Shown: positions 1 to 64,000 of the stretch, piece by piece
Numbering within the stretch: position 1 is the first letter of the stretch
How the letters are laid out: the number at the start of each line of letters is the position of its first letter
Assembly: GCA_031551355.1 (NCBI GenBank)
Contig: JAVBNT010000038.1
Location: 4,126-68,125 of the forward strand
DNA: 64,000 nucleotides
Origin: Candidatus Xenobia bacterium
Lineage (GTDB): Bacteria; Vulcanimicrobiota; CADAWZ01
Direction of reading: 5' to 3'
The notes under the pieces: model-generated
What the model saw: only the letters and a program-made list of their open reading frames with translations
Told to the model about the DNA's origin: nothing
Database searches by the model: none
Translations under genes and position numbers: made by a program

Positions 1-325
1 GTTTGACATTAGGATCCTCCTTAGCTTCTCTCTGAACAAATATCAAGTTGGAGAATGACAATCATCATTGGAGAAGTGGCGGAAAACCTTGAAAACCAAA
101 GAAGGCCTGTTTATAACCAGGCGTTAATGAGAATATGGAGAATGTTGGTTGCGATAAATAAAAAATTCGGCCGTAAGGGAGATATTCCTTCTTCCAGCCG
201 AATTTTTTATTTTATTTGTGTTTCCCACGGAGAGCGCAGGGGAAAAACTATATGGTTACTATAAAAATCCATAATAATTCAATTACTATAGATTCTTGAA
301 CATTAGTAGAGAAGTTGTCATCGCT

Positions 326-354
326 AGTCCCCGCCTTCGCGGGGATAAACTCCG
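326..354 (+). repeat. Solitary CRISPR-repeat-like palindromic motif. It resembles a type I-E repeat and is not part of an array.
   Basis: 'GTCCCCGCCTTCGCGGGGATAAACTCCG' contains the CCCCGC..GCGGGGATAAAC core that I recall from E. coli-type I-E repeats. Only one copy is present and no spacer-repeat periodicity follows. Confidence 0.3.
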
Positions 355-494
355 CTGTGGCGATCCAGGAAACTAAATATATTTTATATTTCTGATGATT
401 TACCTTAAAAAACAAAATCGCTTCAAACCGGCGGAGATGCGTTGAGCGAGCGGCAACCAGGCCTGACGAGCAGATTTGCCGGTTTCAGGCGATT

Positions 495-1181
495 TTACTT
501 GCTTGGGGTTAGCTTTACGCTCAATGTCTCCAATTTCAACTGCATTCCTTTGGAAAGATAAATATTTTTATACGTTTGGTTCCTGGCATTCATCGACGCT
601 CTTATTTCTTTTTTAGGCTCGTTTGTTGAAAATGTTCCCGAGACTTTTTTACCCATTGCCGTTATGTCATATGTACCCGGGGAAAAATCCTTACCGGAAA
701 GAAAGGTTCCGCTTTGCAGTTTGTATGATTTTTTAATTTTTTGGTTTCTGGGCTGTTGTGGTACCCCGGAGATGTTGGTGCTGCTCAGTTCTACACTGCC
801 GTTAATTACCTTTATATAGCAGTCGTCGGACAGATTTATAAACTCGTGCAGTTTTGTTTCGGGATTGTAGCTGTATGCTTTCATTGAGTTTCCCGATTTA
901 TCGTAAAATGTTACTTCTGCGTTTTGGGAAATAATTTTTACATCGTATTCGCCGGCGGGAAAATCGATTCCGGCGGTATAGAAACCGTTGGCAAGCGTTG
1001 TCTTGTAATGGATGCCGTTCATTTCTCTATCCGGCGGTGACTCGGCAAGGGCGGTTGAACTGTAGAGGAATATCAGGCAAAGAAATATTGCCGCTGTTGT
1101 CGTTACGTGAAGCCATTTTTTTGAAACTTTATATTTAACCATAGATATTGTCCCCCTTTTAAGGCAAGAATTGAAAACCAA
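495..1181 (-). CDS. Secreted hypothetical protein with an internal duplicated module of about 60 aa
   Basis: N-terminal hydrophobic signal-like segment (VTTTAAIFLCLIFLYSSTALA). Two related segments, 'FPAGEYDVKIISQNAEVTF' and 'FSPGTYDITAMGKKVSGTF'. Confidence 0.5.
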   Translation of the reverse strand: MVFNSCLKRGTISMVKYKVSKKWLHVTTTAAIFLCLIFLYSSTALAESPPDREMNGIHYKTTLANGFYTAGIDFPAGEYDVKIISQNAEVTFYDKSGNSMKAYSYNPETKLHEFINLSDDCYIKVINGSVELSSTNISGVPQQPRNQKIKKSYKLQSGTFLSGKDFSPGTYDITAMGKKVSGTFSTNEPKKEIRASMNARNQTYKNIYLSKGMQLKLETLSVKLTPSK

Positions 1182-1258
1182 CCTATAAAATTTCTAAATA
1201 TTCCGAAAGAGTCCTTTTGGAGTATCTTTTCCTGAAGGAGATGCTTGTATTGTCAAAG

Positions 1259-3055
1259 TTAAAGAATCCCCACCATCTCCATCAGATACTTCGCGTTGGT
1301 TGTTACGGATTTGCCTGATTTTATCTTGTAGTCAAAGCAAATATGACTGTCCCTGTAATACTCGGAAAAGCTGTAATTTTTGATTCGCGGGTATTGATCG
1401 GCAATTTCGCACAGTTCAAGGTCATGTGTTGTTATCATGCCGATAACAGCCAGCTCGTTTAGTTTCGATATAACCGTTTTTGCTCCGTTCAAACGGTCAA
1501 CCGAGTTCGTGCCTCTGAAAATTTCGTCAATCAGAAAAATTATATGCGGATCTTTTTCCGCAGTCTGAACAATCTCTTTTATCCGTTTTAGCTCGGCATA
1601 AAATGTCGACACACCTTCGTTCAGATCATCCGCAATTCGCATAGAGGTAATTATCTCAAGCGGGGAAAAATTCATCTGCTTTGCGCAAACAAAACTGCCG
1701 GCTTTGGCGAGCACAAGATTGATCCCTGCCGTCCGCAGGAATGTGGTCTTGCCCGACATATTGGAGCCGGAAATGATAAAGATGTTATTGTTACAGGCAG
1801 CGTCGTTGTTTACTCTGATTTCATTTAAGATTAATGGATGGCCAAGCTCTTTTGCTTCTATCTGTTTGCCGCTGACCACAGATGGCAAACAGGTATTGCC
1901 GCACACATTCGGCAATATGGAAAAGCACAGCAGGCTTTCAAATTCGCCCAAAGCGAGAAACCACTCCTCAGCGGCATGGGAATACTTTATTTTCCATTTT
2001 TCAAACAGAATGGCACACTTATAATCCCACAGGAGCAATACGTTTAATATAAACCATACCATGCCGTTATTGCGGACACTTACTTTATCGGCAATCCTGT
2101 CAAGCTCTTTTAACGCCTGTGCCGCCGACAGATCGGCTATGCCGAGCCGGGCTTGTATCTGCTTCAATGTTTCGGCGCGGAAATTCCCGCCTTTTAAGGC
2201 ATGAATTACCTTAGTGTAGGCGTTTAACTTGCGGGGCAATCGTGAGGCGGCGGTTAGGTACCGTTTTGTTTTGACCATCCCGATTAACCATATGACCGCT
2301 TGCAGTGCGCCGGCAGATGCGGCAGGAATGTATAGACTCTTTAGGCTGAATATTGTGACGGCGGTAATTGAAGCAAATGTAAACAGCGGCGCATACGTCA
2401 GCAAATATTTGAGCACCTTGCTTTCGATGAATAAGCACCGATCTTTCAGCTCTTCAACCAGTTTTTGAGCTGAACTGTCCACGCCGATTTTTGAAAAGCC
2501 GTATTCCATATGATTGGAAAAATCAATATTTCCGGCCAGTTCTTCGATAGCCTCCTGACGTTTTATCAGTTGCTCTTTTGAAAAATGAGGCTGTAACAAG
2601 TCGCCTGCGAACGATTGACGGCCATGCCAGGTGTGTGTAGCGTTAAGAAACTGAAACAAAGACTTTTTACCTACGATATCAAGGTCCCCGGAATAAGGGT
2701 GATTTGCATTTATAAACTCCGCGCCAATGTCGGTAAAGTTCACCCACTTGTCGGCAATTCTGTCCAGGTGCTTTTGGTTGATGGCGATAATCCCCTTGGA
2801 GTAGTTAATTTTTTCATGGATTTTATTGTGGAACACCCAAAGAATGACAAGTGCAAGCATCTCCGCCGAACTGACAGCTATTAAGGTTAAGCTTATATTT
2901 TTTGTAAATAAAAGGTATAATGATATGCTGGTCAGTATTACGAGTAATAGCTTTGTATAGCCGACAATGTCGGAAATGGCATAGTTTTTCTTCAGTATAA
3001 TCTCTTGTTGTTCAATTCTGTCCGTAAAAATGTTTTGATTCATGTTGCACCTCAA
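1259..3055 (-). CDS. MutS-family ABC ATPase (MutS domain V) with an N-terminal multi-TM region and no Smr domain
   Basis: Walker A 'GSNMSGKTTFLRTAGINLVLAKAG', 'IFLIDEIFRGTN' and 'TTHDLEL' are typical of the MutS C-terminal ATPase. The N-terminal third has several hydrophobic helices. Confidence 0.7.
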   Translation of the reverse strand: MRCNMNQNIFTDRIEQQEIILKKNYAISDIVGYTKLLLVILTSISLYLLFTKNISLTLIAVSSAEMLALVILWVFHNKIHEKINYSKGIIAINQKHLDRIADKWVNFTDIGAEFINANHPYSGDLDIVGKKSLFQFLNATHTWHGRQSFAGDLLQPHFSKEQLIKRQEAIEELAGNIDFSNHMEYGFSKIGVDSSAQKLVEELKDRCLFIESKVLKYLLTYAPLFTFASITAVTIFSLKSLYIPAASAGALQAVIWLIGMVKTKRYLTAASRLPRKLNAYTKVIHALKGGNFRAETLKQIQARLGIADLSAAQALKELDRIADKVSVRNNGMVWFILNVLLLWDYKCAILFEKWKIKYSHAAEEWFLALGEFESLLCFSILPNVCGNTCLPSVVSGKQIEAKELGHPLILNEIRVNNDAACNNNIFIISGSNMSGKTTFLRTAGINLVLAKAGSFVCAKQMNFSPLEIITSMRIADDLNEGVSTFYAELKRIKEIVQTAEKDPHIIFLIDEIFRGTNSVDRLNGAKTVISKLNELAVIGMITTHDLELCEIADQYPRIKNYSFSEYYRDSHICFDYKIKSGKSVTTNAKYLMEMVGIL

Positions 3056-3159
3056 AATATTATCAGCTGACTGACTTTTATTTTTAAGTGATTATATAGT
3101 GTTTTTTGCGTAGAAATAAAAAAGCCCTTAGACGCTCTGTCTAAAGGCTTCTTTATAAA

Positions 3160-3235
3160 TCGGAGTGAGAAGATTTGAACTTCCGACCCCTAGCCCCCCA
3201 TGCTAGTGCTCTAAACCAAGCTGAGCTACACCCCG
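3160..3235 (-). tRNA. tRNA-Pro (anticodon GGG)
   Basis: A cloverleaf was folded by hand. Acceptor CGGGGTG/CACTCCG (one G-U pair), D-arm GCTC/GAGC, anticodon stem CTAGC/GCTAG with loop AUGGGGG (U33, GGG, G37), T-arm GGAAG-TTCAAAT-CTTCT, discriminator A. Confidence 0.8.
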
Positions 3236-3699
3236 AAAACGTGGATATTATAGCAGAGATGGGATATAAATGCAATACCTTTTGACTTTAACTTCAAAAC
3301 CGGAGCATGAAAATTTACTTTTCCTAAAAATGTGTGTTTTATTAATTTTTATAGTAATTCTACAAAGCATATATGTGTTTAGACTACAGTATAACAGTTT
3401 GTTTCGCGTTAAGACAGTCCTAGTGCTGGAGAAAATCCGGATACATTCCTATCTCGCAAACTAACAGGTCATATCGCAAATATTAAATCGAAGCATTTTT
3501 GAGAATTCATATAAAATGGCAGGTATTTTGCCTGAGATGATGGCTTCATGAATCGCTGCTTATATACTGAGCAAGGATTTTTTTATAAAATAATAGAATT
3601 TATTGCCGATTTTGCCTTGAAAAATGTTTTGTTTTTATACGAAAATTTTATTGCCGCAATTCGATATTGTGAATTTTGACCCGGTACAGGGGGGATAAT

Positions 3700-4653
3700 A
3701 TGATATTGGCTGAACATCTTACGAAATATTATGGAGATATATGTGCTATTGAGGATATAAGTTTTGAAGTCGGACAGGGGGAAATTGTCGGACTTCTTGG
3801 TCCCAATGCTGCCGGAAAGACGACAACCATGCGTATTCTGACGGGATTTTTCCCGCCGACATCCGGTAAAGCTGTAATTGCCGGTGAGGATGTTATGGGC
3901 GATTCGGTATCCCTTAGGAAGCAGATAGGGTATTTGCCGGAAAATGTCCCTCTTTATATGGATATGACGGTTGCGGATTTTTTAAATTTTGCTGCCGCTG
4001 CAAAATGTGTTCCGTCTTCTTTGCGCAAAAAGCGGGTTGAAGAAGTAATGGATAAATGTGTTTTGGCACATGAAGCCGATAGCATGATCGGTAAGCTGTC
4101 GAAAGGATACAAGCAGAGAGTCGGCATTGCCCAGGCGATAATCAATGAACCTAAAGTTTTGATTCTGGATGAGCCGACTGTTGGTCTGGACCCCAATCAG
4201 GTTGTGGAGATCAGGGATATAATAAAAAGCCTTGCCGGAAATTCCACCGTTATTTTCTCTTCCCACATATTGGAAGAAGTTGCCAAGACATGTAATAAAG
4301 TTATCATTATAAATAAGGGAAAAGTGCTGGCGATTGATTCTCCCGATAATTTGTCGTCGGAAATGGAGGGCTCTGATCGGCTGGTTTTGGAACTTTCCGG
4401 AGATCCTGATAAGATATCCGATTTGATAAAATTGCATCCCGGCGTTAACTCTTTGGAGCTTTCTCCGGATTCCCCCAAAGATGCCCTGACCTTTGAACTT
4501 ACCGTTTATGCGGATAAAAATCCCGAGCTGCGCAGGGAACTTGTAAGAAAAATTGTCGAAACAGGATTTGGCCTTTATCAGCTGCGTCTTGAAAAACTGA
4601 CTCTTGAGCAGATATTTACGCGGATAATAAGACAGGGGGGTGTGAGAAATTGA
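3700..4653 (+). CDS. ABC transporter ATP-binding protein (GldA-like, ABC-2 type)
   Basis: Walker A 'GPNAAGKTT', signature 'LSKGYKQRV', Walker B 'LILDEPTVGLD'. The start is moved to ATG 3700, which follows a G-rich RBS. The ORF track begins at TTG 3676. Confidence 0.85.
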   Translation: MILAEHLTKYYGDICAIEDISFEVGQGEIVGLLGPNAAGKTTTMRILTGFFPPTSGKAVIAGEDVMGDSVSLRKQIGYLPENVPLYMDMTVADFLNFAAAAKCVPSSLRKKRVEEVMDKCVLAHEADSMIGKLSKGYKQRVGIAQAIINEPKVLILDEPTVGLDPNQVVEIRDIIKSLAGNSTVIFSSHILEEVAKTCNKVIIINKGKVLAIDSPDNLSSEMEGSDRLVLELSGDPDKISDLIKLHPGVNSLELSPDSPKDALTFELTVYADKNPELRRELVRKIVETGFGLYQLRLEKLTLEQIFTRIIRQGGVRN

Positions 4654-5417
4654 AGGCTATTTTTCTGAAAGATCTTGCCAATTATTATAAATCTTCGGTT
4701 GTTTATGTCATGTCTTCGCTTTTGCTGTTTATCTGCGGACTGATGTTTTTCGGTAAAGTATTTTATTACAGCGAAAGCTGTGCCCAGCTCTCGGCTCTTC
4801 CTTCAGAGTATAGAGGGGCGTATAATTTTGGTGCCGCCGTGCTTTCAGGGCTTCCTTCCCTTGTTGCTTTTTTAATGCTGTTTATTATTCCTTTTATGAC
4901 CATGAGGCTTTTTTCCGAAGAAAAGAAACTGGGAACTCTTGAACTTCTCTTTACATACCCGCTAACGGAAATACAGATTATCGGCGGGAAGTTTTTCAGT
5001 TGTCTGCTGGCGGTGCTGCCGGGAATAATTGTCAGTGCTCTGATGCCTCTGATTCTTGTGAAACAGGTTCCGAACATGGAGTGGGGATATATTGTTTCAG
5101 GCTATTTGGGAGTTTTTCTGTTTTGTATGGCTGGCATAGCGATCGGCATGTGGTCCTCAACAATGACCGACAACCAGTTGATCGCCGGCATTACTACGGC
5201 AGTTGTAATGATTGCTTTTTGGATCATCGGCATGCCGGGAGAAATACTTCAGGGTAATTGGCGGGATTTTTTCTCGGCAATTTCGTTTACCAATAATCTT
5301 GAGCCTTTTATAAAAGGTTCCGTTGACAGTCAGAGTGTCGTTTTCTTTTTGTGTGTTACGGTATTATTTCTTTATCTTACCTACTATAATCTTTCAGCCA
5401 GAAAATGGCGTGCATAA
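4650..5417 (+). CDS. ABC-2 family permease (GldF-like)
   Basis: Six predicted TM helices. It is translationally coupled to the upstream ATPase through an ATTGA overlap. Confidence 0.7.
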   Translation: MKAIFLKDLANYYKSSVVYVMSSLLLFICGLMFFGKVFYYSESCAQLSALPSEYRGAYNFGAAVLSGLPSLVAFLMLFIIPFMTMRLFSEEKKLGTLELLFTYPLTEIQIIGGKFFSCLLAVLPGIIVSALMPLILVKQVPNMEWGYIVSGYLGVFLFCMAGIAIGMWSSTMTDNQLIAGITTAVVMIAFWIIGMPGEILQGNWRDFFSAISFTNNLEPFIKGSVDSQSVVFFLCVTVLFLYLTYYNLSARKWRA

Positions 5418-5447
5418 TACTATTTATGATTCATGAGGAGAACTTCT

Positions 5448-6818
5448 ATGAAAAGAGGTTTAAAATACGAATTTAATTCTATTGTGGCATTGCTGATTAT
5501 AATAATGTCATTGGTGATGATTATGCTTATCGTCAGAAATCATCCTCAGAAATGGGATTTGACCAAAAGCAAGCTGAATACATTGTCAGGGCAGAGTGTC
5601 AATGTTTTGAAGGAGCTTAAAAATCCGGTAAAAGCCGTTGCTTTTGTTTCGGGCGGCAGGGATAAGCAGATTCAGGCACTTCTCCAGCTCTACAGGGCTA
5701 AGAGTCCACGGTTTTCATATGAATTTATCGATCCCAACAAAAATCCTAAAAAAGCTGCGGATTATGAAGTGACTTCCGACAGGGTTATCTTTATAGAATA
5801 TGCGGCCAAAAGGGAGAGGGTTACCGTTTTCAATGAAGAGAATATCACCAACGCAATTGTCCGGGTCGCGACTGTCGACAGAAAGACCGTGTATGTCCTT
5901 AGCGGACATGGTGAGATGGCGCTTGAACAGCTGCAAAAGGGTGAGGCAAAAAATTCCCTCTCTGTTCTTGCTTCAGCGTTGGAGAAGGAAATTTATTCAC
6001 TTAAATACCTGAACCTTTCGCAGCAGACGGATGTCCCCGGAGATGCTGCGCTGGTCGTTATTGCCGCTCCCGTCAGTGCGTTTTTTAAAAATGAAACCGA
6101 TAGTCTGTGCCGGTATATAGATCGGGGCGGTAAAGTTCTCTGGTTTTTGGGCAGTAAGTCTATTAAAGAGAATGCCGGACTTCTCGATTATCTCGGCGTA
6201 TCATATTCCGACGGGTTTGTTGAGGACGATATGAGTAAGATGCTTGGGGCCGACCGGTTTATGACTGTTGTGGCGATAAATTCCAATAGCGACATAACCG
6301 CCGGTTTCCGTAACAGCGTTTGTCTATTCCCGCTTTGCCGGGCCGTCTTTTATCCTAAAACGCCACCGAAAGACACTCTGTTTACACCTTTTGCCTCCAC
6401 CAGTTCCCAAAGCCGGATTATCAAGGCGGAAGATTCTCATAAAATATCCTCCACTGAATCAGGAACGGAAAAGGTTATTGACAATACCGGCAGCTATTGC
6501 GTTGCTTTGGCTGTTGAGCGGAAAAACGGTGAGCTTATTTCCCGATCGATTGTTTTCGGCAGTTCCCTGCTGGCGTCCGATGCCGTAATTTCCCAGGGAG
6601 AAAATAAAAATTTGCTTTTGAATTCCGTCGCCTGGCTTACGGAAGAGAAAAATTTAATTTCGATAAGGCCCAAGGACGAGCAGATTGTAATGTTAAGCCT
6701 TACCGATGAGAGCACTTTGCAGATCTTTTTCTATAGTGTGGTGTTCCTGCCGTCAATTTTTGCTTTCCTGTGGCTGTCAATGAGAATTGCCAGGCGTATT
6801 GGAGGAAAAAAGCAGTGA
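5448..6818 (+). CDS. GldG-like ABC transporter auxiliary component
   Basis: N-terminal TM segment, a large extracytoplasmic domain and a C-terminal TM. It follows the gldA/gldF-like genes. The ATG at 5448 has a GAGGAG RBS. Confidence 0.6.
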   Translation: MKRGLKYEFNSIVALLIIIMSLVMIMLIVRNHPQKWDLTKSKLNTLSGQSVNVLKELKNPVKAVAFVSGGRDKQIQALLQLYRAKSPRFSYEFIDPNKNPKKAADYEVTSDRVIFIEYAAKRERVTVFNEENITNAIVRVATVDRKTVYVLSGHGEMALEQLQKGEAKNSLSVLASALEKEIYSLKYLNLSQQTDVPGDAALVVIAAPVSAFFKNETDSLCRYIDRGGKVLWFLGSKSIKENAGLLDYLGVSYSDGFVEDDMSKMLGADRFMTVVAINSNSDITAGFRNSVCLFPLCRAVFYPKTPPKDTLFTPFASTSSQSRIIKAEDSHKISSTESGTEKVIDNTGSYCVALAVERKNGELISRSIVFGSSLLASDAVISQGENKNLLLNSVAWLTEEKNLISIRPKDEQIVMLSLTDESTLQIFFYSVVFLPSIFAFLWLSMRIARRIGGKKQ

Positions 6819-8161
6819 ATACAAGAGTTACACTGATTCTTTCATTTATAATGCTGGCAATTGCCGTTATTTATTTTTTTGATGTCAGGAATGAGACCTC
6901 AAAAGATGAGAAAAAAAGAGCCGATTCGGTTATTTTTTCCGTTGAGTATTCAAAAGTTAAATCTTTGTCTGTTTTCAGAAAAGGCCAGCTGCTTAACTTT
7001 GAAAAAAAAGACGGTTTATGGTATATGACTTCTCCTGAGCAGGCTCTGGCCTCTGCCGGTGTTTTGGACAATCTGCTGGATTTTATGTCCGGTCTCAGAA
7101 TTGAAGAAACTATTGATGCTCAGCCGCATAAACTTTCAGATTTTGGTTTGCAGCCGCCTTCAATGCTTATTACACTTAAATCGGAAACCGGGCAGCAGGT
7201 ATTGATGATTGGTATTAAAAATTTTTCTCAGCTTTCCTATTATGCAAAAAAAGAGAATCTGCCGGATGTTTTTACCGTCAGCAATTTCGGGATCTCGGAA
7301 TTTGAGAAACCTTATGACGCTTTTTTGGAGAAAGGGGCCATGCTTATTGCTCCGGATTCTGTTTTTGCCGTATCCGTTTCCAAAAAATCAGGTTCTTTCA
7401 ATCTTGAGAAAGACAGTAATTTCTGGTCGGAGTTTAAGGGTGAGCAGGAATGGAATATTGTTTCGCCTTTCAGAAAAAAAGCAGATTACAGAATTGTTGA
7501 GGATTTTCTTTGGACTTTGAAAGACACCAGGGTGGAAAGTGTTGACGGAAAATTTATAGGGAAAATTCCTCGGGATGCGGATGATGTTATTGCCAAAATA
7601 ACTGTTAGACGCAAGGGGCTTGCCGATGAATCACTTACCGTTCTTTCAAAAGATAGCGGTTTCTTTAAATGTTTAAGGGCTTCAACAGGCGACCTGGTTA
7701 ATTTGAAAGCGGATGCATTTGAAAAGATACTTGCTTTGACGGCGGAATATTTTGTCGACCGCCATCTGTTGTCGTTCGACTCCGCACTCCTGAACGAAAT
7801 AACTGTTTTTTATAATGAGGGAGCGCAGAAAGTCAATTTAATGAGAGCACAGTCCGGGGGCTGGGAGGTTGTTCATGCTGATTCCGCCGTGAAGGATTTT
7901 CCGGCGGCAAATACGCTGTTATGGAAATTGGAGTCCCTTTCCGCATTGCCTGAGGTTAATGATAATTTTGCCGGAGTCTCTCCTTATGCAAAGATTTCGC
8001 TTAAAGACAGGAGCGGGACGATTGCAGGGGAGTTTGAATTTTTAAAATCGGCAAAAGGGGATTATGCGGTTAAAATATCAGGAGAGCTTTATGCTGTAAA
8101 AGGTGATGAGCTTTTTGAGCTGCTTTCTTCCATAAACAAGTCTGTTCTTTCAAAAAACTGA
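6815..8161 (+). CDS. DUF4340-like membrane-anchored protein, the usual partner of gldG-like genes
   Basis: N-terminal TM then a soluble domain. GTG at 6815 overlaps the upstream stop (GTGA) and follows a GGAGG RBS. The ORF track starts it earlier, at 6770. Confidence 0.5.
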   Translation: MNTRVTLILSFIMLAIAVIYFFDVRNETSKDEKKRADSVIFSVEYSKVKSLSVFRKGQLLNFEKKDGLWYMTSPEQALASAGVLDNLLDFMSGLRIEETIDAQPHKLSDFGLQPPSMLITLKSETGQQVLMIGIKNFSQLSYYAKKENLPDVFTVSNFGISEFEKPYDAFLEKGAMLIAPDSVFAVSVSKKSGSFNLEKDSNFWSEFKGEQEWNIVSPFRKKADYRIVEDFLWTLKDTRVESVDGKFIGKIPRDADDVIAKITVRRKGLADESLTVLSKDSGFFKCLRASTGDLVNLKADAFEKILALTAEYFVDRHLLSFDSALLNEITVFYNEGAQKVNLMRAQSGGWEVVHADSAVKDFPAANTLLWKLESLSALPEVNDNFAGVSPYAKISLKDRSGTIAGEFEFLKSAKGDYAVKISGELYAVKGDELFELLSSINKSVLSKN

Positions 8162-8665
8162 TTATTCTGCCGGAGAGGACAGTTTTTCCAGTTTGTACAT
8201 TAGTGCCTCTGTGATTTCTGCGGCCAGGCCGACGGGAATGCCTATTCCTTTTGCCGTCAGAATAACTACAAGTTCTTCCGAAATAAATTGCTCGCTGCCT
8301 TTCAGTGCTTCGTAACCCAGCATTGCTCTTGTTTTCCAGGCCGATGTTTTTAAATCCCAGAAAAGATCTTCCGCTTTGTAGTAATAAGGCGGTTCCAGGG
8401 ATTTCAGTTTTTCTTTGAGTGACGGTATCGTGTATCCGTTGTCAACCACCATCTGTTTTATAAAAAGCAGTTCAAGCAGATCAAGCGGCGTATACTTTCT
8501 GGCTTTGCCGTCTGTTTTCAGGAACTCCGGGTGCAAAAGTTCCTGACTCTCCCAGTAGTTGATCATGCGGGTCGTTATGCCCAGATGTTTTGCCGCATCA
8601 CTCTGTGATATATAAAAAATATCTTCTTTAAAAAGCGGCAGTTGATTTATTTGGTTATTTTTCAA
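8162..8665 (-). CDS. MerR-family transcriptional regulator
   Basis: HTH 'ISQSDAAKHLGITTRMINYWESQELL' near the N-terminus, followed by a coiled-coil-like region. Confidence 0.6.
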   Translation of the reverse strand: MKNNQINQLPLFKEDIFYISQSDAAKHLGITTRMINYWESQELLHPEFLKTDGKARKYTPLDLLELLFIKQMVVDNGYTIPSLKEKLKSLEPPYYYKAEDLFWDLKTSAWKTRAMLGYEALKGSEQFISEELVVILTAKGIGIPVGLAAEITEALMYKLEKLSSPAE

Positions 8666-9054
8666 TTTAAAATCCCCTTTGCCGAAAGTCTTTTGACTAT
8701 AAATTTATTTTGCGGAAAAATTTGGGTTTATTTTTTGTCCACTTATCAACAATTATTGTGGATAAGTGGATAAATCTTGTTTATTATATCACAAGGCATG
8801 TGTATTGACAAATAATTATTGAAGCATTACAATAATTATTGTAGATGTTAATATGTGGCCCAGCTAACCATGAGTTAGCTTTTACCCCTTAACAGGGGTT
8901 TTTTTTATTGTCTGAAAATTTAAAATCTTTGTCTGGCACTTTTATCCGGTTTTTCTTTTTTACTATGTAAAATGCGGTTGACTTTTTTTTTGCCAGACAT
9001 TATAATAATGAATGCTTCTTTGGAGTAATTCTTCTATTAGGAATTTTTTAGCTT

Positions 9055-9519
9055 GTGATTATAGATGTCAGGGATATAAAGAGGCATACCGGTTCAAAGA
9101 AAAGTTATTCTTTTAACGAAGGTATTGATGTCTCGGAAAATGAAGAAAGTAAAGAACTGGCGGTTAGTGTCGGTGTTGAACTGACGAACACGGGCAAATC
9201 AATCCTGATAAAGGGTTTTTTAAAAGCAAAACCTGAGCTGCAGTGCAGCAGGTGTCTGGGGACATTTGCTTATGATATGGAGTCACCGTTTCAGGAAGAG
9301 TTTTTTTCTTCTGATGCGGATGCGCCCGTATCAAATAAGATAATGGATCCTTCGGAACTTGATGTTTTTTTTTATCAGGGAAATTTGATAGATCTGAAAG
9401 AAGTATGCCGGCAGATTTATTTTGTATCCATACCTTTGACTGTGATTTGCAGCGGTGATTGTAAGGGATTATGCAGTAACTGTGGTGTGGATTTAAATAA
9501 AGAATCCTGTCTCTGCTGA
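9055..9519 (+). CDS. yceD: YceD/DUF177 family protein, typically encoded upstream of rpmF
   Basis: C-terminal Cys motifs 'CSRCLGTF' and 'CSGDCKGLCSNCGVDLNKESCLC'. Position immediately upstream of rpmF. Confidence 0.7.
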   Translation: MIIDVRDIKRHTGSKKSYSFNEGIDVSENEESKELAVSVGVELTNTGKSILIKGFLKAKPELQCSRCLGTFAYDMESPFQEEFFSSDADAPVSNKIMDPSELDVFFYQGNLIDLKEVCRQIYFVSIPLTVICSGDCKGLCSNCGVDLNKESCLC

Positions 9520-9530
9520 GAAACCCGGTT

Positions 9531-9559
9531 TGACAAATGCTTCTGTTTTTGGAATAATA
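9531..9559 (+). promoter_or_regulatory. Sigma-A-like promoter for the rpmF-fab operon
   Basis: TTGACA, a 17-nt spacer, then AATAAT, sited about 65 nt upstream of the rpmF start. Confidence 0.4.
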
Positions 9560-9622
9560 TAAAGTTTTTCTGAAGACGGAATTTTTTAGAGAAAATTTTT
9601 TAAAGAAAGAGGGTATACTATC

Positions 9623-9814
9623 ATGGCAAACCCGAAATATAAAACTTCGCATTCTAAAACAAGACGCAGAAGAGCAAACATAAGGCTTGAATCTCCTGCT
9701 CTCTCAACCTGCCAGAACTGCAAGGAGCCTAAGCTTCTTCACCATGTTTGCGGCGTTTGCGGTTTTTATAAGGGAAAAGAAGTTCTTAAACGCGAAGAAG
9801 TTCAGGAAGGTTAG
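9623..9814 (+). CDS. rpmF: 50S ribosomal protein L32
   Basis: 'MANPKYKTSHSKTRRRRAN' plus a CxxC...CxxC zinc ribbon. Confidence 0.9.
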   Translation: MANPKYKTSHSKTRRRRANIRLESPALSTCQNCKEPKLLHHVCGVCGFYKGKEVLKREEVQEG

Positions 9815-9922
9815 TCTAGTTTTTTGCGTTGGTATTTTTAAATTCTATGTCAGCTTCTGCTGTTCATAGGATTTATTTTTATAGTTTTTAATGTCTTTAT
9901 TTTTTGACTTGGTGGGTGTTTT

Positions 9923-10918
9923 ATGTTTAACGGTAGATCTGTTTCAGTCGCTTCCATAGGAGCGTATGCCCCTGAAAAGCGCCTTACTAATTTTGATTTG
10001 GAAAAAATTGTCAACACTTCCGATGAGTGGATTACGTCACGCTCCGGTATAAAAGAGAGAAGAGTGGCTGAGCCCGACTGTGCCTCCTCTGATTTGATGG
10101 CGAAGGCCGCCCGGGTTGCTTTGGAGCGTTCGGGAGTAGAATCGTCTTCAATACAGATGGTAATAGCATGTACTGCAACGCCTGATATGTTGTTTCCGCC
10201 TACTGCGTGTCTTGTTCAGCAAAAATTAGGATTGCCGGAAGCTGTCTGCTTCGATCTCGAAGCGGGATGCTCCGGTTTTTTATATGGCGTTTCAGTCGCC
10301 AGCCAGTTCGTTGCCACAGGTTCTATGAATAATATTCTCGTCGTTGGCGGCGATGTGCTTACCAGAATAGTGAATTGGGAGGACAGGAACACCTGTGTTC
10401 TTTTTGGTGACGGTGCCGGTGCGGCAGTAATAACTCCCGGTAAAGGTGAATCCGGAATTATGGGGTTTAATCTTAATGCCGACGGAAATCTGTGGCGTAC
10501 CCTGTTTATGCCTGCCGGAGGATCTAAAATTCCGGCCTCTGAAGAATCTGTTAAGAATAAGCTGCATACGGTTAGCATGGAGGGGAAGGAAGTTTTTAGG
10601 CATGCCGTTACAAAAATGTCTGAATCCGCATCTGCGTTAATGTCCCGTTTGGGTATTACCGTTGATGATATTTCACACTATATTCCGCATCAGGCTAATG
10701 TTAGAATTATTGAGTCTGTAGCCAAGAGACTGGGAGTTCCGGAGGAAAAAGTAGTTCTGAATTTAGACCGTTACGGAAATACATCATGCGGATCGATTCC
10801 TCTTGCCTGGAATGAGGCTTTTGAGACCGGGCGGCTGAAAAAAGGAGATATTTTACTGTTTACGGCTGCCGGTGCCGGTCTTACATGGGGATCGATGATT
10901 TTGAGATGGGGCGTTTAG
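9923..10918 (+). CDS. fabH: 3-oxoacyl-ACP synthase III
   Basis: Active-site Cys in 'EAGCSGFLYG', and the His/Asn region 'IPHQANVRI...GNTSCGSIP'. Confidence 0.9.
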   Translation: MFNGRSVSVASIGAYAPEKRLTNFDLEKIVNTSDEWITSRSGIKERRVAEPDCASSDLMAKAARVALERSGVESSSIQMVIACTATPDMLFPPTACLVQQKLGLPEAVCFDLEAGCSGFLYGVSVASQFVATGSMNNILVVGGDVLTRIVNWEDRNTCVLFGDGAGAAVITPGKGESGIMGFNLNADGNLWRTLFMPAGGSKIPASEESVKNKLHTVSMEGKEVFRHAVTKMSESASALMSRLGITVDDISHYIPHQANVRIIESVAKRLGVPEEKVVLNLDRYGNTSCGSIPLAWNEAFETGRLKKGDILLFTAAGAGLTWGSMILRWGV

Positions 10919-10928
10919 GAGGAGTTTT

Positions 10929-11894
10929 ATGAGTATAAAGGAATTAGCTATTGTTTTTCCGGGCCAGGGTGCTCAAAAAGTTGGTATGGGGCGTGATTTT
11001 TTTGATAACAGCCCTTCGGTTTCGGATTTGTTTAATAAAGCTGATGAAATCTTAGGTTATTCTATTTCCGATATTTGCTTTAACGGACCGGATGAGGAGC
11101 TTACAAAGACTTTGAATACTCAGCCGGCTATTTTCGTTATGTCCATTGCGGCGCTGACGCTGCTTCGTGAAAAAGGATTTGAGCCTTCGATGACTGCGGG
11201 GCATAGTGTCGGCGAATATGCTGCTCTTGTTGCCGCCGGTGTTTTGTCTTTTGAAGACGGCCTTAGGTTGGTTGCCAAAAGAGGCCGGCTGATGCAGGAA
11301 GCCGGAACAACGGCTCCGGGTACTATGGCTGCGGTAATCGGACTTGACTATGAGACAATAAAAAAATGTTGTATGGATTCATATTCTGCCGGGATAGTGG
11401 AAATTGCTAATTTTAATACACCTGAGCAGATTGTTATTTCCGGGGAAACAGCCGCTGTGGAGAGAGCTGCGGAATTGATTAAGGCTAAAGGAGCCAAAAG
11501 GGTTATGCCTTTGAATGTCGGTGCCGCCTTCCATTCCAGACTTATGAAAACAGCGGCAGAATCTTTAGCAACTCATCTTGATGGTGTTGATTTCAAGCAT
11601 CCGTCGATGCCGGTTGTGGTTAATGCCACGGCTGAGATGCTGACCGATGCTTCAAAAATAAAGGAAACGCTGAAAACCCAGATGCTCGGAAGTGTTATGT
11701 GGGTTGATTCGATTAGGGCGATGGCTGCGGACGGTATTGATACTTTTGTTGAAGCTGGTCCGGGCAGAGCTTTGTGTGGTATGATAAAAAAGATAGATCT
11801 GAGTCTTACTACTTTAAATATAGAAGATATGGCAACTCTTGAGAAAACAACAGAATCTTTGAATTCACAGTTTGCTTTGCTTCAGAGTGCCTAG
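10929..11894 (+). CDS. fabD: Malonyl-CoA:ACP transacylase
   Basis: 'FPGQGAQKVGMG' and 'GHSVGEYAALV' with the active-site Ser. Confidence 0.9.
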   Translation: MSIKELAIVFPGQGAQKVGMGRDFFDNSPSVSDLFNKADEILGYSISDICFNGPDEELTKTLNTQPAIFVMSIAALTLLREKGFEPSMTAGHSVGEYAALVAAGVLSFEDGLRLVAKRGRLMQEAGTTAPGTMAAVIGLDYETIKKCCMDSYSAGIVEIANFNTPEQIVISGETAAVERAAELIKAKGAKRVMPLNVGAAFHSRLMKTAAESLATHLDGVDFKHPSMPVVVNATAEMLTDASKIKETLKTQMLGSVMWVDSIRAMAADGIDTFVEAGPGRALCGMIKKIDLSLTTLNIEDMATLEKTTESLNSQFALLQSA

Positions 11895-11915
11895 CCTTCT
11901 GAAAGGTGTTTTGCT

Positions 11916-12650
11916 ATGAATAATAAAGTTGCTTTTATTACAGGGGCTGGACGCGGAATCGGCAGGCATATAGCATTAAAGCTTGCGTCTGATGGATTTG
12001 ATTGTGCTTTGAATGATCTTAATATGGACGATCTTTCATCGGTTAAGTCTGAAATTGAGTCTTTGGGAAGAAGATGTGAGATTTATAAAGCCGATGTCTC
12101 GTCTACGTCTGAAATAGAGGATATTGTAAAACAGATTGTCGAGGCATTTGGCCGCGTTGATGTGCTTGTGAATAATGCCGGAATAACTCGTGATGAGCTT
12201 TTAATGCGCATGAAGGAAGAGGATTGGGATAAAGTTATCAGTGTTAACCTTAAAAGCGTTTTTAACTGCACTAAAGCTCTTTCCAGAGTAATGATGAAAC
12301 AGCGCAGCGGGAAGATAATCTCAATATCGTCGGTTGTCGGTATAATGGGAAATGCCGGACAATGCAACTATTCCGCATCAAAAGCGGGTGTTATCGGTTT
12401 CACGAAGTCAATAGCCAGAGAACTGGCGTCAAGAGGAGTCACTGCCAATGCCGTTGCTCCCGGATTTATTCAGACCGATATGACGGATAAGCTTTCGGAT
12501 GAAGCTAAAAACCGCCTTTCTTCACAGATTCCGCTCGGATATCTGGGAACGGCCAAAAATGTTGCCGATGCCGTTTCTTTTCTTGCATCTGATGCTGCAT
12601 CCTACATTACCGGACAAGTTCTTAATGTCGATGGCGGCATGATTATGTAA
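11916..12650 (+). CDS. fabG: 3-oxoacyl-ACP reductase
   Basis: Short-chain dehydrogenase/reductase family. 'TGAGRGIGR', 'NNAGI', and 'YSASKAGVIGFTKS'. Confidence 0.9.
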   Translation: MNNKVAFITGAGRGIGRHIALKLASDGFDCALNDLNMDDLSSVKSEIESLGRRCEIYKADVSSTSEIEDIVKQIVEAFGRVDVLVNNAGITRDELLMRMKEEDWDKVISVNLKSVFNCTKALSRVMMKQRSGKIISISSVVGIMGNAGQCNYSASKAGVIGFTKSIARELASRGVTANAVAPGFIQTDMTDKLSDEAKNRLSSQIPLGYLGTAKNVADAVSFLASDAASYITGQVLNVDGGMIM

Positions 12651-12750
12651 ATGTTGAAGGATAATTTCGATTTGAGTTGAATAGAATTCTTCCTGTATCA
12701 ACTCTTTTATTAATGTAAACTGATATGAATTTTTGGAGGTGTTTGAAAAA

Positions 12751-12990
12751 ATGTCGAATATAACAGACAGAGTAAAAAAGATAGTGATAGATCAGCTTGG
12801 TGTTGATGAAGAGCTCGTAACCCCTAATGCGTCTTTTACAGATGATTTGGGTGCAGATTCTCTTGATGCCGTTGAGCTTGTTATGGCATTGGAGCAGGAA
12901 TTCAATTTGGAGATTCCGGATGAAGATGCTGAGAAGCTTACCAATATTGAAGATACTGTAAAATATATTCAAGAGAAATCAGAAGAGTAA
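12751..12990 (+). CDS. acpP: Acyl carrier protein
   Basis: '[21 protein letters not shown]' carries the phosphopantetheine Ser. ATG 12751 follows a GGAGG RBS. The ORF track begins at an upstream TTG. Confidence 0.9.
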
Positions 12991-13143
12991 GCGCGTTTTT
13001 TGAGCCAGGCCATTCATTAATTATGTTTGGCCCGGCTCGTTATTGATTTTAGGTGATTTTAAAAACAGCGGATAATTTGCTAAACTAAGTTGTGATTATT
13101 TGCTTTTTTCTCTCTTTTGGATTTATAGGAGGTTCTTCTTTGT

Positions 13144-13494
13144 ATGGCCAGTGTTAAAGAATTTGGTAGAAATACGAGTTTTTGCGGGGTTTTAAGGAAA
13201 GTAATGTCTTCGGCGTCTGCGCCGATGTCTTGCGACGAAATTGCGGCTCATGTAGTGGAGCTTTGGGGCAGAGGTTTTCCTGTTAATCCTTATGAAGATG
13301 TTTGTCTTGTATATAAATTTTTGAAGAAATATATGGACACTGAAGAGTTTCTTGATGAGCTTGACAATCAGGTTATTATGGTAGACAGGCTGGATGGTTT
13401 TTGTGTGCCTATTTCTCCTGATTTGATGCCGTCGGAACTTAATTCTGTGGAAGAACAGATTAAAAGAATAAAGTTTAAGCTTGTTAATGTTTAG
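13144..13494 (+). CDS. Hypothetical protein (116 aa) between acpP and recA
   Basis: Clean ORF with an RBS-like AGGAGG upstream. I recognise no motifs. Confidence 0.4.
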   Translation: MASVKEFGRNTSFCGVLRKVMSSASAPMSCDEIAAHVVELWGRGFPVNPYEDVCLVYKFLKKYMDTEEFLDELDNQVIMVDRLDGFCVPISPDLMPSELNSVEEQIKRIKFKLVNV

Positions 13495-13760
13495 ATTACC
13501 AAGCTTTTTTCTATTTGTTTTATTTTGCTTTTTTTAAAAAGTCTTAATAAAAAACTTTTAACAGGAATTTGTTTTGCAGATTTGCTTTGATTTGCCTGTT
13601 GTTTTTGTATTTGAATTGATAAAAATGACAGTTATATTCTTTATATTTCCGTTTGGCTGGCTATATTTTCATTCTCCTGCGTAATCTTTTGAATATTCTT
13701 TCTTAAGTTTTATTTTGTAATTGCTTTGGTTTTACACTACCTATTTGTTTTTACTTTTTT

Positions 13761-13772
13761 GAACTATTGTTT
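13761..13772 (+). promoter_or_regulatory. Possible LexA (Cheo-box-like) site upstream of recA
   Basis: 'GAACTATTGTTT' approximates the Firmicutes consensus CGAACNNNNGTTCG. It lies about 60 nt upstream of the recA start. Confidence 0.25.
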
Positions 13773-13829
13773 TGATGTATGGATGTTTATGATATCGTGA
13801 ATTAATTTTTTTTAAAGGGGCTGTTTAAT

Positions 13830-14819
13830 GTGGATAAGTTAAAAACTCTTGAATTGGTTGTCGGCCAAATCGAAAAACAATACGGCAAGGGATCTATAAT
13901 GAGACTTGGGGAGATGCGTTCCTCATTCGATGTGGACGCGATTCCGACCGGTGCCCTTTCGCTTGATATTGCGATTGGCATTGGCGGCATTCCCAGGGGA
14001 AGAGTTATCGAAATATTCGGCCCTGAGTCCTCCGGAAAAACGACGTTGGCACTGCAAATTGTTGCTGAAGCTCAGAAGCGCGAAGGCGTTGCCGCTTTTA
14101 TCGACGTCGAGCACGCTCTTGATCCGGATTATGCAAAAAAAATAGGTGTTGATGTCGATAATCTTTATGTCTCGCAGCCGGATACCGGAGAACAGGCTTT
14201 GGAGATTGTGGATACTCTTATCAGGAGCAATGCTATTGATATTATTGTCATTGACTCCGTCGCTGCCCTTGTTCCCAAAGCGGAAATAGAGGGCGATATG
14301 GGCGATAGCCATGTCGGTCTTCAGGCGAGACTCATGTCCCAGGCTTTAAGAAAATTAACCGGAACGATAAACAAGACCAAAACCAGTGCTATTTTTATAA
14401 ACCAGATCAGGGAAAAGATTGGCGTAATGTTCGGCAGTCCTGAGACCACCCCCGGCGGAAGAGCGCTTAAGTTTTACAGTTCACTGCGTTTTGACATCAG
14501 AAAATGTGACAGTGTTAAACATGGAAATGAGCAGATAGGCAACAGGGTCAAAGTAAAAATAGTAAAAAATAAAATGGCTCCGCCTTTCAAACAGGTTGAG
14601 TTTGATATTATTTTCGGGGAAGGTATTTCAAGAATAGGCAGCATCATTGACGCGGCCGTTGAGCAGTCTGTAATTGCCAAGAGCGGTTCATGGTTTAGCT
14701 ATGGCGAGACTAAGCTGGCACAGGGGTATGAGAACCTGAAGAAATATTTTGAAGAACATACCGATTTGCTGAATGAAATAATTGTTAAAACGAGAGAGTC
14801 GGCAGGACTTTCAACTTAG
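13830..14819 (+). CDS. recA: Recombinase A
   Basis: '[16 protein letters not shown]', Walker A 'GPESSGKTT', and '[15 protein letters not shown]'. GTG start after an AAAGGGG RBS. Confidence 0.95.
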
Positions 14820-14877
14820 ATTTTACTTGTTACTTGTCGAGTTTGTAATAAAAATCTTAATTGTAAAGAGATGTGCT

Positions 14878-16440
14878 ATGAAACAGAAAAAAAGAACTGG
14901 AGGTGAATCTAATATCGATATATTGCATGTTTTAGTTGGTGTGGCAGGTGCTGTTGCCGGTTATTTTGGAACCGTTTATTTTGCCAAGAAGAGGGGAGAG
15001 TCCGCTTTTCTTGATGCTGAAAAAATCAGGGAAGACGCCCGAAAAGAAGCGGCAGCTTTAAAGAAAGAAAAACTCATAGAAGCAAAGGATGAGGTATTCA
15101 GGGAAAAAGCCAGACTTGATAAGGAAGTCGGAGAACGAAGAAATGAAATACAGCGCATGGAGCGCAGAATTCTTCAGAAAGAGGAGAATGTAGAGAAGAA
15201 ACAGGATTCTCTGGAAAAGCGGGAAAAGAATCTGGTTGTAAAGGAAAACGATATTACCCGTAAACATGAACAGCTGCAGCAGATTGAAAGCCAGCAGCTT
15301 GCCGAACTTGAAAAAGTGGCACGTATGAGTGTTGATGAGGCTAAGGATGTCATTTTAAAGAAAGTTGAAAATGATATTCAGTTTGAAATTGCTTCACGTT
15401 TGAAGGTCATGGAAGAACAGATAAAAGAGACTTCCGACCTGAAGGCCCGCCGTATAATTTCCACGGCGATACAAAAGTGGGCTTCGGATCAGGTTGTGGA
15501 GTCTACCGTGTCGGTTGTTCCTTTGCCGAATGATGAGATGAAGGGCCGTATAATCGGCCGTGAGGGCAGAAATATCAGAATGCTTGAATCTTTGACCGGA
15601 GTCGATTTAATTATAGACGATACGCCTGAAGCGGTCGTGCTTTCATGTTTTGATCCCATACGCAGGGAAATTGCCAGAATCGCCCTTGAAAAGCTTATTG
15701 TAGATGCCAGGATACACCCGGCACGGATAGAAGAAATGGTTGAGAAGGCACGCAAGGAGATGGAATCTAAAATTTGGCAGGAAGGTGAACAGGCTGTTTT
15801 TGAAGTCGGGGTTACCGGGTTGCATCCAGAGCTTGTTAAGGTGCTAGGCAAGTTGAAATACAGGACCAGTTACGGTCAAAACGTTCTTTCACATTCTTTG
15901 GAAGTGTCTTTTCTTGCCGGAACTATTGCCGCCGAACTGGGAACTGATGTTTCCCTGGCCAAAAGAGCCGGACTTCTGCATGATATAGGAAAAGTGTTGA
16001 ATATGGAAGTCGAAGGTCCTCATGCCATTTTAGGTGCGAAATATGCTGAGAAGTATAATGAGTCTACAGATGTTGTTCATGCCATATGCGCACATCATGA
16101 GGATGAAGAGCCGAGGACTGTTGAAGCGGTCATCATTCAGGCTTGTGATGCTATTTCCGCTGCAAGACCGGGTGCGAGAAGAGAATCGCTGGAGGCTTAT
16201 GTGAAGAGACTTGAGAAGCTTGAGACTGTTGCCAACGGTTTTGATGGCGTGGAAAAGTCTTATGCGATTCAGGCCGGCAGAGAGATTCGTATTTTGGTTA
16301 AACCTGAAATTATTGATGATGTGAAATCGGTTGTCCTTGCCAGAGACATCGTTTCTCAGATAGAAGATGAACTGGAGTATCCCGGACAGATAAAAGTAAC
16401 GGTTATCAGGGAGACGAGAGCAGTAGACTACGCAAAATAA
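14878..16440 (+). CDS. rny: Ribonuclease Y
   Basis: N-terminal TM, a coiled coil, a KH domain '[17 protein letters not shown]', and an HD domain 'LLHDIGK'. It is near-colinear with B. subtilis Rny. Start set at ATG 14878. The ORF track's 14782 start is an upstream in-frame extension. Confidence 0.9.
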
Positions 16441-16475
16441 GCGGGTTTTTCTATAAAAATATTTGAGCAAGGGGG

Positions 16476-16502
16476 CTGTCGTGATAACGGCGGCCCCTTT
16501 AA
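16476..16502 (+). repeat. Hairpin repeat (family A') with core CTGTCGTG(A)TAACGGCG
   Basis: 'GGGGGCTGTCGTGATAACGGCGGCCCC' sits just 3' of rny. A near-identical loop occurs at 53381..53404 on the other strand. Confidence 0.5.
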
Positions 16503-16640
16503 CATGGAATAAAAGATAACGATCACCGGGCTGAGCCCGGCAAAACCGGCTTTGGCCGGTTCAAATAGAATTGTAAAAATGGTGAAAAATTAAGAAAAGA
16601 ATAGCAAAAGGCTAGAAAGCAAGCTATTTTTCGCCATTTT

Positions 16641-16684
16641 CTGTCGTACTAAGTGGGCCTTTCTAGCCCCACTTAGTACGACAG
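16641..16684 (+). terminator. Perfect 17-bp-stem hairpin (repeat family A) followed by a T-run. Likely an intrinsic terminator.
   Basis: 'CTGTCGTACTAAGTGGG' + 10-nt loop + 'CCCACTTAGTACGACAG', then 'CCCTTCTTTTATTTTGTTTTTT'. A homologous copy lies at 53204..53245 on the opposite strand. Confidence 0.6.
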
Positions 16685-16844
16685 CCCTTCTTTTATTTTG
16701 TTTTTTATATAATGCCGTAATATTTTTTTGCTCACAAGGAAATTGTTGCATTTTTGTCAAATATTATTTCCGTAAGCATATTTTTGAAAAAAATATTTTT
16801 TGGTTTTTTTCTGCAAGCAAATTTTGATAGGGGGGGAAGTTTGT

Positions 16845-17105
16845 ATGGAGGTGCTAAAAGTTTCAGCAAAATCTAATCCAAATTCAGTTGCGGGGGCTCT
16901 GGCCGGAGTTTTAAGAGAACGCGGTGTTGCGGAAATTCAGGCTGTTGGAGCAGGGGCTATCAATCAGGCTGTAAAGGCGATTGCGATAGCCAGAGGTTTT
17001 GTTGCCCCGTCAGGCATGGATCTCGTGTGTGTGCCGGCGTTTACTGAAATATCTATAAATGGTGATGAGCGTACGGCTATTCGCCTTATTGTTGAACCCA
17101 GATAG
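16845..17105 (+). CDS. spoVS: Stage V sporulation protein S
   Basis: 'MEVLKVSAKSNPNSVAGALAGVLRERG...AIARGFVAPSG' is near-identical in pattern to B. subtilis SpoVS. The start is at the ATG after the GGGGGGG RBS. Confidence 0.9.
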   Translation: MEVLKVSAKSNPNSVAGALAGVLRERGVAEIQAVGAGAINQAVKAIAIARGFVAPSGMDLVCVPAFTEISINGDERTAIRLIVEPR

Positions 17106-17307
17106 ATTGATTTAAAAGCTGCGTCATAGTATAGTTGTTTATATTTGAGTTTTTGTAGATTTTATTGATGCTTACATATAGTTTAATATTTTTTGTTAAA
17201 TTATAAATAAAATTCAACAAAATAACATCTATTTTGAAGAACTGATATGACGCGGCTTTCTTTTTTTTCTTTTAATTATTTTCTATTTTTGATCCGGAGG
17301 ATCTTGT

Positions 17308-18144
17308 ATGCTTGTCGATTTGCATACCCATACCAGAGCATCTGACGGTATATTCTCAATACGTGAACTGCTGGATTATGCAAGAAAAAGCTCGGTAAAA
17401 GTTTTGGCCGTTACGGATCATGATTGTGTTAAAGCCTTTTCCGATACTGAAAGTATCGGACTTTTCAGTGATATTATGCTTATAAAAGGTATAGAGTTCG
17501 GCTGTATAATGGACGGGCTTGATGTACATATACTTGCTTATAATATTGATATAGAAGACGCTTCTTTGTTGAAAAAATTGGACATGCTGGCTTTTAACAG
17601 AGTGGAGCGCACCAGAGAAATGTTGTCAAAATTGGCCGCTTTGGGAATTGAGATTCCGTATGAGGAAGTTGCCGCTGAGTCCGAACATATAAAAGGCCGG
17701 CTCCATCTTGCACGTTTGATGGTGAAAAAAGGTTTCGTCAGTGATGAAAACAGTGCTTTTTCAAAATATTTGGGCATAGGTGCCCCGGCATATGTTCCCA
17801 GAAAATCCCTGTCTGTAGAAGAGTCCATAGAACTTATTGCTTCCGTTGGCGGTGTCTCTGTTCTTGCTCATCCTTTTGTCAGCCTTGTTTCCGAGGATAT
17901 GATTGATAGAATTATTGGCTATGGTATCAACGGCATTGAGGTTTATTATCCGGAACATAACGGGCTTCAGAGAGATTTTTTAAAGAATAAGGCACTAGCC
18001 AATTCATTGCTGGTTACCGGGGGGTCGGATTTTCATGGTTTCCGTAATGGAAATTTGATGCCTCTGGGCATGCGTGATTATCCCGACTTCTTATTTTCGG
18101 ATTTTATGGATAAAATTCAAAAAACTTCTTTACGGAGGAATTGA
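17308..18144 (+). CDS. PHP-domain metal-dependent phosphoesterase
   Basis: 'LVDLHTHTRASDG' and 'AVTDHD' are the PHP-family His/Asp motifs. Confidence 0.7.
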   Translation: MLVDLHTHTRASDGIFSIRELLDYARKSSVKVLAVTDHDCVKAFSDTESIGLFSDIMLIKGIEFGCIMDGLDVHILAYNIDIEDASLLKKLDMLAFNRVERTREMLSKLAALGIEIPYEEVAAESEHIKGRLHLARLMVKKGFVSDENSAFSKYLGIGAPAYVPRKSLSVEESIELIASVGGVSVLAHPFVSLVSEDMIDRIIGYGINGIEVYYPEHNGLQRDFLKNKALANSLLVTGGSDFHGFRNGNLMPLGMRDYPDFLFSDFMDKIQKTSLRRN

Positions 18145-18147
18145 TCC

Positions 18148-18483
18148 TTGCTGATTAAAGGGGAGCTTGATTTTTCAGAGATTGAATATTGCCGGACAAG
18201 AAGAATACTTTGGCATGCCAATCACTATTCATTTATAGCTGTTATTTCCAGATTAAAACATTCACAGGCAAGGCTTGTTTCCATAACATCCTCTTTCGTT
18301 GGCGAAGAAGTTTTGTTTGACTATTATTTTGAACTTAATGACAAGAGCTGTATCGTCAGAATTATCTCGGAAAATCTGAGGATTGACTCTATTTTGCCCT
18401 TTTTCAGTGAAGCTGCTTTGCTTGAAAAAGAAATTTCCGCTAATTTTAAGGTTGTTTTTACCGGTAATTTTGATGATGACTAG
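18148..18483 (+). CDS. Small hypothetical protein, possibly NuoC/hydrogenase-N-terminal-like
   Basis: The C-terminus 'AALLEKEISANFKVVFTGN' is reminiscent of the NuoC 30-kDa-subunit motif. Weak evidence. Confidence 0.3.
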   Translation: MLIKGELDFSEIEYCRTRRILWHANHYSFIAVISRLKHSQARLVSITSSFVGEEVLFDYYFELNDKSCIVRIISENLRIDSILPFFSEAALLEKEISANFKVVFTGNFDDD

Positions 18484-18517
18484 GGACTGTTAAAACATAT
18501 AAGGAAGGAACTTATTT

Positions 18518-19531
18518 ATGCGTACACCGGTAATTTTTCTTTTGTTTGTGTTTATAATACTTTTTACGGCAGATGCTTTTGCCCAGCAATCCGTGTCAGC
18601 AAGAAACCGCTATAAAGTGGCAAAAAATATGTTCTCTTCAGGACGCTATCAGGAGGCGGAAAAAGAACTTACCGAGTCATTGAAGCTTGACGGCAGATAT
18701 TCCGATGCTTTGTTTTTGATGGGACTTACAAAGTGGCAGCTTAAAGAGTATGATGAGTCGGTTAAATATTTGGAGCAGGTTATACGCCAGGAACCGAAGT
18801 TTTTTACAGCCAGACTTTATCTGGCTACGGTCTGTCTTGAAAAAAATGACCTGTCGAGGGCAGAGGAACAGGCCAAGTTTTATATGACTAACGCTACATC
18901 CGACCCTAACGGTTATTATGCCATGGGCGTTATCAGTTATAAGAAAGGCGATTTGCCTAAATCGCTTGAATTTTGGGACAAGGCCATTTCACTTGATAAA
19001 AATCACGCTTCAAGTTATTATAATAAAGCCCTTGTTTTATATTTGCAGGGAAAGACCCAGGAATCTATTGCTTCTATTGACAAGGCTTTGGCGGTTAAAA
19101 CTGCGAACCTTAACTTGTACCGTTTTTCCAAGGCCTGTATAAATTATTTCTCAGGCGATAAAGATGAGGCAATAAAAGAATTCAGCTATTTGTCTGAGTT
19201 GATTCCTTCCACTGTTATTGGTTTGACGTCAGCTTCCATGCTGGCATTGCACGAATCCCGCTGGCAGGATGCTATTAATAAGGCTGATGATGCTTTGTCA
19301 ATAGATCCGCTCTTTCAGAAAGCTTTGGAAGTCAAGGCGGCCGCTCTTGAGAACAGTGGTGATATCGGCGGTGCAGTGACCTGTCTTGAAACTATTGTAA
19401 AAAATGATCCTAATCAGAAGTATGTGAGTGAAAAACTGGCATCATTGAAGATCAGGGGTAATGAAAAGACGGAAGAGACCGAAAAGACTGAAAATACTGA
19501 GAATACTGAGAATACTGAAGAAAGTAACTGA
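18518..19531 (+). CDS. Secreted TPR-repeat protein with a C-terminal T-E-N tandem repeat
   Basis: Signal peptide 'IFLLFVFIILFTADAFA', several TPR-like repeats, and a C-terminus 'TEETEKTENTENTENTEESN' encoded by (GAGAATACT)n. Confidence 0.7.
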   Translation: MRTPVIFLLFVFIILFTADAFAQQSVSARNRYKVAKNMFSSGRYQEAEKELTESLKLDGRYSDALFLMGLTKWQLKEYDESVKYLEQVIRQEPKFFTARLYLATVCLEKNDLSRAEEQAKFYMTNATSDPNGYYAMGVISYKKGDLPKSLEFWDKAISLDKNHASSYYNKALVLYLQGKTQESIASIDKALAVKTANLNLYRFSKACINYFSGDKDEAIKEFSYLSELIPSTVIGLTSASMLALHESRWQDAINKADDALSIDPLFQKALEVKAAALENSGDIGGAVTCLETIVKNDPNQKYVSEKLASLKIRGNEKTEETEKTENTENTENTEESN

Positions 19532-19589
19532 CTTCAGTGTCAAAAAACAGTTTAATATTTTTTATATTAACTGCAATTAGGAGTTGTTT

Positions 19590-20198
19590 ATGGAGAAGGC
19601 TGCTACTTTAAAATTGGCTGAGCTTGCGGATGAAGAGCTTGTTGCAATGGCCAGGGACATGAGTTATGAGGCTTTTGAAGCCCTTACTTACCGTTATGAA
19701 AGACCAATTTATAATTTGGCTTTCAGGATAACAAGAAACAAGGAAAACGCTGAAGAGGTTATGCAGGACACTTTTATGAGCGTTTTCAAAAATTTAAAGG
19801 ACTTCAGACAACAGGCATCATTTAAAACCTGGATCTATAAGGTCGCAACAAATTTTGCGCTGATGAAACTTAGAAAAGGCAAACGCTACAATGAGATTCT
19901 AACTGATGAGCCTACCGCTTCGCAAAGCGAGGAATTTCCTCAAACCGTATCTTACTGGTTTTCTAATCCGGAAGAAATTTATGAGAAAACCGAACTTACC
20001 GATCTTATAAAAAGGGCTGTCAGTGAACTTCCCGATATTTACCGTACTGCCTTTTTGCTGAGAGATATTGAAGGGTTCTCAAATCAGGAAACAGCGGAGA
20101 TTATGAATATATCCGTTCCCGCAGTTAAATCGCGCATCTTAAGAGCCAGACTGCAAATGAGAGAGTCTTTGACTAATTATATAAAGGAAAGAGCGTAA
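19590..20198 (+). CDS. ECF-type RNA polymerase sigma factor
   Basis: Region 2 'QDTFMSVFKNLKDF' and region 4 'IEGFSNQETAEIMNISVPAVKSRILRARLQMRE'. ATG 19590 follows AGGAG. Confidence 0.8.
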   Translation: MEKAATLKLAELADEELVAMARDMSYEAFEALTYRYERPIYNLAFRITRNKENAEEVMQDTFMSVFKNLKDFRQQASFKTWIYKVATNFALMKLRKGKRYNEILTDEPTASQSEEFPQTVSYWFSNPEEIYEKTELTDLIKRAVSELPDIYRTAFLLRDIEGFSNQETAEIMNISVPAVKSRILRARLQMRESLTNYIKERA

Positions 20199-20485
20199 TG
20201 AGTAATTTTTATTGTAAATACCAGAGGGATATTATAATTGATTGTTCTGTAGAAGAAGAGCCCAAATGTTCATGCGCTTCTTTCAATCTTGAGTCCAAGA
20301 AATGTAGTGATTGCGTGCATATTATCTCTACTGTCCAAACAACTGTTAAACTTTGCAGAGACTATGATTATGATTTGGATGCCGAGGAAAATTGTGATGA
20401 TATAAAGACTAGAGTCAGGGAGAATGTTTTTAAATTTTTGCTCGAGGAACAGCTTGCACAGAAACAAGGCATTGATGAACTTTAA
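20198..20485 (+). CDS. Small Cys-containing protein coupled to the ECF sigma gene. Candidate anti-sigma factor.
   Basis: Start overlaps the sigma stop (TAATG). Contains 'CSCASF...KKCSDCVH'. No TM segment. Confidence 0.4.
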   Translation: MSNFYCKYQRDIIIDCSVEEEPKCSCASFNLESKKCSDCVHIISTVQTTVKLCRDYDYDLDAEENCDDIKTRVRENVFKFLLEEQLAQKQGIDEL

Positions 20486-20509
20486 TATTTGCAACAAGGA
20501 GGCATTGGA

Positions 20510-21676
20510 ATGATTTCTCAGAGAGTAAAGACATTGGAGGAGAGCATAACTCTTGCTATAACGGCCAGGGCTAAGGCGATGAAAAGTGCAGGAGAAGATG
20601 TTATTCTTATGGCTTCGGGTGAGCCTGATTACGATACTCCGGAGCATATAAAGGCAGCGGCCATAGATGCTATTCATTGCGGTTTTACAAAATATACGGC
20701 AACATCGGGGATTGATGAGCTGAAAGAACTTATCTGCAATAAACTGTCCGTAGAAAACAGTCTCCAGTATAACAAGTCCGATGTAATCGTTACTGTTGGC
20801 GGTAAACAGGCTTTGTTCAATGTCTTCCAGTCTATTCTGGATCCGGGAGATCAAGTTATTGTGATCGCTCCTTACTGGGTGAGTTATTTGGAACAGGTTA
20901 AATTGGCCGGCGGTGTTCCCGTCCTTTTATATACGAAAGAGAATTCGTTTGATATTGCGGATCTTGAAAAACTGATAACACCAAGAACAAAGGCGTTAAT
21001 CCTTAACAGTCCGTCAAATCCTTCCGGACATATAATTTCCCGGGAGCTGCTTAAGGGTATTGCGGAGCTTTCGGTTAAGAAGAACTTTTATGTTATTTCC
21101 GATGAGGTCTATGAGAAATTTGTATATGACGGCAATACGTCTGTTTCTGTGGCAACTTTGGGCGAGGAAATAAAAAACAAAACAATATTGATCAATGCTT
21201 TTTCCAAAACTTACTCTATGACCGGATGGAGAGTTGGATATTGTGCCGCCTCAAGGGAAATTATAAAATCAATGGGATTAATCCAGGATCATCAGACTTC
21301 AAACGTATGCTCTATTGCCCAGAAAGCGGCTGTGGCGGCACTTAAGGGATCGCAGAAACCAGTTGAGGAGATGATTGCCCAGTTTGCGGTCAGAAGGGAT
21401 TATATGGTAAAGCGCCTGACTGGAATTAAGGGTATAAAGTGCCTAAATCCTATGGGAGCTTTTTATGTGTTTCCTGATGTCTCGGGCCTTTATAACAAAG
21501 AAATCCCTTCGTCCATGGAGTTTTCCAGGCGTTTGCTGGAAGAAGAGAAGCTTGCCGTTATACCTGGAATCGGGTTTGGCTATGACACTCATATAAGGCT
21601 TACATACTCCACCGGCCTTGAGGATATTAAAAAAGGACTGGACAGATTCGAGTCCTTTATCAGTAATCACTTTTAG
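20510..21676 (+). CDS. Aspartate/aromatic aminotransferase (PLP-dependent, class I)
   Basis: 'NAFSKTYSMTGWRVGY' has the PLP-binding Lys context, and 'SGEPDYDTP' fits the family. ATG 20510 follows AAGGAGG. Confidence 0.8.
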   Translation: MISQRVKTLEESITLAITARAKAMKSAGEDVILMASGEPDYDTPEHIKAAAIDAIHCGFTKYTATSGIDELKELICNKLSVENSLQYNKSDVIVTVGGKQALFNVFQSILDPGDQVIVIAPYWVSYLEQVKLAGGVPVLLYTKENSFDIADLEKLITPRTKALILNSPSNPSGHIISRELLKGIAELSVKKNFYVISDEVYEKFVYDGNTSVSVATLGEEIKNKTILINAFSKTYSMTGWRVGYCAASREIIKSMGLIQDHQTSNVCSIAQKAAVAALKGSQKPVEEMIAQFAVRRDYMVKRLTGIKGIKCLNPMGAFYVFPDVSGLYNKEIPSSMEFSRRLLEEEKLAVIPGIGFGYDTHIRLTYSTGLEDIKKGLDRFESFISNHF

Positions 21677-21899
21677 GCTAATTTGATTGTTAAAAAACTT
21701 GTCTCTCAGAGTTCACAGAGATAATATTGAAAAGATATTACCGGTAATGCGTAGGCGCGTGTTTCCCCGCAAAATAATTTTTCTAATTTTTCTCTGTGTT
21801 CTCCAATTCTCTGTGAGGGATTTTTCATTGCTTAATAAAAAAGCTGCCTTGTTAAGGAAAAAAGGCGGCTCCATTTTTTAATTAAGCCTGATAGCTTAA

Positions 21900-22766
21900 T
21901 TAATCTTCTTCTTCATATGCTCCGTCGAGTATGAGCTTTGTCTGTTCATAATCCTGCGGAGATATTATTATTGATGTAATCCACTTTGTCGATGAAAGAG
22001 CCCACTGTATCGTTGCTGTTTCCGGAGCTAATTTTTTTCTTGCGACTATTCTTTGTGATAGAGAGGTGTTTTTAAGGCTTTCCTCAATAGTTCCGCAGGC
22101 AATTACTCCCAACCCTCTTCTTCCGACTGCTTCAGCCAAAGACTCCATCTGTCTGAAATTAAGAACACTGTAGTCTATTACTATAAAATCGAAATTTCCG
22201 TTTGTCAGAACATTATTGACAATTTTTGCCATTGAATCCTTATGGGCATCCTTGATGTATACACCAATATATTTTGTTTTGCCGTCTTTTTTGAGCTTAT
22301 AGAATGCGTCCATCATTCCGTTGGTCTGCAGTTGTGAAACCTCGGAAACCTCATCAATTATGACACAGTCAATAAAGTTGGTGTTGAGATTTTTTATGCT
22401 TTTTTGAAACAGTCCGATAAAATCGCCTGAATTGTTGGCATAATTCGTTTTCCAGCGTGTGCTAAGCATGCATTTTTGTTTGGTTGATGGACCTATGTTT
22501 TCAGAAACAAAGGCTTCACTGCCTTCTGCAAACGGTGACGTGTCTATAAAATTGGCCCCTCTTGAAATGGCATAAAGGAAGGCCTGTTTATGTTCCTGTT
22601 TGAGGCCTGATGTGTTTATTGAAATGACTCCCAGCTTTCTGCCGGTGTTGCCAAGGCGCCTAGAGTCTATTTCAGATGCATCTGCTCCGGCTGTTGCCGT
22701 TATAATTGATGCCAAAAATATGATTATAAATAGTTTATGGCTGCAGTACTTTTTCATTGTCTCCAT
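21900..22766 (-). CDS. Aldo/keto reductase family protein with an N-terminal hydrophobic extension
   Basis: 'RRLGNTGRKLGVISI...GANFIDTSPFAEG' and a C-terminal AKR-like region. The N-terminal 30 aa look signal-like, so the start is uncertain. Confidence 0.5.
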   Translation of the reverse strand: METMKKYCSHKLFIIIFLASIITATAGADASEIDSRRLGNTGRKLGVISINTSGLKQEHKQAFLYAISRGANFIDTSPFAEGSEAFVSENIGPSTKQKCMLSTRWKTNYANNSGDFIGLFQKSIKNLNTNFIDCVIIDEVSEVSQLQTNGMMDAFYKLKKDGKTKYIGVYIKDAHKDSMAKIVNNVLTNGNFDFIVIDYSVLNFRQMESLAEAVGRRGLGVIACGTIEESLKNTSLSQRIVARKKLAPETATIQWALSSTKWITSIIISPQDYEQTKLILDGAYEEED

Positions 22767-23295
22767 CCACCGATATTATTATTTTTTTGTTTCCCGCTCC
22801 GGGCAGGCTCTTCAGTGTATTTTCTATCTGTGATCTGCGCTGCATCATTTCACAGCTTCCGCCGCCGTCATTTATTGCTTTGTTGAAGTCGACTACGATC
22901 TTTTTTTCGTCAATTGTTATTGACTGAAGCTTAGTTTCAGAAGGCAGCGTTGTGTAATATCCACTTTTCTTCTCTTTTTCGTTCGGGCCTTCTATCAGCA
23001 TGGAGATTGCTTTTTCAGCAACTTCACGTTCACTGTTGCCTTCGACTTTTATTTCCAGAGGGTAAGTTTTTTCCGGAGACATTAAGTCGGGATCTTCTTT
23101 GTTTGATGCATAGAAAACAGCAATGGAACTTTGTGATGAAATGCTGATCGGAGGCTGTTTTTGTGTGCTGTGACGTGAGTCTGTTTTTGTCTCTGTCGGC
23201 ACCGAGTGCTGCAACTGAGATTTGTTTACATTGTATCCTGTGCATCCGCTTATAAAAAGAATTGATGATAATATACATAAAAATAAATTTTTCAT
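22735..23295 (-). CDS. GerMN-domain lipoprotein
   Basis: Lipobox 'LFISGCTG', and a C-terminal GerMN-like region 'KIVVDFNKA...NKKIIISVDG'. Start set at the internal Met (MKNLFL). Confidence 0.6.
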   Translation of the reverse strand: MKNLFLCILSSILFISGCTGYNVNKSQLQHSVPTETKTDSRHSTQKQPPISISSQSSIAVFYASNKEDPDLMSPEKTYPLEIKVEGNSEREVAEKAISMLIEGPNEKEKKSGYYTTLPSETKLQSITIDEKKIVVDFNKAINDGGGSCEMMQRRSQIENTLKSLPGAGNKKIIISVDGDNEKVLQP

Positions 23296-23346
23296 AAAAC
23301 CCACCTGTTTTAGAATAACTTTTTTAAACGGCATAGCCATACCTGT

Positions 23347-23928
23347 TTAAATAGAACCTAACCTGCCGCTGTCGCCCTTCTTTTTCATGTGTAAATCAAT
23401 ACTTTCTTCTGCAACTCTTTTGAGATTTTTCTCGATAAAACTTATTAAAAAATCTACGTTTTCAAGGCTTGAGTAAAATGAAATGGTATCGACTGTTCCT
23501 GAAGACGGTAAGATCTGCCCTTTCGGTGTTTTTTTTACCAGTGCCTCAAGTGTTACCATATACTCTTTTTGTTTGATAAAAAGAACGTTTTTACTTCTTG
23601 TTATAATGGAGCCCATTCTATCCCATTTATACTCTTTTTTATTGCCGTCGGTTAATATTTCCAATCCCCAGTCATGTGCCACAATCGTTTCGTTTTTGAA
23701 CCTGTTTTCAAAGTTTTTTCTGGCCGGTATGAAATTAACTAAAATTACGGCGCATGCGCCCAGAATTAACAGACTCCAGAGCAAAAGTTTTGGTGAAGTG
23801 AATATAAGAATAATAGCTACTATCAAAAGTATTACCGAAACGACTATTGCAATCTTCATTCCCTGAATCATTTGCCTGTTTTCCGGAACATCATAAGTAT
23901 AGAAACTTTTGATGGGCATTTTGTTCAT
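23347..23928 (-). CDS. YcxB-like membrane protein (two TM helices plus a C-terminal domain)
   Basis: Two adjacent TM helices, then a soluble domain with 'NVLFIKQKEYMV'. A paralog lies at 39893..40453. Confidence 0.4.
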   Translation of the reverse strand: MNKMPIKSFYTYDVPENRQMIQGMKIAIVVSVILLIVAIILIFTSPKLLLWSLLILGACAVILVNFIPARKNFENRFKNETIVAHDWGLEILTDGNKKEYKWDRMGSIITRSKNVLFIKQKEYMVTLEALVKKTPKGQILPSSGTVDTISFYSSLENVDFLISFIEKNLKRVAEESIDLHMKKKGDSGRLGSI

Positions 23929-24120
23929 AAACGTTGGTATCCTCTCACGTTGTTATTTAAGTTATCTTCTATAAGATAATATAACATATTTGCTGATATT
24001 TTTTCAACAAGTGTCTTGTTATTATCATTATTTTATTAAAAAATCAGAAGGTTTTTTTCTGCATGGAGTAAAAACTCTAAATATAATAATTTGATAATTA
24101 TATGGAGATTCCTTTAAAAG

Positions 24121-24321
24121 ATGATAGTCAATCTTAACGGCAATAAACATTATTTTGCTGCTGCTCCAACAGTGCAGGAGCTCCTGACTTCGGGTTTGGC
24201 GGAATATTCGGTTATGGCTGTTGTGCTGAATGGAAATGTCGTCAGGGACAGTGACTATCCGCAGATATTCTTGTCGGACGGAGATTCCGTTGAATTGATC
24301 CCGTTTATCTCCGGCGGTTAA
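24121..24321 (+). CDS. ThiS/MoaD-like small protein with a C-terminal Gly-Gly
   Basis: 66 aa, ends '...SVELIPFISGG'. Pattern 'VLNGNVV...DGDSVELI' is typical of the ThiS beta-grasp fold. No thiF/thiG/thiH is nearby. Confidence 0.65.
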   Translation: MIVNLNGNKHYFAAAPTVQELLTSGLAEYSVMAVVLNGNVVRDSDYPQIFLSDGDSVELIPFISGG

Positions 24322-24345
24322 CTTATAATTTAAGGTGCTTTATTT

Positions 24346-25548
24346 ATGAAAAATCTTTTTAAAAATATAAACTTTTTTCTGCTGTGGTCAGGACAGACGG
24401 TTTCTTCCGCCGGGGGATGGATCAATTATGTCGGTTTGAATGTTCTTCTTTATCAGATTTCCGGTTCGGGAAAACTTTTAGGTGCTTTTTTTGTTGCCAG
24501 ACTTGTTCCGGCACTTTTTTTCGGGCCGTTGGGCGGATATCTTGCCGACCGTTATGATAAACGCAAACTGATGATAATGTGTGACACTGTCCGTGCACTG
24601 TCCGTACTTGTTTTTCTTTTTACGGAGAATGTGATTATTTTTTTCACACTGGGATTTTTTCTTTCCGTTTTTGACAAAATATATACATCGGCCAGCGGAG
24701 CCGTTTTGCCGGATGTTGTCGGCCGGCAGGAACTGCTGGCCGCCAATTCACTTAACCGTATTTCCCAGTCGGTCACGACTATTCTCGGCCCTGCGATCGG
24801 CGGCTTTTTAATTGGTATATGGGGATATAAAGTTGTCTTTATTGCCGATAGTATGACTTTCATTTTCTCAGTGATTACCCTGCTGTTTATAAAGTATGTC
24901 AGAGAGGAAAAGGAAGCTTCCAAGACTAAACAGCGTCCGGGATTCATCTCCGAGTTAAAGTATGCGTTTGGATTTTTGCTGACATCTTCTTTTTTACTTT
25001 CCGTTGCCTGTGTAAGGTTTATGGACGCTTTGGGGAGCGGAGCTTTTAACACCGTTTTCCCTGTTTTTTCTTCAAAAATGGTCGTTCCTTACGGCACTTT
25101 CTACGGATGGCTTCTGTCGGCATACGGGGTGGGAACGTTACTCGGATCTTCCCTTACCGGTTTTTTCAGAAAGAAATTCGGTACCGGCCATCTTTATTAT
25201 GTTTCGACGATTGTGATGGCACTTGGGTTGGCAGGGGCATTTCTATTCTCAAATCCGGCTATCAGTTTGGTTTTAATTGCGGTCGGAGGATTTGGGGAAG
25301 GTATTGCCGGTGTTCTTTTCAGCACTGTCATAATGGAGAAAACTCCTAAGGAGATATTAGGTAAAATATTCGGTACCCTGAGTTCTTTCGTATGGATGAT
25401 CTGCGGTCTGGGAATGCTTTTGGCAGGACAATTTTTAGATTACGTTAAATACGATGTAATAACGACATCGGGCGGTATATTCATAGTAGTTTGCACCCTG
25501 TTTTTCTGGATGAAGTACTGTCTTGACAAAAAAGCACAGGAGGATTGA
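24346..25548 (+). CDS. MFS transporter (EntS/MFS_3-like exporter)
   Basis: About 12 TM helices. N-terminal 'LLWSGQTVSSAGGWINYVGL...YLADRYDKRKL' is typical of MFS_3 exporters. Confidence 0.8.
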   Translation: MKNLFKNINFFLLWSGQTVSSAGGWINYVGLNVLLYQISGSGKLLGAFFVARLVPALFFGPLGGYLADRYDKRKLMIMCDTVRALSVLVFLFTENVIIFFTLGFFLSVFDKIYTSASGAVLPDVVGRQELLAANSLNRISQSVTTILGPAIGGFLIGIWGYKVVFIADSMTFIFSVITLLFIKYVREEKEASKTKQRPGFISELKYAFGFLLTSSFLLSVACVRFMDALGSGAFNTVFPVFSSKMVVPYGTFYGWLLSAYGVGTLLGSSLTGFFRKKFGTGHLYYVSTIVMALGLAGAFLFSNPAISLVLIAVGGFGEGIAGVLFSTVIMEKTPKEILGKIFGTLSSFVWMICGLGMLLAGQFLDYVKYDVITTSGGIFIVVCTLFFWMKYCLDKKAQED

Positions 25549-25551
25549 GTT

Positions 25552-26580
25552 ATGACTTTTCCGTTTAAACCCAAGATAGTAGGGTGGGAGCTTACAAGAC
25601 GGTGCAATTACCGGTGTCTTCACTGCGGTACAAGCTGCGGTGCGCCCAGAGATGATGAACTGACGCTTGATCAGGCCTATAAAATGATTGACGATCTTGC
25701 CGAACTTGGATGTGAAATACTCAATCTGTCCGGAGGAGAGCCGTTGATGCACCCTCATTGGGATAAGTTTGCCGTCAGATTGAAGGAAAACAATATTACT
25801 CCGTATATGATTACCAATGCTTACTATATTGAAGACAGTATTGAGCGCATATTAAATTCGCCTTTGAGGCGTATAGGAATAAGCATTGACGGTGATGAAA
25901 AGCTTCATAATCATATAAGGCAAAATCCTGAGGCTTATGCGCGTGTTCTCTCCGCAGCTAAACTTTTGAAAAAACATGGTGTTTCTGTCGGAGCCGTTTC
26001 TCATGCCGCCAAATATAATTTGCATTTGCTTGAGCACATGTATCAGGAATTTTTGAAAATACCGCTTGATTTCTGGCAGATTCAGCTGGCATTTTCCTCC
26101 GGCCGTATGAAGGATTATTCAAATGAACTTTTGGAACCGGAACAGCTTGTAGAAGTGGCAAAATTTATTGAGGAAAAACGCAAAGAAAAGAAAATGATGG
26201 TATGTGTCGGTGACAATCTCGGATATTACTCGTCATATGATATCGTTGATTCGCCCTGGAAGGGCTGCCATGCGGGCCGCTGGGTAGCAGGAATAGAAGC
26301 CGACGGCACGGTTAAAGGATGTCTTTCACTTACTCCTGAGTTTAGAGAGGCTAATCTAAAAGAGCGTTCTTTTAAGGATATCTGGCAGGACAGAGAACTG
26401 TTCAAGTATAACCGCTATTTCAATCCGGAAGATATGTCCGGCAACTGTAAAGGATGTGATAAGGCCCTTGACTGCCGCGGTGGCTGCAGGGTAACTTCTT
26501 TCTGCATGACGGGAAATGTTTTTGACAATCCTTACTGTCTTTACAGGGTTGAGAAGGAAGCTAAGTCCGGTGCAAAATAG
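25552..26580 (+). CDS. Radical SAM enzyme with a C-terminal SPASM domain
   Basis: 'CNYRCLHC' is the CxxxCxxC motif, and 'LSGGEPL' fits. The SPASM cysteines are 'WKGCHAGRW...GCLSL' and 'CKGCDKALDCRGGCRVTSFC'. Confidence 0.85.
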   Translation: MTFPFKPKIVGWELTRRCNYRCLHCGTSCGAPRDDELTLDQAYKMIDDLAELGCEILNLSGGEPLMHPHWDKFAVRLKENNITPYMITNAYYIEDSIERILNSPLRRIGISIDGDEKLHNHIRQNPEAYARVLSAAKLLKKHGVSVGAVSHAAKYNLHLLEHMYQEFLKIPLDFWQIQLAFSSGRMKDYSNELLEPEQLVEVAKFIEEKRKEKKMMVCVGDNLGYYSSYDIVDSPWKGCHAGRWVAGIEADGTVKGCLSLTPEFREANLKERSFKDIWQDRELFKYNRYFNPEDMSGNCKGCDKALDCRGGCRVTSFCMTGNVFDNPYCLYRVEKEAKSGAK

Positions 26581-27847
26581 ATTTGTACTGCCAAAAATAG
26601 AGAACGGTGCATTTTCTCCTTTTGCCGGTGTTGTTTTTTATCCTATTCTTTTGAATTCTTTTTCACTTACAGTGACTGTCAGAGATGGTGTTGCCTGGGA
26701 GGATGATTCCGGTTTTGGATGGGCGCATTTTCTGGAACATGCAAATTTTCAAAAGACGGATCGTTATGCCTCTTTCCTTGAAATTGCCTCATTAGCGGAG
26801 TCGCTTGGCGCCAGGATCAGTGCTTTTACAACCAGAGACTGCGTTACCTATTCCATTCATGCTCCTTCCTGGTCTCTTGAAGAATCGTTTCGGATTATGA
26901 CTTCGCTGATTTCCCATTTAAACTTTGAGGATGATATACTTGACTCTGAAAAAGAAATTATTTTTCAGGAAATGGAGAGAGAAAAGGCTAACTTTAGATC
27001 TTACTATGTTCTGTTTTCGGAAAGTGAACTGCTGTCTCCGTCGATGCTCGGTCGCTATAGTCTTGGTTCAAGAGAAAGTCTTCTGTCTATAAACTCTGCC
27101 AATATCGCAGATTATAAACGCAGAGTTTACAGCCGTGAAAATATCTGCTTGACTCTTTGCGGCGGTTTTGATCTGGAGACGGCTCAGAACCTTACCGGTA
27201 TATTTCTGGAATCGCTTCCGTCTGCTAAAGTGCGCTTGCTGCAGGACTATAATCCTGCAAAGATCTCGGAACGCAGACGATTATACCACTGTCCGTCGGC
27301 GGCGAATCAGGTGCAGATGATCACTTATTTCCGCTTCCCGGCAGTTGCTTATTATGACTGGCTTAAAGCTTCACTTGTAAATACACTTTTGGGCGTAGGT
27401 TTTTCGTCTTTGTTTTATAAAAAATTGCGCCATGAGCAAAAACTTACATATACTACCGCAACTCAGTTGAAATTATACCCTGTGGCCGGAACTTTCCGTC
27501 TTGTGCTTGACTTGGACCCCAAATCAGCATCTTTTGCCGAGAACCTGATCTACAATGTGATCGCGGAACTTGACGATATTTCTGAGAATGATTTTGTTTT
27601 GGCCAAAAATAAATTTTGGGGCGATATCGCATTTAAGCTCTCAGATATGAACTCTTACGGACTTTTTGCCGCCAGAAGACAGTTTATGGGAGAGGAGCGG
27701 CTTCTTTTGTCAAACCTTTATGAGGAATTGAAAAACATGAGCAGGGAAGAACTCTCGGCGTTTGCCGTAAAGAATTTCATCAGAGATAATTCTATCGTTT
27801 GCTTTGCCGGCAGTGATGAGGCTTTAAATACCGTTTCAAAACAGTAG
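26570..27847 (+). CDS. M16 (pitrilysin/insulinase) family zinc peptidase
   Basis: The inverted zinc motif HxxEH ('WAHFLEHANFQ') sits near the N-terminus. GTG 26570 after GAGAAGGAAG overlaps the rSAM stop. The ORF track start at 26516 would overlap by 65 nt. Confidence 0.75.
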   Translation: MQNRFVLPKIENGAFSPFAGVVFYPILLNSFSLTVTVRDGVAWEDDSGFGWAHFLEHANFQKTDRYASFLEIASLAESLGARISAFTTRDCVTYSIHAPSWSLEESFRIMTSLISHLNFEDDILDSEKEIIFQEMEREKANFRSYYVLFSESELLSPSMLGRYSLGSRESLLSINSANIADYKRRVYSRENICLTLCGGFDLETAQNLTGIFLESLPSAKVRLLQDYNPAKISERRRLYHCPSAANQVQMITYFRFPAVAYYDWLKASLVNTLLGVGFSSLFYKKLRHEQKLTYTTATQLKLYPVAGTFRLVLDLDPKSASFAENLIYNVIAELDDISENDFVLAKNKFWGDIAFKLSDMNSYGLFAARRQFMGEERLLLSNLYEELKNMSREELSAFAVKNFIRDNSIVCFAGSDEALNTVSKQ

Positions 27848-27856
27848 GAGGTTGTT

Positions 27857-28237
27857 ATGGATAAGTTTCGCTTAAAATTAGATCATATCGGCTTAATTAC
27901 GTCTGATCTCACTCAGGTGGCCGATTTTTATGAAAATATTTTGGGATTTAAGTCGGAACCGGTTATTGAACCGGAAGATCGTCCTCAGAAAATGCAATAT
28001 TTTCAAAAAGACGGTTATGTGCTGGAGTTCATCCAGCCTTTCAGGGAACTGGCACCGCAGGAAACAGGAATGAAGCATATCGCCTTTACCTGTATTCTTC
28101 TTGATGAGGCTTTTGCGGAAATAAAAGCAAAGGGCTACAAGATGCTGATGGAAGAGCCTCTGCGCTTTGAAGACAGAAGATTTTTCTTTTTTTATGGGGT
28201 GAACAGTACACTAATCGAATTCATGGAATTCGACTAA
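27857..28237 (+). CDS. VOC/glyoxalase-family protein
   Basis: 'LDHIGLITSDLTQVADFYENILGF' is typical of the glyoxalase/bleomycin-resistance fold. Confidence 0.7.
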   Translation: MDKFRLKLDHIGLITSDLTQVADFYENILGFKSEPVIEPEDRPQKMQYFQKDGYVLEFIQPFRELAPQETGMKHIAFTCILLDEAFAEIKAKGYKMLMEEPLRFEDRRFFFFYGVNSTLIEFMEFD

Positions 28238-28360
28238 ATGCGTTCAAATTGACGAATCTCCGTCGCCAGATTGGATTTCGCTCATTCCGCCGTAGTATGT
28301 CTACGGCTCAATCGTCGAAATCCGATCTGTCATAGGCTCTCCGTCAATTTGAACGCATTT
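28238..28360. repeat. MITE-like element (family B), about 123 bp, with perfect 18-bp terminal inverted repeats
   Basis: TIRs 'AATGCGTTCAAATTGACG' and 'CGTCAATTTGAACGCATT'. Internal nested inverted repeats. Homologous copy at 44121..44244. Confidence 0.6.
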
Positions 28361-28475
28361 AGTTTTTAGATGAATTGCGCCCGGCATGCGGGCGAGGTAG
28401 AAAAGACTGCGCTACGCTCGTCAAAATCATTTTTGCCCTAGCCTTCGGCCAGCAATTGACAGCCTAAGCTGTAAT

Positions 28476-28542
28476 TCATTGAAATCAATGAATCCCCGTC
28501 GCCAGATCGGATTTCGCTATGGTTGCCGTATCTCAACCATCG
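28476..28542. repeat. Truncated or diverged copy of the family-B element
   Basis: Shares 'GAATCCCCGTCGCCAGATCGGATTTCGCT' with 28253..28281, then diverges. Confidence 0.4.
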
Positions 28543-28645
28543 TTTTCCACTTTACCGTTACCGCCGGAGCCGCCGCAGTATTGTTCTACGCCTTACTCGT
28601 AAAATCCCTGAAAATAAGTAATTAAATATTTAACACGGAGAATTC

Positions 28646-28837
28646 ATGAAAACAATCAGTAAATCGGTGGCAATGATAATCGTTCTAGCCATGATGATAT
28701 TTTCAGAGAATGCATATGCCAAAGTGTATTGCGAATATTGCAACAAATCTATTTCTTCCAGATCATTAATCAGGAACATAAAGTCTTGCTGTAACGAATG
28801 TCACAAAAAACGTGAACAAAAAAACTGGTTTACATGA
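28646..28837 (+). CDS. Small secreted Cys-containing protein (63 aa)
   Basis: Signal peptide 'VAMIIVLAMMIFSENAYA', then 'CEYCNKS...SCCNECHKK'. Its stop overlaps the next start (ATGA). Confidence 0.4.
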   Translation: MKTISKSVAMIIVLAMMIFSENAYAKVYCEYCNKSISSRSLIRNIKSCCNECHKKREQKNWFT

Positions 28838-29301
28838 AAGATAAAAACACGTCAACGGAAGGGAATGTATCCTTTAGATGTATGTTTTGCGGTAGAGATT
28901 TGGCGGACAGGCCGATAGCTAAGAACGGAAAGCAATACTGCGAAAGCTGTATTACTTTCGTTCCGGATAATCAAACGAAAAACCGAAATCCGTCAGGCAG
29001 TCAGTCAAATCAAAAAACGGCAGCCTGCCAGTGGTGCGGAAAATCAATAAGCGGAAAAATATACAATCGCTACGGCATGCAATACTGTGAACGCTGTCCG
29101 CCGGAAAAAAGTTTGCAATCGATATGCATCATCTGCAGGAAGCCAATAAAAAATGGTGCCTATAGTTCCGGCAATGAATTGTGCTGCTTTAGTTGTTCGG
29201 GCCCTCCTAAACGCTGCAAATCATGTGGAAAGGCAATATGGGGGTCTCAGGCTCAGAGGTATAAATTCTGTAAAAAATGCGGAGAAATAGAGAGCATTTA
29301 G
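28834..29301 (+). CDS. Protein with four tandem zinc-ribbon-like repeats
   Basis: The motif CxxC, 11-13 residues, (Y/F)CxxC repeats four times: 'CMFCG..YCESC', 'CQWCG..YCERC', 'CIICR..CCFSC', 'CKSCG..FCKKC'. Confidence 0.5.
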   Translation: MKDKNTSTEGNVSFRCMFCGRDLADRPIAKNGKQYCESCITFVPDNQTKNRNPSGSQSNQKTAACQWCGKSISGKIYNRYGMQYCERCPPEKSLQSICIICRKPIKNGAYSSGNELCCFSCSGPPKRCKSCGKAIWGSQAQRYKFCKKCGEIESI

Positions 29302-29347
29302 CACATTGTATTTTTCTGGATTGCTATGTTGTAGTGTCTTAGGTTAA

Positions 29348-30052
29348 TCAAGGTGACTGGCCGTTATTTGTGTAGGCCTTTATTCCGGAAAAGTGTGGGC
29401 ATATCGTGCGGCATAGAGAACACTTTATTTTAAATTTTTTGTTTTCTATTATAAAAAACTTAGAGCAGCCTTTTTTTCCGAATGAGGCAGGGTTGTTAAG
29501 TGCTCCGGCAGGGCAGGCTTGGACACATTTGTTACAGTTGTCGCACATGCCGGACTCTACTTTTTTATCCGGCATCAGCTCCGCATCGGTAAGAACGGCA
29601 CTGAACCAGAGAAAATTGCCGTACTGCGGATTCGTAAGTAAATAATTTTTGCCGATGACACCGAGTCCCGCGATTTCGGCGGCGTGTTTCAGAGAAATGT
29701 ATCCGAATTGCTCTTTTCTTTCATTGCCGTCCACCCACTTACCGCCCGATGCACTTATGGCTTTTGTTTTATACCCATCAGCCTTTATTCGTTTGGCAAC
29801 GATTTTTGCCATGTCGGTCATCGCGGTAAGCATAGTATTGCGGCTTGCGGTATATTCATCTATACTGTTTAAGACTTCCGGCGAAAATGTCGTGCCCAAA
29901 ACTATGACGGAAAGGCATTCCGGAAATACATCGGTGGGATTAAAACCGTCCGGCGCCAAACCGAAATCTTTGGCAGCGGCGATACCGACTACATCCGCTC
30001 CCGCATTTCTGCCGTATTCTTTCACTATCGCACCGGTCAGTTTCGTTGCCAT
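29348..30052 (-). CDS. QueG-like (epoxyqueuosine reductase family) 4Fe-4S protein, shorter than canonical QueG
   Basis: 'AGLGVIGKNYLLTNPQYGNFLWFSAVLTDAEL' matches the QueG core as I recall it. Two ferredoxin-type motifs 'CDNCNKCVQACP' and 'CSLCRTICP'. Only 234 aa. Confidence 0.5.
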   Translation of the reverse strand: MATKLTGAIVKEYGRNAGADVVGIAAAKDFGLAPDGFNPTDVFPECLSVIVLGTTFSPEVLNSIDEYTASRNTMLTAMTDMAKIVAKRIKADGYKTKAISASGGKWVDGNERKEQFGYISLKHAAEIAGLGVIGKNYLLTNPQYGNFLWFSAVLTDAELMPDKKVESGMCDNCNKCVQACPAGALNNPASFGKKGCSKFFIIENKKFKIKCSLCRTICPHFSGIKAYTNNGQSP

Positions 30053-30080
30053 TTTTTCGCTCCCCTGCCGACATTAATGT

Positions 30081-30596
30081 TTATATACCGATTCCAAGGT
30101 TTCTTGCTTCCTCTATTTTCCCGCTTCCCAAGACTTTTCCAAGATTTTTCCAGCCGGAGTATATTTCAAAGTTTTCGTACCAGCTTGTTGCTTTACTATA
30201 ATCCGGAGCACCTGCGGTCATTAACAGCACACTTTCTCTTTGAAAGTCTTCATACCCGAGATTTCTATATTCAGCATATAAACGGTCTATTACCGTTTTT
30301 AGCGGCCCGGTTATACTCCAGAAATATACAGGTGAAACAAAGACTACGACATCCGCTTTTATAAAAGCTGTATAGATTTTGGCCATATCATCCCTTTGTA
30401 CACATGGATTATCACACCCTTTAGGGGCATTCTTACAGCCCTCGCACCCAAGACATCCATGAATATCCATTGATTGCAAATAAAATGTTTCAATATTATG
30501 TCCTGTAATTTTTGCTCCTTCGACAAAAGCCTCAAGCAATTTGACTGTGTTTCCGTTTTTTCTGGCAGCCCCATTTAAAACTAATATATTTTTCAT
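30081..30596 (-). CDS. NAD(P)H-dependent FMN reductase / iron-sulfur flavoprotein-like
   Basis: 'ILVLNGAARKNGNT' is the flavodoxin-like fold, and 'CLGCEGC' fits. Confidence 0.6.
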   Translation of the reverse strand: MKNILVLNGAARKNGNTVKLLEAFVEGAKITGHNIETFYLQSMDIHGCLGCEGCKNAPKGCDNPCVQRDDMAKIYTAFIKADVVVFVSPVYFWSITGPLKTVIDRLYAEYRNLGYEDFQRESVLLMTAGAPDYSKATSWYENFEIYSGWKNLGKVLGSGKIEEARNLGIGI

Positions 30597-30638
30597 GAGT
30601 TGTTCCTCTATTTGTTTTTTTCTTTCTACAAAATATTT

Positions 30639-31268
30639 TTATATATTGGCTATGGATTTTCCCAATTCATAGGCTTTTCTACAGTCGTCAGGGAAAACTT
30701 TTTCCCTACGTTCTTTTCGTTCCGCTTCACTAAAAGCGGCCATATGATATTTACTGTAATCATATACCTGTAGCGTTTCCGTCGATTGCAGCGTTCCTGC
30801 ATATTTAAAATATAAACCGAGTATATCCTCATATTTTTTGAACAATTCATTATAATATCCTTCATGCACACTCATTGTGTATATGAATGCTGTCCTTAGA
30901 TTCCCTGTAAAAAGCGGTTTGGAATAGTCATTATAGTTTAAATACTGAAAGATCAGTCTTTCCCAGAATGCCCGCAGCATTGCTGTTATATCACCTAAAT
31001 ATATTGGTGAACCCAATATTAGTCCATCGCTTTTATCAATTCTATCAAGTACCGGCTTTAGATCATCATTTACAGCACAATGTCCCGGATTTTTGCTCTG
31101 TTTGATTTTACAGGCCAAACAGCCGGTGCAGCCTTTATACTCTAAATCATAAAGATTGATAAGCTCCGTTTGTGCTCCCGCGCTTTCCGCGCCTTCCAGA
31201 GCTTTGTTTAATAAGATATGGGTATTCCAGTTTTTCCGTGCGCTTCCGTTTACGGCAATAATTTTCAT
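30639..31268 (-). CDS. NAD(P)H-dependent FMN reductase / iron-sulfur flavoprotein-like, paralog of the gene at 30081..30596
   Basis: 'IIAVNGSARKNWNT' and 'CTGCLAC'. Confidence 0.6.
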   Translation of the reverse strand: MKIIAVNGSARKNWNTHILLNKALEGAESAGAQTELINLYDLEYKGCTGCLACKIKQSKNPGHCAVNDDLKPVLDRIDKSDGLILGSPIYLGDITAMLRAFWERLIFQYLNYNDYSKPLFTGNLRTAFIYTMSVHEGYYNELFKKYEDILGLYFKYAGTLQSTETLQVYDYSKYHMAAFSEAERKERREKVFPDDCRKAYELGKSIANI

Positions 31269-31312
31269 TAAGCAACCACCTTTACTTATATAGTATTAAA
31301 TCACAATGTTCT

Positions 31313-31861
31313 TCAATGATTTTCCCCCTGTGATATACCGTCAAACGAGTTATAAAAAATAGTGTGACTCAGATCAAAACGTTTGTAATGAACCGGATGA
31401 GGTCTGGCATCAGACGCAGGATACCCTAACGGCAACAAGGCGACAGGCACCAGGTATTCCGGTATACTGAATAGCTCTTTGATTTTGTCATGGTCGAAAG
31501 CTGCAACCCAAGTACTGCCGATCCCCAGACTAGCAGCCTGTAGCATCATGTGAGTTGTTACGATACCGGCGTCAACATCTCCGCCTGACTTGCCACTTTG
31601 TTGATGCTTCCAGCAGCTACCATGATCGTAACAAATCAGCAAGGTTAAGGGGGCGTTAAAATGATATGTTGTACAGGATTTTAGCTTGGTTAAGCTCTCC
31701 TCGCTATCAAGCACAAGAATCCGCTGGGGCTGGAAATTGGCGGCAGTAGGGGCTATCCGGCCTGCCTCCAGTATTAAGTCCAGTTTTTCCTTTTCAATTT
31801 TATCTTTTTTGAATTTCCTGACAGAATAACGTTGATCTTTTGCCAGTTGTAAAAAATCCAT
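31313..31861 (-). CDS. Nitroreductase-family protein
   Basis: 'RYSVRKF', 'ILEAGRIAPTAANFQP' and 'GIVTTHMMLQAASLGIGS'. Start placed at the internal Met after GGAGG. Confidence 0.7.
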   Translation of the reverse strand: MDFLQLAKDQRYSVRKFKKDKIEKEKLDLILEAGRIAPTAANFQPQRILVLDSEESLTKLKSCTTYHFNAPLTLLICYDHGSCWKHQQSGKSGGDVDAGIVTTHMMLQAASLGIGSTWVAAFDHDKIKELFSIPEYLVPVALLPLGYPASDARPHPVHYKRFDLSHTIFYNSFDGISQGENH

Positions 31862-31989
31862 CATCAATCCTCCATCTTTGGCAATTTTGTAATAAGTTTG
31901 CTTTTCTTCATTTTTAATTGTATGATATAAGAAACTTATTATCAAGTACGCACATTTTTGTTCCCTTGTAAATATATTTTGGAGGACTT

Positions 31990-32337
31990 ATGAAAAAGAC
32001 AATTTGTTCAGAAGGGTTGGCGGATAATGGTGTTAATGAATGCCCTATTATTCATGCGATAAGATTGATTGGTCAAAAGTGGAAAATACCTATTTTATGG
32101 AAGCTCACGGAATACGATATGCTGCACTACAATGAATTAAAGCGTCAAATTCCGGGGATTACAAACACAGCGCTGACAAGATGCCTGCGGGAACTCCAGG
32201 AATTTGGTCTTGTCAACCGGCTTGAACATGGCACAATTCCACCATCTGTTGAATATAGTTTAACTGTTCGTGGCAAAGCGTTACTGCCTACATTTAATGA
32301 ATTATATCACTGGGGCAAGGAGCAAATGGGAACTTAA
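31990..32337 (+). CDS. HxlR-family transcriptional regulator
   Basis: 'CPIIHAIRLIGQKWKIPILWKL' is the HxlR wHTH signature. It is divergent from the nitroreductase gene. Confidence 0.8.
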   Translation: MKKTICSEGLADNGVNECPIIHAIRLIGQKWKIPILWKLTEYDMLHYNELKRQIPGITNTALTRCLRELQEFGLVNRLEHGTIPPSVEYSLTVRGKALLPTFNELYHWGKEQMGT

Positions 32338-32400
32338 TCGTAATCTGCCTAAAGGATAGACATAAGCAGGAATAAACAGCGATGTGTCGCTATTATTGAC

Positions 32401-34086
32401 TTAGTCCTTGAATGTCTTTATCCACTCCAAAAAATCATATTCCTGGGGGTTGACAATCAGCGTTGTTTCTCCGGATATTGTGACCATGCCCGGCGGCATG
32501 CCTTTTTTCTTGGCGACATTTTTCGCCAGGGTATATGATACCGGTACTTTTGCCGATTTTTTTGCTTTCGAGAAATATGCGGCAATGGTAGCCGCCCTGA
32601 CAATCACTTCGTTGGGCATTTTTTCACCGCTTTTAGTCCTTATTATCACATGACTTCCGGGGATTCCTCTGGTATGGAACCACAGATCCGCTTTGTTTGA
32701 TATTTTAAGACTAATCTCGTCGTTCTGTTCAGGGTTTTTTCCGGCAATAATGTCAAAGTTTTTGTAGGAATATCTTCTTGGGCCGGATGTAAAATGACTT
32801 TCTTTTGGTGCTGTTTTGCTCTGCCAGTTGAATAGATCAGAGGCATCCAAAAGCTGATATTCTTCAGTCGCTTTTTCCAGTTTCTCAAGATTTTCTTTAG
32901 CAATGATGATTTTCGAATTGCACTCATCAAGCCTCTGAGTTAAGATCGGAATTCCCCGCTGTGACTTTTTGAACTTCTCAAAATATTTTTGGGCATTGTC
33001 GCTGGCGGAAAGTGACGGATCCAATTCTATCTCTACTGTAGACGGCGGCGATTCATAGATGTCATCTACTTTTATACTCGTATCTTTCAGTCTTATCATA
33101 TAAAGATTGGTTAGTATCAGCTCGCCTTTGCGCTTTAGTTGCCTGTTTTTTTCCAGCTTTTCCAGATCGCCGGCGATGGCGGTTCGCTTTTTTAGCAGTT
33201 TTTCCAGCTCTTTTTTAAGCCGCAGCCTTAGTTCCTTTTTACGGGTTTCAAAATTCTCTTCCCTGTTGGCATTTTTATAAAAAGAGCAAAGCATATCGTT
33301 GACGCTGGAATGTTTTTCCGCCTCACCATCTCCGTGACCACCTATATCCCATAGAGAATATTTTTCCATTATGCCGTTTTGCGAGTAAGTCGTCGGCGCT
33401 AATTTTCCGCTCTCTATTTTTTGAAAAAAGTCATTCCACTTTTCCAGCAGTCCGGGATAATCCGTTACCTCTCCGCTTTGAACTGCAAGCAGCTGCTCTG
33501 CGGTCTCCTTTGAAAAGCCGATAAAAGTTTTTATTATTTTATCATTGAGCTTACCGGTGCCGTTTTCGAAGATGGTTTTTAATCGTTCTGCCGCCTGCGG
33601 TGACAGCGGATCACATTTGTGCGGCGGCAAGGAGGGAGCATAGTAATCTTTGTTTTCAGACATTCTTTTATCGCCCATGGTTCTGTAGGAACCCAGTACC
33701 TTATTGTTTCCCGACAGAAGTATGATATTGCCGTCTCGTTCATGAAACTCAAAAATCAGCTGCCATTGCGAAATTTTGTCACTGAAATTGAAGATGCTCC
33801 TTTTTTCAAATCCCTGGTTCTCTACGCCTGTAAGCCTTCTTCCCTGCAGGTATTTTCTCATGAGCATACAAAAAGACGACGGCTCTTTGCCGGCGGCTTT
33901 TTTGCCGTCAATAAGGTGAAATCTTTTATCTTCACCTTTTAGCTTTACAAACAAATTTTGCTCAACGATCCCGTAAAACTGGAAGATATAGCTTCCGTCG
34001 GACATCTCGTATATTTTTCTTAAAATATTGCCGCTCAGAATATTTGTCAGTTCTCTTGAGATTAAATATGTAATAATGCCGTCCAT
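32401..34086 (-). CDS. rqcH: RqcH / NFACT-family protein (FbpA-like, ribosome quality control)
   Basis: N-terminal NFACT-N-like 'MDGIITYLISRELTNIL...', a long coiled coil, and a C-terminal NFACT-R-like region. Length 561 aa. Confidence 0.8.
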   Translation of the reverse strand: MDGIITYLISRELTNILSGNILRKIYEMSDGSYIFQFYGIVEQNLFVKLKGEDKRFHLIDGKKAAGKEPSSFCMLMRKYLQGRRLTGVENQGFEKRSIFNFSDKISQWQLIFEFHERDGNIILLSGNNKVLGSYRTMGDKRMSENKDYYAPSLPPHKCDPLSPQAAERLKTIFENGTGKLNDKIIKTFIGFSKETAEQLLAVQSGEVTDYPGLLEKWNDFFQKIESGKLAPTTYSQNGIMEKYSLWDIGGHGDGEAEKHSSVNDMLCSFYKNANREENFETRKKELRLRLKKELEKLLKKRTAIAGDLEKLEKNRQLKRKGELILTNLYMIRLKDTSIKVDDIYESPPSTVEIELDPSLSASDNAQKYFEKFKKSQRGIPILTQRLDECNSKIIIAKENLEKLEKATEEYQLLDASDLFNWQSKTAPKESHFTSGPRRYSYKNFDIIAGKNPEQNDEISLKISNKADLWFHTRGIPGSHVIIRTKSGEKMPNEVIVRAATIAAYFSKAKKSAKVPVSYTLAKNVAKKKGMPPGMVTISGETTLIVNPQEYDFLEWIKTFKD

Positions 34087-34169
34087 TTTTATTCCTTTAA
34101 TTATAAATAAAGAGCCCGACGGACCAAACCGCTAAAGGGCTCTTATATCAATATTTTTTATTTAAATTA

Positions 34170-36680
34170 TTATTGTTTTGCCGCCATCTCGGCAATCTCC
34201 TCATCTCTTGAGCGCAAGAGCTTAAGCTCCTTGCCGTCGATGGTAATTTTGCTGGCCTTTATCGGCTCCGCAGATGAAGCACCCTGGAAAATATCTTCTC
34301 CCGGTTTCAGCTGTGACAGGATTGCCGCTACTTTTTTCTGGCATGCCAGACCTTTTTCAATGTCGAAAAATTCGCCGAAGAACTTTGAAATTGTTTCTTT
34401 ATTCTCTTCCACGGTAGGATCCATGGCCGCCATTGTTCTTATCTGGCTGTTAAGGCTGGCAAACTCCACTTTTGTTGTGCTGTCTTCAAAATTGTTACAT
34501 GTCAGCTTTACTTTGATGCCTCTCTTGCCCGTTTCCTGAAGCAGTTCGCCCAGTTCCCTGTCACCGTCAATACTGGCCCTGTCAATGGTAATCTCCTGCT
34601 GTGCATCCTGAATTCCGGCTTTCTGCCAGTGTTCGGAGAATTTGCCGCGGGCGATTCTGAGCATCTCCTCGTGGGTAACCATATTTCCGAATCCGCGTGT
34701 CTCATCCATAGACTGTCTCGACAGGCTGTGACTGCCGACATATGCTTTTTCCTGATCTATTTCGATATAGTTATTGCTGAGCGAGTCAATTTTCATTTGT
34801 GCAACATTGGCGCCGCTTGCTTTTAAATCCTCAATCATTGCCGCATCCTGCGGTTTGAGTTTTCTCGGTCCGAGTATGATATGTACCGGTATACCCTGTT
34901 TGGCTTTGGCTTTGATTATTTCCGCCATTTTTCTGTCGGTAAGTTCCTTGGTGGTTATCTTAATACTCTTTTCCGCACTGTTTAAGAGACTGGTCAGCTG
35001 CTGTCTGGCGTTCCCCGGACTTGCGACCACTTCCGATGTTGGCGACAACTCGGCAGCTTTTCCGCTGGCAGACGTTTTTTCCGCATCAGCGCGCAGCATT
35101 GTTTCAATTTCTTTTACGTCTTTTTCCGAGATGTTTATAACTCCGTAAGAGTTGTTGTATTTGAATGCCGAACCGGAAAGGTTGTCCGGGAATGTTATTG
35201 ATTCCTTACCGTCGACAAGGACACAGGTTCCCTGCATGGATTTGTATGTCGAGTCGGTCATTTGTACTTTTACGCCGGCTTCTTCAAGTTCTTTGGCTGT
35301 GTCAATGTTAATAACGCAGTTCGGATCCCAGGGGAATGGATTCTGCGGCATCATTACCGTTACTTCCACGCCGTCTTTGGCTGCCTTCTTTAATGCGTTT
35401 TTCGTGCCGCCGTCGGAGAAAAGGTTCGTCTGGATAATGACTTCCTTCTCAGCTGTTCTGATCGCCCCTTTTACCGCAGAGCCGATGGCACTGGGATCGC
35501 TTATAACCATTTTTGAGGGAATCGCAAATCCTTTATCCCGGTAACGGTCTATCACTCCGGCCAACTGTTCTTTTTCATCGTGGAAGATATATCCAAGTTC
35601 ACGGTTTTTGTCAATTGCGGACATGCTGAAGTTTTGCGAGCCGATATATGTCTTGGATTCTTTCGTGCCTTCATCAATATTCACGGCTTTGGCATGTATG
35701 TACGGCGTAACAAGGAAGCTTACGTCCGCACCTTTGAGTGCGAGATATGCAGCATTTTGCATGTTACCCTGGGCGATTCCCGGATCGGTAAGTGTCAATT
35801 CGGTTTTTACGCCTTCGCTGAGTTTCTGTGCCAGAAGGTCGATAACGCCTTTATCCGTAAAGCCCTGCTGCAATACATGTATGGATTGCTTTGCGTTACC
35901 GATAAGACCGGTCAGCTTGTCCCTGGCATTGTCGGGACTGATTACCAGATTTGTCTCACCCATGTCAGGCAGTTCAACTCTTTCCCAGTCGGAATTGAAT
36001 ATCGTCTGAATCTGATTTACTACCTTGGGGTTTTCAATCATGATAGCCCCGAGATCGAGATTCTTTTTGAACGTTGAACTTCCTAGATTGCCGGTAAGTA
36101 TCAGCGCTTTTTCGCCGTCAAAAACCATACTCTTTTCATGAGTGACCCTGCTTTTGGAGAATACCGGATTATCCGGTTTGTACTCGGCGCCTGCGGCAAC
36201 GAGCTCTTCGATGGCTTTTTCACTGGGGTTTGCTTTTTGCTGAGTCCAGTAGAACGGATCGTCTTCAACCATCAGCCTTACCTTAACACCTCTGTCAAGG
36301 GCGTTGTGGAAGGCAGTCATCAATTCGGGGGTGTTGGCCGTTATAATATAGATATGAAGGTCTATTGATTCTTTGGCATTGTCAATCATGGAAACAAGGG
36401 TTTCCAGACCGTTTTCTTTCATAACGACAATGTCCGGAGCCGGATCCAGAGGGGCCGCTTTTTGCGGGGATTGTGATTCAGGTTTTGCTGATGCGGGAGC
36501 TGTTTGCTTCGGCTTTGCCTTTGAACGTGAGGCAGACAGGCTTATATCGGCCACATCAGCCGTCGAAACCGAACTACTGCTTTCAGGAGCGGCCTTGGCA
36601 GGTATTGGCGTTTGATCGTTTTGCTGTATTCCTATTGAAATGCTCTGGGGAAAATTAAAGTTCAAGTTGCCAATATTCAT
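34170..36680 (-). CDS. Large protein with four phospholipase-D-like repeats (two canonical HKD motifs, two degenerate) and a low-complexity N-terminus
   Basis: 'VTHEKSMVFDGEKALILTGNL' and 'YIHAKAVNIDEGTKESKTYIGSQN' are the HxKxxxxD...GSxN motifs. Later repeats 'YKSMQGTCVLVDG' and 'YIEIDQEKAYVGSHS' lack His and Lys. N-terminal Pro/Ser/Ala-rich region with no signal peptide. Confidence 0.7.
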   Translation of the reverse strand: MNIGNLNFNFPQSISIGIQQNDQTPIPAKAAPESSSSVSTADVADISLSASRSKAKPKQTAPASAKPESQSPQKAAPLDPAPDIVVMKENGLETLVSMIDNAKESIDLHIYIITANTPELMTAFHNALDRGVKVRLMVEDDPFYWTQQKANPSEKAIEELVAAGAEYKPDNPVFSKSRVTHEKSMVFDGEKALILTGNLGSSTFKKNLDLGAIMIENPKVVNQIQTIFNSDWERVELPDMGETNLVISPDNARDKLTGLIGNAKQSIHVLQQGFTDKGVIDLLAQKLSEGVKTELTLTDPGIAQGNMQNAAYLALKGADVSFLVTPYIHAKAVNIDEGTKESKTYIGSQNFSMSAIDKNRELGYIFHDEKEQLAGVIDRYRDKGFAIPSKMVISDPSAIGSAVKGAIRTAEKEVIIQTNLFSDGGTKNALKKAAKDGVEVTVMMPQNPFPWDPNCVINIDTAKELEEAGVKVQMTDSTYKSMQGTCVLVDGKESITFPDNLSGSAFKYNNSYGVINISEKDVKEIETMLRADAEKTSASGKAAELSPTSEVVASPGNARQQLTSLLNSAEKSIKITTKELTDRKMAEIIKAKAKQGIPVHIILGPRKLKPQDAAMIEDLKASGANVAQMKIDSLSNNYIEIDQEKAYVGSHSLSRQSMDETRGFGNMVTHEEMLRIARGKFSEHWQKAGIQDAQQEITIDRASIDGDRELGELLQETGKRGIKVKLTCNNFEDSTTKVEFASLNSQIRTMAAMDPTVEENKETISKFFGEFFDIEKGLACQKKVAAILSQLKPGEDIFQGASSAEPIKASKITIDGKELKLLRSRDEEIAEMAAKQ

Positions 36681-36686
36681 AAAATA

Positions 36687-37046
36687 CTACCTGCCTTTCT
36701 GAACTAAGGACGTTATGTCCTGTAAAAAACGGACTAATTCATCCAAACTCTCAAGGTTGCCGATGACATTTACAATATCCCGGTTTTCCTTGTCATAGCT
36801 GAATTGTTTGCCTAAAAGCATAATCGGTTGATTTGTTTCGTCGAGAAGTCTCGAAAATTGATATCTTATCCGTCCTTTGGGATTAATATAGAACTGATGA
36901 TTTATCCCGTTTTCTTCTTTTACCGCACTGATATTTTCCGTGACCGATGAATCAAATCCGGCTTCTTCGAGAATTTTTATAATAACCTCAGTATTGAAGT
37001 CCCAAGCCATACATAATCTCCTAAACGTTATTAAAAGATTGTTCAA
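36687..37046 (-). CDS. Small acidic hypothetical protein upstream of, and cotranscribed with, the PLD-repeat gene. Possibly YbjN/chaperone-like.
   Basis: 119 aa. Its stop is 6 nt before the PLD gene start. No motifs recognised. Confidence 0.3.
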   Translation of the reverse strand: MNNLLITFRRLCMAWDFNTEVIIKILEEAGFDSSVTENISAVKEENGINHQFYINPKGRIRYQFSRLLDETNQPIMLLGKQFSYDKENRDIVNVIGNLESLDELVRFLQDITSLVQKGR

Positions 37047-37427
37047 TATTTTTACAATTGAATTATACCATGTTTACTTTCTTCAATGATTGCATAAAAT
37101 GTTAAGATAATGTTAATATTTGGAAATGTTTTGCTCTGCTGTTCGTTAAGCGGCGGGCGGAGAGTTAGATGCGCATCACTGCATGCAGGTGACGCAGATG
37201 TGTCTCAGTGATAATTTTAAAACGCAATCAATCATGATTGTAGCCGTAAATATCCGCAATGCTTATCCGGGCAGTAACGCTGCTATATTATTAATTTTGC
37301 CGTTGGTTGCAAAAATAAAAAGATTTTAGGTATTATTGCTGTTTGACTTTCCGTAATCAATTTTTTCTGTTATAATTTTAGAAAATAGAACTTAGTTAAA
37401 ATATAATTTTTAGGAGGGCATTCTATT

Positions 37428-38141
37428 TTGTTAAGATTAAGAAAGAGAAAAAAAGGCTTTACTTTAGTGGAAATGGCGTTGGTGATTCTGATAACTTCCG
37501 TTCTGGTTATTATAGCTTTTTCATCACTTATGGGCCGCCAAAAGCACGCCGCATTTGAAGCAAAGGCCAGTTCCCTGAAAGACTATCTCACTAAATGTGC
37601 TTCTTACTCTAATACAACCGGGCAAACTCTTTATTTACGTTTTCAAACCCAGGACGATGGAGCAGGGGCACCTGTTTCCGCGATTATTGCTGTTCCTATG
37701 ATACCGCATCAGCTACCTGCGGATATTGCCAACTGGAGGCCGGATGATGCCGCGATTTCAACTGTGAATGGAGTCAGTACGCCCTGGGTAAGGTGTTCAC
37801 TTGCTCTCTGGGGGATGACAAACAATACCGACCATAGCAAACGTCCTCTGCTTAACAACGGCCAACTGTCCGGAGATCTGGCGGAGAGGTCTGTCACTGC
37901 AAACGACATAGAGATTAATCCCGGAAGTTCACCGGCTTACGTTATTGGGCGCGTTGAAACTGTTAATATGAGAAATCCTCATAACCATAATCATGATACG
38001 TTCCCGGTAATTATTATGGATAATGCTATAGGAAGTAAACGTACTATGTCTTATGCCCTTGAAGTTATGGGCAGCGGAAGTGTTAATATGTATTTTGGAA
38101 AATTTAGAAACAGCCAATTTTCTTACACCCCTAAACAGTAA
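37428..38141 (+). CDS. Type IV prepilin-like protein (N-terminal cleavage/methylation domain)
   Basis: 'KKGFTLVEMALVILITSVLVIIAF' is the G|FTLxE prepilin motif followed by a hydrophobic helix. TTG start after AGGAGGG. Confidence 0.7.
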   Translation: MLRLRKRKKGFTLVEMALVILITSVLVIIAFSSLMGRQKHAAFEAKASSLKDYLTKCASYSNTTGQTLYLRFQTQDDGAGAPVSAIIAVPMIPHQLPADIANWRPDDAAISTVNGVSTPWVRCSLALWGMTNNTDHSKRPLLNNGQLSGDLAERSVTANDIEINPGSSPAYVIGRVETVNMRNPHNHNHDTFPVIIMDNAIGSKRTMSYALEVMGSGSVNMYFGKFRNSQFSYTPKQ

Positions 38142-38144
38142 TGT

Positions 38145-38702
38145 CTATTGCCCGATTGCGGAATCAATTATATTAAAATCAATGGATTCTTTGACTGAGA
38201 AGGCCTGCCCGGAAGAAATTATTTTTTCCAGCAGGTCTTTGTTTAATCCGGTGTATTTTTGAAGGTATGATATAATCAGATCTTTTGCCGAGACGATCGC
38301 CATGCCGGCTTTTTCAAGATCCGTATCACCGCTGTCTTTTACCCATAGATTTTGTTGCAGGGAAATTTTTGAGTGCCCCAGCGCAAACCGAAGACCTTTT
38401 GTTCCGGCGCAAAGAAGTATGGCTGCACCTCCTGATGCTTCTTCAAGGCATATGGTCGACACATTATTTTTTATTTTGTCTATTTTGTCACAAATAGACA
38501 GGAATGACCTTACGTTTCCTCCGGAAGAGTTTATATACAGATCAATTTTACCGTCGTTAGCCGATAAAATATCCAGCATCTCTTCTATTTGCAGGCCAAT
38601 ATTTTCGGTAAGCACCCCGTCAATAAGGATAATTCTTTTTTCTATAAGATTTTTATGCATTTCCTGAAGGCGCTCTGTTACGGTTTTCACGGTTTTACTC
38701 AT
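38145..38702 (-). CDS. ClpP-family (TepA-like) serine peptidase homolog
   Basis: The ClpP/crotonase-like core is 'IDLYINSSGGNVRSFLSICDKI' and 'EEASGGAAILLCAG'. Confidence 0.6.
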   Translation of the reverse strand: MSKTVKTVTERLQEMHKNLIEKRIILIDGVLTENIGLQIEEMLDILSANDGKIDLYINSSGGNVRSFLSICDKIDKIKNNVSTICLEEASGGAAILLCAGTKGLRFALGHSKISLQQNLWVKDSGDTDLEKAGMAIVSAKDLIISYLQKYTGLNKDLLEKIISSGQAFSVKESIDFNIIDSAIGQ

Positions 38703-38809
38703 CGATGGCTCCTACCTGATTATTTTTTGCAGGTTTTATGTTCTGCAAGCGTAAATATCTTCCCTGTAGTACAGTTATGGCGGAAAATATATTTTTCAGG
38801 AAATAATTT

Positions 38810-39766
38810 ATGAATAAAGCGATTGTAATTGTTCCTGGTGAACCTTCGGGGGTCGGGCCGGAAATAACGATTGGTGCGCTCAGAGAGTTGTTTGCCGGTG
38901 GTTTTGCTCAAAAGGTTGTTGTTTTTTTTGATGAAAATACGCTGAGCAGACTTGCTGCTGCCGTTGGGCCTTTGAATGAAATGCTCTTGTTTAATGATAA
39001 ATCTTTTTTTTCCGATTTTATGCCGGGTAAATTTTTTTATATACCGGTCGCCGCTACGGATGAAAAATCCGTTGCTGTCACGGCAATAAGAAACGCAGCC
39101 GATTTTTGCTTGGAAAAACCCGGCGGCAGAATAATGGTTACCGGACCGATAAACAAATGTATCAGCAACAGTTGTATAGGCTCTCCGTTAGGGCATACTG
39201 AAATTTTATCACTGTATACAGGGGGGGAAAATCTTGAGACCGTGTTCTGTCTTGACGGGTTGAAAGTTTTTTTTCTGAGCCGCCATCTGAGTCTTGCCGA
39301 AGCTCTGAAACTTGTAAGGAAGGATAATATTTTAAAGGCAATCCGGTCGATGTATACCAATATGAAGATTCTTGGCTGTGCTGCTCCCAGGCTTGGTATT
39401 GCCGGGCTTAATCCGCATGCCGGCGACAATGGTTTATTTGGCAGGGAAGAGAAGGATGAGATTTATCCTGCTGTAATGCAGGCTTTGACGGAGGGTATTG
39501 ACGTTACCGGCCCAATCGGCGCTGATTCTGTTTTCTTTCAGGGATTTTCCGGCCGGTTTGATGCGGTTTTGTCGTTGTACCATGATCAGGGACATATTGC
39601 CCTTAAGAGCAGAGACTTTTTCGCAACTGTGACGATGACGCTGGGAATGCCTTTTCTACGGACATCCGTTGACCATGGAACAGCTGAAGATATAGCCTGG
39701 AAGGGGATGGCAAAAAACGACAGCATGGTAAATGCAATTTTACTGGCGGAAAAACTTTTATTTTAG
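38810..39766 (+). CDS. PdxA-family NAD-dependent dehydrogenase (4-hydroxythreonine-4-phosphate or 4-phosphothreonate dehydrogenase type)
   Basis: 'AIVIVPGEPSGVGPEITIGA', 'HTEIL' and 'GLNPHAGDNGLFGREE' are typical PdxA motifs. Confidence 0.75.
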   Translation: MNKAIVIVPGEPSGVGPEITIGALRELFAGGFAQKVVVFFDENTLSRLAAAVGPLNEMLLFNDKSFFSDFMPGKFFYIPVAATDEKSVAVTAIRNAADFCLEKPGGRIMVTGPINKCISNSCIGSPLGHTEILSLYTGGENLETVFCLDGLKVFFLSRHLSLAEALKLVRKDNILKAIRSMYTNMKILGCAAPRLGIAGLNPHAGDNGLFGREEKDEIYPAVMQALTEGIDVTGPIGADSVFFQGFSGRFDAVLSLYHDQGHIALKSRDFFATVTMTLGMPFLRTSVDHGTAEDIAWKGMAKNDSMVNAILLAEKLLF

Positions 39767-39818
39767 GAAAATCACTTGACAGGTGTTTAATAATTTTCTA
39801 TAATTACCTGCGTATGAT

Positions 39819-39890
39819 TGAGGCGTAGCCAAGTGGTAAGGCATCGGTCTTTGGATCCGACATTCCCTGGTTCGAATCCAGGCGCCTCAG
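39819..39890 (+). tRNA. tRNA-Gln (anticodon TTG)
   Basis: U1-A72 acceptor TGAGGCG/CGCCTCA. D-arm 'GCCAAGTGGTAAGGC' closely resembles E. coli tRNA-Gln. Anticodon loop CUUUGGA. T-arm CCTGG-TTCGAAT-CCAGG. A TATAAT sits 14 nt upstream. Confidence 0.8.
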
Positions 39891-39892
39891 TC

Positions 39893-40453
39893 TTATTTTT
39901 TTTGAGCTTTTGCGATGTATTCGGCAAATTTATTTACAAATAAATCGCGTTTTTCTTTTGAAGGGAAAAATTTAAACGGGATGGCATGCGCTCCCTTATC
40001 GTCAGAAGTAATAAAAAACAGATAATCTTCGCTTTCTTCAAATCCGGCAATTTCATCCCATCTTATTTTTAGATCGCCGTAACTCGTCTTTACTTCAATT
40101 CCATCATCACCGATAATGTAATTTCTTGTGCCCTCTATCTGCAGTTCTGCCGCCGATTTTTTCATAAAAGATTTTTCGGTGTGTCCGATTGTGAATTTAT
40201 GAATTATTTCCGGAACAACTCTCAGGCCGAAAATAACGGCTATTACCAGCGTGCATATCAGCATAGTCTCGAGAAAAGACTTCATATCGCCAATGTTCAT
40301 CATCAGCGATACCAGCAGCATAATTAAAAAAAGCATAATCGCCTGATTTAATCTTTTCCCGAGAGGAATTGTTCCGTTTAGGCGTATATAATTGTATAAG
40401 GCAAACATGTCTTTGTTTGTCAGTTCGATTACAACTCTGTTTGTGTTTTCCAT
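39893..40453 (-). CDS. YcxB-like membrane protein, paralog of the gene at 23347..23928
   Basis: Two TM helices 'AIMLFLIMLLVSLMMNIG' and 'MLICTLVIAVIFGL', then a soluble C-terminal domain. Confidence 0.4.
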   Translation of the reverse strand: MENTNRVVIELTNKDMFALYNYIRLNGTIPLGKRLNQAIMLFLIMLLVSLMMNIGDMKSFLETMLICTLVIAVIFGLRVVPEIIHKFTIGHTEKSFMKKSAAELQIEGTRNYIIGDDGIEVKTSYGDLKIRWDEIAGFEESEDYLFFITSDDKGAHAIPFKFFPSKEKRDLFVNKFAEYIAKAQKK

Positions 40454-40507
40454 AAAATTTTTGCTGCAGAGGCCGTAAAGTTACGGCCTCTGAGAAGATT
40501 TAATCGG

Positions 40508-41161
40508 TTATTTAGACTGTTCGGTCTTTTTATTTTTCTCTATAGAATACAGATATCCCGAATTTTTCGACCATTTTTTGTCGATGAAACTGTTTTTGGC
40601 ATCATAAATTTGCAGTGCCTGATACATTCCCATATCATTTACGTATTTTACGAATACTTTAGGCAGTTTTTCCGGTTTTATCCAGTAAGGATGCATTTCT
40701 GTTTTTGATGTGGCGGCCAGACTGATGCTCTTTCCGTCTTTGAGTAAAATTTTATATCCCGGTCCGTCTTTTTCAGCTTTTCCGATGACAATATAAGTAT
40801 TTTTTCCGGCAGGCATTGCATCTGTTTTATCAAATTTCTTTTTTACACAGCGGCATTTTTCGCAGCAAAGGCAGGCTCCTTTGCAAGTGCATACCATTTC
40901 ACATTTGCAGTCTTTGCAGCATTTACAGTCTCCGAGGCACTCGCATTTTTCCTTACATACGCATTTTTTGCAGCAACTGCACTTGCCGCCGCATTTGCAT
41001 GACTGTATGCATTTACAGTCTTTGCAGCATTTGCAGTTTACTTCCATCTTTGTTGCTTTTGTTTCCTTTGCCGGTGCGGCAGGCTCAGCTGCGAACAGGC
41101 TGCAGGATATAAGAATCATCCAGGCCGCAAAGATTGCAGCAATTTTTGCAATAGCTCTCAT
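40508..41161 (-). CDS. Lipoprotein or secreted protein with an extreme Cys-rich (metallothionein-like) domain fused to a C-terminal domain of about 110 aa
   Basis: Signal with possible lipobox 'LISC'. The segment 'CKCCKDCKCIQSCKCGGKCSCCKKCVCKEKCECLGDCKCCKDCKCEMVCTCKGACLCCEKCRC' has about 28 Cys in about 70 aa. Confidence 0.6.
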   Translation of the reverse strand: MRAIAKIAAIFAAWMILISCSLFAAEPAAPAKETKATKMEVNCKCCKDCKCIQSCKCGGKCSCCKKCVCKEKCECLGDCKCCKDCKCEMVCTCKGACLCCEKCRCVKKKFDKTDAMPAGKNTYIVIGKAEKDGPGYKILLKDGKSISLAATSKTEMHPYWIKPEKLPKVFVKYVNDMGMYQALQIYDAKNSFIDKKWSKNSGYLYSIEKNKKTEQSK

Positions 41162-41253
41162 AACTTATAAAATCCCCCTCTTAAATAGATTTGTCTGTTA
41201 GACCACTCATGGATTCTATCCTCAGCGGTCGATACCTTTTTTAAGGATAGGCC

Positions 41254-42261
41254 TTAACTTTCCTTGATCGTGACCCCGCTGTGACTTAGATAGAACGGAA
41301 GAATTTGCGCTCCTGCCCCGGCGATGGATTTTTCCACATTGGCTTTATCTTCAGGGCGGCAAACGGTTACCAGACACCCACCTCCGCCGGCACCGCATAT
41401 TTTAGACGCAAGGGCATTGGCTTTTTCGGCAGCGAAAATTATGGAATCAACTTTTTCATTGGTGACTCCTTCCGCCAGGCACTGGCGGTTGGACCATTCT
41501 TCTTTTAGAGCCGAAGCGATGTCCGTAAGACTTTCTTTTTTTATGGCCTCCCACATTTTTGATGAGGTTGCCTTTATTCTTCTCATGCAGTCTCTTGTCA
41601 CCTGGTTTCCGTCAATATAGCTTTTCATCATGTTCCAGTTATTGGTTCCTGAAAAGTGTGATATTCCGGTAAACGACAATACTACGCATTCCGAGATCTT
41701 ATTCAAAAATAATTTGGTGTTCAGTGAATTTTCATGAGTTATACCATGATCTGTAAAATGTATGGCACTGATACCTCCGAAGTAGGCACTGTAATAATCC
41801 TGTTTTCCGGTAGGGATGCCAAGGCTTCTGGCTTCTATATTGGCGCACCAGTCGATAAACTTGTGCGGATCGGCTTCTTTACCGCAGACTCTGCAAAGTC
41901 CATACATGAGCGCCACGAGCAGGCTTGATGAGGCCGCCAGCCCCGAACCATGCGGGACAGAGCTTTCCGTAGTTATTTCCAGGCCCGTTTCAGGCTTGAA
42001 AAAATGTATCGCCCGTGCAATAAGGTCGAGTGAGCCGTTGGTTTCCAGCAAGTCGATATTATCCGCCGCTATTTCTTTTTTTAAATCTTTGGAATAGACT
42101 TTGATTTTTTTATCGTTTCTGGGTGATATCTCTACCGTAGTCGGCAGGTTTATGGCCATGTTTACTGTTAGGCCGCCTTCTTCAAATATATATAAAGGAA
42201 AGATGTCCAGAGTTCCTCCGGACAAATCTATTCTTGTAGGTGCGGTTATTTTTAAAGGCAT
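41254..42261 (-). CDS. GHMP-family sugar or small-molecule kinase
   Basis: 'PHGSGLAASSSLLVAL' is the GHMP ATP-binding motif, and the C-terminal 'GAGGGGC' fits. Confidence 0.7.
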   Translation of the reverse strand: MPLKITAPTRIDLSGGTLDIFPLYIFEEGGLTVNMAINLPTTVEISPRNDKKIKVYSKDLKKEIAADNIDLLETNGSLDLIARAIHFFKPETGLEITTESSVPHGSGLAASSSLLVALMYGLCRVCGKEADPHKFIDWCANIEARSLGIPTGKQDYYSAYFGGISAIHFTDHGITHENSLNTKLFLNKISECVVLSFTGISHFSGTNNWNMMKSYIDGNQVTRDCMRRIKATSSKMWEAIKKESLTDIASALKEEWSNRQCLAEGVTNEKVDSIIFAAEKANALASKICGAGGGGCLVTVCRPEDKANVEKSIAGAGAQILPFYLSHSGVTIKES

Positions 42262-42496
42262 TGAATTTTCTCCCTTTATTTATTTGTTTTTCATAAAACC
42301 TGTAGGGTTCGTTTACCATTTATTTAATAGTGGACTGAAAAATTCAATAATCGCGATGTTTTTCCCTTGCGGTGAACGATCAATTTTTGCTTTTGTTTGA
42401 AGAGATTTGCCCTTTAGAAGGACACTTATCATACTTTAAAGAAACTTAAAATTTATCGTCGTTTTATTATGATGTTTTATTAAGGAGCTATTAAAA

Positions 42497-43687
42497 ATGG
42501 AGAAAATATATCTCGCAGGAGCAGTAAGAACTCCAATTGGTGCCTTTCTTGGTTCTTTATCTACGCTTCATCCCAAAGACTTGGGAGCTATTGTTATAAA
42601 AGAATCAATTAAAAGGGCGGGATTGGATGCCGATGTTGTGGACGAAGTCATTATGGGCTCTGTTTTGCAGGGCGGGTTAGGGCAGAATGTTGCCCGCCAG
42701 TCCTCTATTGCCGCCGGTTTGAGTGATAAAATTCCAGCGTATACCGTAAATATGGTTTGCGGTTCGGGATTGCGATCGGTTATTGATGCCGCCAGAATAA
42801 TAGCTGCAGGTGAAGCTGATGTTATTGTTGCCGGTGGTGTGGAGTCAATGTCTTTTGCTCCGTATGTTTTGCCTAAAGCAAGAACAGGGCTGCGTATGGG
42901 AGATGCCGAGTTGAAAGATCTGATGATTTTTGACGGACTAACCTGTGCCCTGGGTAATTACCATATGGGAATCACTGCGGAAAATGTTGCCGGGCAGTTT
43001 GCCGTAACGAGAGAGCAGCAGGATGCTTTTGCTTTTGAAAGTCAGAAAAAAGCTGCCATAGCGATGGAAACCGGTATTTTTGATGAAGAAATTGTTTCTG
43101 TTTCCATCCCTCAGAGAAAAGGTGATCCGGTGGTCTTTTCCAAGGATGAGCATCCGAAGCCGTCGACGACGGTGGAATCGCTTGCTAAATTGCGTCCCGC
43201 GTTTAAAAAAGACGGTACAGTGACGGCCGGAAACGCTTCGGGAATAAATGACGGAGCCTCTGCCGTAGTCGTTTTTTCTGAAAAGGCTGCAGCCAAATAT
43301 GGGATTACACCGATGGTTTCTTTGTCATCCTGGGCTTACGCCGGTGTAGATCCGTCCATTATGGGTATAGGACCGGTGGAGTCGGTAAGAAAGCTTCTTA
43401 GTAAATCGGGAATAAAACTTGAAGATATTGATCTTGTCGAAGCTAACGAAGCATTTGCTTCACAGTCTATAGCTGTCGGCAAAGAACTTGGCTGGTATGG
43501 AAACTCAATGGCGGACAAAGTTAACATACATGGGGGGGCTATCGCTCTTGGCCATCCGATAGGTGCGTCAGGAACAAGGATTTTGACAACGCTCATGTAT
43601 GAGATGAAGAGGAGCGGCCTTTCAAAAGGGCTTGCAACTCTTTGTATTGGCGGTGGCATGGGCATTTCCGTTCTTGTTGAAAAATAG
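42497..43687 (+). CDS. Acetyl-CoA acetyltransferase (thiolase II)
   Basis: 'NMVCGSGLRSV' has the active-site Cys. 'GNASGINDGA', 'HPIGASGTRIL' and 'CIGGGMG' also fit. Confidence 0.9.
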   Translation: MEKIYLAGAVRTPIGAFLGSLSTLHPKDLGAIVIKESIKRAGLDADVVDEVIMGSVLQGGLGQNVARQSSIAAGLSDKIPAYTVNMVCGSGLRSVIDAARIIAAGEADVIVAGGVESMSFAPYVLPKARTGLRMGDAELKDLMIFDGLTCALGNYHMGITAENVAGQFAVTREQQDAFAFESQKKAAIAMETGIFDEEIVSVSIPQRKGDPVVFSKDEHPKPSTTVESLAKLRPAFKKDGTVTAGNASGINDGASAVVVFSEKAAAKYGITPMVSLSSWAYAGVDPSIMGIGPVESVRKLLSKSGIKLEDIDLVEANEAFASQSIAVGKELGWYGNSMADKVNIHGGAIALGHPIGASGTRILTTLMYEMKRSGLSKGLATLCIGGGMGISVLVEK

Positions 43688-43745
43688 TGTTGTCTGTCCC
43701 CGTCTAATAAAACCTGGGGGGATCGGATGATAAAGGGAGGTTACT

Positions 43746-44120
43746 ATGTCTATTGATCAAAAGAAAGTTGTTGAGGATTTTTACAAACTGCTTAGAGACA
43801 GGGATTCGGATGCCTTTATTGAGCTTTTTGCGGAGAATGCCTCCGTTTTTTTCCCGGGTGTATCACAGCCTTCGGGGACATATCTGGGAAGGGACAAGAT
43901 AAAAAGATTTTTCAGAAAGATGTTTACCTTTGTTCCCGATATGAGTTTTGAAATGACAAGGGTTATTCATTGTGAAAAGACCGTCTGCGTAGAATGGTCG
44001 CTTTCCGGAAATACAAGAAAAGGCGGTCTTGTTCTTAAAAACGGAGTGTCGATCTTTGAGGTGGACGGATACTCCATAGTGTCGATGAATAGTTATATTG
44101 CTTCCGGACTTTTTGTCTGA
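43746..44120 (+). CDS. SnoaL-like / NTF2-fold small protein
   Basis: 124 aa. 'VVEDFYKLLRDRDSDAFIELFAENASVFFPG' is typical of SnoaL-like domains. Confidence 0.5.
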   Translation: MSIDQKKVVEDFYKLLRDRDSDAFIELFAENASVFFPGVSQPSGTYLGRDKIKRFFRKMFTFVPDMSFEMTRVIHCEKTVCVEWSLSGNTRKGGLVLKNGVSIFEVDGYSIVSMNSYIASGLFV

Positions 44121-44244
44121 AATCAATTGAAATTGGCGAATCTGCGTCGTCAAATCCGATTTCGCTCATTCCGCCGTAGGAAGACTACGGCTCACTCGTC
44201 GAAACCGGACTTGCCTTGGCACCTTCACCAATTTGAATTGATTT
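44121..44244. repeat. MITE-like element (family B), second full copy
   Basis: TIRs 'AATCAATTGAAATTGG' and 'CCAATTTGAATTGATT' (one mismatch). The internal 'TTTCGCTCATTCCGCCGTAG...CTACGGCTCA.TCGTCGAAA' is shared with 28238..28360. Confidence 0.6.
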
Positions 44245-44574
44245 AAATTTCAATTTTGATAAATTCCCCTCCTTTGGAGGGGTGTCGTGGAGCGTCGGGG
44301 TGGTTTCCGCTATAGTTGTGCGGCTACGCCGCATGGACGATTGCAAGCCTGCAGGGCGTGACAATCCAGCCGTTTGTTTTTTGGGGATTGCTTCGTCTAT
44401 GCTCCTCGCAATTACCTAAAGAGAATTGCCTGCGGACTTTTTGTCACTGCCAAGAATACTCTTTCTTAATTAATGCCTATTGAGATAAGACTATGGCTAA
44501 TTTGTCGAAATCAGACCTTGCTTTAACGGTTTGAATTTATTTAAAAACTAATTTAATTTTAAGGAGGAGTATTT

Positions 44575-45411
44575 ATGAGCGGGGATTTCTATGCACCGCA
44601 GTCTGCAGCCGAAGCTGTCCGCATAAAAACTGCTGATAAAAAAGCGTTTTTTCTTGCCGGCGGCACTGTTCTTAATACCTGGAGAAAAGGCCGTAATATA
44701 GGCCTTATTTCCCTGCACAGAATGGGACACAATCAAATAGAGCTTAAAGACGGGGTTATTACGATTGGTTCTATGGCTACATTGACGGAAATTTCGGTGA
44801 ACAATTTATTTGCGGAAACTTCACCCTTAAGGGAAGTATCGGGATCTTGCAGGGCAATATCCAAGAATATAAGAAATATGGCGACACTGGGCGGTGTCCT
44901 TGGCTCTTCCTTCAGCCGTTCGGATCTTTTGCCGGTTCTTCTGGCTCTGGATGCACATGTGTTGTTGTTGACTGAAGCTGGTGAGTCTTCGGTTCCTGTC
45001 GCCGACTTTCTGATGACGCCGCCGTCGGCATCTCCCAGATTAATTCTGGGGGTAAAAATAAAATCTGATGATTCGCTTACATTGAAAACGGCACGATTTG
45101 CCCGTTCTTCAAATGATTTACCTGTTGTTAAAACAGCTTGCTCATATAGATGCAGTGACGGTAAATTCAAGGATTTAAAAATCGCTGCCGGTGGAATATC
45201 CGATAAACCGATCAGGCTGCTTCCGCTAGAAATGGTGCTTGAAGGACAGGCTTGCTGTTCCGCTAAACTGAAAAATGCTATTTGCAGTGTGATGGCGGAG
45301 ATGAAGACACCTACCTCGGATTTGAGAGGCAGCGGAGATTTTAAGAAGGCTCTGGCTGTGGCTTTGCTTGAGGATATACTTATTTGCCGTGACAAGGAGG
45401 CTTGTTCCTAA
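44575..45411 (+). CDS. Molybdenum hydroxylase FAD-binding subunit (CoxM/XdhB-like)
   Basis: 'AFFLAGGTVLN' is the FAD-binding motif. It is coupled by TAATG to the downstream large subunit. Confidence 0.8.
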   Translation: MSGDFYAPQSAAEAVRIKTADKKAFFLAGGTVLNTWRKGRNIGLISLHRMGHNQIELKDGVITIGSMATLTEISVNNLFAETSPLREVSGSCRAISKNIRNMATLGGVLGSSFSRSDLLPVLLALDAHVLLLTEAGESSVPVADFLMTPPSASPRLILGVKIKSDDSLTLKTARFARSSNDLPVVKTACSYRCSDGKFKDLKIAAGGISDKPIRLLPLEMVLEGQACCSAKLKNAICSVMAEMKTPTSDLRGSGDFKKALAVALLEDILICRDKEACS

Positions 45412-48212
45412 TGGAGTTAAATATATTGCTTAATGGTAAGAAAATGTCGCTTGAAGCTCAGCCTCTGGATAAGCTTTCAACGATACTTCACAACAAAGGA
45501 CTTCTTTCCATCAGGACTAACTGCGACGGGCAGGGTACCTGTGGAGCATGCAGTGTTATTATCAACGGCGTTAAAAAGAATTCATGTCAGATAATTGCCG
45601 GCCAAATTGAAGACGGAACCGAGATTTTGACGGCCGAAGGCCTGACGAAAGGGCGTGAGCTTCACCCGATTCAGAACGCATTTCTTGAAGCCGGTGTAGT
45701 TCAGTGCGGCCATTGTACACCCGGTATGATGCTTGCCGTTAAAGAACTTTTGGACCACCATCCGGATCCTACACCGGAACAGATGGAGGATTTTCTCTCC
45801 GGTAACATCTGCCGGTGTACCGGTTATAAACAGTTTTTTGATGTGCTTAAAATTCTTAAACAGCAGAGATCTTCAAACAGTCCGCAGTTTCGTGAAGACC
45901 TGAAAATAGTCGGAAAACCAATGCAAAAGATTGACGGGCCAAGACTTGTAAAGGCTGCGAAATCGTATGTTGACGATATGGTTACCCCGGGAACTCTGAT
46001 AATAAAGGTTCTGAAGAGTCCTCATGCCCATGCCAGAATACGTTCAATTGATGCTTCAAAGGCGGAAGCGCTTGACGGCGTTGCTCTTGTTGTTACACAT
46101 AAGAATGGGCCGTCAGTTCCGTATAATACTGCCGGTCAGGGATTCCCTGAGCCGTCTCCGTATGACTTCAGGCTGGTTGATTCCGTGATGCGCTATCTTG
46201 GTGACAGAGTTGCCATTGTGGCCGCTGAAACGGAAGAAATAGCCGAAAAGGCAATGGAACTTATTGAGGTCGATTATGAAGTTTTGCCGGCAATCTTTGA
46301 CCCATGGGAAGCAAGTAAGGGAGAGGTCCTGATTCAGGACAGGGATATCTCCGTGGATCCTCTGCATATCGGCCAGGATCCGAAAACGAACCGTGCCGCC
46401 CATAATTCCGGCGGCATAGGTGACCTTGAAAAAGGATTCGCTGAGGCTGATATTATTGTTGAAAGGGATTACGGCTCTTCTAAAGTTCAGTGTACTCCGA
46501 TGGAAACCCACAGATGTTTTGCCTATATAGAAAATGAACGTTTGGTTATCAGGGCTTCAACACAGGTTCCCTGGCATCTGCGCCGTATTGTGGCAAAAGT
46601 TCTTGGGATAAAAGAGAATCAGATCCATGTCATCAAGGAGCGCGTCGGCGGCGGTTACGGTGCCAAACAGGATATTGTAATGGAAGATATCGTCGCATGG
46701 GTTACCTGGCAGACAGGGCGTCCTTCATATTACAAGATGACGAGGGAAGAAGAGTTTGTTAATACGAGAATCAGGCACCCTATGTACTTTACCGTTAGAG
46801 TCGGAGCCAAAAAAGACGGAACTTTGACGGCTATCGATATCAAGGAAATATCCGATACCGGGCCTTACGGTGTCCATTGCCTTACGGTGCCCATGAACGC
46901 ATGCTCAAAGTCACTGCCTTTGTATAAATGCGATAATATGCACTATGATGTTTCGACATACTATACCAACAATGTTATTTCCGGCGCGTATCAGGGATAT
47001 GGCGCTCCCCAGGGAAGTTTTGCTCTGGGAATGGCTATCGCCGAGATTGCTGAAAAGCTTAATATTGATCTGCTTGATTTTATTAAGAAAAATATGGTTG
47101 AAAAAGGATTCAAGCTTGAAATCTTAAAATCCCTTGGCGAAGGTCAGGAGGGGATTGCTCAAGTGATCAGTTCCTGCGGTCTGAAAGAATGCCTCGACAG
47201 AGGTGCCAAACTGATTGGCTGGGATAAGCCGCTTGTCTCCGATAAGGAGTATCTGAAAAAGGGCAGGGGAGCTGTAATTATCCAGCAGGGTTCCGGTCTT
47301 CCGGGTATAGATTCCGCCAATGCCGAGATAAAAATGCTTGGTGACGGCACGTTTATGATTTTAATGGGCGGCACTGATCTCGGCACCGGTCTTGATACCC
47401 TTGCCGTAAAGGTTTCCGCCGAAACTCTTTGTGTAGATCCTAAGTCATTCTCACTGCTTTCATCCGATACGGATGTGACTCCGTTTGATGTCGGAGCATA
47501 CGCTTCTTCGGGTACTTATTTCAGCGGAATGGCTGTTTGCCGTGCTGCAAGTGATATGAAGGAAAGGATACTGAGCTCGGCAGCCGAGCTTTTAAAGTGT
47601 GATAAATCCGTTTTGAAACTGGAATTTTCCGGTCGTATAACAGGAGGTCCCCGGGAAGTTACTTTCCCGGAGATAGCAGCTTTCACCCAGTCTGGAAACG
47701 GAATCGGACAGATTATCTCCAAAGGCAATTTTACGACTGAGGAGGCCCCTATTCCTTACGGAGCACATTTTGCCGAAGTTACCGTTGATGTACGCACAGG
47801 TGTTGTTACTGTCGATAAATATTATGCCGTTCAGGAATGCGGTACTCCGATTAATCCGGAACTTGCCGTCGGTCAGGTTTACGGCGGGGTCGTAAAATCA
47901 ATAGGACATTCTATATTCGAAGAAATGAAGTTCGATTCCAAGGGTGCATGTCTGAATCCCGATTTTATGGATTATAAAATCCCGATGATCAGGGATTTGC
48001 CTAAGGAGTTCAAATGTGAGCTGATACAGGTTGACGATCATCTGGGACCTTACGGCGCGAAATCTGTATCCGAGATCAGCACTAACGGCGCGTCGGCTGT
48101 AATTGGAATTGCCATCTACAAGGCTACAGGGGTATGGATGTGCGACTGGCCGTTTACTGCCGAGCATGTATATAAGGCTCTCGCGGATGCCGGTAAAGCC
48201 GCGGTCTGTTAA
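45411..48212 (+). CDS. Fused [2Fe-2S] plus molybdopterin-binding subunit of a xanthine dehydrogenase / aldehyde oxidase family enzyme
   Basis: 'CDGQGTCGACSVIINGVKKNSCQ' and 'QCGHCTPGMM' are the two 2Fe-2S sites. The large MoCo-binding domain has 'RVGGGYGAK'. ATG 45411 follows AAGGAGG. Confidence 0.85.
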   Translation: MELNILLNGKKMSLEAQPLDKLSTILHNKGLLSIRTNCDGQGTCGACSVIINGVKKNSCQIIAGQIEDGTEILTAEGLTKGRELHPIQNAFLEAGVVQCGHCTPGMMLAVKELLDHHPDPTPEQMEDFLSGNICRCTGYKQFFDVLKILKQQRSSNSPQFREDLKIVGKPMQKIDGPRLVKAAKSYVDDMVTPGTLIIKVLKSPHAHARIRSIDASKAEALDGVALVVTHKNGPSVPYNTAGQGFPEPSPYDFRLVDSVMRYLGDRVAIVAAETEEIAEKAMELIEVDYEVLPAIFDPWEASKGEVLIQDRDISVDPLHIGQDPKTNRAAHNSGGIGDLEKGFAEADIIVERDYGSSKVQCTPMETHRCFAYIENERLVIRASTQVPWHLRRIVAKVLGIKENQIHVIKERVGGGYGAKQDIVMEDIVAWVTWQTGRPSYYKMTREEEFVNTRIRHPMYFTVRVGAKKDGTLTAIDIKEISDTGPYGVHCLTVPMNACSKSLPLYKCDNMHYDVSTYYTNNVISGAYQGYGAPQGSFALGMAIAEIAEKLNIDLLDFIKKNMVEKGFKLEILKSLGEGQEGIAQVISSCGLKECLDRGAKLIGWDKPLVSDKEYLKKGRGAVIIQQGSGLPGIDSANAEIKMLGDGTFMILMGGTDLGTGLDTLAVKVSAETLCVDPKSFSLLSSDTDVTPFDVGAYASSGTYFSGMAVCRAASDMKERILSSAAELLKCDKSVLKLEFSGRITGGPREVTFPEIAAFTQSGNGIGQIISKGNFTTEEAPIPYGAHFAEVTVDVRTGVVTVDKYYAVQECGTPINPELAVGQVYGGVVKSIGHSIFEEMKFDSKGACLNPDFMDYKIPMIRDLPKEFKCELIQVDDHLGPYGAKSVSEISTNGASAVIGIAIYKATGVWMCDWPFTAEHVYKALADAGKAAVC

Positions 48213-48234
48213 TTAACGATTTTTGGAGTTGGGG

Positions 48235-48284
48235 CGTCTTGTTAGGAACAAACGGGGCGCCCCATTTGCTCCTAACAAGACGCT
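48235..48284. other. Long near-perfect palindrome (19-bp arms) between convergent genes. Candidate bidirectional terminator or REP-like site, with no U-tract.
   Basis: 'GCGTCTTGTTAGGAACAAA' + 'CGGGGCGCCCCAT' + 'TTGCTCCTAACAAGACGC'. Confidence 0.4.
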
Positions 48285-48431
48285 GTAGGCAAGGAGAACA
48301 ATGATTCTCTGTGAAATACATCCTTGGATTACTGTGAGAATCCTTTTTTGAGTAAAGTTGCTCTAATATATGTATTTGCAAAATATAGTTGCCAATCAAT
48401 AAAAAAAGCCGCTTAATGCGGCTTTTGTGGT

Positions 48432-49361
48432 TTATGCTTTTGGCGTTTCCGGTTTCGGAGGCTTTGGCGTCGGCTTCGGCGGTTTATGCTGTCCGGCTTC
48501 TTTGGCTTCTTTTACCAGTCTCGACTTTTCAATGACAGCTCCGGCTATTCCACCGGCTACGGCTCCGAGAGCGACTCCTATGAGTCCGCCGATTACAGTA
48601 TAGCCGACTACATTAACTCCGTTATCAAACTCTACCCTGGGTTTGTCATAATATCCCATATTGGTTTTCGTCAATGTCGGACTATATTTATGGTTGTAAC
48701 CTTTGAGCTCTTCGTTTAAGGTTACGTCTCCTTTGGCGTTTAGATCTTTGATGTCGGCTCCGCCGGTAATGGTTTTCAAAGTCGTCGTAACCGGTTTTAC
48801 TTCTTCGGAATATCCGCTTAGTGTATTTTGAACTATCGGCACTGACTCCTGCAGCACTTTCGGTTCGCCATAATTTTTGTAGGTGGCGCTTACTTCTCTC
48901 ATCAGAACTTTTCCGTCCTGCATGACGGGATTGTTTTCGATGACATCCTGCATAAGCTCAGGATGAGGCGATTGATCCGCCAGACCAATGCTGAAATATC
49001 CGGTCGGTATTTTACCAAGATTTTCCGGCTGCAATACCGGTTCCTGCCATGTTATTGTCTGCTCACCGATTTCATTGGAGGTTATTATTTTACGCTCTGC
49101 CAGGCTTTTTCCGTAAAGAGCTCCGCCGACTCCGCCGACGGCACCGCCGATGACAGCACCGAACCCTATGGATTGCTTGCCTCTTTCACTTAAAGGCAAG
49201 AGTGCGGTCATTTTTTTGTAATCACTGTTTGCCGGAGACCTTTCAACTTTATCTTCGGTATTCAACTGAGGGTTTTGCTGTTCTGCCTCAGCTTCTGTTT
49301 TTATGCCGGCCCTTCCGCTTAGAATTGCCGCTGCCGTTAAATTATTTCCTATTGAATTCAT
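48432..49361 (-). CDS. Paralog-family member P5: conserved N-terminal motif, two glycine-zipper TMs, and a Pro/Lys-rich C-terminal tail
   Basis: N-terminus 'MNSIGNNLTAAAILSG'. 'FGAVIGGAVGGVGGALYG' and 'VIGGLIGVALGAVAGGIAGAVI' are the zippers. Central 'WQEPVLQ...NPVMQDGKVLM'. Tail 'KPPKPTPKPPKPETPKA'. RBS GGGAGG sits 14 nt after the P4 stop. Confidence 0.6.
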   Translation of the reverse strand: MNSIGNNLTAAAILSGRAGIKTEAEAEQQNPQLNTEDKVERSPANSDYKKMTALLPLSERGKQSIGFGAVIGGAVGGVGGALYGKSLAERKIITSNEIGEQTITWQEPVLQPENLGKIPTGYFSIGLADQSPHPELMQDVIENNPVMQDGKVLMREVSATYKNYGEPKVLQESVPIVQNTLSGYSEEVKPVTTTLKTITGGADIKDLNAKGDVTLNEELKGYNHKYSPTLTKTNMGYYDKPRVEFDNGVNVVGYTVIGGLIGVALGAVAGGIAGAVIEKSRLVKEAKEAGQHKPPKPTPKPPKPETPKA

Positions 49362-49375
49362 ATCTTGGCCTCCCG

Positions 49376-51190
49376 TTATTGCTGCTGCTGCTGCGCTTCG
49401 TTTTCCTGCGCGCCCTGATTTTGTAATATGGCAAGTACGCCTTCAGCCATTACTGCCGTTAAATTGTCTTTCGCCATCTCAATTTGTTCAGAGATGAATT
49501 TGTCCTTGTTTTCTTTGCCCTTTATGTCTTTAAGCGGCTTTTTCAGCTCATTATAGACGGCACTGCTGATATTTTTTCTGAGTGCGTCAATTTCTTTCTG
49601 TTTTGTATTTAATTCTGCCAGACTCTGCGTCGACAAATCCTGATAAAACGCCGCTTTTTGTTCGTCAGTCATGCCCGCAAGCTGCGGTTCGATTTGTCTG
49701 AAAGCGTTGGCACACATGAAGTTGTTAATATCTTCTGTAGATGGGCCAAGTTGCTGCATTTTCTGGTCAAGATTTTTTGACTGGGTAATATCTTTGGCTA
49801 TTTTGGCAAACTTTACTCCACCGGCAACGGCGGAAACTACCAATGTCGCCGCTGCTCCTATCGGACCGAGAAGAGCTCCGCCGGCAACGGCCAACGGAAT
49901 GGCTCCGAGTGCTCCCGTAAGAGCTCCGACTGTCGTTAAGCCTTTTTCAACGCCAAGTTTATCAAGAACAAAGTCACTTACTTTGCCGGTTAACGGTTTT
50001 ATAAATTTTTGCACATCTGCGGTTAAGTTACGTATCGCCTGCTGGATTTTTGGCCCGGCTAACGCTCCTGCCACTGATGCCCCTGCTCCGATGACTGCTC
50101 CGGTAGCGATGCCTGCCGGTCCGGCAAATGAACCGGACACGGCTCCCAGGGCTGCGCCGGTAGCGGCAGATAAAGCTATTTTTTTAGCTTTGGATTCCAT
50201 ACGGGCACCGACTGCTCCGCCTATTGAAGCGGAAAGGTTTACCGCCGGTCCGCCGATTCCCGTAAAGGCTGTCGTTAGCATACCTGCCGTGAAGCCCCCG
50301 AAAGATCCGTCTCTTGTTTCTGCACGGCTGCTTCCTGATATTGTTGCCGTTGCTCCCGTCAGTCCGCCCATTAGAGCTGTCGAACCAAGTGCCAATCCTG
50401 CCGCGGCCGGGTTGGCAGATGTTGCTATCGCGGCAACGGCTCCGGCAACGGCTCCGCCTCCGGCGGCAAGCGTTGCTGTCAGTAACGACATTTTTGCCGT
50501 TTCTTTTGTTGTCGCGTTTTCAGAAAGTTTATCAGCGAAAGAAGAACCGGTCATGCCCCCGATTGCGCCGACTACTGCGCCTGCGATTGCCGTCACCGGA
50601 CCGCCGATTGCGCCCATGGCCGCACCTGTAGCGGCTCCTGCCGCTATCGGGGCCATTTTTTTGATAATGGATTTTGTTTTTGACAGTTCAACCGGTTTTC
50701 CCGATTCGTCTGTTTTTTGAATTTTTGAGTTCTGCAGTTTTTCTATCAGGGTTCCGGTTGCGCCGGCAACGGCTCCTGCTGCCGCCATTATTCCGATGGA
50801 AGCGAGTCCGGCTGCTCCTCCGGCGAGAGATGACGTGATTGCCGTGCTTGTAAGCAAGGCACCTGCTCCGACGGTAGAACCTGCAAGCAGCGCTTTGGTC
50901 ATGGAGCCTGTTTCTTCTCCAACCGAGACTCCGGCAAATCCAGCTCCGGCACCGGCTACTGCTCCGGGAATTCCTAAAGAGAAAAAGCCTTTTAGCGCCC
51001 CGCCCGTAGCAGCTGATTTTGGTGACGAGTAGGGCATATCGCCTGTTGTCTCAGGCCTGGGTTCAAAGTAATCGGCAATTTTCTGCAACGCGGAAGAAGA
51101 TTCTTTTGTCTCCACATTAACAACAGCCGCTTCCGGTTTAACCGAAGGTTGCTGCAGGGGTATATTGTTTGCATTACTTACAGAATTCAT
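49376..51190 (-). CDS. Paralog-family member P4: 604-aa Gly/Ala-rich multi-glycine-zipper protein with a C-terminal coiled-coil region
   Basis: Shares the N-terminus 'MNSVSNANNI'. More than 300 aa of GxxxG/AxxxA-type hydrophobic repeats. The C-terminus 'KQKEIDALRKN...QQQQQ'. The large plus-strand ORF at 49671..50720 is its mirror image. Confidence 0.6.
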   Translation of the reverse strand: MNSVSNANNIPLQQPSVKPEAAVVNVETKESSSALQKIADYFEPRPETTGDMPYSSPKSAATGGALKGFFSLGIPGAVAGAGAGFAGVSVGEETGSMTKALLAGSTVGAGALLTSTAITSSLAGGAAGLASIGIMAAAGAVAGATGTLIEKLQNSKIQKTDESGKPVELSKTKSIIKKMAPIAAGAATGAAMGAIGGPVTAIAGAVVGAIGGMTGSSFADKLSENATTKETAKMSLLTATLAAGGGAVAGAVAAIATSANPAAAGLALGSTALMGGLTGATATISGSSRAETRDGSFGGFTAGMLTTAFTGIGGPAVNLSASIGGAVGARMESKAKKIALSAATGAALGAVSGSFAGPAGIATGAVIGAGASVAGALAGPKIQQAIRNLTADVQKFIKPLTGKVSDFVLDKLGVEKGLTTVGALTGALGAIPLAVAGGALLGPIGAAATLVVSAVAGGVKFAKIAKDITQSKNLDQKMQQLGPSTEDINNFMCANAFRQIEPQLAGMTDEQKAAFYQDLSTQSLAELNTKQKEIDALRKNISSAVYNELKKPLKDIKGKENKDKFISEQIEMAKDNLTAVMAEGVLAILQNQGAQENEAQQQQQ

Positions 51191-51349
51191 AAATGATATA
51201 ACCTTTTATGCCACAGTACATTTTAATACTTATTGATATTATAACAAAGATCCTGATCGGTAGCCATTTTCTTTGTGTTAAATAATTATGAACACTTCAC
51301 TATCTTTAATTGTAAATCGGCTATTTGACGACATAATTTGTTAAGAATA

Positions 51350-51380
51350 TAAAAAACTGCCTTTTGATGGCAGTTTTTTA
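51350..51380. terminator. Hairpin flanked by A and T runs on both strands. It terminates P3 (minus strand) and may be bidirectional.
   Basis: 'AAAAAACTGCC-TTTTGAT-GGCAGTTTTTTA'. Confidence 0.5.
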
Positions 51381-51403
51381 TATAAGTCAATTATTTGTTT
51401 TTA

Positions 51404-52234
51404 TCAGCTGGTTGCTTTGGCAATTGCCGCCCCGGCAATACCGCCCGCCAAAGCGCCGATGCCTGCTCCGGCAAGAACACCGAGAGCTGTGTTGAGTGTG
51501 ATATTTACACCGGTTTCAAACCTTACTTTAGGAGTTTGAAATTCTCCCACTTTAATTCTCTCTATGTCCGGATAAAAGTCATGATCGTAACCTACAACTC
51601 TTTCATGGGTAGAATAAACGTCATTTCCGTCTTCATCCTTGCCTTCGTATACCTGATATGTCTCAATATCCTCACGTATGGACTCGCTGTATCCGTTCAG
51701 TTTTTTCTGCTCAATGTTATTTGTATTCCAGCTGACTTCCGGTGTTCCGTAGTTGGCATATTCCTTGGAGACATTCTGCATCACCGGTTTGCCGTTCTGC
51801 ATTACCGGGTTGTCTCTGGTTACATCCGTTGTACCATGACCGTAGCTTATCCAGTTGGAATATCTTGACGAGCTGTAGAAATCCGAGGGAATTTCTCCGA
51901 GAACTTCTTTTTGCATGACCGGTTCCTGCCAGTCAAGCGTTATTGTGTTAAAGTCGTTTGTGGCCTTAATGGTGTTCATCGACATATTATAAGCTACGAT
52001 GCCGCCGGCAATACCTCCGGCTACTCCGCCGATGGCAGCGCCTTTTATCGCCCAGTCTTTTGCTTTTTCATCAAGTTTGAGAAAGTCGGGTTTTTTAAAG
52101 TCTTTGGCAGGTGAACTTTTCTCAAATGCATCGGCTGTTTCGGCAGACAATTCTGACGATGTTGCTTTGATATTTTGTGCCTGAGTGTTTTTTAATATTG
52201 CACTGGCTGTGATATTTGAAGAGATACCGTTCAT
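51404..52234 (-). CDS. Paralog-family member P3
   Basis: 'MNGISSNITASAILKN', first zipper 'GAAIGGVAGGIAGGIVAYNMS', central 'WQEPVMQ...NPVMQNGKPVMQNVS...YGTPEVSW', C-terminal zipper 'LGVLAGAGIGALAGGIAGAAIAKA'. RBS GGAGGT sits 36 nt after the P2 stop. Confidence 0.6.
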   Translation of the reverse strand: MNGISSNITASAILKNTQAQNIKATSSELSAETADAFEKSSPAKDFKKPDFLKLDEKAKDWAIKGAAIGGVAGGIAGGIVAYNMSMNTIKATNDFNTITLDWQEPVMQKEVLGEIPSDFYSSSRYSNWISYGHGTTDVTRDNPVMQNGKPVMQNVSKEYANYGTPEVSWNTNNIEQKKLNGYSESIREDIETYQVYEGKDEDGNDVYSTHERVVGYDHDFYPDIERIKVGEFQTPKVRFETGVNITLNTALGVLAGAGIGALAGGIAGAAIAKATS

Positions 52235-52270
52235 GAGTGCTGACCTCCGTTTTCTATTTGAGCGGTTATT

Positions 52271-53074
52271 TTAATTGTTTATGGCTTTTGCTATTGCCGC
52301 TCCGGCAATGCCGCCGGCCAAAGCGCCGATTCCTGCTCCGGCCAAAACTCCGAGAGCAGTATTGAGCGTTACGTTTACAGCCGGTTTGAAACTGACGTTG
52401 GGAACCTGATAGCTTCCTATTTTAGTCGATTCTATATTGGGCTGGAATTTGTGTTCAAATCCCTTTATTCTTTCATAAGTGCTGCCGTTTTTTTGATACT
52501 GCTCGACATCGGGACTTGTTGAGTGGCTGTATCCGCTCAGTTTTTCCTGGGAAATATCTTTTGTTTCCCATTTTACTACCGGCGTTCCATAGTCGGAATA
52601 TGTGGCAGAGATATTTTTCATCAAAGGAGCACCGTTTTCCTGGACGGGATTATTTCCGTAAATATCTGTTGTTCCCGCGCCTGATTTTGCCCAGTCGGCT
52701 TTGCTGGAGGAATTGTAGAAATCTGCCGGTATATTGCCTAATTTTTCATTTTGCATCTCCGGTTGCTGCCAGTCTACGCTGACGGTGTTGAATTCATTTT
52801 TTTCCTTAAGTGCTGCAGATGACAGGTTATGGGCGACAATGCCGCCGGCAATACCGCCGGCGACTCCGCCGATGGAAGCCCCTATTGCGGCACCTTTTTT
52901 TGTGCTTTCGCTCATTTTAAGAAAGTCCGACTTTTTTAACTCTGAAGAGTCGGAGGCTTTTTCTACGGTATCTTTTGTATTTATAGCCGCACAGTCGTTT
53001 TTTTCTGCTGTTTTTTTCGTTTCGGCACTTTTTAATATTGAGCTTGCGGTAATTCCTGAAGATATGCTATTCAT
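52271..53074 (-). CDS. Paralog-family member P2
   Basis: 'MNSISSGITASSILKS'. Same two-zipper architecture. The 5' 45 nt are nearly identical to P1 at the DNA level. Confidence 0.6.
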   Translation of the reverse strand: MNSISSGITASSILKSAETKKTAEKNDCAAINTKDTVEKASDSSELKKSDFLKMSESTKKGAAIGASIGGVAGGIAGGIVAHNLSSAALKEKNEFNTVSVDWQQPEMQNEKLGNIPADFYNSSSKADWAKSGAGTTDIYGNNPVQENGAPLMKNISATYSDYGTPVVKWETKDISQEKLSGYSHSTSPDVEQYQKNGSTYERIKGFEHKFQPNIESTKIGSYQVPNVSFKPAVNVTLNTALGVLAGAGIGALAGGIAGAAIAKAINN

Positions 53075-53203
53075 TTTTAATCTCCTTGGTTTTAAGGCAA
53101 TAAACTACCATTTTAAATAATTTTTAATATATTATACCATACTGTTTTTTTACAGGTAAGTCTTTTTGGGTTAAAAAAGTATTAACAGATATACAAAAAG
53201 AGG

Positions 53204-53245
53204 CTGTCGCGCTAAATGGGTAGAAAGACCCGCTTAGCACGACAG
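53204..53245 (-). repeat. Hairpin repeat family A copy. Read on the minus strand it is followed by a U-run, so it is a likely terminator of P1.
   Basis: The minus-strand sequence is 'CTGTCGTGCTAAGCGGGTCTTTCTACCCATTTAGCGCGACAG' then 'CCTCTTTTTGTAT'. About 85% identical to 16641..16684. Confidence 0.5.
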
Positions 53246-53380
53246 AAAAAGATTGAAAATGCTTTGCTCCGTCATTTTTTGCTGTTATTTATCTTCATTT
53301 CTCATCCTTTCTAATGGTATTTGTCCGGCACATGCCGGGATTAGGCGCCTGCGGGCGCGAAGCTTTTATCATGTAAAAAG

Positions 53381-53404
53381 GGCCGCCGTTAGCACGACAG
53401 CCCT
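53381..53404 (-). repeat. Hairpin repeat family A' copy inside a larger 14-bp-stem palindrome
   Basis: The minus-strand sequence 'GGGCTGTCGTGCTAACGGCGGCCC' matches 16478..16501 except for one or two nt. It is flanked by 'CATGTAAAAAGGGC' and 'GCCCTCTTTACATG'. Confidence 0.4.
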
Positions 53405-53437
53405 CTTTACATGATAAATAATATGTGTCTGTTATTT

Positions 53438-62885: not shown

Positions 62886-63363
62886 CTTCTTCTATACTCC
62901 CTGAGTTTGGTTTTAAAGGTTCTTCCTGTGTGGAATTGTCACTTATAATGAGTCTAATTGGATAATACGGTGTTGATGTTATTCCTTCCTGCGGAGACTG
63001 ATTGATTATATAACCCTGCGGGTATTTTGTTGACGGCTCTTCTTTTTCAATGGTCCAGAAAAGCCCCATGCCGATGATTTTTGCTGTTCCTTCGCTGAAT
63101 GGCATCCCTATGACACTCGGAATTTCGGCATAATTAAATCTGATTTTAAAATCCTCAAATGCCGAAGTTATATTTTTTCTCAGTTGTTCTATATCGTTTA
63201 GCGGGTCAAATACAAGGGCTTCCTTTCTGTCCTTGCGAATTCTGGAAATGTCTTCTTCACAGGAGATCCATAAAATAAACTTTTCTTCCAAAGTGGTTTC
63301 CCCTTCGACAAGAATTCTTTCCTCTCCGGTCGACAAATCTTTATCCTTAAATATATTTAACAT
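62857..63363 (-). CDS. Hypothetical protein (168 aa)
   Basis: The ORF overlaps the downstream lipoprotein gene by 29 nt. No motifs recognised. Confidence 0.3.
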   Translation of the reverse strand: MLNIFKDKDLSTGEERILVEGETTLEEKFILWISCEEDISRIRKDRKEALVFDPLNDIEQLRKNITSAFEDFKIRFNYAEIPSVIGMPFSEGTAKIIGMGLFWTIEKEEPSTKYPQGYIINQSPQEGITSTPYYPIRLIISDNSTQEEPLKPNSGSIEEDEVFKRFLS

Positions 63364-63669
63364 AAAACCCGACTCCCCCTTTATTTATGGATTTATCCGC
63401 AAAGCAAGGGCCTCTTTAAGCAAGTAAGAATGCGATTGTTTGGGTGTTTTTTGCTGTTTTTGCGGGAAAATGATGAAAAAACAGGCAGTATTCACTATTT
63501 ATTGTATAAAATAATAAATTATGTGTCAAATGCCATATTTTTATTTTTTTACTGGTTTTGTTGCTAAATATGGGTTATTTTGATTTTTCTTGCAAAAACA
63601 GCGATTATATGGTATAATTTGCGACGAAATATATCGCATTTATTACAATAACTTTTTGGAGGAGCTTAT

Positions 63670-64000
63670 ATGAGGGACAATGATCTTAGGGCCAGAATTT
63701 TTTCCATATCGCTTAATTTGATTGTGGTTATTCTTCTGATAGTGATAACATTTCAGTGGAACAGCACGGAGAAAAAATTTATAGCTCTGGAAGACCAGAT
63801 CAAAGAACTGGAAACAAAGATTAGCAATCTTCCTAAAGGTCAATTGTCGGACTCATATAAAGCTTCGGATTTAACCACACCGGAAGAGATGCCTTCACGC
63901 AAATATCTTCACCCTGAAGTTCCGAATTTTCTTCACAAACCGACTTTCAGCATCCGCACACCGCAGACCAAGGACGGCGGCGTTATAAGACGATGGTATT
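63670..64000 (+). CDS. Hypothetical membrane-anchored coiled-coil protein, truncated by the window end
   Basis: ATG after GGAGG. 'IFSISLNLIVVILLIVITF' is a TM helix followed by a coiled-coil-like segment. No stop before position 64000. Confidence 0.3.
   Translation, partial: MRDNDLRARIFSISLNLIVVILLIVITFQWNSTEKKFIALEDQIKELETKISNLPKGQLSDSYKASDLTTPEEMPSRKYLHPEVPNFLHKPTFSIRTPQTKDGGVIRRWY

Follow-up and report, generated by a model that had tools for sequence, protein, structure and literature searches.

We propose that the region 24346-28237 of the window, the whole 64-kb stretch of DNA analysed here, comprises the enzyme and exporter genes of a conserved RiPP cassette, and that the thiS gene in front of it is a selected sulfur-carrier gene inserted in this lineage into an emptied precursor slot. 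Taken as a whole, this explanation is probable. The sequence-only reading had tentatively placed all five genes of the locus in a RiPP- or cofactor-type maturation system; membership of such a system holds for the MFS exporter, the radical SAM (rSAM) enzyme, the M16 peptidase and the VOC protein, whose order is conserved and whose relatives carry short ORFs, and is not supported for ThiS. For the family, the RiPP version of this reading is supported.

Organization and boundaries of the locus

The five ORFs are tightly packed on the + strand in the order ThiS-like, MFS, rSAM, M16 and VOC. The coordinates, common direction, gaps and rSAM/M16 overlap in the sequence-only reading were all confirmed, and its domain calls (ThiS, MFS_3-type, rSAM/SPASM, M16 and VOC) were upheld by Pfam/NCBIfam matches. 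The thiS-family gene (24121-24321; PF02597, TIGR01683) encodes 66 aa with the C-terminus ...ELIPFISGG. After a gap of 24 nt follows gene 1 of the conserved cassette, an MFS_3 (EntS/Mef-like) H+-antiporter-type exporter of 400 aa (24346-25548), which scores 141 bits with MFS_1, 115 bits with MFS_3 and 225 bits with TIGR00900, the last under its cut-off; the exporter gene is directly upstream of the rSAM gene at most orthologous loci. A gap of 3 nt separates it from the gene of the radical SAM/SPASM enzyme (25552-26580; 342 aa; Radical_SAM and SPASM domains), a predicted peptide maturase. The M16 (insulinase-type) zinc peptidase (26570-27847; 425 aa; Peptidase_M16 and M16_C) starts with GTG at 26570 as called on the identical Logan contig, L001, which gives an 11-nt overlap with the rSAM gene; its longest ORF runs from an ATG at 26516 and would mean a 65-nt overlap. 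The peptidase has HFLEH at residues 53-57 and E134 77 residues on, so the catalytic glutamate whose presence had been left to be checked is there; H53, E56, H57 and E134 are intact, and the active-site residues are conserved in 18/18 aligned sequences, that of the window included. After 9 nt comes the last conserved cassette gene in the window, encoding a VOC (glyoxalase/dioxygenase-fold) protein of 126 aa (27857-28237) that scores 55.7 bits with Glyoxalase and 51 bits with Glyoxalase_4 and reaches no NCBIfam cut-off. The SDR gene that follows VOC in many relatives is missing here; the sole SDR match in the window (11916-12641) is 12 kb off, with 36-38% identity.

Upstream, an AT-rich intergenic region (23929..24120, + strand, from reading of the sequence) extends from the divergent gene of a 193-aa membrane protein to thiS and presumably holds the promoter. 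Precursor-peptide genes occupy the equivalent place in relatives. The region contains no TPP riboswitch and no other Rfam match, and consensus promoter sites are no more numerous in it than in shuffled sequence. Its final ~33 nt before the thiS ATG are conserved in a related contig of 750 bp (L172), although dS exceeds 1. Downstream, a long inverted repeat (28233..28363, + strand) begins at the VOC stop codon; its 63-nt arms (28233-28295 and 28301-28363) show 78% complementarity, and the predicted RNA fold has a dG of -69.2 kcal/mol (z = -12). This repeat lies at the left edge of a block at ~28.2-32.4 kb that is missing from the collinear locus L091, and it is probably the 3' boundary of the operon, as a terminator or a MITE-like scar. 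The window, L003, L009, L091 and the P0008 contig all carry NFACT/RqcH and PLD-domain protein genes downstream, a likeness in gene content that marks shared ancestry of the locus.

The radical SAM/SPASM enzyme

The rSAM contains CxxxCxxC at C18/C22/C25 and seven family-invariant C-terminal cysteines (C239, C257, C299, C302, C308, C312 and C329), with the invariance of both sets judged over 42 homologues. In its AF2 model (pLDDT 92.9) the first strand starts at residue 9, and there is no N-terminal RRE domain. A PDB fold search with this model placed PqqE (6c8v) first, followed by SkfB, CteB, anSME and SuiB, and a profile search of solved structures gave SkfB, BlsE and PqqE on top; of the top profile matches to solved structures, only that to PqqE 6c8v spans the whole enzyme. 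In NCBIfam no equivalog cut-off was reached. The top match is TIGR03913 (199 bits versus a cut-off of 592), and further scores (bits/cut-off) are 143/500 for AhbD, 96/381 for PqqE and 60.6/349 for anSME, so no housekeeping equivalog was found. The highest scores belong to peptide-maturase families, every one far under its cut-off. From its sequence and model, the rSAM is predicted to resemble a peptide maturase.

Conservation of the cassette and short ORFs in relatives

The order MFS-rSAM-M16-VOC, usually then SDR, is found at 28 distinct related loci, which their records assign to Eremiobacterota/Vulcanimicrobiota, Elusimicrobiota, Chloroflexota and Bacillota. MAGs with the cassette are named Eremiobacteraeota (L003), Chloroflexota (L004), Elusimicrobiota (L006, L016 and L026), Bacillota (L018) and Vulcanimicrobiota/UBP9 (L014, L019 and L021), and there are others besides. 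An orthologous VOC gene follows M16 in L003, L004, L006, L013, L014, L018, L019, L026, L090, L091, L093 and L094. The four genes thus co-occur across several phyla, and an association of ThiS with rSAM/SPASM, the other neighbourhood to be checked, is not conserved. Since the cassette co-occurs across phyla and its rSAM matches no housekeeping equivalog, the maturation reading stands. No description of the cassette was found in Pfam, NCBIfam or the literature searchable here.

At 18 of the 28 loci the cassette is preceded, on the same strand, by one to four tandem unannotated ORFs of 22-35 aa, with three or four tandem copies at several loci. The 25 distinct short ORFs come from 17 loci, and L093 adds one more that is truncated by its edge. 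A GGAGG-type Shine-Dalgarno sequence lies upstream of the ATG in every one of the 25. The encoded peptides are acidic towards the N-terminus (M-F-W-N-E-N-E or M-Y-L-D-x-E) and conserved towards the C-terminus, where the motif is E-[IVM]-H-[GA]-x-Y-φ-φ-(P/D)-P-(D/G), with His and Tyr invariant and E, P and D nearly so; Cys is either lacking or variable. They match no model in Pfam or NCBIfam. By these features the ORFs look like a RiPP-type precursor family, and the HxxY-motif peptides are candidates for the substrate of the cassette family.

The window and its nearest relatives have no precursor genes at the cassette slot. The earlier failure to see a precursor ORF was borne out by a six-frame translation of the whole 64 kb, in which the HMM of the 25 peptides gave a best score of 4 bits (E = 17). 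Those six members of the window's clade that have no adjacent precursor differ in the subset of the cassette that they carry: L007 and L092 keep only MFS and rSAM, without M16 and VOC, and L008 and L010 keep only rSAM and M16, without MFS, with a DNA gyrase A-like ORF abutting the rSAM gene in L010. These differing subsets could reflect decay or a changed function of the rSAM.

The thiS gene

ThiS passes the equivalog cut-off of TIGR01683 (47.4 bits; cut-off 37.45), and the solved structures closest to it are all ThiS proteins (1tyg_B, 2k5p and 1f0z). A search of 1.84 billion representatives gave one close homologue, P0122 (64% identity), and the two form an isolated ThiS branch, with other relatives at <=46% identity except for one weaker-scoring match at 52%. 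Between the two genes dN/dS is 0.08 and dS about 2.9; by these sequence estimates, thiS is under purifying selection. The length of 66 aa, the TIGR01683 score, the Gly-Gly end and the closest structures agree with ThiS of thiamine synthesis. Unlike a thiamine gene, thiS in the window heads an unrelated peptide-maturation cassette, has no thiF/G/H/E neighbour in the scanned ORFs of the 64 kb and has no TPP riboswitch. The lack of a thiF, thiG or thiH partner, noted earlier, was confirmed, also for moeB, by a Pfam scan that covered 59 of the 63 listed long ORFs (all except four of 101-156 aa), ThiS and one 63-aa ORF, but not the ORF truncated by the right end of the window.

ThiS is absent at 28/28 orthologous cassette loci. 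In one of these, L091, both flanks are collinear with the window, and the ThiS position holds only ~104 nt. The gene is therefore, on comparison of these loci, a lineage-specific occupant of the precursor slot and not a conserved component of the system, and the earlier idea of ThiS as scaffold, sulfur carrier or substrate of the cassette is not supported. In the window, thiS is probably co-transcribed with the cassette. The adjacency of ThiS and MFS recurs only in L172, whose ThiS is 64% identical and where the spacer is 140 nt with two GC-rich hairpins. Occurrence of this pair in a second organism at dS > 1, together with the 24-nt spacer in the window, makes a functional link possible.

Comparison with known systems

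The PQQ system also uses a very short precursor with conserved Glu and Tyr (22-35 aa here; about 23-30 aa in PqqA), an rSAM/SPASM enzyme of about 340-390 aa, with PqqE at the top of the fold search, and an M16 zinc peptidase (PqqF/G) encoded in one operon with it. Both have oxidoreductase-type tailoring enzymes, suggesting a small, heavily processed product. However, the scores for PqqE and PqqF (24/320) are far under the cut-offs, and the cassette lacks PqqB, PqqC and PqqD/RRE and has a dedicated MFS exporter, VOC and SDR in place of PqqB/C. The PqqA motif is E-x-x-x-Y, whereas the Glu-Tyr spacing in the cassette precursors is E-x-H-x-x-Y, with the His invariant.

The subtilosin system (AlbA and AlbE/AlbF), invoked in the sequence-only reading, likewise combines an rSAM/SPASM maturase with an M16-family protein and an export function, and the thioether-forming CteB and SkfB are among the top structural matches of the cassette rSAM. 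AlbA, however, is not among the top matches of the window rSAM, and with the sister enzyme it scores ~52 bits versus a cut-off of 850. The cassette differs further in its RRE-free rSAM, its precursors, which are not Cys-rich, its single M16 gene instead of a pair and its MFS pump instead of an ABC transporter. Mycofactocin (MftA/MftC/MftE) shares with the cassette a short precursor whose Tyr is critical, a maturase of the rSAM/SPASM type, a peptidase releasing a small product and, in many cassette loci, a linked SDR. The MftC score is 117 bits versus a cut-off of 265, the Tyr of the cassette precursors is internal and not C-terminal, MftB (RRE), MftD and MftF are missing, and the peptidase is M16 and not of the creatininase type. 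Since the cassette has an exporter, its product is more likely to be extracellular than an intracellular cofactor.

The curated families scoring highest for the window rSAM and its relatives, TIGR03913 (GDL-motif) and TIGR04103 (nif11-class maturase 3; 187 bits), likewise comprise rSAM/SPASM maturases that are defined by their link to a peptide family. Each score reaches about one third of the respective cut-off (592 and 725), their models have 412-477 positions compared with 342 aa in the enzyme, and the cassette-linked peptides lack both the GDL motif and the Nif11 leader.

Alternative explanations

One alternative gives ThiS an active role in the system in this lineage, either as a thiocarboxylate sulfur donor or as a 66-aa Gly-Gly substrate or scaffold that replaces the precursor. 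ThiS does occupy the relatives' precursor slot, co-directional with MFS and with no terminator between them; the adjacency is kept in the well-diverged L172, the window/P0122 branch is isolated, and neither thiF/G/H/moeB nor a TPP riboswitch was found. We nevertheless consider this unlikely. The other precursor-less loci (L007, L008, L010, L091 and L092) also lack ThiS, so the loss of precursors is uncoupled from its gain. The hairpin-bearing spacer in L172 means that tight coupling with MFS is not conserved, the protein itself is a canonical ThiS without the E-φ-H-G-x-Y motif, and there is no E1-like activating enzyme or JAMM protease nearby. It is about equally improbable that the window cassette is a decaying remnant that makes no product and has intact ORFs only through recent loss. 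The missing precursors and SDR, the piecemeal erosion in L007, L092, L008 and L010, and the two insertions that break the ancestral locus (thiS and the ~28.2-32.4 kb block) agree with decay. However, the four ORFs are full length, the M16 active site and all cluster-binding Cys are kept, and the window rSAM retains 71/74 columns invariant in precursor-linked orthologues (71-74 of 74 for the precursor-less enzymes as a group). Precursor-less rSAMs are also 68-79% identical to that of the window, compared with only 66-71% for the DNA of these lineages, and are not on long tree branches, which fits purifying selection.

The rSAM might instead act on a non-peptide metabolite, such as a tetrapyrrole as in AhbD/NirJ, or on a protein encoded elsewhere; on this view, the short ORFs of relatives would encode regulatory leader peptides or have arisen by chance. 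Against the RiPP reading, the rSAM matches the heme-pathway models AhbD, NirJ and NirJ2 below threshold (128-143 bits), hemC/hemD-like genes lie a few kb from the cassette in L003, and adjacent short ORFs are missing at seven loci. The cassette also lacks a leader-binding domain of the RRE/PqqD type, a requirement of many RiPP rSAM systems. We regard a role outside RiPP maturation as very improbable, however: the short ORFs have invariant His/Tyr, uniform Shine-Dalgarno sequences and tandem amplification, hold a fixed position and strand across phyla, and are co-conserved with an exporter and an M16 peptidase with an intact active site. Sister rSAM clades bear conserved short ORFs of their own, and the heme-family scores are far under cut-off and below those of peptide maturases.

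Proposed function

In the proposed RiPP pathway, the three-cluster rSAM/SPASM enzyme would abstract a hydrogen atom from the peptide and modify the invariant H-x-x-Y/Glu region through a cross-link or another radical reaction; by analogy with the Glu-Tyr bond made by PqqE, the likeliest product may be a bond onto the Tyr ring. The M16 peptidase would trim the leader and tail, the VOC metalloenzyme, plus SDR where present, would tailor the product, and the MFS_3 pump would export it. In the window, the four cassette ORFs are all intact and the rSAM and M16 retain the catalytic residues of the family. Most likely, this cassette would still act on one or more precursors encoded elsewhere in the genome; otherwise, it may be a recently orphaned cluster. 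RiPP function in this genome would thus depend on a predicted substrate outside the 64 kb. For the family, MFS-rSAM-M16-VOC is apparently a widely conserved and undescribed peptide-modification cassette.

The cassette and its locus in the window

We read the cassette of MFS_3 exporter, radical SAM/SPASM enzyme (rSAM), M16 peptidase and VOC protein as part of a putative rSAM-modified ribosomal peptide system. In the window, five ORFs occupy the + strand as the sequence-only reading had placed them: a ThiS-like gene (24121–24321; 66 aa, C-terminus ...ELIPFISGG), MFS (24346–25548; MFS_1/MFS_3 in Pfam and NCBIfam), rSAM (25552–26580; 342 aa, Radical_SAM and SPASM), the M16 peptidase (26516–27847; both M16 domains found) and, last of the five, a VOC/glyoxalase-fold protein (27857–28237). 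The spacers are 24, 3 and 9 nt, the rSAM/M16 overlap is confirmed, and the domain calls of that reading are borne out by Pfam and NCBIfam. In the gene calls for L001, an identical Logan contig, M16 begins at GTG 26570, for a protein of 425 aa and an overlap of 11 nt. Rfam searches upstream of thiS and downstream of VOC return chance-level matches only, with no riboswitch or other RNA, and promoter and terminator consensus scans perform no better than on shuffled sequence.

A protein search with the window rSAM recovers 916 relatives at E ≤ 1e-20, about 60 of which are at least 45% identical, the majority of these on short contigs. Gene neighbourhoods came from contig look-ups, a scan of species-representative genomes and a metagenome scan, and the window proteins served as tblastn queries to annotate them. 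Loci with an rSAM of 47% or greater identity to that of the window were taken as the family, 28 distinct loci in all. The gene order conserved in the family is MFS_3–rSAM/SPASM–M16–VOC. An SDR gene directly follows VOC in L003, L004, L006, L013, L014, L090, L093, L094 and the contig of database protein P0008, and in L018 it lies upstream of the cassette on the opposite strand. The source records of the family loci name Eremiobacteraeota, Vulcanimicrobiota/UBP9, Elusimicrobiota, Chloroflexota and Bacillota MAGs. Relatives with an rSAM at 44% identity or less have no other cassette gene (MFS, M16 or VOC) nearby and belong to different families. Downstream of the cassette, NFACT/RqcH-like and four-repeat PLD-domain genes (window 32401–36680, − strand) recur in L003, L009 and L091, with a similar pair on the P0008 contig. 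The recurrence of these downstream genes in several loci argues that the locus is ancestral in the lineage and not recently transferred.

Precursor peptides in relatives

The region 5′ of MFS in the relatives contains short ORFs of 22–35 aa, almost all missed by gene calling. An HMM trained on the initial nine of these peptides recovered further ones; in all, 18 of the 28 orthologous loci have one to four precursor ORFs. Seventeen loci supply 25 distinct precursors, and another precursor is truncated at the edge of L093. Tandem copies occur as triplets in L003, L090 and L094 and as a set of four in L009. Examples are MFWNENETITCSEIHAMYIIPPDDGGGC from L090 and MFWNENENVNTNEMHGMYMPDPGGTI from L009, together with MYLDKEQITCEEIHGMYVIPPDDGGI and MYLDREEITCEEIHGCYIIDPDW. 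In the alignment a His and a Tyr are invariant, and the consensus reads (W/Y)-x-[DEN]-x-E ... E-[IVM]-H-[GA]-x-Y-φ-φ-(P/D)-P-(D/G), after which the tail varies. All 25 precursors have a GGAGG-type Shine–Dalgarno site 5′ of the ATG, and in L090 a stem-loop and, after it, a T-run separate the last precursor from MFS. No Pfam or NCBIfam model matches the peptides. Judged by these features, the short ORFs are real genes and the obvious candidate substrates of the cassette; conserved precursor genes beside orthologous enzymes in other genomes, a mark of a RiPP system, are present in this family. Two of the precursor-bearing loci have additional rSAM/SPASM genes a few kb upstream: a second, larger one in L093 (125–1606; 493 aa) and a glycosyltransferase–rSAM/SPASM fusion on the opposite strand in L090 (1–745).

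The rSAM clades at 38–43% identity have conserved short ORFs of their own, for which there are likewise no curated NCBIfam models. In one, 20 ORFs with the motif (M/L)Y(L/F)TDWQ.R.(M).D..G..C.F.EL...Y lie upstream of an rSAM 38–40% identical to that of the window, several per locus and some as tandem or fused repeats, in at least 10 loci (L067, L115, L125, L128, L134, L137, L138, L140, L156 and L157) whose titles include Methanosarcinales. In its N-terminal MYL.D this sister family is similar to the MYLD-type precursors found in the family of the window. In the other, ORFs of 30–40 aa with the motif LAP.AF.FAA.KY...WQDD.R(Y/F) lie about 2.4 kb downstream of the rSAM start in 12 loci (L027, L028, L032, L033, L044, L049, L057, L069, L118, L123, L135 and L146), with titles including Zixibacteria, Ignavibacteriales and Eisenbacteria; these ORFs may be a further precursor family. 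With such ORFs in the sister clades, this whole region of rSAM sequence space looks like one of peptide maturases.

The radical SAM enzyme and the M16 peptidase

The window rSAM scores 89.9 bits against PF04055 and 30.6 bits against PF13186, and it carries the two features of the radical SAM/SPASM subfamily, the CxxxCxxC motif (C18/C22/C25) and the C-terminal 7-Cys SPASM motif (C239/C257/C299/C302/C308/C312/C329; CX2CX5CX3C with flanking Cys). Both sets are invariant in 42 homologues, and this cysteine pattern fits three predicted [4Fe-4S] clusters. With a pLDDT of 92.9 the AF2 model is confident, and it opens directly with the first barrel strand, so that there is no N-terminal RRE domain. 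Its best fold matches in the PDB are the SPASM/twitch enzymes PqqE (6c8v), SkfB, CteB, anSME and SuiB, and a profile search of solved structures ranks SkfB, BlsE and PqqE at the top.

The sequence-only reading had left the subfamily of the rSAM to profile classification, and in NCBIfam the enzyme reaches no curated equivalog cut-off, the best being TIGR03913 at 199 versus 592 bits. A sulfatase-maturating identity is not reached (anSME model TIGR03942, 60.6 bits, cut-off 349.45), nor is one of the heme or heme d1 equivalogs (AhbD 143/500, NirJ2 133/500, NirJ 128/515 and AhbC 111/650 bits). The scores for MftC (TIGR03962, 116.6 bits, cut-off 265), PqqE (TIGR02109, 96 bits, cut-off 381) and the tungsten-cofactor oxidoreductase rSAM maturase with a MoaD-like partner (TIGR04317, 67.2 versus 380 bits) also stay below threshold. 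The M16 peptidase, of which the same reading had noted the HxxEH motif, keeps its catalytic Glu: HFLEH (53–57, numbered from 26570) and E134 are retained in every one of the 18 M16 sequences in the alignment, among them that of the window. It contains PF00675 and PF05193 and has the make-up of an active subunit (HxxEH, a Glu about 75–77 residues on, and M16_C); against the PqqF model TIGR02110 it scores 24.3 bits, with a cut-off of 320.

The window lacks a precursor gene

A scan of 23900–28700 for short ORFs finds nothing precursor-like, in agreement with the sequence-only reading, and no HxxY precursor is found in six frames over the 64 kb by a regular expression and two HMM scans (best HMM match 4 bits, E = 17). 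A 34-aa ORF at 23990–24094 (...FLHGVK...) is rejected as a chance match, with the invariant Tyr missing and no Shine–Dalgarno site seen before its TTG start. The cluster-type SDR is also absent; no SDR remnant is found after VOC, and the sole SDR in the window lies 12 kb off and is 36–38% identical to the cluster SDRs. The proposal that this is a RiPP locus is supported for the family, in most loci of which precursors adjoin the enzymes; in the window itself the precursor gene is absent.

The window is not alone in this state. The NJ tree of the rSAMs places it in a clade with L007, L092, L008, L010, L091 and L009, within which only L009 has adjacent precursors (four). The L091 cassette is MFS–rSAM–M16–VOC with no adjacent precursor, L007 and L092 have MFS–rSAM only, and L008 and L010 have rSAM–M16 only, with a DNA gyrase A-like ORF abutting the rSAM of L010. 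Of the 74 columns invariant among precursor-linked enzymes, the precursor-less rSAMs retain 71–74. Since these columns are kept and the M16 site of the window is intact, we conclude from sequence conservation that the precursor-less enzymes appear to remain under selection for the chemistry of the family. Their substrate is probably encoded elsewhere, or its loss is recent.

A further comparison is with L091, whose rSAM is 68% identical to that of the window and whose locus is collinear with it on both sides. The common left flank comprises an aldo/keto reductase, a Germane-domain protein and a 189-aa protein (− strand), and the common right flank NFACT/RqcH, the PLD-domain protein and a 107-aa protein (− strand), then an N_methyl protein. 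In L091 the gap between the 189-aa gene and MFS is only about 104 nt, too little for ThiS or a precursor. Set against L091, the window has two stretches of additional DNA: about 310 nt made up of thiS and its flanking sequence, and a block at about 28.2–32.4 kb. Genes in the block code for two FMN reductases, a nitroreductase, a protein with a ferredoxin domain and two Cys-rich proteins, alongside a 115-aa ORF. An inverted repeat with 63-nt arms, beginning at the VOC stop codon (28233–28363; RNA fold ΔG −69 kcal/mol, z = −12), sits on the left edge of this roughly 4-kb block, which has no counterpart in L091. One arm recurs 236 nt downstream as a partial copy (28473–28518), and the 23-nt core is found at these two window sites only; the repeat could be the scar of a MITE-like insertion, or else a very long terminator. 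The Cys-rich proteins are encoded by overlapping genes (28646–28837 and 28834–29301) about 400 nt past the cassette and have no Pfam match. The 63-aa protein has an apparent signal peptide and CxxC...CCxxC, and the 155-aa protein has four CxxCG(K/R)...YC(E)xC repeats of zinc-ribbon-like appearance.

The thiS gene

The protein encoded upstream of MFS has the sequence of a ThiS: it scores 47.4 bits against the equivalog TIGR01683 (cut-off 37.45), ends in Gly-Gly (...ISGG), and has ThiS proteins as its top matches among solved structures, while the archaeal-type MoaD model gives only 23.6 bits with a cut-off of 49.5. Some 16 kb downstream, the window (44575–48212) encodes a xanthine-dehydrogenase-family Mo enzyme (FAD-binding subunit and fused 2Fe-2S/Moco-binding subunit), so the organism makes molybdopterin, which requires a MoaD-type sulfur carrier. 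The lack of thiF, thiG or thiH nearby, pointed out in the sequence-only reading, is confirmed by Pfam scans that cover 59 of the 63 long ORFs, ThiS and one 63-aa ORF, and moeB is likewise not found; four ORFs of 101–156 aa and the truncated ORF at the right-hand end stand outside this set. Nor is there a thiO neighbour among the scanned ORFs of the 64 kb, and no TPP riboswitch is matched in Rfam within the window even at E up to 10. The window thiS is thus outside a thiamine-operon context of thiF/thiG/thiH or thiO with a TPP riboswitch; genes of the thiF/G/H type may lie elsewhere in the genome.

ThiS was also considered as a conserved partner of the rSAM/SPASM enzyme. The fetched flanks of the orthologous loci contain no ThiS-family gene in any case, by tblastn to E 10 and by a scan for 55–110-aa ORFs ending in GG, which speaks against such a partnership. 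A homologue search for ThiS in the word-indexed database yields two proteins only, and an exhaustive search of 1.84 billion representatives yields a single close one, P0122, at 64% identity, leaving the pair isolated. P0122 is encoded on a 750-bp contig (L172) with the arrangement of the window: a divergent membrane-protein gene, ThiS and the start of MFS. Between the two, ThiS has a dN/dS of 0.08 at a dS of about 2.9; it is a selected gene, and its adjacency to MFS has outlasted substantial divergence. The ThiS–MFS spacer is 140 nt with two GC-rich hairpins in L172 versus 24 nt in the window. These hairpins (L172 525–666; GGGCGATTCACGAATCGCCC and GGGGGCGCACACCGGGCGTCC) resemble REP-type elements and are missing from the window's spacer. 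About 33 nt before the thiS ATG (window 24088–24120, L172 291–323; TTTGATAAyTATAyTGAGATTCCTTTAAAA) are almost identical, although synonymous sites in the genes are saturated (dS above 1), and may form an element conserved for translation or regulation.

Taken together, thiS is best read as a putative lineage-specific insertion, presumably co-transcribed with the cassette in this genome. The idea that ThiS is the substrate or a scaffold is not supported; its sequence is canonical and lacks the HxxY motif. A likeness between its tail, LIPFISGG, and precursor tails such as VIPPDDGG is coincidental: the precursor tails past Tyr-φ-φ-P-P are highly variable, and LIPFISGG conforms to the usual ThiS C-terminal pattern. 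We regard any functional link of ThiS to the cassette, as sulfur donor or replacement substrate, as improbable. Slightly less probable again is the specific case in which ThiS has replaced the HxxY precursors, either carrying thiocarboxylate sulfur into the product or being itself processed by the rSAM and the M16 peptidase; if true, a sulfur-carrier protein would have become the new target of a RiPP-type maturation cassette, or have been coupled to it.

Proposed pathway and relation to known systems

In the pathway that we propose for the wider family, the rSAM/SPASM enzyme would modify the E-φ-H-G/A-x-Y core by radical chemistry. Our favoured guess, drawn from PqqE and its Glu–Tyr bond or from cyclophane-forming enzymes, is a cross-link to the ring of the Tyr. 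The M16 peptidase would then cut away the residues flanking the core, VOC and SDR would tailor the product, and the MFS_3 pump would export it. The closest known logic is that of PQQ biosynthesis, with its short Glu/Tyr peptide, rSAM/SPASM enzyme and M16 peptidase, followed by subtilosin-type clusters (rSAM and M16) and mycofactocin (rSAM, peptidase and SDRs). The cassette belongs to none of these: HMM cut-offs are not reached, and PqqB/C/D, RRE, Cys-rich precursors and MftB/D/E are missing, with no PqqB, PqqC or PqqD/RRE in the window cassette or in the precomputed Pfam tables of the relatives. A search of the accessible literature on the motif, the gene combination and ThiS in RiPP clusters finds no account of the cassette or the peptides, and neither is covered by a curated HMM, which is an absence of evidence only.

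A short Glu/Tyr peptide encoded with an rSAM/SPASM enzyme, an M16 peptidase, tailoring enzymes of oxidoreductase type and an exporter suggests a small molecule that is derived from a peptide and exported, and not a classical bacteriocin. The rSAM/SPASM peptide maturases have yielded both cofactors (PQQ, mycofactocin) and antibiotic scaffolds (darobactin, sactipeptides). A tentative proposal is that the wider family, in mostly uncultivated phyla, turns an E-φ-H-G-x-Y core into a small molecule of PQQ type that is heavily processed and then exported. We think this unlikely, yet more probable than the replacement of the precursors by ThiS.

What seemed an orphan operon is now a testable family defined by a precursor motif and a fixed set of genes. 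Its 25 natural variants of the precursor are spread over mostly uncultivated phyla, and motif, genes and variants together are the inputs for heterologous reconstitution. The good target is the family, the copy in the window being without a substrate gene and the ThiS idea finding no support there. The precursor-less clade, with thiS in the vacated slot, offers a natural experiment on how clusters lose, relocate and possibly swap their substrates.

Follow-up and report, generated by a model that had tools for sequence, protein, structure and literature searches.

Several families of imperfect palindrome, 100-170 bp in length, lie between the genes of enterobacteria and Neisseria, namely ERIC/IRU, YPAL and Correia/NEMIS. 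They form an RNA hairpin when co-transcribed with their neighbours, with reported effects on mRNA stability and termination, and they are marked by well-conserved termini and by TA target duplications. In the RNIE terminator study, the TRIT hairpins of Mycobacterium tuberculosis, which are homologous to one another, present in many copies and placed at gene 3' ends, were reportedly read as mobile or duplicated intrinsic terminators. To our knowledge, no palindromic repeat family has been described for class Xenobia of the Eremiobacterota / Vulcanimicrobiota. REP sequences, by way of comparison, are built from palindromic units of 20-40 bp, each ending on one side in an unpaired tag, GTAG or CGTC; they lie downstream of genes, and their termini can supply stop codons to the flanking ORFs (PMC3733652).

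Here we describe 'family B', a real dispersed, multi-copy and hairpin-forming repeat, in the form of an imperfect palindrome of 85-145 bp, from a 64-kb stretch of DNA that was analysed as a whole (hereafter 'the window') and from two further species. The family is mobile-like and sits at gene 3' ends, yet is no textbook MITE; it is an addition to the broad known class of bacterial palindromic extragenic repeats, but is neither a classical MITE, nor a REP, nor an attC site. Its hosts are uncultured bacteria of the gut or rumen, a small clade of relatives of Candidatus Xenobia (Eremiobacterota / Vulcanimicrobiota), in which it most likely represents a spreading set of candidate transcription-terminator or mRNA 3'-end modules. 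The lineage thereby gains a well-defined palindromic repeat family.

Copies in the window and in related genomes

The window is a piece of ordinary chromosome (MutS2, fatty-acid synthesis genes, RNase Y, PASTA kinase) and contains three intact copies (c1, c2 and c5) along with two decayed ones (c3 and c4); no transposase or integrase gene was found in its 64 kb. From c1, c2 and a metagenome copy we built a covariance model, which recovered c5 within the window and c6 in a third species. The copies and the features that adjoin them are as follows, with c6 and the L032 copy numbered on their own contigs.

402-412, minus strand: T-rich tail of c5, TTTTTTTAAGG (GTTTTTTAAGG when read from 413)
413-497, minus strand: c5, 85 nt, intact arms with an internal deletion (covariance model, 41 bits, E 6e-8)
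28234-28362, plus strand: c1, intact long hairpin (repeat and inverted-repeat search, fold, covariance model at 144 bits)
28235-28237, plus strand: TAA stop of the VOC/glyoxalase gene (27857-28237; Pfam Glyoxalase), inside the left arm of c1
28363-28367, plus strand: T-run TTTTT, directly 3' of the c1 hairpin
28473-28607, plus strand: c3, decayed; left arm and left middle stem at 28473-28518, centre at 28570-28607
44118-44120, plus strand: TGA stop of the SnoaL-like gene (43746-44120), one base of which is shared with the left end of c2
44120-44244, plus strand: c2, intact long hairpin (repeat search, fold, covariance model at 142 bits)
44487-44548, plus strand: c4, decayed, right half only, oriented as c2 (local alignment to 44181-44244)
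L034 4283-4426: c6, copy in a third species (66 bits to the covariance model)
L032 2710-2837: copy in a second species (arm-pattern scan of the JGI metagenomes)

An earlier note on this DNA, in which c4 and c5 were missed, had described c1 as a 123-bp element with exactly complementary 18-bp ends that begins one nucleotide past the VOC stop. The arms are as claimed, with the 18-nt AATGCGTTCAAATTGACG at 28237-28254 and its exact reverse complement at 28342-28359, but the coordinates were one base off and the perfect inverted repeat is in fact 21 bp long (28234-28254 / 28342-28362). As this longer repeat contains the VOC TAA, c1 overlaps the stop codon rather than following it by one nucleotide. 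A second full copy had been placed after the SnoaL-like stop, at 44121 to 44244, with ends said to differ at one position; the copy is there, but the element itself runs from 44121 to 44243, its inverted repeat reaches 44120-44244 and so takes the A of the TGA into the pairing, and the 18-nt arms (within 44120-44138 / 44226-44244) differ twice, by a G·G and a C·A mismatch. Together, c1 and c2 form a direct repeat of 131 nt at 76% identity (family D9 of the repeat search), with 87% identity across 75 nt of their cores and with a 22-nt core sequence that occurs twice against an expectation of zero; their resemblance is not due to chance. We had considered a larger duplicated unit, extending 110-190 nt past c1 and c2, and rejected it, as those segments are no more alike than shuffled sequence. 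At c1 and c2, short-read contigs from the source organism stop within the element or just past it, as is expected of a repeat; repeats of this kind break metagenome assemblies of the lineage.

The truncated copy that had been reported about 115 bp downstream of c1 does exist, as c3, albeit in a decayed rather than a cleanly truncated form: its first part (28473-28518) is 83% identical to the left arm of c1 (repeat family D12, which comprises three left arms), an unrelated insert of about 50 nt precedes the centre of the element, and the right arm is absent. Its predicted fold is no better than background (z -0.9). Both c3 and c4 lie 110-240 nt downstream of an intact copy, with orientation unchanged. 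On the opposite strand, c5 begins with TAAAAT, which contains the TAA stop (497-495) of an ORF at 495-1181 (minus strand); it has kept both arms and lost most of its interior, and what remains has CGCTCGCTCAACG in common with the L032 copy from another species.

Nearest to the window are rumen MAGs that bear the label Candidatus Xenobia or Eremiobacterota and whose XDH large subunit is 73-76% identical to that of the window. Five intact copies from three species (c1, c2, c5, L032 and c6) were examined in what follows. The second species holds at least two loci, given that contig L010, from the same species as L032, carries the same 57 nt beside a different gene and ends within the element. This species is represented in JGI 3300027904 and ERZ27257344/5, and that of L034 in ERZ27245258/9; reads for the source MAG of the window are in SRR23967707 and SRR23967709. 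With homologues in two other species, in addition to the copies of the window, the earlier description of a dispersed, multi-copy element holds good. More distant relatives yielded no copy in about 190 kb (L005-L008, L035 and L038-L048), and an exact-pattern scan for the core across GTDB representative genomes gave no match. In the JGI metagenomes a pattern for the left part matched nothing, and the arm pattern matched seven times, of which only L032 is real, the others being judged from their printed context to be matches in coding sequence. The same arm pattern matched 15 IMG/VR viral contigs, none with a partner arm, which we put down to chance. Plasmid and phage collections held no match to family B, and a comparison of the translated element with a protein database, in which spurious ORFs were sought, gave no candidates. 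No gene for a RAYT, a TnpA or any other transposase was seen in the window or in the fetched loci.

Several other features of the window deserve mention in their own right. Some 200 nt downstream of c5 lies a terminator-like hairpin (153-215; AAAAAATTCGGC...GCCGAATTTTTT) that carries the ATCTCC loop motif and matches the family B model weakly (18 bits, E 0.04); it is possibly a miniature or decayed relative of the family. Short hairpins of the form (G)ATTGC...GCAAT(T/G)AC occur 10-200 nt past each family B locus of the window (28372-28465, 44339-44370, 44383-44416 and, on the minus strand, 318-367) and may constitute a third small repeat family. An unrelated repeat family, 'A', forms hairpin clusters of about 200 bp at 16469-16680 and 53218-53407, one on each strand, within long intergenic regions; its inverted repeats, I1 and I4, are 38 nt at 89% and 73 nt at 71% complementarity. 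A row of genes just upstream of the VOC gene (24100-27850), made up of a small ThiS-like gene and of genes for an MFS transporter, a radical SAM/SPASM enzyme and an M16 peptidase, resembles a RiPP-type cluster for peptide maturation. Immediately past the c1/c3 region (28646-29301) are two small Cys-rich ORFs, of 63 and 155 amino acids, with many CxxC pairs and no Pfam match. Lastly, five paralogous Gly/Ala-repeat genes with weak Gly-zipper Pfam matches run along the minus strand at 48432-54280; these Gly/Ala-rich paralogues are the source of most of the direct-repeat families in the window.

Shared anatomy and covariation of the hairpin

All five intact copies fold far below shuffled sequence, with sense-strand energies between -30 and -64 kcal/mol. 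The interior had been said to fold into nested hairpins; c1 (-63.8 kcal/mol, z -11.2) and c2 (-49.2 kcal/mol, z -6.8) each form a long interrupted hairpin. Inside its arms, c1 has a 5x5 internal loop (AATCT / CTCTC), followed by a 14-bp middle stem and a 7-bp apical stem (GCCGTAG/CTACGGC). Across the five copies the left side can be written as T(A/G)AAAT, 3-4 free nucleotides, T-G-AAA, five nearly free nucleotides and (G/A)ATCT; the right side reads ATCTC(C), five nucleotides, TTTGA, 3-4 nucleotides and ATTT(A/T), and then passes into a T-rich tail. The outer stem, of 20 bp, is free in sequence but keeps its pairing. Two parts of the hairpin are fixed, both of them asymmetric. The first is a box within this stem, in which the left TGAAA faces the right TTTGA in four of five copies and so produces a G·G mismatch (c1, with TCAAA, pairs here); the second is an asymmetric internal loop, (G/A)ATCT against ATCTC, which recurs as a 5x5 loop, both sides of which are rich in pyrimidines on the sense strand. 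The inner hairpin is variable, with one type in c1 and c2, another in L032, another again in c6, and a deletion in c5.

When copies are compared with one another, their arms (c1, c2, c5, L032 and c6) are only about 50-70% identical, as exemplified by c1 and c5 at 10/19 (a count taken from the arm table). Within copies, by contrast, 90% of the cells in a table of 23 outer-region pairs by five copies are paired, and 12 of the 23 pairs have changed on both sides; these values were never reached in 500 shuffles, and registers slid out of place pair at only 26-46%. Such pairing could be kept by a function of the RNA, or else by a process at the level of DNA, such as repair or conversion from arm to arm. 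The fixed mismatch and the fixed loop, for their part, suggest a protein that recognises them. With a stem that drifts while it goes on pairing, and with one mismatch and one loop that stay fixed, family B makes a good test case for telling apart RNA function, arm-to-arm DNA repair and recognition by an enzyme.

The strand on which the hairpin acts is not marked by its wobble pairs: mismatches of wobble type number 16 of the sense type and 16 of the antisense type, such that G·U does not outnumber A·C on the sense strand. Fold energies are somewhat more favourable for the antisense strand in c1, c2, c5 and L032, and more favourable for the sense strand in c6. The idea that the antisense strand is the one that folds was dropped because c6 behaves in the opposite manner and because the wobble counts are equal. 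We likewise discarded the notion that the element brings built-in stops in all three frames, as its left arm closes only one or two of them and AT-rich sequence suffices to do this.

Stop-codon contact and turnover at gene ends

In all five intact copies the left end meets a same-strand stop codon, lying anywhere from 12 nt inside the gene to 0 nt after it. The genes concerned encode the VOC protein, the SnoaL-like protein, the product of ORF 495-1181, a EutN-like protein (L032) and the XDH large subunit (L034). In c1, c2 and c5 the element's own T(A/G)A serves as the stop codon; the EutN-like gene of L032 ends at the TGA of the TGAAA box; and the left end of c6 is the nucleotide right after a TAG stop. 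Ordinary terminators, of which a few were inspected in the relatives and in the window, begin some 10-60 nt past the stop. The right end bears no relation to gene ends, being 23 nt (L010) or about 47 nt (L032) from convergent stops and elsewhere hundreds of nucleotides from the next start. The position of family B marks true gene ends and is thus an aid to annotation.

Past the right arm, each of the five intact copies has a T-rich tail, only weakly so in c2, and the tail is itself conserved from copy to copy: GTTTTTTAAGG follows both c5 and c6, which come from different species, and the tails of L010 and L032 are also alike, as read from their printed flanks.

Comparison of orthologous sites shows that the element comes and goes. 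The spacer between the SnoaL-like gene and the gene for an FAD subunit measures 455 bp in the window, where it holds c2 and c4, against 35 bp in L005, 88 bp in L035, where a plain terminator stands, and 420 bp in L034, which has no family B there. At the 3' end of the XDH gene, L034 alone carries family B; its place is taken by a plain terminator in L035 and by an unrelated perfect palindrome in the window. This palindrome (48234-48283; 25+25 nt, 92% complementary, with no spacer) starts 22 nt past the XDH stop of the window. As the type of hairpin at this gene end differs between the window, L034 and L035, hairpins here turn over between species. From filled and empty orthologous sites taken together, it follows that family B is gained and lost independently of the neighbouring gene. 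In the second species an element adjoins a SnoaL homologue in the reversed orientation (L010, minus strand).

We considered whether the SnoaL-like protein had been cut short by insertion of the element, from an ancestral form ending in ...GLFVTAKNTLS*, and rejected this, as an element-free homologue, P0002, also ends in ASGLFV*; with that ending unchanged in the absence of the element, c2 sits exactly at the native end of the gene. The SnoaL-like genes of the window (43746-44120) and of L005 (8756-9130) are 30% identical, where their syntenic neighbours are 49-76% identical, and on this comparison the gene may be a replacement and not an inherited copy. In the window, the final 21 nt of the gene (44097-44117) are repeated, at 19/21, 328 nt downstream at 44425-44445, between c2 and c4; this duplicate could be the scar of a recombination event or of stacked insertions.

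Candidate functions and comparison with known systems

Synthesising these findings, we propose a putative intrinsic terminator or 3'-end stabiliser as the best functional reading of family B, one that we hold to be about evenly balanced. What recommends it is that three features come together: the stop codon at the foot, the long hairpin whose foot is A-rich, and the conserved tail rich in U. During transcription of the upstream gene, the RNA would fold into the long hairpin, the A-rich foot of which would pair with the start of the U-tract, leaving a further U-run to follow; the module would then terminate transcription intrinsically, block 3'-exonucleases, or do both, exactly at the point where the ribosome stops. 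A stable hairpin followed by a U-rich tract, on the same strand and past an ORF, is what one looks for in an intrinsic terminator, and this is found at all five copies (with a weak tract in c2). A functional 3'-UTR element, which the earlier note had offered as one possibility, or a terminator element fits the anatomy, given contact with the stop codon at five of five copies and a tail that is part of the repeat. We also suggest that copies at stop codons would stay paired through selection and that copies shifted downstream, such as c3 and c4, would decay, while new copies would arise at gene ends without a target duplication and without the need for a conserved terminal sequence.

That said, several points speak against the terminator reading, which draws on five intact copies from three species: the stem beside the U-tract is rich in A and U, unlike that of textbook terminators; the tail of c2 is weak; the conserved G·G mismatch and loop sequences are left over by a plain terminator; selection at the level of RNA might have given an excess of G·U pairs, where the sense strand is neutral; and repair or conversion between the arms, as DNA, could maintain the pairing with no role for the RNA. 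A simple terminator scan made no call at the elements, although a tool limited to loops of 3-8 nt and to a count of at most 20 pairs may be poorly suited to a hairpin of this length with its interruptions.

Among the rival explanations, we rate as unlikely, but ahead of the others, a selfish hairpin transposon that moves as single-stranded DNA (REPIN/RAYT-like, or derived from IS200/IS605), in which a Y1/HUH enzyme elsewhere would recognise the mismatch and the loop, and any effect on the mRNA would be incidental. Enzymes of this type orient themselves by just such mismatches and asymmetric loops, and the hint that these fixed features give of a recognising protein keeps the idea alive. The structure is conserved with neither a target-site duplication nor a conserved terminal sequence, wobble pairs without strand bias fit a structure formed by DNA, and gain and loss at orthologous sites is what a transposon would produce; REP dimers, moreover, form larger hairpins, lie downstream of ORFs and supply stop codons (PMC3733652). 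Set against this, the arms taken singly are not palindromes throughout the family (those of c2, c5 and c6 are not), a conserved unpaired GTAG/CGTC end tag is missing, the window and fetched loci show neither a RAYT nor a TnpA gene, and a tail within the unit together with left ends on stops in all five copies is not explained by a hairpin transposon alone.

A classical MITE, that is, a deletion derivative of an insertion sequence moved by a DDE transposase acting on its terminal inverted repeats, was the main idea of the earlier note, and is in our judgement distinctly improbable. Small size, terminal inverted repeats, multiple copies and presence or absence at orthologous loci would all agree with it, as would c5, an internally deleted derivative with both its ends. 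Target-site duplications, however, are lacking: in the flanks of c1, c2, c5, L032 and c6 there is no direct repeat, even of 2 nt, with consistent boundaries, and this, along with the want of a terminal sequence common to all copies, makes the classical MITE unlikely. Moreover, arms that differ by some 30-50% between copies, while 90% of positions pair within them, are so divergent that a single transposase could not recognise them, and arms that decayed independently would lose their pairing. The absence of a transposase gene from the 64 kb, and of any similarity to plasmid or phage records, points in the same direction.

The second alternative in that note was a structured small RNA. A stand-alone small RNA or cis-regulatory RNA with a promoter of its own, possibly on the strand opposite to the upstream gene, would account for the strong covariation of the stem, for the conserved unpaired nucleotides of the internal loop and for the somewhat better antisense folds of four copies; we think it most improbable. 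At threshold, Rfam recognises only two tRNAs in the window, and permissive searches of c1, c2 and c6 gave matches at chance level; there is no promoter-like site at the elements; and the better sense-strand fold of c6 and the even wobble counts do not favour the opposite strand. An interior that can be replaced or deleted (c5, c6), with arms, stop contact and T-tail kept, is better fitted by a 3'-end module than by an RNA that depends on one particular fold.

Least probable of all is an attC-like folded site for a tyrosine recombinase, as at the ends of integron cassettes: copies directly after small accessory-type genes (VOC, SnoaL), sequence that varies while structure is conserved, arms of 19-20 bp with a mid-arm mismatch, a centre of variable length and a local resemblance of AATTCGTTCAA..GACG in L032/L010 to GTCTAACAATTCGTTCAAGCCGACG of the class 1 integron attC (PMC2117344) are outweighed by the absence of R boxes (the ends being AAAT/ATTT, not RYYYAAC/GTTRRRY), by the lack of a cassette array or an integrase, with copies 16-28 kb apart (at 0.4, 28.2 and 44.1 kb) among housekeeping genes, and by XDH subunit, EutN-like and syntenic SnoaL genes that stay put in element-free relatives, such that the hairpin moves without the gene.

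Returning to the preferred reading of a terminator or 3'-end module, we speculate on how it might spread. Family B could be a terminator cassette that propagates itself and has stop codons as its specific target, in which new copies would be placed at ORF ends with their own T(A/G)A or TGA able to serve as the stop, older copies would be pushed downstream, where they decay (the stacks c1 to c3 and c2 to c4), and the folded DNA would be recognised, by its G·G mismatch and its ATCT loops, by a protein dedicated to this; as it stands we look on this as distinctly improbable. If insertion were indeed targeted to stop codons, family B would become considerably more interesting, and delivery of this sort would be a mode of targeting not known to have been described for bacterial mobile DNA.

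How, then, does family B stand beside the systems already described? It is like ERIC/IRU, YPAL and Correia/NEMIS in size, in being palindromic across the whole element and in its intergenic location; it differs from them in having no conserved termini or TA duplications, in a left end locked to stops in one orientation, and in belonging to a different phylum. We see no similarity of sequence to these families, on the basis of the plasmid, phage and Rfam searches, which returned no match. Like TRIT, family B consists of homologous hairpins at the 3' ends of genes; it is much longer, with an interrupted stem, conserved asymmetric loops and overlap with the stop codon.

The attC sites of integrons share with family B an imperfect inverted repeat at or in the preceding stop codon, structure better conserved than sequence, arms of about 20 bp with a mismatch, and a variable centre (PMC2117344). 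Family B, however, has the ends T(A/G)AAAT ... ATTT(A/T) and GTTCAAA/TTTGAAC boxes without the flanking AAC/GTT triplets; it forms no array, has no integrase, and comes and goes independently of the gene.

To the REP/BIME/REPIN group the likeness is broader, in that both are extragenic, downstream of ORFs and often clustered, with termini that supply stops and with no target duplication; inverted pairs of REPs fold into larger hairpins, for which roles in termination and mRNA stabilisation have been proposed (PMC3733652). A place past ORFs, with termini able to supply stops, is indeed found at all five intact copies of family B. Yet each of these is one hairpin of 85-145 nt rather than a dimer of 20-40-bp palindromes, there is no end tag (c1, c2 and L032 have GTAG in the apical stem and nowhere else, and c5 lacks it), no RAYT accompanies it in the window or the fetched loci, and the T-tail belongs to the unit itself.

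Follow-up and report, generated by a model that had tools for sequence, protein, structure and literature searches.

The locus described here raises the question of what a bacterium could achieve by exporting a polypeptide crowded with cysteine residues. It lies in a stretch of 64,000 nucleotides from a Candidatus Xenobia contig, which was analyzed as a whole and is referred to below as the window. The open reading frame (ORF) singled out in a preliminary description of this DNA was found exactly at 40508..41161 on the minus strand, encoding 217 amino acids, and the architecture ascribed to it there, an export signal followed by a hyper-Cys module and a domain of about 110 residues without known function, is kept in independent relatives. 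The predicted mature protein comprises 193 amino acids, with a mass of 21.5 kDa. The gene, its parts, and its immediate surroundings are as follows.

41174..41180, minus strand: Shine–Dalgarno-like sequence GAGGGGG, 12 nt 5' of the ATG, from reading the sequence
40508..41161, minus strand: complete, uninterrupted ORF with an ATG start for the predicted exported Cys-repeat/β-barrel protein, 217 residues plus stop
41090..41161, minus strand: predicted Sec-type signal peptide, residues 1–24 (MRAIAK, hydrophobic core, and LFA/A, the slash marking the predicted cut), from the charge and hydrophobicity profile
41036..41089, minus strand: linker rich in Ala, Pro, Lys, and Thr, residues 25–42, AEPAAPAKETKATKMEVN, modelled as disordered
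40847..41035, minus strand: Cys module, residues 43–105, with 26 Cys and 14 Lys, consisting of 3.5 copies of the 18-residue repeat CxCCxxCxCxxxCxCxxx
41035, 40981, 40927, and 40873, minus strand: starts of the CxCCxxCxC motifs in the Cys module
40511..40834, minus strand: conserved C-terminal domain, residues 110–217, predicted to be a small β-barrel from alignment A2 and AlphaFold2
40467..40492, minus strand: GC-rich hairpin with a perfect 11-bp stem, in the 54-nt gap to the next gene, from RNA folding
39893..40453, minus strand: gene for a YcxB-like protein of 186 amino acids with two predicted transmembrane helices (Pfam PF14317, E = 4e-12)

A GGAGG sequence occurs upstream of orthologous loci at the position equivalent to that of the Shine–Dalgarno-like element. 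The upstream regions of seven loci share no operator-like palindrome, showing only AT-rich promoter-like sequence besides the Shine–Dalgarno element. Two plus-strand ORFs that overlap the gene (40816..41112 and 40881..41201) are mirror images of its low-complexity run and are without a conserved counterpart.

A run of this kind may be suspected of not being real, that is, of being due to a frameshift or an assembly artefact, or of representing a contaminant or non-coding low-complexity DNA, and public gene callers do stumble here: the entries P0010 (called with 133 amino acids against an actual 305), P0011 (95 against 222), and P0015 (a 102-residue fragment of the window protein) are truncated, and in the loci L009 and L014, ORFs in another frame or on the opposite strand have been called across the Cys region. 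Such a reading is contradicted, however, by the single unbroken ORF that joins the signal peptide to a conserved domain, by the syntenic setting in a bacterial chromosome, and by the presence in seven other family proteins, encoded on contigs of 40% to 58% G+C, of an in-frame Cys-rich region between the signal peptide and the C-terminal domain. It is also contradicted by the identical sequence in an independent assembly; the Logan assembly of run SRR23967709 contains a contig that matches the window from 31938 to 44281 at 100% and encodes the identical protein, which is also found on an 84.5-kb NCBI contig. The three full 54-nt DNA repeat units are identical at only 33–36 of 54 positions (61–67%), with every Cys kept, and no 54-nt array was detected by Tandem Repeats Finder, which argues that the Cys run is no product of slippage or misassembly and that the repeat is old. 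Finally, the Cys columns are perfect amid varying codons and neighbouring residues. In P0005, a relative of 208 amino acids (54% identical) found by an exhaustive HMMER scan of 1.84 billion representative proteins, the Cys spacing is exactly that of the window protein; all 26 Cys columns agree between the two modules, though the codon differs in five of them, whereas the other columns are identical in 14 of 37 cases (38%), at a DNA identity of 70%. In these aligned sequences, the Cys conservation marks the thiols as being under purifying selection. The artefact reading, which the preliminary description had named as a possible refutation and called unlikely, is thus left with a vanishingly small probability and is effectively refuted.

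The protein contains 27 Cys residues, one of which (C20) belongs to the signal peptide, and the other 26 are all confined to residues 43–105. The hyper-Cys run first described is therefore present, but at 26 Cys in 63 residues (41%) in place of the approximately 28 in about 70 counted at first. The cysteines are arranged in CxC, CC, and CxxC motifs within a Lys-rich segment, and their spacing (2,1,3,2,4,2,4, repeated) corresponds to the 18-residue unit, with the hexad CxCxxx as its sub-period. Every Cys that could have another Cys at +18 does have one (19 of 19), a figure equalled in none of 200,000 composition-preserving shuffles, where the maximum was 15. Against a background of 1.26% Cys (the mean of twelve long ORFs of the window), 63 residues would contain 26 or more Cys with a binomial probability of about 8e-33. 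The module is positively charged (15 Lys and Arg against 7 Asp and Glu) and is devoid of Phe, Tyr, Trp, and His, its relative P0005 having three Tyr. In a full-length AlphaFold2 model computed from five sequences, a poor model with an overall pLDDT of 44.7, the Cys region appears unstructured (pLDDT of about 30). An all-disulfide fold poorly fits CC and CxC spacings in a sequence predicted to be without a hydrophobic core. A profile of the Cys module gave no match at E up to 10 among 5.8 billion proteins, and in about 200 kb of six-frame translation the motif CxCCxxCxC was found nowhere besides the Cys regions of the family.

At the N-terminus, a hydrophobic core of about 17 residues comes after two positive charges and leads into ...LFA/AEP, and this n/h/c layout of a signal sequence is common to all 12 family proteins with complete N-termini. 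No twin-arginine motif is present in the N-terminal MRAIAK. The preliminary description had spoken of a signal or lipobox-like N-terminus. The signal layout holds for all complete members, and LISC (residues 17–20) does fit a lipobox in the window protein, but no homolog has a fitting lipobox; the homologs show sites of the A/S-x-A/S type for signal peptidase I a few residues beyond the lipobox position. Because the lipobox is found in no homolog, cleavage by signal peptidase I appears more likely for the window protein than processing as a lipoprotein. The signal features kept in every complete member show that the predicted location of these proteins is extracytoplasmic.

The C-terminal segment, initially noted as a domain of unknown function, proves to be a real conserved domain and can now be modelled as an OB-like β-barrel. 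Its motifs in the window protein (GKAEKDGP, T..T...P, VKY, and QA.QIYDAK) appear in the family alignment A2 as G-x-x-x-x-DGP, T..T...P, VKY, and QA.(Q/E)(I/V)YDAK. The domain-only AlphaFold2 model, computed from an 11-sequence alignment, is confident, with a pLDDT of 88.3 and a pTM of 0.81, and is all-β with eight strands; the AlphaFold2 models show helix nowhere beyond the signal peptide. When the domain model was compared with the PDB by Foldseek, the top four matches were CusF structures, with E-values of 5e-3 to 1.5e-2, none below 1e-3, and target-normalised TM scores of 0.57–0.64. The best of them is a weak match (E = 5e-3, query-normalised TM 0.47, about 76 of 108 residues aligned), SilF stands further down the list, and the OB domains of IF1, cold-shock proteins, and the proteasome follow close behind CusF. 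At the level of sequence, hhalign of the family profile A2 with E. coli CusF (using an approximate CusF sequence) gave a probability of 0.1%, and the CusF_Ec Pfam model matched none of 11 members at E up to 10. In alignment A2, the residues that never vary are Gly, Pro, Thr, and Ala, and Asp hardly varies, whereas no position of the barrel is invariably His, Met, Trp, or Cys; an HPYW string found in the subclade of the window protein is absent from P0006, P0007, and clade B. As modelled, the domain is an OB-like small β-barrel whose nearest solved folds are periplasmic Cu/Ag chaperones, and it is not a member of the CusF family; the resemblance of the model to CusF is suggestive, not probative. 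Identity with NosL was also considered and rejected: single-sequence searches gave mere hints (PDB entry 2hpu with E = 1, and Pfam NosL with E = 0.061 and 14 bits against a cut-off of 24), which disappeared with the family profile, and the all-β model is unlike NosL.

Searches of 5.8 billion and 1.84 billion proteins yielded about 13 distinct family proteins, a very rare family of which no member is annotated. None of the members has a Pfam domain, and the full window protein matches no model in Pfam or NCBIfam at E up to 10. The C-terminal domain is common to all members, and the Cys-rich region varies from 0 to about 200 residues. In clade A, it is absent from P0001–P0004, contains 11–12 Cys in P0006 and P0007, and contains 26 Cys in the window protein and P0005; in clade B (the ORF at 1595..2263 of L014, P0009, and P0016), it extends over 105 to about 200 residues rich in Cys, Gly, and Lys. 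The survey of homologs suggested at the outset thus shows the Cys module to be length-variable and not peculiar to the window gene. Every Cys region that is present ends in CxCCxxCxC directly before the barrel, and CxCCxxCxC motifs 54 nt apart occur in the window protein, in P0005, and also in distant clade B, in P0016 (L009) and the L014 ORF. In a neighbour-joining tree of the barrel domain (without bootstrap), the proteins without a Cys region form a sister group to the window protein and fall among Cys-bearing members, indicating loss of the module, not gain. On this tree, the Cys module would be ancestral, lost or trimmed in some lineages and not inserted in the window gene. Since P0001–P0004 lack the module, the conserved core function of the family would be independent of it. 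A further protein, P0013, has a signal peptide and CxC repeats without a barrel, on a 1.3-kb contig whose context is uninformative. P0012, a repeat protein of 1302 residues (E = 7e-5), was judged a spurious match to its β-repeat, and the sole match in a scan of species-representative genomes (L004, from a Nitrospiraceae metagenome-assembled genome) was a chance identity of ten residues, GKAEKDGPGY, in a Cas3 N-terminus. A metagenome scan returned nothing beyond an already known contig, and literature searches on the motif string and on YcxB gave nothing useful.

The gene for the YcxB-like protein lies directly downstream, at a distance of 3–60 nt, in all seven clade-A loci, including L010, where this neighbour is kept although secA and a release factor gene are found upstream and not the usual GHMP kinase gene. 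The hairpin in the 54-nt gap of the window has a folding energy of –21.4 kcal/mol (z = –4.3) and was not flagged as a canonical terminator; it may be a partial terminator or an mRNA stabiliser. In both clades, on contigs of 36% to 58% G+C, the neighbourhood of the gene repeatedly includes thiolase, GHMP-kinase, SnoaL, and xanthine-dehydrogenase-like genes, a pattern that looks like inherited synteny within one lineage. In clade-B loci, the gene is located 1–5 kb from the bacillithiol genes bshC, bshA, and bshB; this linkage is absent from the window and all of clade A, and seems to be a matter of inherited synteny near the GHMP kinase gene. No metal transporter, sensor, or resistance gene (copper, zinc, or cadmium) is adjacent in the 10 loci examined, and the one MerR-type regulator encoded in the window lies at a distance of 32 kb. 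Otherwise, the window is an ordinary piece of chromosome, with recA, RNase Y, fabHDG, mutS2, PASTA kinase, GerMN, and RqcH genes, together with radical SAM, ferredoxin-type, and nitroreductase genes. The related contigs carry genes for [FeFe]-hydrogenase, lysine aminomutase, and 2-hydroxyacyl-CoA dehydratase, anaerobic-type genes that point to an anaerobic host, and the host of the window gene, an uncultured bacterium, is, on this gene content, probably an anaerobe.

The Cys module is worth comparing with known thiolate proteins. It shows the high Cys content in CxC, CC, and CxxC motifs and the absence of aromatic residues and His (residues 43–105) that characterize metallothioneins, whereas the mature protein, with its 193 residues and two domains, departs from the small free-standing form, usually below 10 kDa. 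The CxC-x3-CxC arrangement is typical of Cu-thioneins and of the β-domain of vertebrate metallothioneins, and apo-metallothioneins are reported to be disordered. With the eukaryotic Cu/Zn metallothioneins (the vertebrate β-domain and the fungal Cu-thioneins), the window module has in common the Cys content, the CxC, CC, and CxxC motifs, CxC-x3-CxC, Lys beside Cys, the lack of aromatics and His, and disorder of the apo state, which is modelled in the case of the window protein. Unlike them, the window protein has a strict 18-residue repeat and a predicted Sec signal and is fused to a predicted β-barrel. No metallothionein family model in Pfam or NCBIfam matched at E up to 10, a phmmer search of PDB chains returned nothing at E up to 10, and BLASTP against human MT2 (an approximate sequence) gave only compositional matches of 9–11 residues, with E = 0.08. 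By these searches, the window module is outside every known metallothionein family. The label metallothionein-like is therefore apt for its composition (41% Cys, the motifs, and Lys) but not in the sense of membership in a known family.

Bacterial metallothioneins have been described as SmtA-type proteins and MymT, SmtA having a zinc-finger-like fold with His ligands and about 9 Cys, and MymT a size of 4.9 kDa (PMC7558416). PmtA has been detected on the cell surface, yet it lacks a signal peptide (PMC11237414). The window protein resembles SmtA/BmtA (including PmtA) and MymT in being bacterial and Cys-rich, with presumed multi-ion thiolate clusters. SmtA and MymT are not described as exported, whereas the window protein carries a signal peptide together with a repeat array of 26 Cys, and none of the family models matches it. 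To our knowledge, no bacterial metallothionein bears a signal peptide. With SmtA, MymT, and the signal-less PmtA as the described bacterial cases, and with no curated family matching, the unusualness originally attributed to an extracytoplasmic metallothionein-like domain is borne out. The nearest functional precedent for thiolate metal storage outside the cytoplasm, and the only exported store based on Cys that is known, is Csp1, a Tat-exported, pre-folded four-helix-bundle tetramer lined with Cys that serves as a multi-Cu(I) store in the periplasm (PMC7558416). Unlike Csp1, the window protein has no twin-arginine motif, a non-helical low-complexity Cys repeat, and an all-β folded part. CusF and SilF are small periplasmic OB-type β-barrels, a fold that the window domain may share according to its model, and like the window protein they have a signal peptide, but the family shows no conservation of the CusF His/Met/Met/Trp site, there is no similarity of sequence profiles, and the barrel model has extra C-terminal strands, eight in all. 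Genes for the RND/MFP/OMF trio (cusCBA, sil) are adjacent in no locus, with a lone OEP gene in L014. The periplasmic sponges SilE and PcoE are disordered, exported, short-repeat buffers with multiple metal sites, using Met and His ligands that suit an oxidising periplasm, and are encoded in metal-resistance operons. The sponge concept would be the same in the window protein, which differs from them in using Cys and in having no metal-resistance operon around it.

Considering these features together, we tentatively suggest, at a confidence just short of calling it probable, that the window protein may be an extracytoplasmic thiolate metal sponge, metallothionein-like by convergence. In the mechanism envisaged, the Sec signal peptide would carry the unfolded chain over the cytoplasmic membrane and be cut off most likely after Ala24, judging from the sequence features. 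The (CxCxxx)n module, disordered when alone, would then wrap several soft metal ions in metal–thiolate clusters in the fashion of metallothioneins; binding of several ions is suggested because of the Cys density and spacings, the flanking Lys residues, the lack of aromatics, His, and a hydrophobic core, the predicted disorder, and the variation in length. Variable length is typical of accessory metal-binding tails. As a first guess, Cu(I) would be the likeliest cargo, because the CxC-x3-CxC spacing is typical of Cu-thioneins, with Zn, Cd, Ni, or Co as possible others. The β-barrel, without conserved metal ligands, may provide a folded handle for docking, anchoring, or handover, possibly in concert with the putatively co-transcribed YcxB-like membrane protein. 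Capacity would be determined by how long the module is (0 to about 200 residues, depending on the ortholog). The physiological role of such a sponge may be to buffer or detoxify thiophilic metals or to scavenge them against sulfide. A Cys sponge outside the cytoplasm would be workable only where thiols remain reduced, which fits the anaerobic gene content of the family contigs. Several observations count against a metal sponge, namely, that no metal-homeostasis genes are adjacent, that the likeness to the CusF fold is weak and grades straight into generic OB folds, that the orthologs P0001–P0004 are Cys-free, and that the searches revealed no known metallothionein of similar sequence.

The main rival is a thiol/disulfide role, followed by other thiophilic cargo. 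The Cys segment may serve an oxygen-sensitive bacterium as a sacrificial sink for oxidants at its surface, or may form a disulfide cross-link or stalk of the envelope, for which Cys-rich envelope proteins offer an analogy in principle. The predicted extracytoplasmic location, the extreme thiol density, the dispensability of the module in some orthologs, and the lack of adjacent metal genes agree with such a role, as does the location of bshC, bshA, and bshB 1–5 kb away in clade-B loci; the last point is offset by the absence of the bsh linkage from the window and clade A. Vicinal CC and CxC pairs would form strained disulfides, however, the module has no hydrophobic core or aromatic residues for a disulfide-rich fold, and Lys is conserved beside Cys. 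Lys next to Cys is a hallmark of metal–thiolate clusters in metallothioneins. On balance, we consider a thiol/disulfide function unlikely. The thiol density and periodicity would apply equally to a carrier, not a sponge, of non-classical cargo such as iron–sulfur-type clusters, persulfide or polysulfide sulfur, or As, Se, or Hg, and the probable anaerobic nature of the host, with a likely sulfidic habitat, and the xanthine dehydrogenase-type molybdo-flavoenzyme conserved nearby in both clades are compatible with it. Yet the module has neither a ferredoxin-like CxxCxxCxxxCP nor another known cluster motif, none of the loci has sulfur-transfer, ars, or mer genes next to the family gene, and the chain would be exported unfolded through Sec, after which we know of no route for Fe–S insertion outside the cell. 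Such cargo is accordingly rated as quite improbable.

The possibility raised in the preliminary description that the protein is a radical-SAM substrate finds no support in gene context. In that case, the Cys segment would be a precursor or substrate of a radical SAM/SPASM or other peptide-modifying enzyme, acquiring thioethers in the manner of ranthipeptides (SCIFF-like). At 24346..27847, the window does contain genes for a maturase-like radical SAM/SPASM protein, an M16 peptidase, and an MFS transporter, and in L003 a further radical SAM/SPASM gene is found at about 5 kb from the ortholog; the maturase-like gene of the window, however, is 14 kb away from the Cys-module gene, with unrelated genes between and no synteny with the family, and the L003 ortholog is one without the Cys module. 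No maturase is adjacent in nine further loci (L002, L005, L007, and L009–L014), and a Sec signal peptide and a folded domain stand in the place of a leader peptide. Radical SAM maturases work in the cytoplasm, and their substrates are peptides with a leader, as opposed to proteins in which a Sec signal peptide is joined to a folded domain. This role is very improbable.

Returning to the extracytoplasmic metal sponge, a more specific proposal, which we put forward with slightly greater reserve than the sponge itself, is that the window protein may be the founding example of a Sec-exported metallothionein, in which a modular (CxCxxx)n thiolate sponge of the periplasm or cell surface, with up to about 45 Cys, is carried on a CusF-like β-barrel, is confined to a little-known anaerobic lineage, and has its repeat number expanded, trimmed, or deleted from one close relative to another to tune capacity. 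Set beside the known thiolate proteins, a Sec-exported, repeat-built Cys sponge on a β-barrel would be new, in a very rare and unannotated family. Such proteins are under-represented in protein databases, since the gene callers dropped the Cys region in P0010, P0011, and P0015. In practical terms, the module is a putative compact, naturally exported, high-capacity metal-binding tag for bioremediation and metal-recovery engineering. The extracytoplasmic metal buffers already known rely on Met and His in the periplasm or on a rigid, Tat-exported helical bundle (Csp1); if the proposal is true, a flexible, Sec-exported Cys-cluster sponge would constitute a third solution. Under anoxia, Cys-cluster metal storage in bacteria would then not be confined to the cytoplasm, and the family would illustrate the way in which anaerobic bacteria deal with extracellular thiophilic metals, for which sulfide is a competitor.

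Members of the family that shares the C-terminal small beta-barrel of the window protein are cut down by public gene calls. The deposited P0010 (133 aa) is the C-terminal end of a 305-aa ORF (L009 7485..8402) and the deposited P0011 (95 aa) is that of a 222-aa ORF (L014 1595..2263), both on contigs of the distant clade; over the Cys-rich part, the public calls in L009 and L014 place ORFs in another frame or on the opposite strand.

In two contigs of the distant clade, bacillithiol genes lie downstream of a GHMP kinase gene, the same one that adjoins the Cys-rich gene in the window: bshC and a bshA-like (GT4) gene in L009 (514..3170), and bshC, a bshA-like (GT4) gene and a bshB-like (PIG-L) gene in L013 (504..4953), the bshB-like gene being confined to L013 of the two. 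The bsh genes are absent from the window.

The N-terminus of a Cas3 protein from a Nitrospiraceae MAG (L004 6639..6716) contains a 10-residue string, GKAEKDGPGY, identical to one in the window protein; it was rejected as a relative, the identity being judged a coincidence arising from a pattern-driven search. Two other proteins carry Cys motifs:

L015 785..1147, P0013, 120 aa, signal peptide followed by CxC-x3/5-CxC repeats, 16 Cys
28834..29301 (+), window, 155-aa ORF with several CxxC pairs, zinc-ribbon-like

P0013, encoded on a contig of only 1.3 kb, is a separate protein without the beta-barrel and matches Pfam Metallothio weakly (E = 0.01); this suggests that further exported CxC-repeat proteins exist. 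The 155-aa ORF has no match in Pfam.

The window also carries a RiPP-like cluster, which is separated by 14 kb from the Cys-rich gene and shows no synteny with that gene's family:

24346..27847 (+), whole cluster, comprising an MFS transporter gene and the two genes below
25552..26580 (+), radical SAM/SPASM peptide-maturase-like gene
26516..27847 (+), M16 peptidase gene

Every housekeeping protein checked from the window forms a singleton cluster at 90% identity, and the lineage is thus poorly sampled. A PknB-like PASTA kinase, two further PASTA proteins, RNase Y, a GerMN-domain protein and NFACT/RqcH (57771..63363 (-), 14782..16440 (+), 22735..23340 (-) and 32401..34086 (-)) are encoded together with ComG-like pseudopilins, a gene set reminiscent of Firmicutes/Terrabacteria.

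Around the YcxB-like gene, directly downstream of the Cys-rich gene, three elements were located:

39776..39804 (+), perfect 12/12 sigma-70 consensus promoter, TTGACA-17-TATAAT
39818..39892 (+), tRNA-Gln(ttg)
40467..40492 (-), GC-rich hairpin with an 11-bp perfect stem

The promoter lies immediately 5' of the tRNA gene, and the resulting unit (39776..39892, +) is squeezed between pdxA and the YcxB-like gene. The hairpin, located between the Cys-rich and YcxB-like genes, has a predicted folding energy of -21.4 kcal/mol (z = -4.3) and no immediate U-tract; it could terminate transcription partially or stabilise the mRNA, and so set the ratio of the products of the two genes.

Follow-up and report, generated by a model that had tools for sequence, protein, structure and literature searches.

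A probable inner-membrane protein of seven glycine-zipper hairpins encoded beside small membrane proteins in uncultured Xenobia bacteria

Introduction

In a Candidatus Xenobia genome, a 604-residue, glycine- and alanine-rich reading frame (P4) lies between genes for smaller proteins (P1-P3 and P5) and is faced by a long open reading frame on the opposite strand. Is P4 a gene, what kind of protein would it encode, and does it act with its small neighbours? To our knowledge, Xenobia are a class associated with gut and rumen of which no member has been cultured, and the glycine-zipper hairpin has so far been met as a single unit, both in small stress lipoproteins (SlyB/YfgH) and in toxins that depolarise membranes. 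An earlier note on this DNA took P4 for a divergent paralog of the small proteins and for a scaffold or oligomeric pore component, a role that is plausible. Here we analyse P4 in its window, the whole stretch of 64,000 nucleotides under study (Table 1), and in its homologs. Judged from sequence and structure prediction, P4 is most likely an inner-membrane protein of seven glycine-zipper hairpins that works with P5.

Table 1 Features of the P4-P5 locus, in window coordinates.
Feature	Position	Strand	Basis and remarks
P4 coding sequence, 604 aa + stop	49376..51190	-	ORF list; intact in all homologous loci
Hydrophilic N-terminal region, res 1-56	51023..51190	-	Alignment: MNSVSN start, variable linker, then motif
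Seven Gly/Ala-zipper helical hairpins, res 57-466, with short K/R-rich loops between	49793..51022	-	Charge pattern, AF2
Most conserved polar segment and amphipathic loop, res 380-416, between hairpins 6 and 7	49943..50053	-	Alignment
C-terminal helical domain, K/E/Q-rich, res 467-599	49394..49792	-	AF2, alignment; ~140 aa
Poly-Gln end QQQQQ, res 600-604	49379..49393	-	Sequence; TRF: (TGC)5 on plus strand
P4-P5 spacer, 14 nt, cGGGAGGccaagat	49362..49375	-	Read from sequence; GGGAGG Shine-Dalgarno at 49369-49374, P5 ATG at 49361
P5, 309 aa, predicted 2-TM, P4 operon partner	48432..49361	-	ORF; orthologs downstream of P4 in L005, L006
Terminator-like hairpin after P5, 9-bp stem + T run	48404..48426	-	Pattern scan
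Promoter-like site TTGTTA-16-TAAAAT, about 30 nt upstream of P4 start	51220..51247	-	Consensus scan only
Terminator-like hairpin after P3, AAAAAACTGCC-atcaaaa-GGCAGTTTTTT	51351..51379	-	Read from sequence; not listed by pattern scan
P3, P5 paralog upstream of P4	51404-52234	-	
P2, P5 paralog upstream of P4	52271-53074	-	
P1, P5 paralog upstream of P4	53438-54280	-	
Antisense shadow ORF, 349 aa, Ala/Pro-rich, not a gene	49671..50720	+	Wholly within P4 hairpin region

Results

P4 is a real, strongly conserved gene. Its length, coordinates and poly-Gln C-terminus had been given correctly in the earlier note, as the sequence and the ORF list confirm. The protein contains 13.2% Gly and 18.5% Ala, with the peptide IAAGAATGAAMGAIGGPVTAIAGAVVGAIGGMTGS at residues 182-216, and the 3' end of the gene reads ...NEAQQQQQ-TAA, where the aligned homologs have variable Q/E/A-rich ends. 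We found at least 13 full-length homologs (29-59% identity, 39 invariant columns), and the family comprises 56 clusters at E<1e-10 when long and short forms are taken together. There were no frameshifts or pseudogenes among the relatives, the ORF being undisrupted in every homologous locus. The whole gene is under purifying selection, with dN/dS of 0.07-0.22; the ratio is 0.04-0.18 in the hairpin region and 0.05-0.08 in the C-terminal domain, and in close pairs the first ~60-85 residues are less constrained (0.7-1.4). The Gly/Ala region is therefore not junk. The earlier note had allowed for its being junk or a known structural protein; the relatives are intact, and P4 shows no strong homology to a known structural protein.

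The opposite strand offers a competing reading, in which the P4 region is low-complexity or mis-called and the plus-strand ORF is the true gene. In its favour are the length of that ORF (349 aa) and a GC content of 0.56 in the region against ~0.42 in the window. However, homologs align with the minus-strand protein from end to end, non-repetitive termini included, so the plus-strand ORF is a shadow of P4, as had been proposed earlier. The antisense ORFs at homologous loci range from 159 to 259 aa and their ends are not conserved; P4 moreover has dN/dS well below 1, and the P4-P5 unit has a Shine-Dalgarno sequence, a promoter-like site and terminators, with P5 close behind P4. The competing reading has practically no chance of being right and is already refuted by conservation. 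Over the shadow ORF, G occupies 45% of first codon positions on the sense strand; an exact reverse-codon register was ruled out, TTA/CTA/TCA codons occurring within it. In annotation, P4 should be kept as a genuine gene with a family of its own, and the antisense ORF should not be called.

Four features recur in the alignment of P4 with 12 homologs and are present in short forms: a DY[FT][EK]PRP N-motif, the Gly-zipper hairpins, an SGSRxxxxRDG motif and a GPKxQQxIRNLTxDxQK segment, the pattern of which was used to retrieve genomic homologs. The short forms share with P4 the N-motif and core hairpins 4-7, and the C-terminal domain is conserved in long forms only. The few named family members are Candidatus Xenobia/Eremiobacteraeota MAG proteins, and we found no description of the family in the literature on Xenobia/Eremiobacterota or on multi-hairpin glycine-zipper proteins. 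By these comparisons the family is unnamed, unannotated and restricted to uncultured Xenobia/Eremiobacterota bacteria.

Database searches did not place P4 in a described family. No match in Pfam, NCBIfam, PHROGs or PADLOC exceeded the curated thresholds, and profiles of the P4 family and of the small family (P1-P3 and P5) found only insignificant NDUFA11, ClyA and prion-zipper matches among PDB sequences. Foldseek gave nothing at E<=0.001 for the P4 model against PDB and BFVD or for the P5 model against PDB (TM-score <=0.15 for P4, <=0.18 for P5). The earlier note had proposed to look for relatedness to holins, bacteriocins, tape-measure proteins or phasins; none was seen in Pfam, NCBIfam, PHROGs or the Foldseek comparisons with PDB and BFVD. 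For a tape-measure function, the best PHROGs match was RecT-like (E 0.39), the best BFVD match had E 0.3 with TM<=0.14, and the neighbouring genes are housekeeping genes. Holins are small (about 60-150 aa), have 1-4 TM helices and lie beside an endolysin; P4, with 604 aa, about 14 helices and no lysin in the locus, was rejected as a candidate. Residues 398-581 gave a weak match (E 4.4e-5, 20.8 bits) to the C-terminal part of LeoBC (PADLOC Eleos). Four of 13 family members match LeoBC and one matches LeoB, all weakly and in the LeoBC C-terminal part only. LeoBC is a bacterial dynamin-like protein with a dynamin GTPase domain, a stalk and a membrane paddle; since no GTPase domain was detected in P4, P4 is not a member of this group, although its hairpins and helical tail may be remotely similar to LeoBC.

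The alignment and the AF2 model divide P4 into three parts. The N-terminal region carries a nearly invariant D40-Y-F-E-P-R45..T48..S56 motif, and pLDDT is below 50 at residues 1-35. The hairpin array consists of seven uncharged stretches of 24-55 aa. Across 13 sequences, charged residues make up 0.2-2.3% of six hairpins and 12.5% of the first (residues 57-94), compared with 33-46% of the loops. Positive residues equal or outnumber negative ones in the inter-hairpin loops (K+R vs D+E of 8/4, 3/3, 2/2, 4/1 and 7/4), and prolines 198, 261, 358 and 443 in the hairpin turns are invariant. AF2 predicts an all-helical protein whose 14 helices are arranged in pairs with turns at G/P/N; the confidence of the model is modest (pLDDT 65.5, pTM 0.52, hairpin 7 below 50). 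Within the polar segment, G-P-K-x-Q-Q-x-I-R-N-L-T-x-D-x-Q-K, which is also found in short-form relatives, K381, Q384, N388 and D392 are invariant and R387 and K395 near-invariant; elsewhere in P4, E92 and D294 are invariant too. The C-terminal domain is predicted to contain helices at 485-504, 509-529, 531-555, 559-572 and 574-603, with block-mean pLDDT of about 69-84. The tail described in the earlier note is indeed K/E/Q-rich, and the model shows it as a bundle of five helices of 14-30 residues rather than as one long coiled coil.

The glycine-zipper periodicity of the array exceeds that expected from composition. Residues 57-466 contain 29 GxxxG motifs against 13.1±3.0 in 2000 shuffles (z≈5) and nine GxxxGxxxG motifs against 2.3±1.6; enrichment is only mild for the looser [GAS]xxx[GAS]xxx[GAS] pattern (60 vs 45.5±6.1). 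What the earlier note called "tandem repeats" is a series of seven helix-turn-helix hairpins of which only some pairs are detectably related (hhalign probability 97% for hairpins 2 and 5, 73% for 1 and 3). At the DNA level, P4 has no tandem repeats except the (CAG)5 poly-Gln codons.

On the Hessa scale, P4 has 12 segments with a summed dG below 4 kcal/mol, compared with 16 in an MFS transporter and none in three soluble controls. Its helices are marginally hydrophobic: the best 19-residue window reaches +2.6 kcal/mol, against -0.3 in the MFS control, and the array as a whole is intermediate between the MFS and soluble controls. The per-helix values of 0.14-0.67 kcal/mol per residue would suit a soluble or peripheral Ala/Gly-rich helical protein of the phasin, apolipoprotein or tape-measure kind, as would the K/E/Q-rich tail and viral fold matches that include tape-measure proteins at non-significant levels only (E>=0.3, prob<=0.15). 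We consider this very improbable, because stretches of 35-55 residues with virtually no charge are conserved in 13 sequences and absent from the soluble controls, and because P4 has neither a Pfam or PHROG match to phasin or tape-measure families nor phage genes nearby.

The small proteins are of a different make. P1-P3 share 57-59% identity among themselves and 34% with P5. In P5, Gly-zipper helices at ~60-90 and ~252-288 flank an all-beta domain (98-245), modelled by AF2 with block-mean pLDDT mostly >=90 (range 50-94). The beta domain of the small family contains invariant W105, P108, G221, H224 and P228 (WQEPV ... GYxHxFxP); these motifs are absent from P4, which is predicted to be all-helical. 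The four small proteins score 17-23 bits with the Pfam Gly-zipper models, below the cut-offs of 24-29, and P5 scores 13.6 bits with Tim17/Tim22/Tim23 (PF02466; cut-off 32.7). Word-indexed searches with P5 or the small-family alignment returned 3-5 proteins, apparently as Gly-rich candidates swamped the word filter; small-family members were hence collected from the retrieved loci by hmmsearch.

All five proteins start with MN[SG][IV][SG][SN], and the looser MN[SGN][IVL] occurs in one of 91 other window ORFs of >=100 aa. The MNS[IV]S.. start (5-7 residues) is kept in P4 orthologs at the peptide level, with differing codons. The earlier note had read this as the N-terminus of a paralog whose variable domain was replaced, a view that did not hold up: sharing is confined to the first 5-7 residues and BLASTP of P4 gives at best E 0.75 with P5 and E 0.11 with P1 (E>=0.1 throughout). 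hhalign of P4 with the small-family profile yields a single 20-column generic Gly-zipper match (probability 41%). Two small-family profiles did not find P4 by hmmsearch, and the P4 profile found P5 at E 3.6e-4 with 13.8 bits only. P4 is evidently not a paralog of P1-P3 and P5.

P4 and P5 nevertheless form a unit. P5 begins 14 nt after the P4 stop behind GGGAGG, exactly as noted earlier; the promoter-like site precedes P4, terminator-like hairpins follow P3 and P5, and the former separates the P1-P3 genes from the P4-P5 unit. The spacing suggests that the two genes may be translationally coupled; in orthologous pairs the two genes stand 37-42 nt apart. In two further loci (L005, L006) P4 is followed by a P5-type gene, a small-family gene precedes the P4-like gene in L002/L014 (order reversed, 19-nt gap), and a short-form P4-like gene has an adjacent small-family gene in L019. 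Four or more divergent lineages thus have a small-family gene beside a P4-like one. The earlier note suggested checking for co-occurrence; as neighbours the two are not always found together, since no small-family gene is adjacent to the P4 homologs of the rumen clade (L007, L009, L010) or of L017/L018, and a partnership in cis is therefore not required. Neighbourhoods differ between lineages; all that recurs is the small-family gene and, more loosely, genes of the pilin/T2SS type. Around P4 itself, the 30 window ORFs scanned besides P1-P5 are a housekeeping context in which no T7SS or T6SS genes were found.

Discussion

We propose, with a probability of roughly 0.45, that P4 is a polytopic inner-membrane protein of a new Xenobia/Eremiobacterota family that forms a hetero-oligomeric envelope complex with P5-type proteins. 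We infer that P4 inserts into the membrane with a defined topology, interacts with P5 and oligomerises. A hydrophilic cytoplasmic N-terminus with the DYFEPR motif would be followed by seven Gly/Ala-zipper hairpins dipping into or crossing the membrane; the cytoplasmic side would hold both termini, the K/R-rich loops, the GPKxQQxIRNLTxDxQK segment and the C-terminal helical domain of 140 aa. Between TM helices, glycine zippers bring about close packing (PMC12744356), and the glycine-zipper 2TM hairpins of SlyB/YfgH insert into membranes and form lateral oligomers (bioRxiv 10.64898/2025.12.22.696046). The small-residue helix faces of P4 may likewise allow very tight helix-helix packing, of P4 on itself and on both Gly-zipper helices of its operon partner, the P5-type protein, the beta-rich domain of which would project outside the membrane. 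P1-P3 are possibly alternative small subunits of the resulting complex, for whose output an ion or solute channel and a lipid or envelope organiser are candidates. If true, the model would offer a first functional handle on the Xenobia cell envelope. As a long shot, P4-like and P5-like proteins might form an undescribed Xenobia envelope machine, in which a palisade or ring of inner-membrane hairpins anchors 2-TM oligomers whose beta-strands of ~33 residues form a conduit or spike through the periplasm or cell wall; the MNSISS heptapeptide would then be a common targeting or assembly signal, possibly tied to the recurring type IV pilus/T2SS-like genes of the neighbourhood.

P4 shares with the P1-P3/P5 family the locus, the MNS[IV]S.. 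start and the presence of Gly-zipper helices; it differs in lacking the beta domain and any detectable homology beyond one generic zipper. Gly/Ala-rich TM helices are also found in Tim17/Tim22/Tim23, NDUFA11, Romo1 and C19orf12, and NCBI labels one of the short-form relatives "Tim17/Tim22/Tim23/Pmp24 domain-containing". However, P4 has no match to PF02466, the matches to NDUFA11 (PDB E 0.025) and C19orf12 (E 2e-5, one relative, below cut-off) are weak, such matches are sub-threshold and cover one or two helices only, and sizes and architectures differ. "Tim17 domain" labels on P4 relatives are thus unsupported.

Extended glycine-zipper helices next to a small membrane-protein gene also recall the toxins EsxX, TelE and TspA (T7SS) and Tse4/Tse5 (T6SS). 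P4 could accordingly be a glycine-zipper pore-forming, depolarising toxin or bacteriocin, with P5 and P1-P3 as membrane immunity proteins; known toxins of this kind are neutralised by membrane proteins (PMC12744356). The several paralogous copies of the small neighbours resemble an immunity array, and sub-threshold similarities link P4 to ClyA (PDB E 0.037) and P5 to XaxA (NCBIfam E 1.3e-4, below cut-off). We nevertheless regard a toxin as improbable. P4 has no LXG, Rhs or PAAR domain, signal peptide or double-glycine leader in Pfam/NCBIfam searches, and differs from the T7SS LXG and T6SS toxins in this lack of a delivery domain and in having many hairpins rather than one zipper. The array makes up about 68% of the protein, leaving nothing to shield it in a soluble state. 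Strong purifying selection over the whole length is not the pattern of a polymorphic toxin, the housekeeping context is no toxin/immunity island, and the candidate immunity gene is not adjacent in many homologs.

P4 also resembles the glycine zipper 2TM proteins (PF05433 Rick_17kDa_Anti; SlyB, YfgH, OsmB, YiaD) and the related Gly-zipper models PF13488/PF13441. The repeat unit of P4, an uncharged helix-tight turn-helix of about 40 residues with a G/P turn and GxxxG/AxxxA faces, is the same kind of element, through which SlyB forms rings (bioRxiv 10.64898/2025.12.22.696046), and hairpin 3 of the P4 profile picks up small Gly-zipper proteins of a generic kind (E 1e-5 to 1e-8). P4 might then be a SlyB/YfgH-like belt that stabilises membranes or lipid nanodomains, its linked hairpins enclosing lipids or proteins in an arc or ring during envelope stress, independently of P5; the rumen-clade homologs do stand alone, without a small-family partner. 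This reading too is unlikely. No Pfam Gly-zipper model, including PF05433, PF13488 and PF13441, matches P4 at E<=1, although the GxxxG/GxxxGxxxG periodicity is present nonetheless. With no lipobox or signal peptide, P4 cannot reach the outer membrane as SlyB does; it also lacks the periplasmic beta-sandwich domain of the SlyB type, and its conserved polar motifs, predicted to be cytoplasmic, suggest a more specific function. P4 further differs from PF05433-type proteins in its 140-aa helical C-domain and in carrying seven units per chain. If the proposed model is true, a chain of seven hairpins whose gene is paired in operons with that of a 2-TM beta-domain protein would put the glycine-zipper element to a new use.

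Organization of the P4 locus

P4, the 604-aa open reading frame under study, is Gly/Ala-rich (Gly 13%, Ala 18.5%), as the earlier note had described, and is one of five co-directional genes together with its smaller neighbours P1-P3 and P5 (the small family). The window is ordinary chromosome, with recA, RNase Y, fabH/fabD, RqcH, ClpP, PASTA kinases, serC and xanthine dehydrogenase. GC content around P4 is 0.56 versus about 0.42 across the window, and the gene contains no DNA tandem repeats apart from five Gln codons. Its product ends in ...NEAQQQQQ, followed by a TAA stop, 14 nt from the P5 ATG (cGGGAGGccaagat). The P3-P4 spacer (213 nt) is AT-rich; the P2-P3 gap is 36 nt. Because a terminator-like hairpin and a promoter-like site precede P4 and a terminator follows P5, P4-P5 looks, from these sequence patterns, like a two-gene transcription unit of its own. 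This agrees with the pairing of P4 and P5 proposed earlier, as does a P5-type gene following P4 in two other genomes.

Coordinates of P4, its neighbours and features near P4-like genes (L numbers, genomic loci from other genomes; all other positions, window).
Feature	Position	Strand	Remark
P1	53438-54280	minus	ORF
P1-P2 gap	53075-53437		non-coding, 363 nt
P2	52271-53074	minus	ORF
P3	51404-52234	minus	ORF
Terminator-like hairpin	P3-P4 spacer		AAAAAACTGCC-atcaaaa-GGCAGTTTTTT; read from sequence
Promoter-like site	51247-51220		TTGTTA-16-TAAAAT, in P3-P4 spacer; sequence pattern
P4	49376-51190	minus	ORF, 604 aa
Antisense ORF	49671-50720	plus	wholly within P4 Gly/Ala region
P5	48432-49361	minus	ORF
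Terminator	48426-48404		9-bp stem, 3' of P5; sequence pattern
Pilin-like ORF	37428-38141		N_methyl; about 11 kb from P4
Radical SAM/SPASM gene, then M16 peptidase	25552-27847		distant from P4
M-N-S-[IV]-S-S(-G) starts	54280, 53074, 52234, 51190, 49361	minus	
M-N-S-[IV]-S-S(-G) starts	L005:10001; L006:10001; L010:7878		
P4-like paralog, 443 aa	L008:9754-11085		rumen MAG; 13-nt gap after P4, replacing P5-type gene
Prepilin-like gene and large pseudopilin-like proteins	L007:705-3458; L009:1750-7632; L010:1796-7785		rumen MAGs; directly upstream
T2SSF	L005:4377-5435; L006:2502-3560		about 5 kb off
Two T2SSE ATPases	L011:10126-12311		adjoining a short form
60-aa ORF, radical-SAM enzyme, 171-aa unknown	L002:6715-8802; L014:297-2384		5' of small-family/P4 pair
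419-aa protein	L019:136-1395		N-terminal Gly-zipper hairpin, then ~280-aa K/E/Q coiled coil
358-aa protein	L019:1418-2494		matches small-family profile, permuted or duplicated order

P4 is a gene under constraint

A search of 5.8 billion proteins yielded 13 full-length relatives (553-698 aa, 29-59% identity), none of them annotated; one 90%-identity cluster comprises 18 members of 592-603 aa. The family alignment has 39 invariant columns, a conserved C-terminal domain and, outside the Gly/Ala stretches, the motifs DYFEPR, EETGS, SGSRxxxxRDGS and GPKxQQxIRNLTxDxQK. Between close relatives, dN/dS (Nei-Gojobori, region by region) is 0.07-0.22 for the whole gene, 0.04-0.18 for the hairpin region and 0.05-0.08 for the C-terminal domain, with 0.7-1.4 over the first ~60-85 residues in the two closest pairs. 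The P4-like ORF is intact in all homologous loci fetched. P4 is thus a real gene, and none of the signs that would have spoken against the earlier reading turned up: no junk signature, no pseudogenes among the fetched loci and no known structural protein with strong homology. The plus-strand ORF is a shadow of P4, as had been suspected, and should not be annotated: it lies inside the Gly/Ala region, and antisense ORFs at the equivalent place in homologs range from 159 to 259 aa with ends that are not conserved.

P4 and the small family share a start

Between two Gly-zipper helices, P1-P3 and P5 have an invariant WQEPV...NPV...YGxP...GYxHxFxP, and they are true paralogs. The earlier placement of P4 as a divergent member of this family is ruled out: BLASTP against P5 and P1 gives E values of at least 0.1, and profile-profile comparison a single 20-column zipper match at 41% probability. 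For residues 98-245 of P5, AF2 predicts an all-beta domain in which two strands are each about 33 residues long; block-mean pLDDT is mostly 90 or above (range 50-94). Structural comparison of the P5 model gave no significant match, the 2-TM PAC/ASOR channel and aerolysin-type toxins ranking highest among the non-significant ones. The TM-beta domain-TM layout recalls PAC/ASOR, ASIC and P2X channels, a match that is non-significant (E 0.05).

All five genes begin M-N-[SG]-[IV]-[SG]-[SN], and even the looser MN[SGN][IVL] occurs in only one of 91 other window ORFs of at least 100 aa. In other genomes, P4 orthologs start with MNSISSG, MNSINSN or MNNISSI, encoded by different codons, which points to peptide conservation rather than recent gene conversion. 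This start, common to two otherwise unrelated families, may be a targeting, assembly or processing signal.

Predicted membrane architecture

Between residues 57 and 466 of P4, K/R/D/E are confined to short loops between seven uncharged stretches of 24-55 aa. Across 13 sequences, charged residues make up 0.2-2.3% of six stretches; the first stretch (residues 57-94) has 12.5%, and the loops have 33-46%. Loop counts of K+R versus D+E are 8/4, 3/3, 2/2, 4/1 and 7/4, which means that K/R are nowhere scarcer than D/E in these loops. AlphaFold2 with the family alignment, at modest confidence (mean pLDDT 65.5, pTM 0.52), predicts an all-helical protein in which every stretch is a helix-turn-helix, with turns at G/P/N (P198, P261, P358 and P443 being invariant) and a five-helix bundle at 485-603 (block-mean pLDDT about 69-84). 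The sequence has 29 GxxxG and 9 GxxxGxxxG motifs, where shuffles give 13.1±3.0 and 2.3±1.6, respectively. Profile comparison of the hairpins (H1-H7) pairs H2 with H5 (97% probability, reversed control 55%), H1 with H3 (73%) and H5 with H6 (67%), a pattern that shows, at the level of profiles, partial internal duplication.

P4 has 12 segments with summed Hessa dG below 4 kcal/mol (best +2.6), compared with none in three soluble window proteins (minima 5.1-8.5) and 16 in a window MFS transporter (minimum -0.3). Its hydrophobicity is therefore intermediate between these controls, and this also holds for the zipper helices of P1 and P5; a peripheral helical protein remains an alternative. Since P4 has no signal peptide, an inner-membrane location is likely; the phylum's only cultured member is diderm (PMC9758169). 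We infer an Nin-Cin topology, which would place both soluble ends and every charged loop in the cytoplasm, with outward-facing hairpin tips. At slightly below even odds (about 0.45), we favour a reading in which P4 would be polytopic in the inner membrane, consist of seven glycine-zipper hairpins and assemble, by zipper packing, with 2-TM, beta-domain P5-type subunits.

Gene neighbourhood

A P5-type gene lies 3' of P4 in L005 (gap 42 nt) and L006 (37 nt, with two further small paralogs upstream). In L002/L014, whose P4 has no more than about 30% identity, a small-family gene lies 5' (19 nt). In L019, a 358-aa protein encoded about 0.8 kb 5' of a short form matches the small-family profile (E 6e-14) in permuted order and is preceded by a 419-aa Gly-zipper and coiled-coil protein. 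No small-family gene adjoins the P4-like gene in L007, L009 and L010 (rumen clade), L017 or L018, nor in L008, where a P4-like paralog takes the downstream position. The link is therefore recurrent over deep divergence and not universal.

Other genes were noted nearby. In L019 a PIN gene (Pfam PF01850) sits between the upstream pair and the P4-like gene; with a 61-aa ORF just upstream it is possibly a toxin-antitoxin pair. Type IV pilus/T2SS-type genes recur close to P4-family genes, possibly by coincidence. The rumen-MAG prepilin-like gene has the N-terminus KGFTILE (Pfam N_methyl below cut-off), and the large proteins have hydrophobic pseudopilin-like N-termini and no Pfam match. The radical-SAM set of the distant clade L002/L014 is a RiPP-like arrangement.

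The wider family

In an exhaustive HMMER search, the family profile had 408 matches at E<=1e-3, of which 56 reach E<=1e-10; matches at E 1e-5 to 1e-8 spanning hairpin 3 alone are generic small Gly-zipper proteins. Next to the long forms, the family includes many short ones (300-480 aa) that have the N-motif, hairpin 1 and a core spanning hairpins 4-7, GPKxQQxxRN included. By comparison P4 is therefore a long form, which has hairpins 2-3 and a C-terminal domain in addition. Few members are named, and these are MAG proteins labelled 'Candidatus Xenobia bacterium' or 'Candidatus Eremiobacteraeota bacterium'. Scanning genomic sequence turned up four loci, of which one bears the title Candidatus Xenobia bacterium, a ruminal MAG. 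The label 'Tim17/Tim22/Tim23/Pmp24 domain-containing' on one relative is unsupported by Pfam scores.

Comparison with known systems

P4 gave nothing above threshold against Pfam, NCBIfam, PHROGs and PADLOC, nothing significant in PDB profile searches and nothing at E<=0.001 in Foldseek comparison of its model with PDB and BFVD. Below threshold, residues 398-581 weakly match the C-terminal part of dynamin-like LeoBC in PADLOC; such matches occur in 4 of 13 family members, along with one to LeoB in a further member. The best E among these five is 2.6e-6, and no GTPase domain is present.

SlyB/YfgH-type lipoproteins have the known element nearest to the P4 unit, a glycine-zipper 2TM hairpin that inserts into membranes and assembles laterally into rings (bioRxiv 10.64898/2025.12.22.696046). 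A SlyB-like lipid belt remains an alternative on the strength of this shared building block, although P4 has neither lipobox nor periplasmic domain. T7SS/T6SS membrane-depolarising toxins, too, have glycine zippers as their active element, and membrane immunity proteins neutralise these toxins (PMC12744356). A toxin/immunity pair of P4 and P5 likewise remains; here too the building block is similar, but neither an LXG nor a Rhs domain for delivery is present in P4. P4 is a new family made from a known element.
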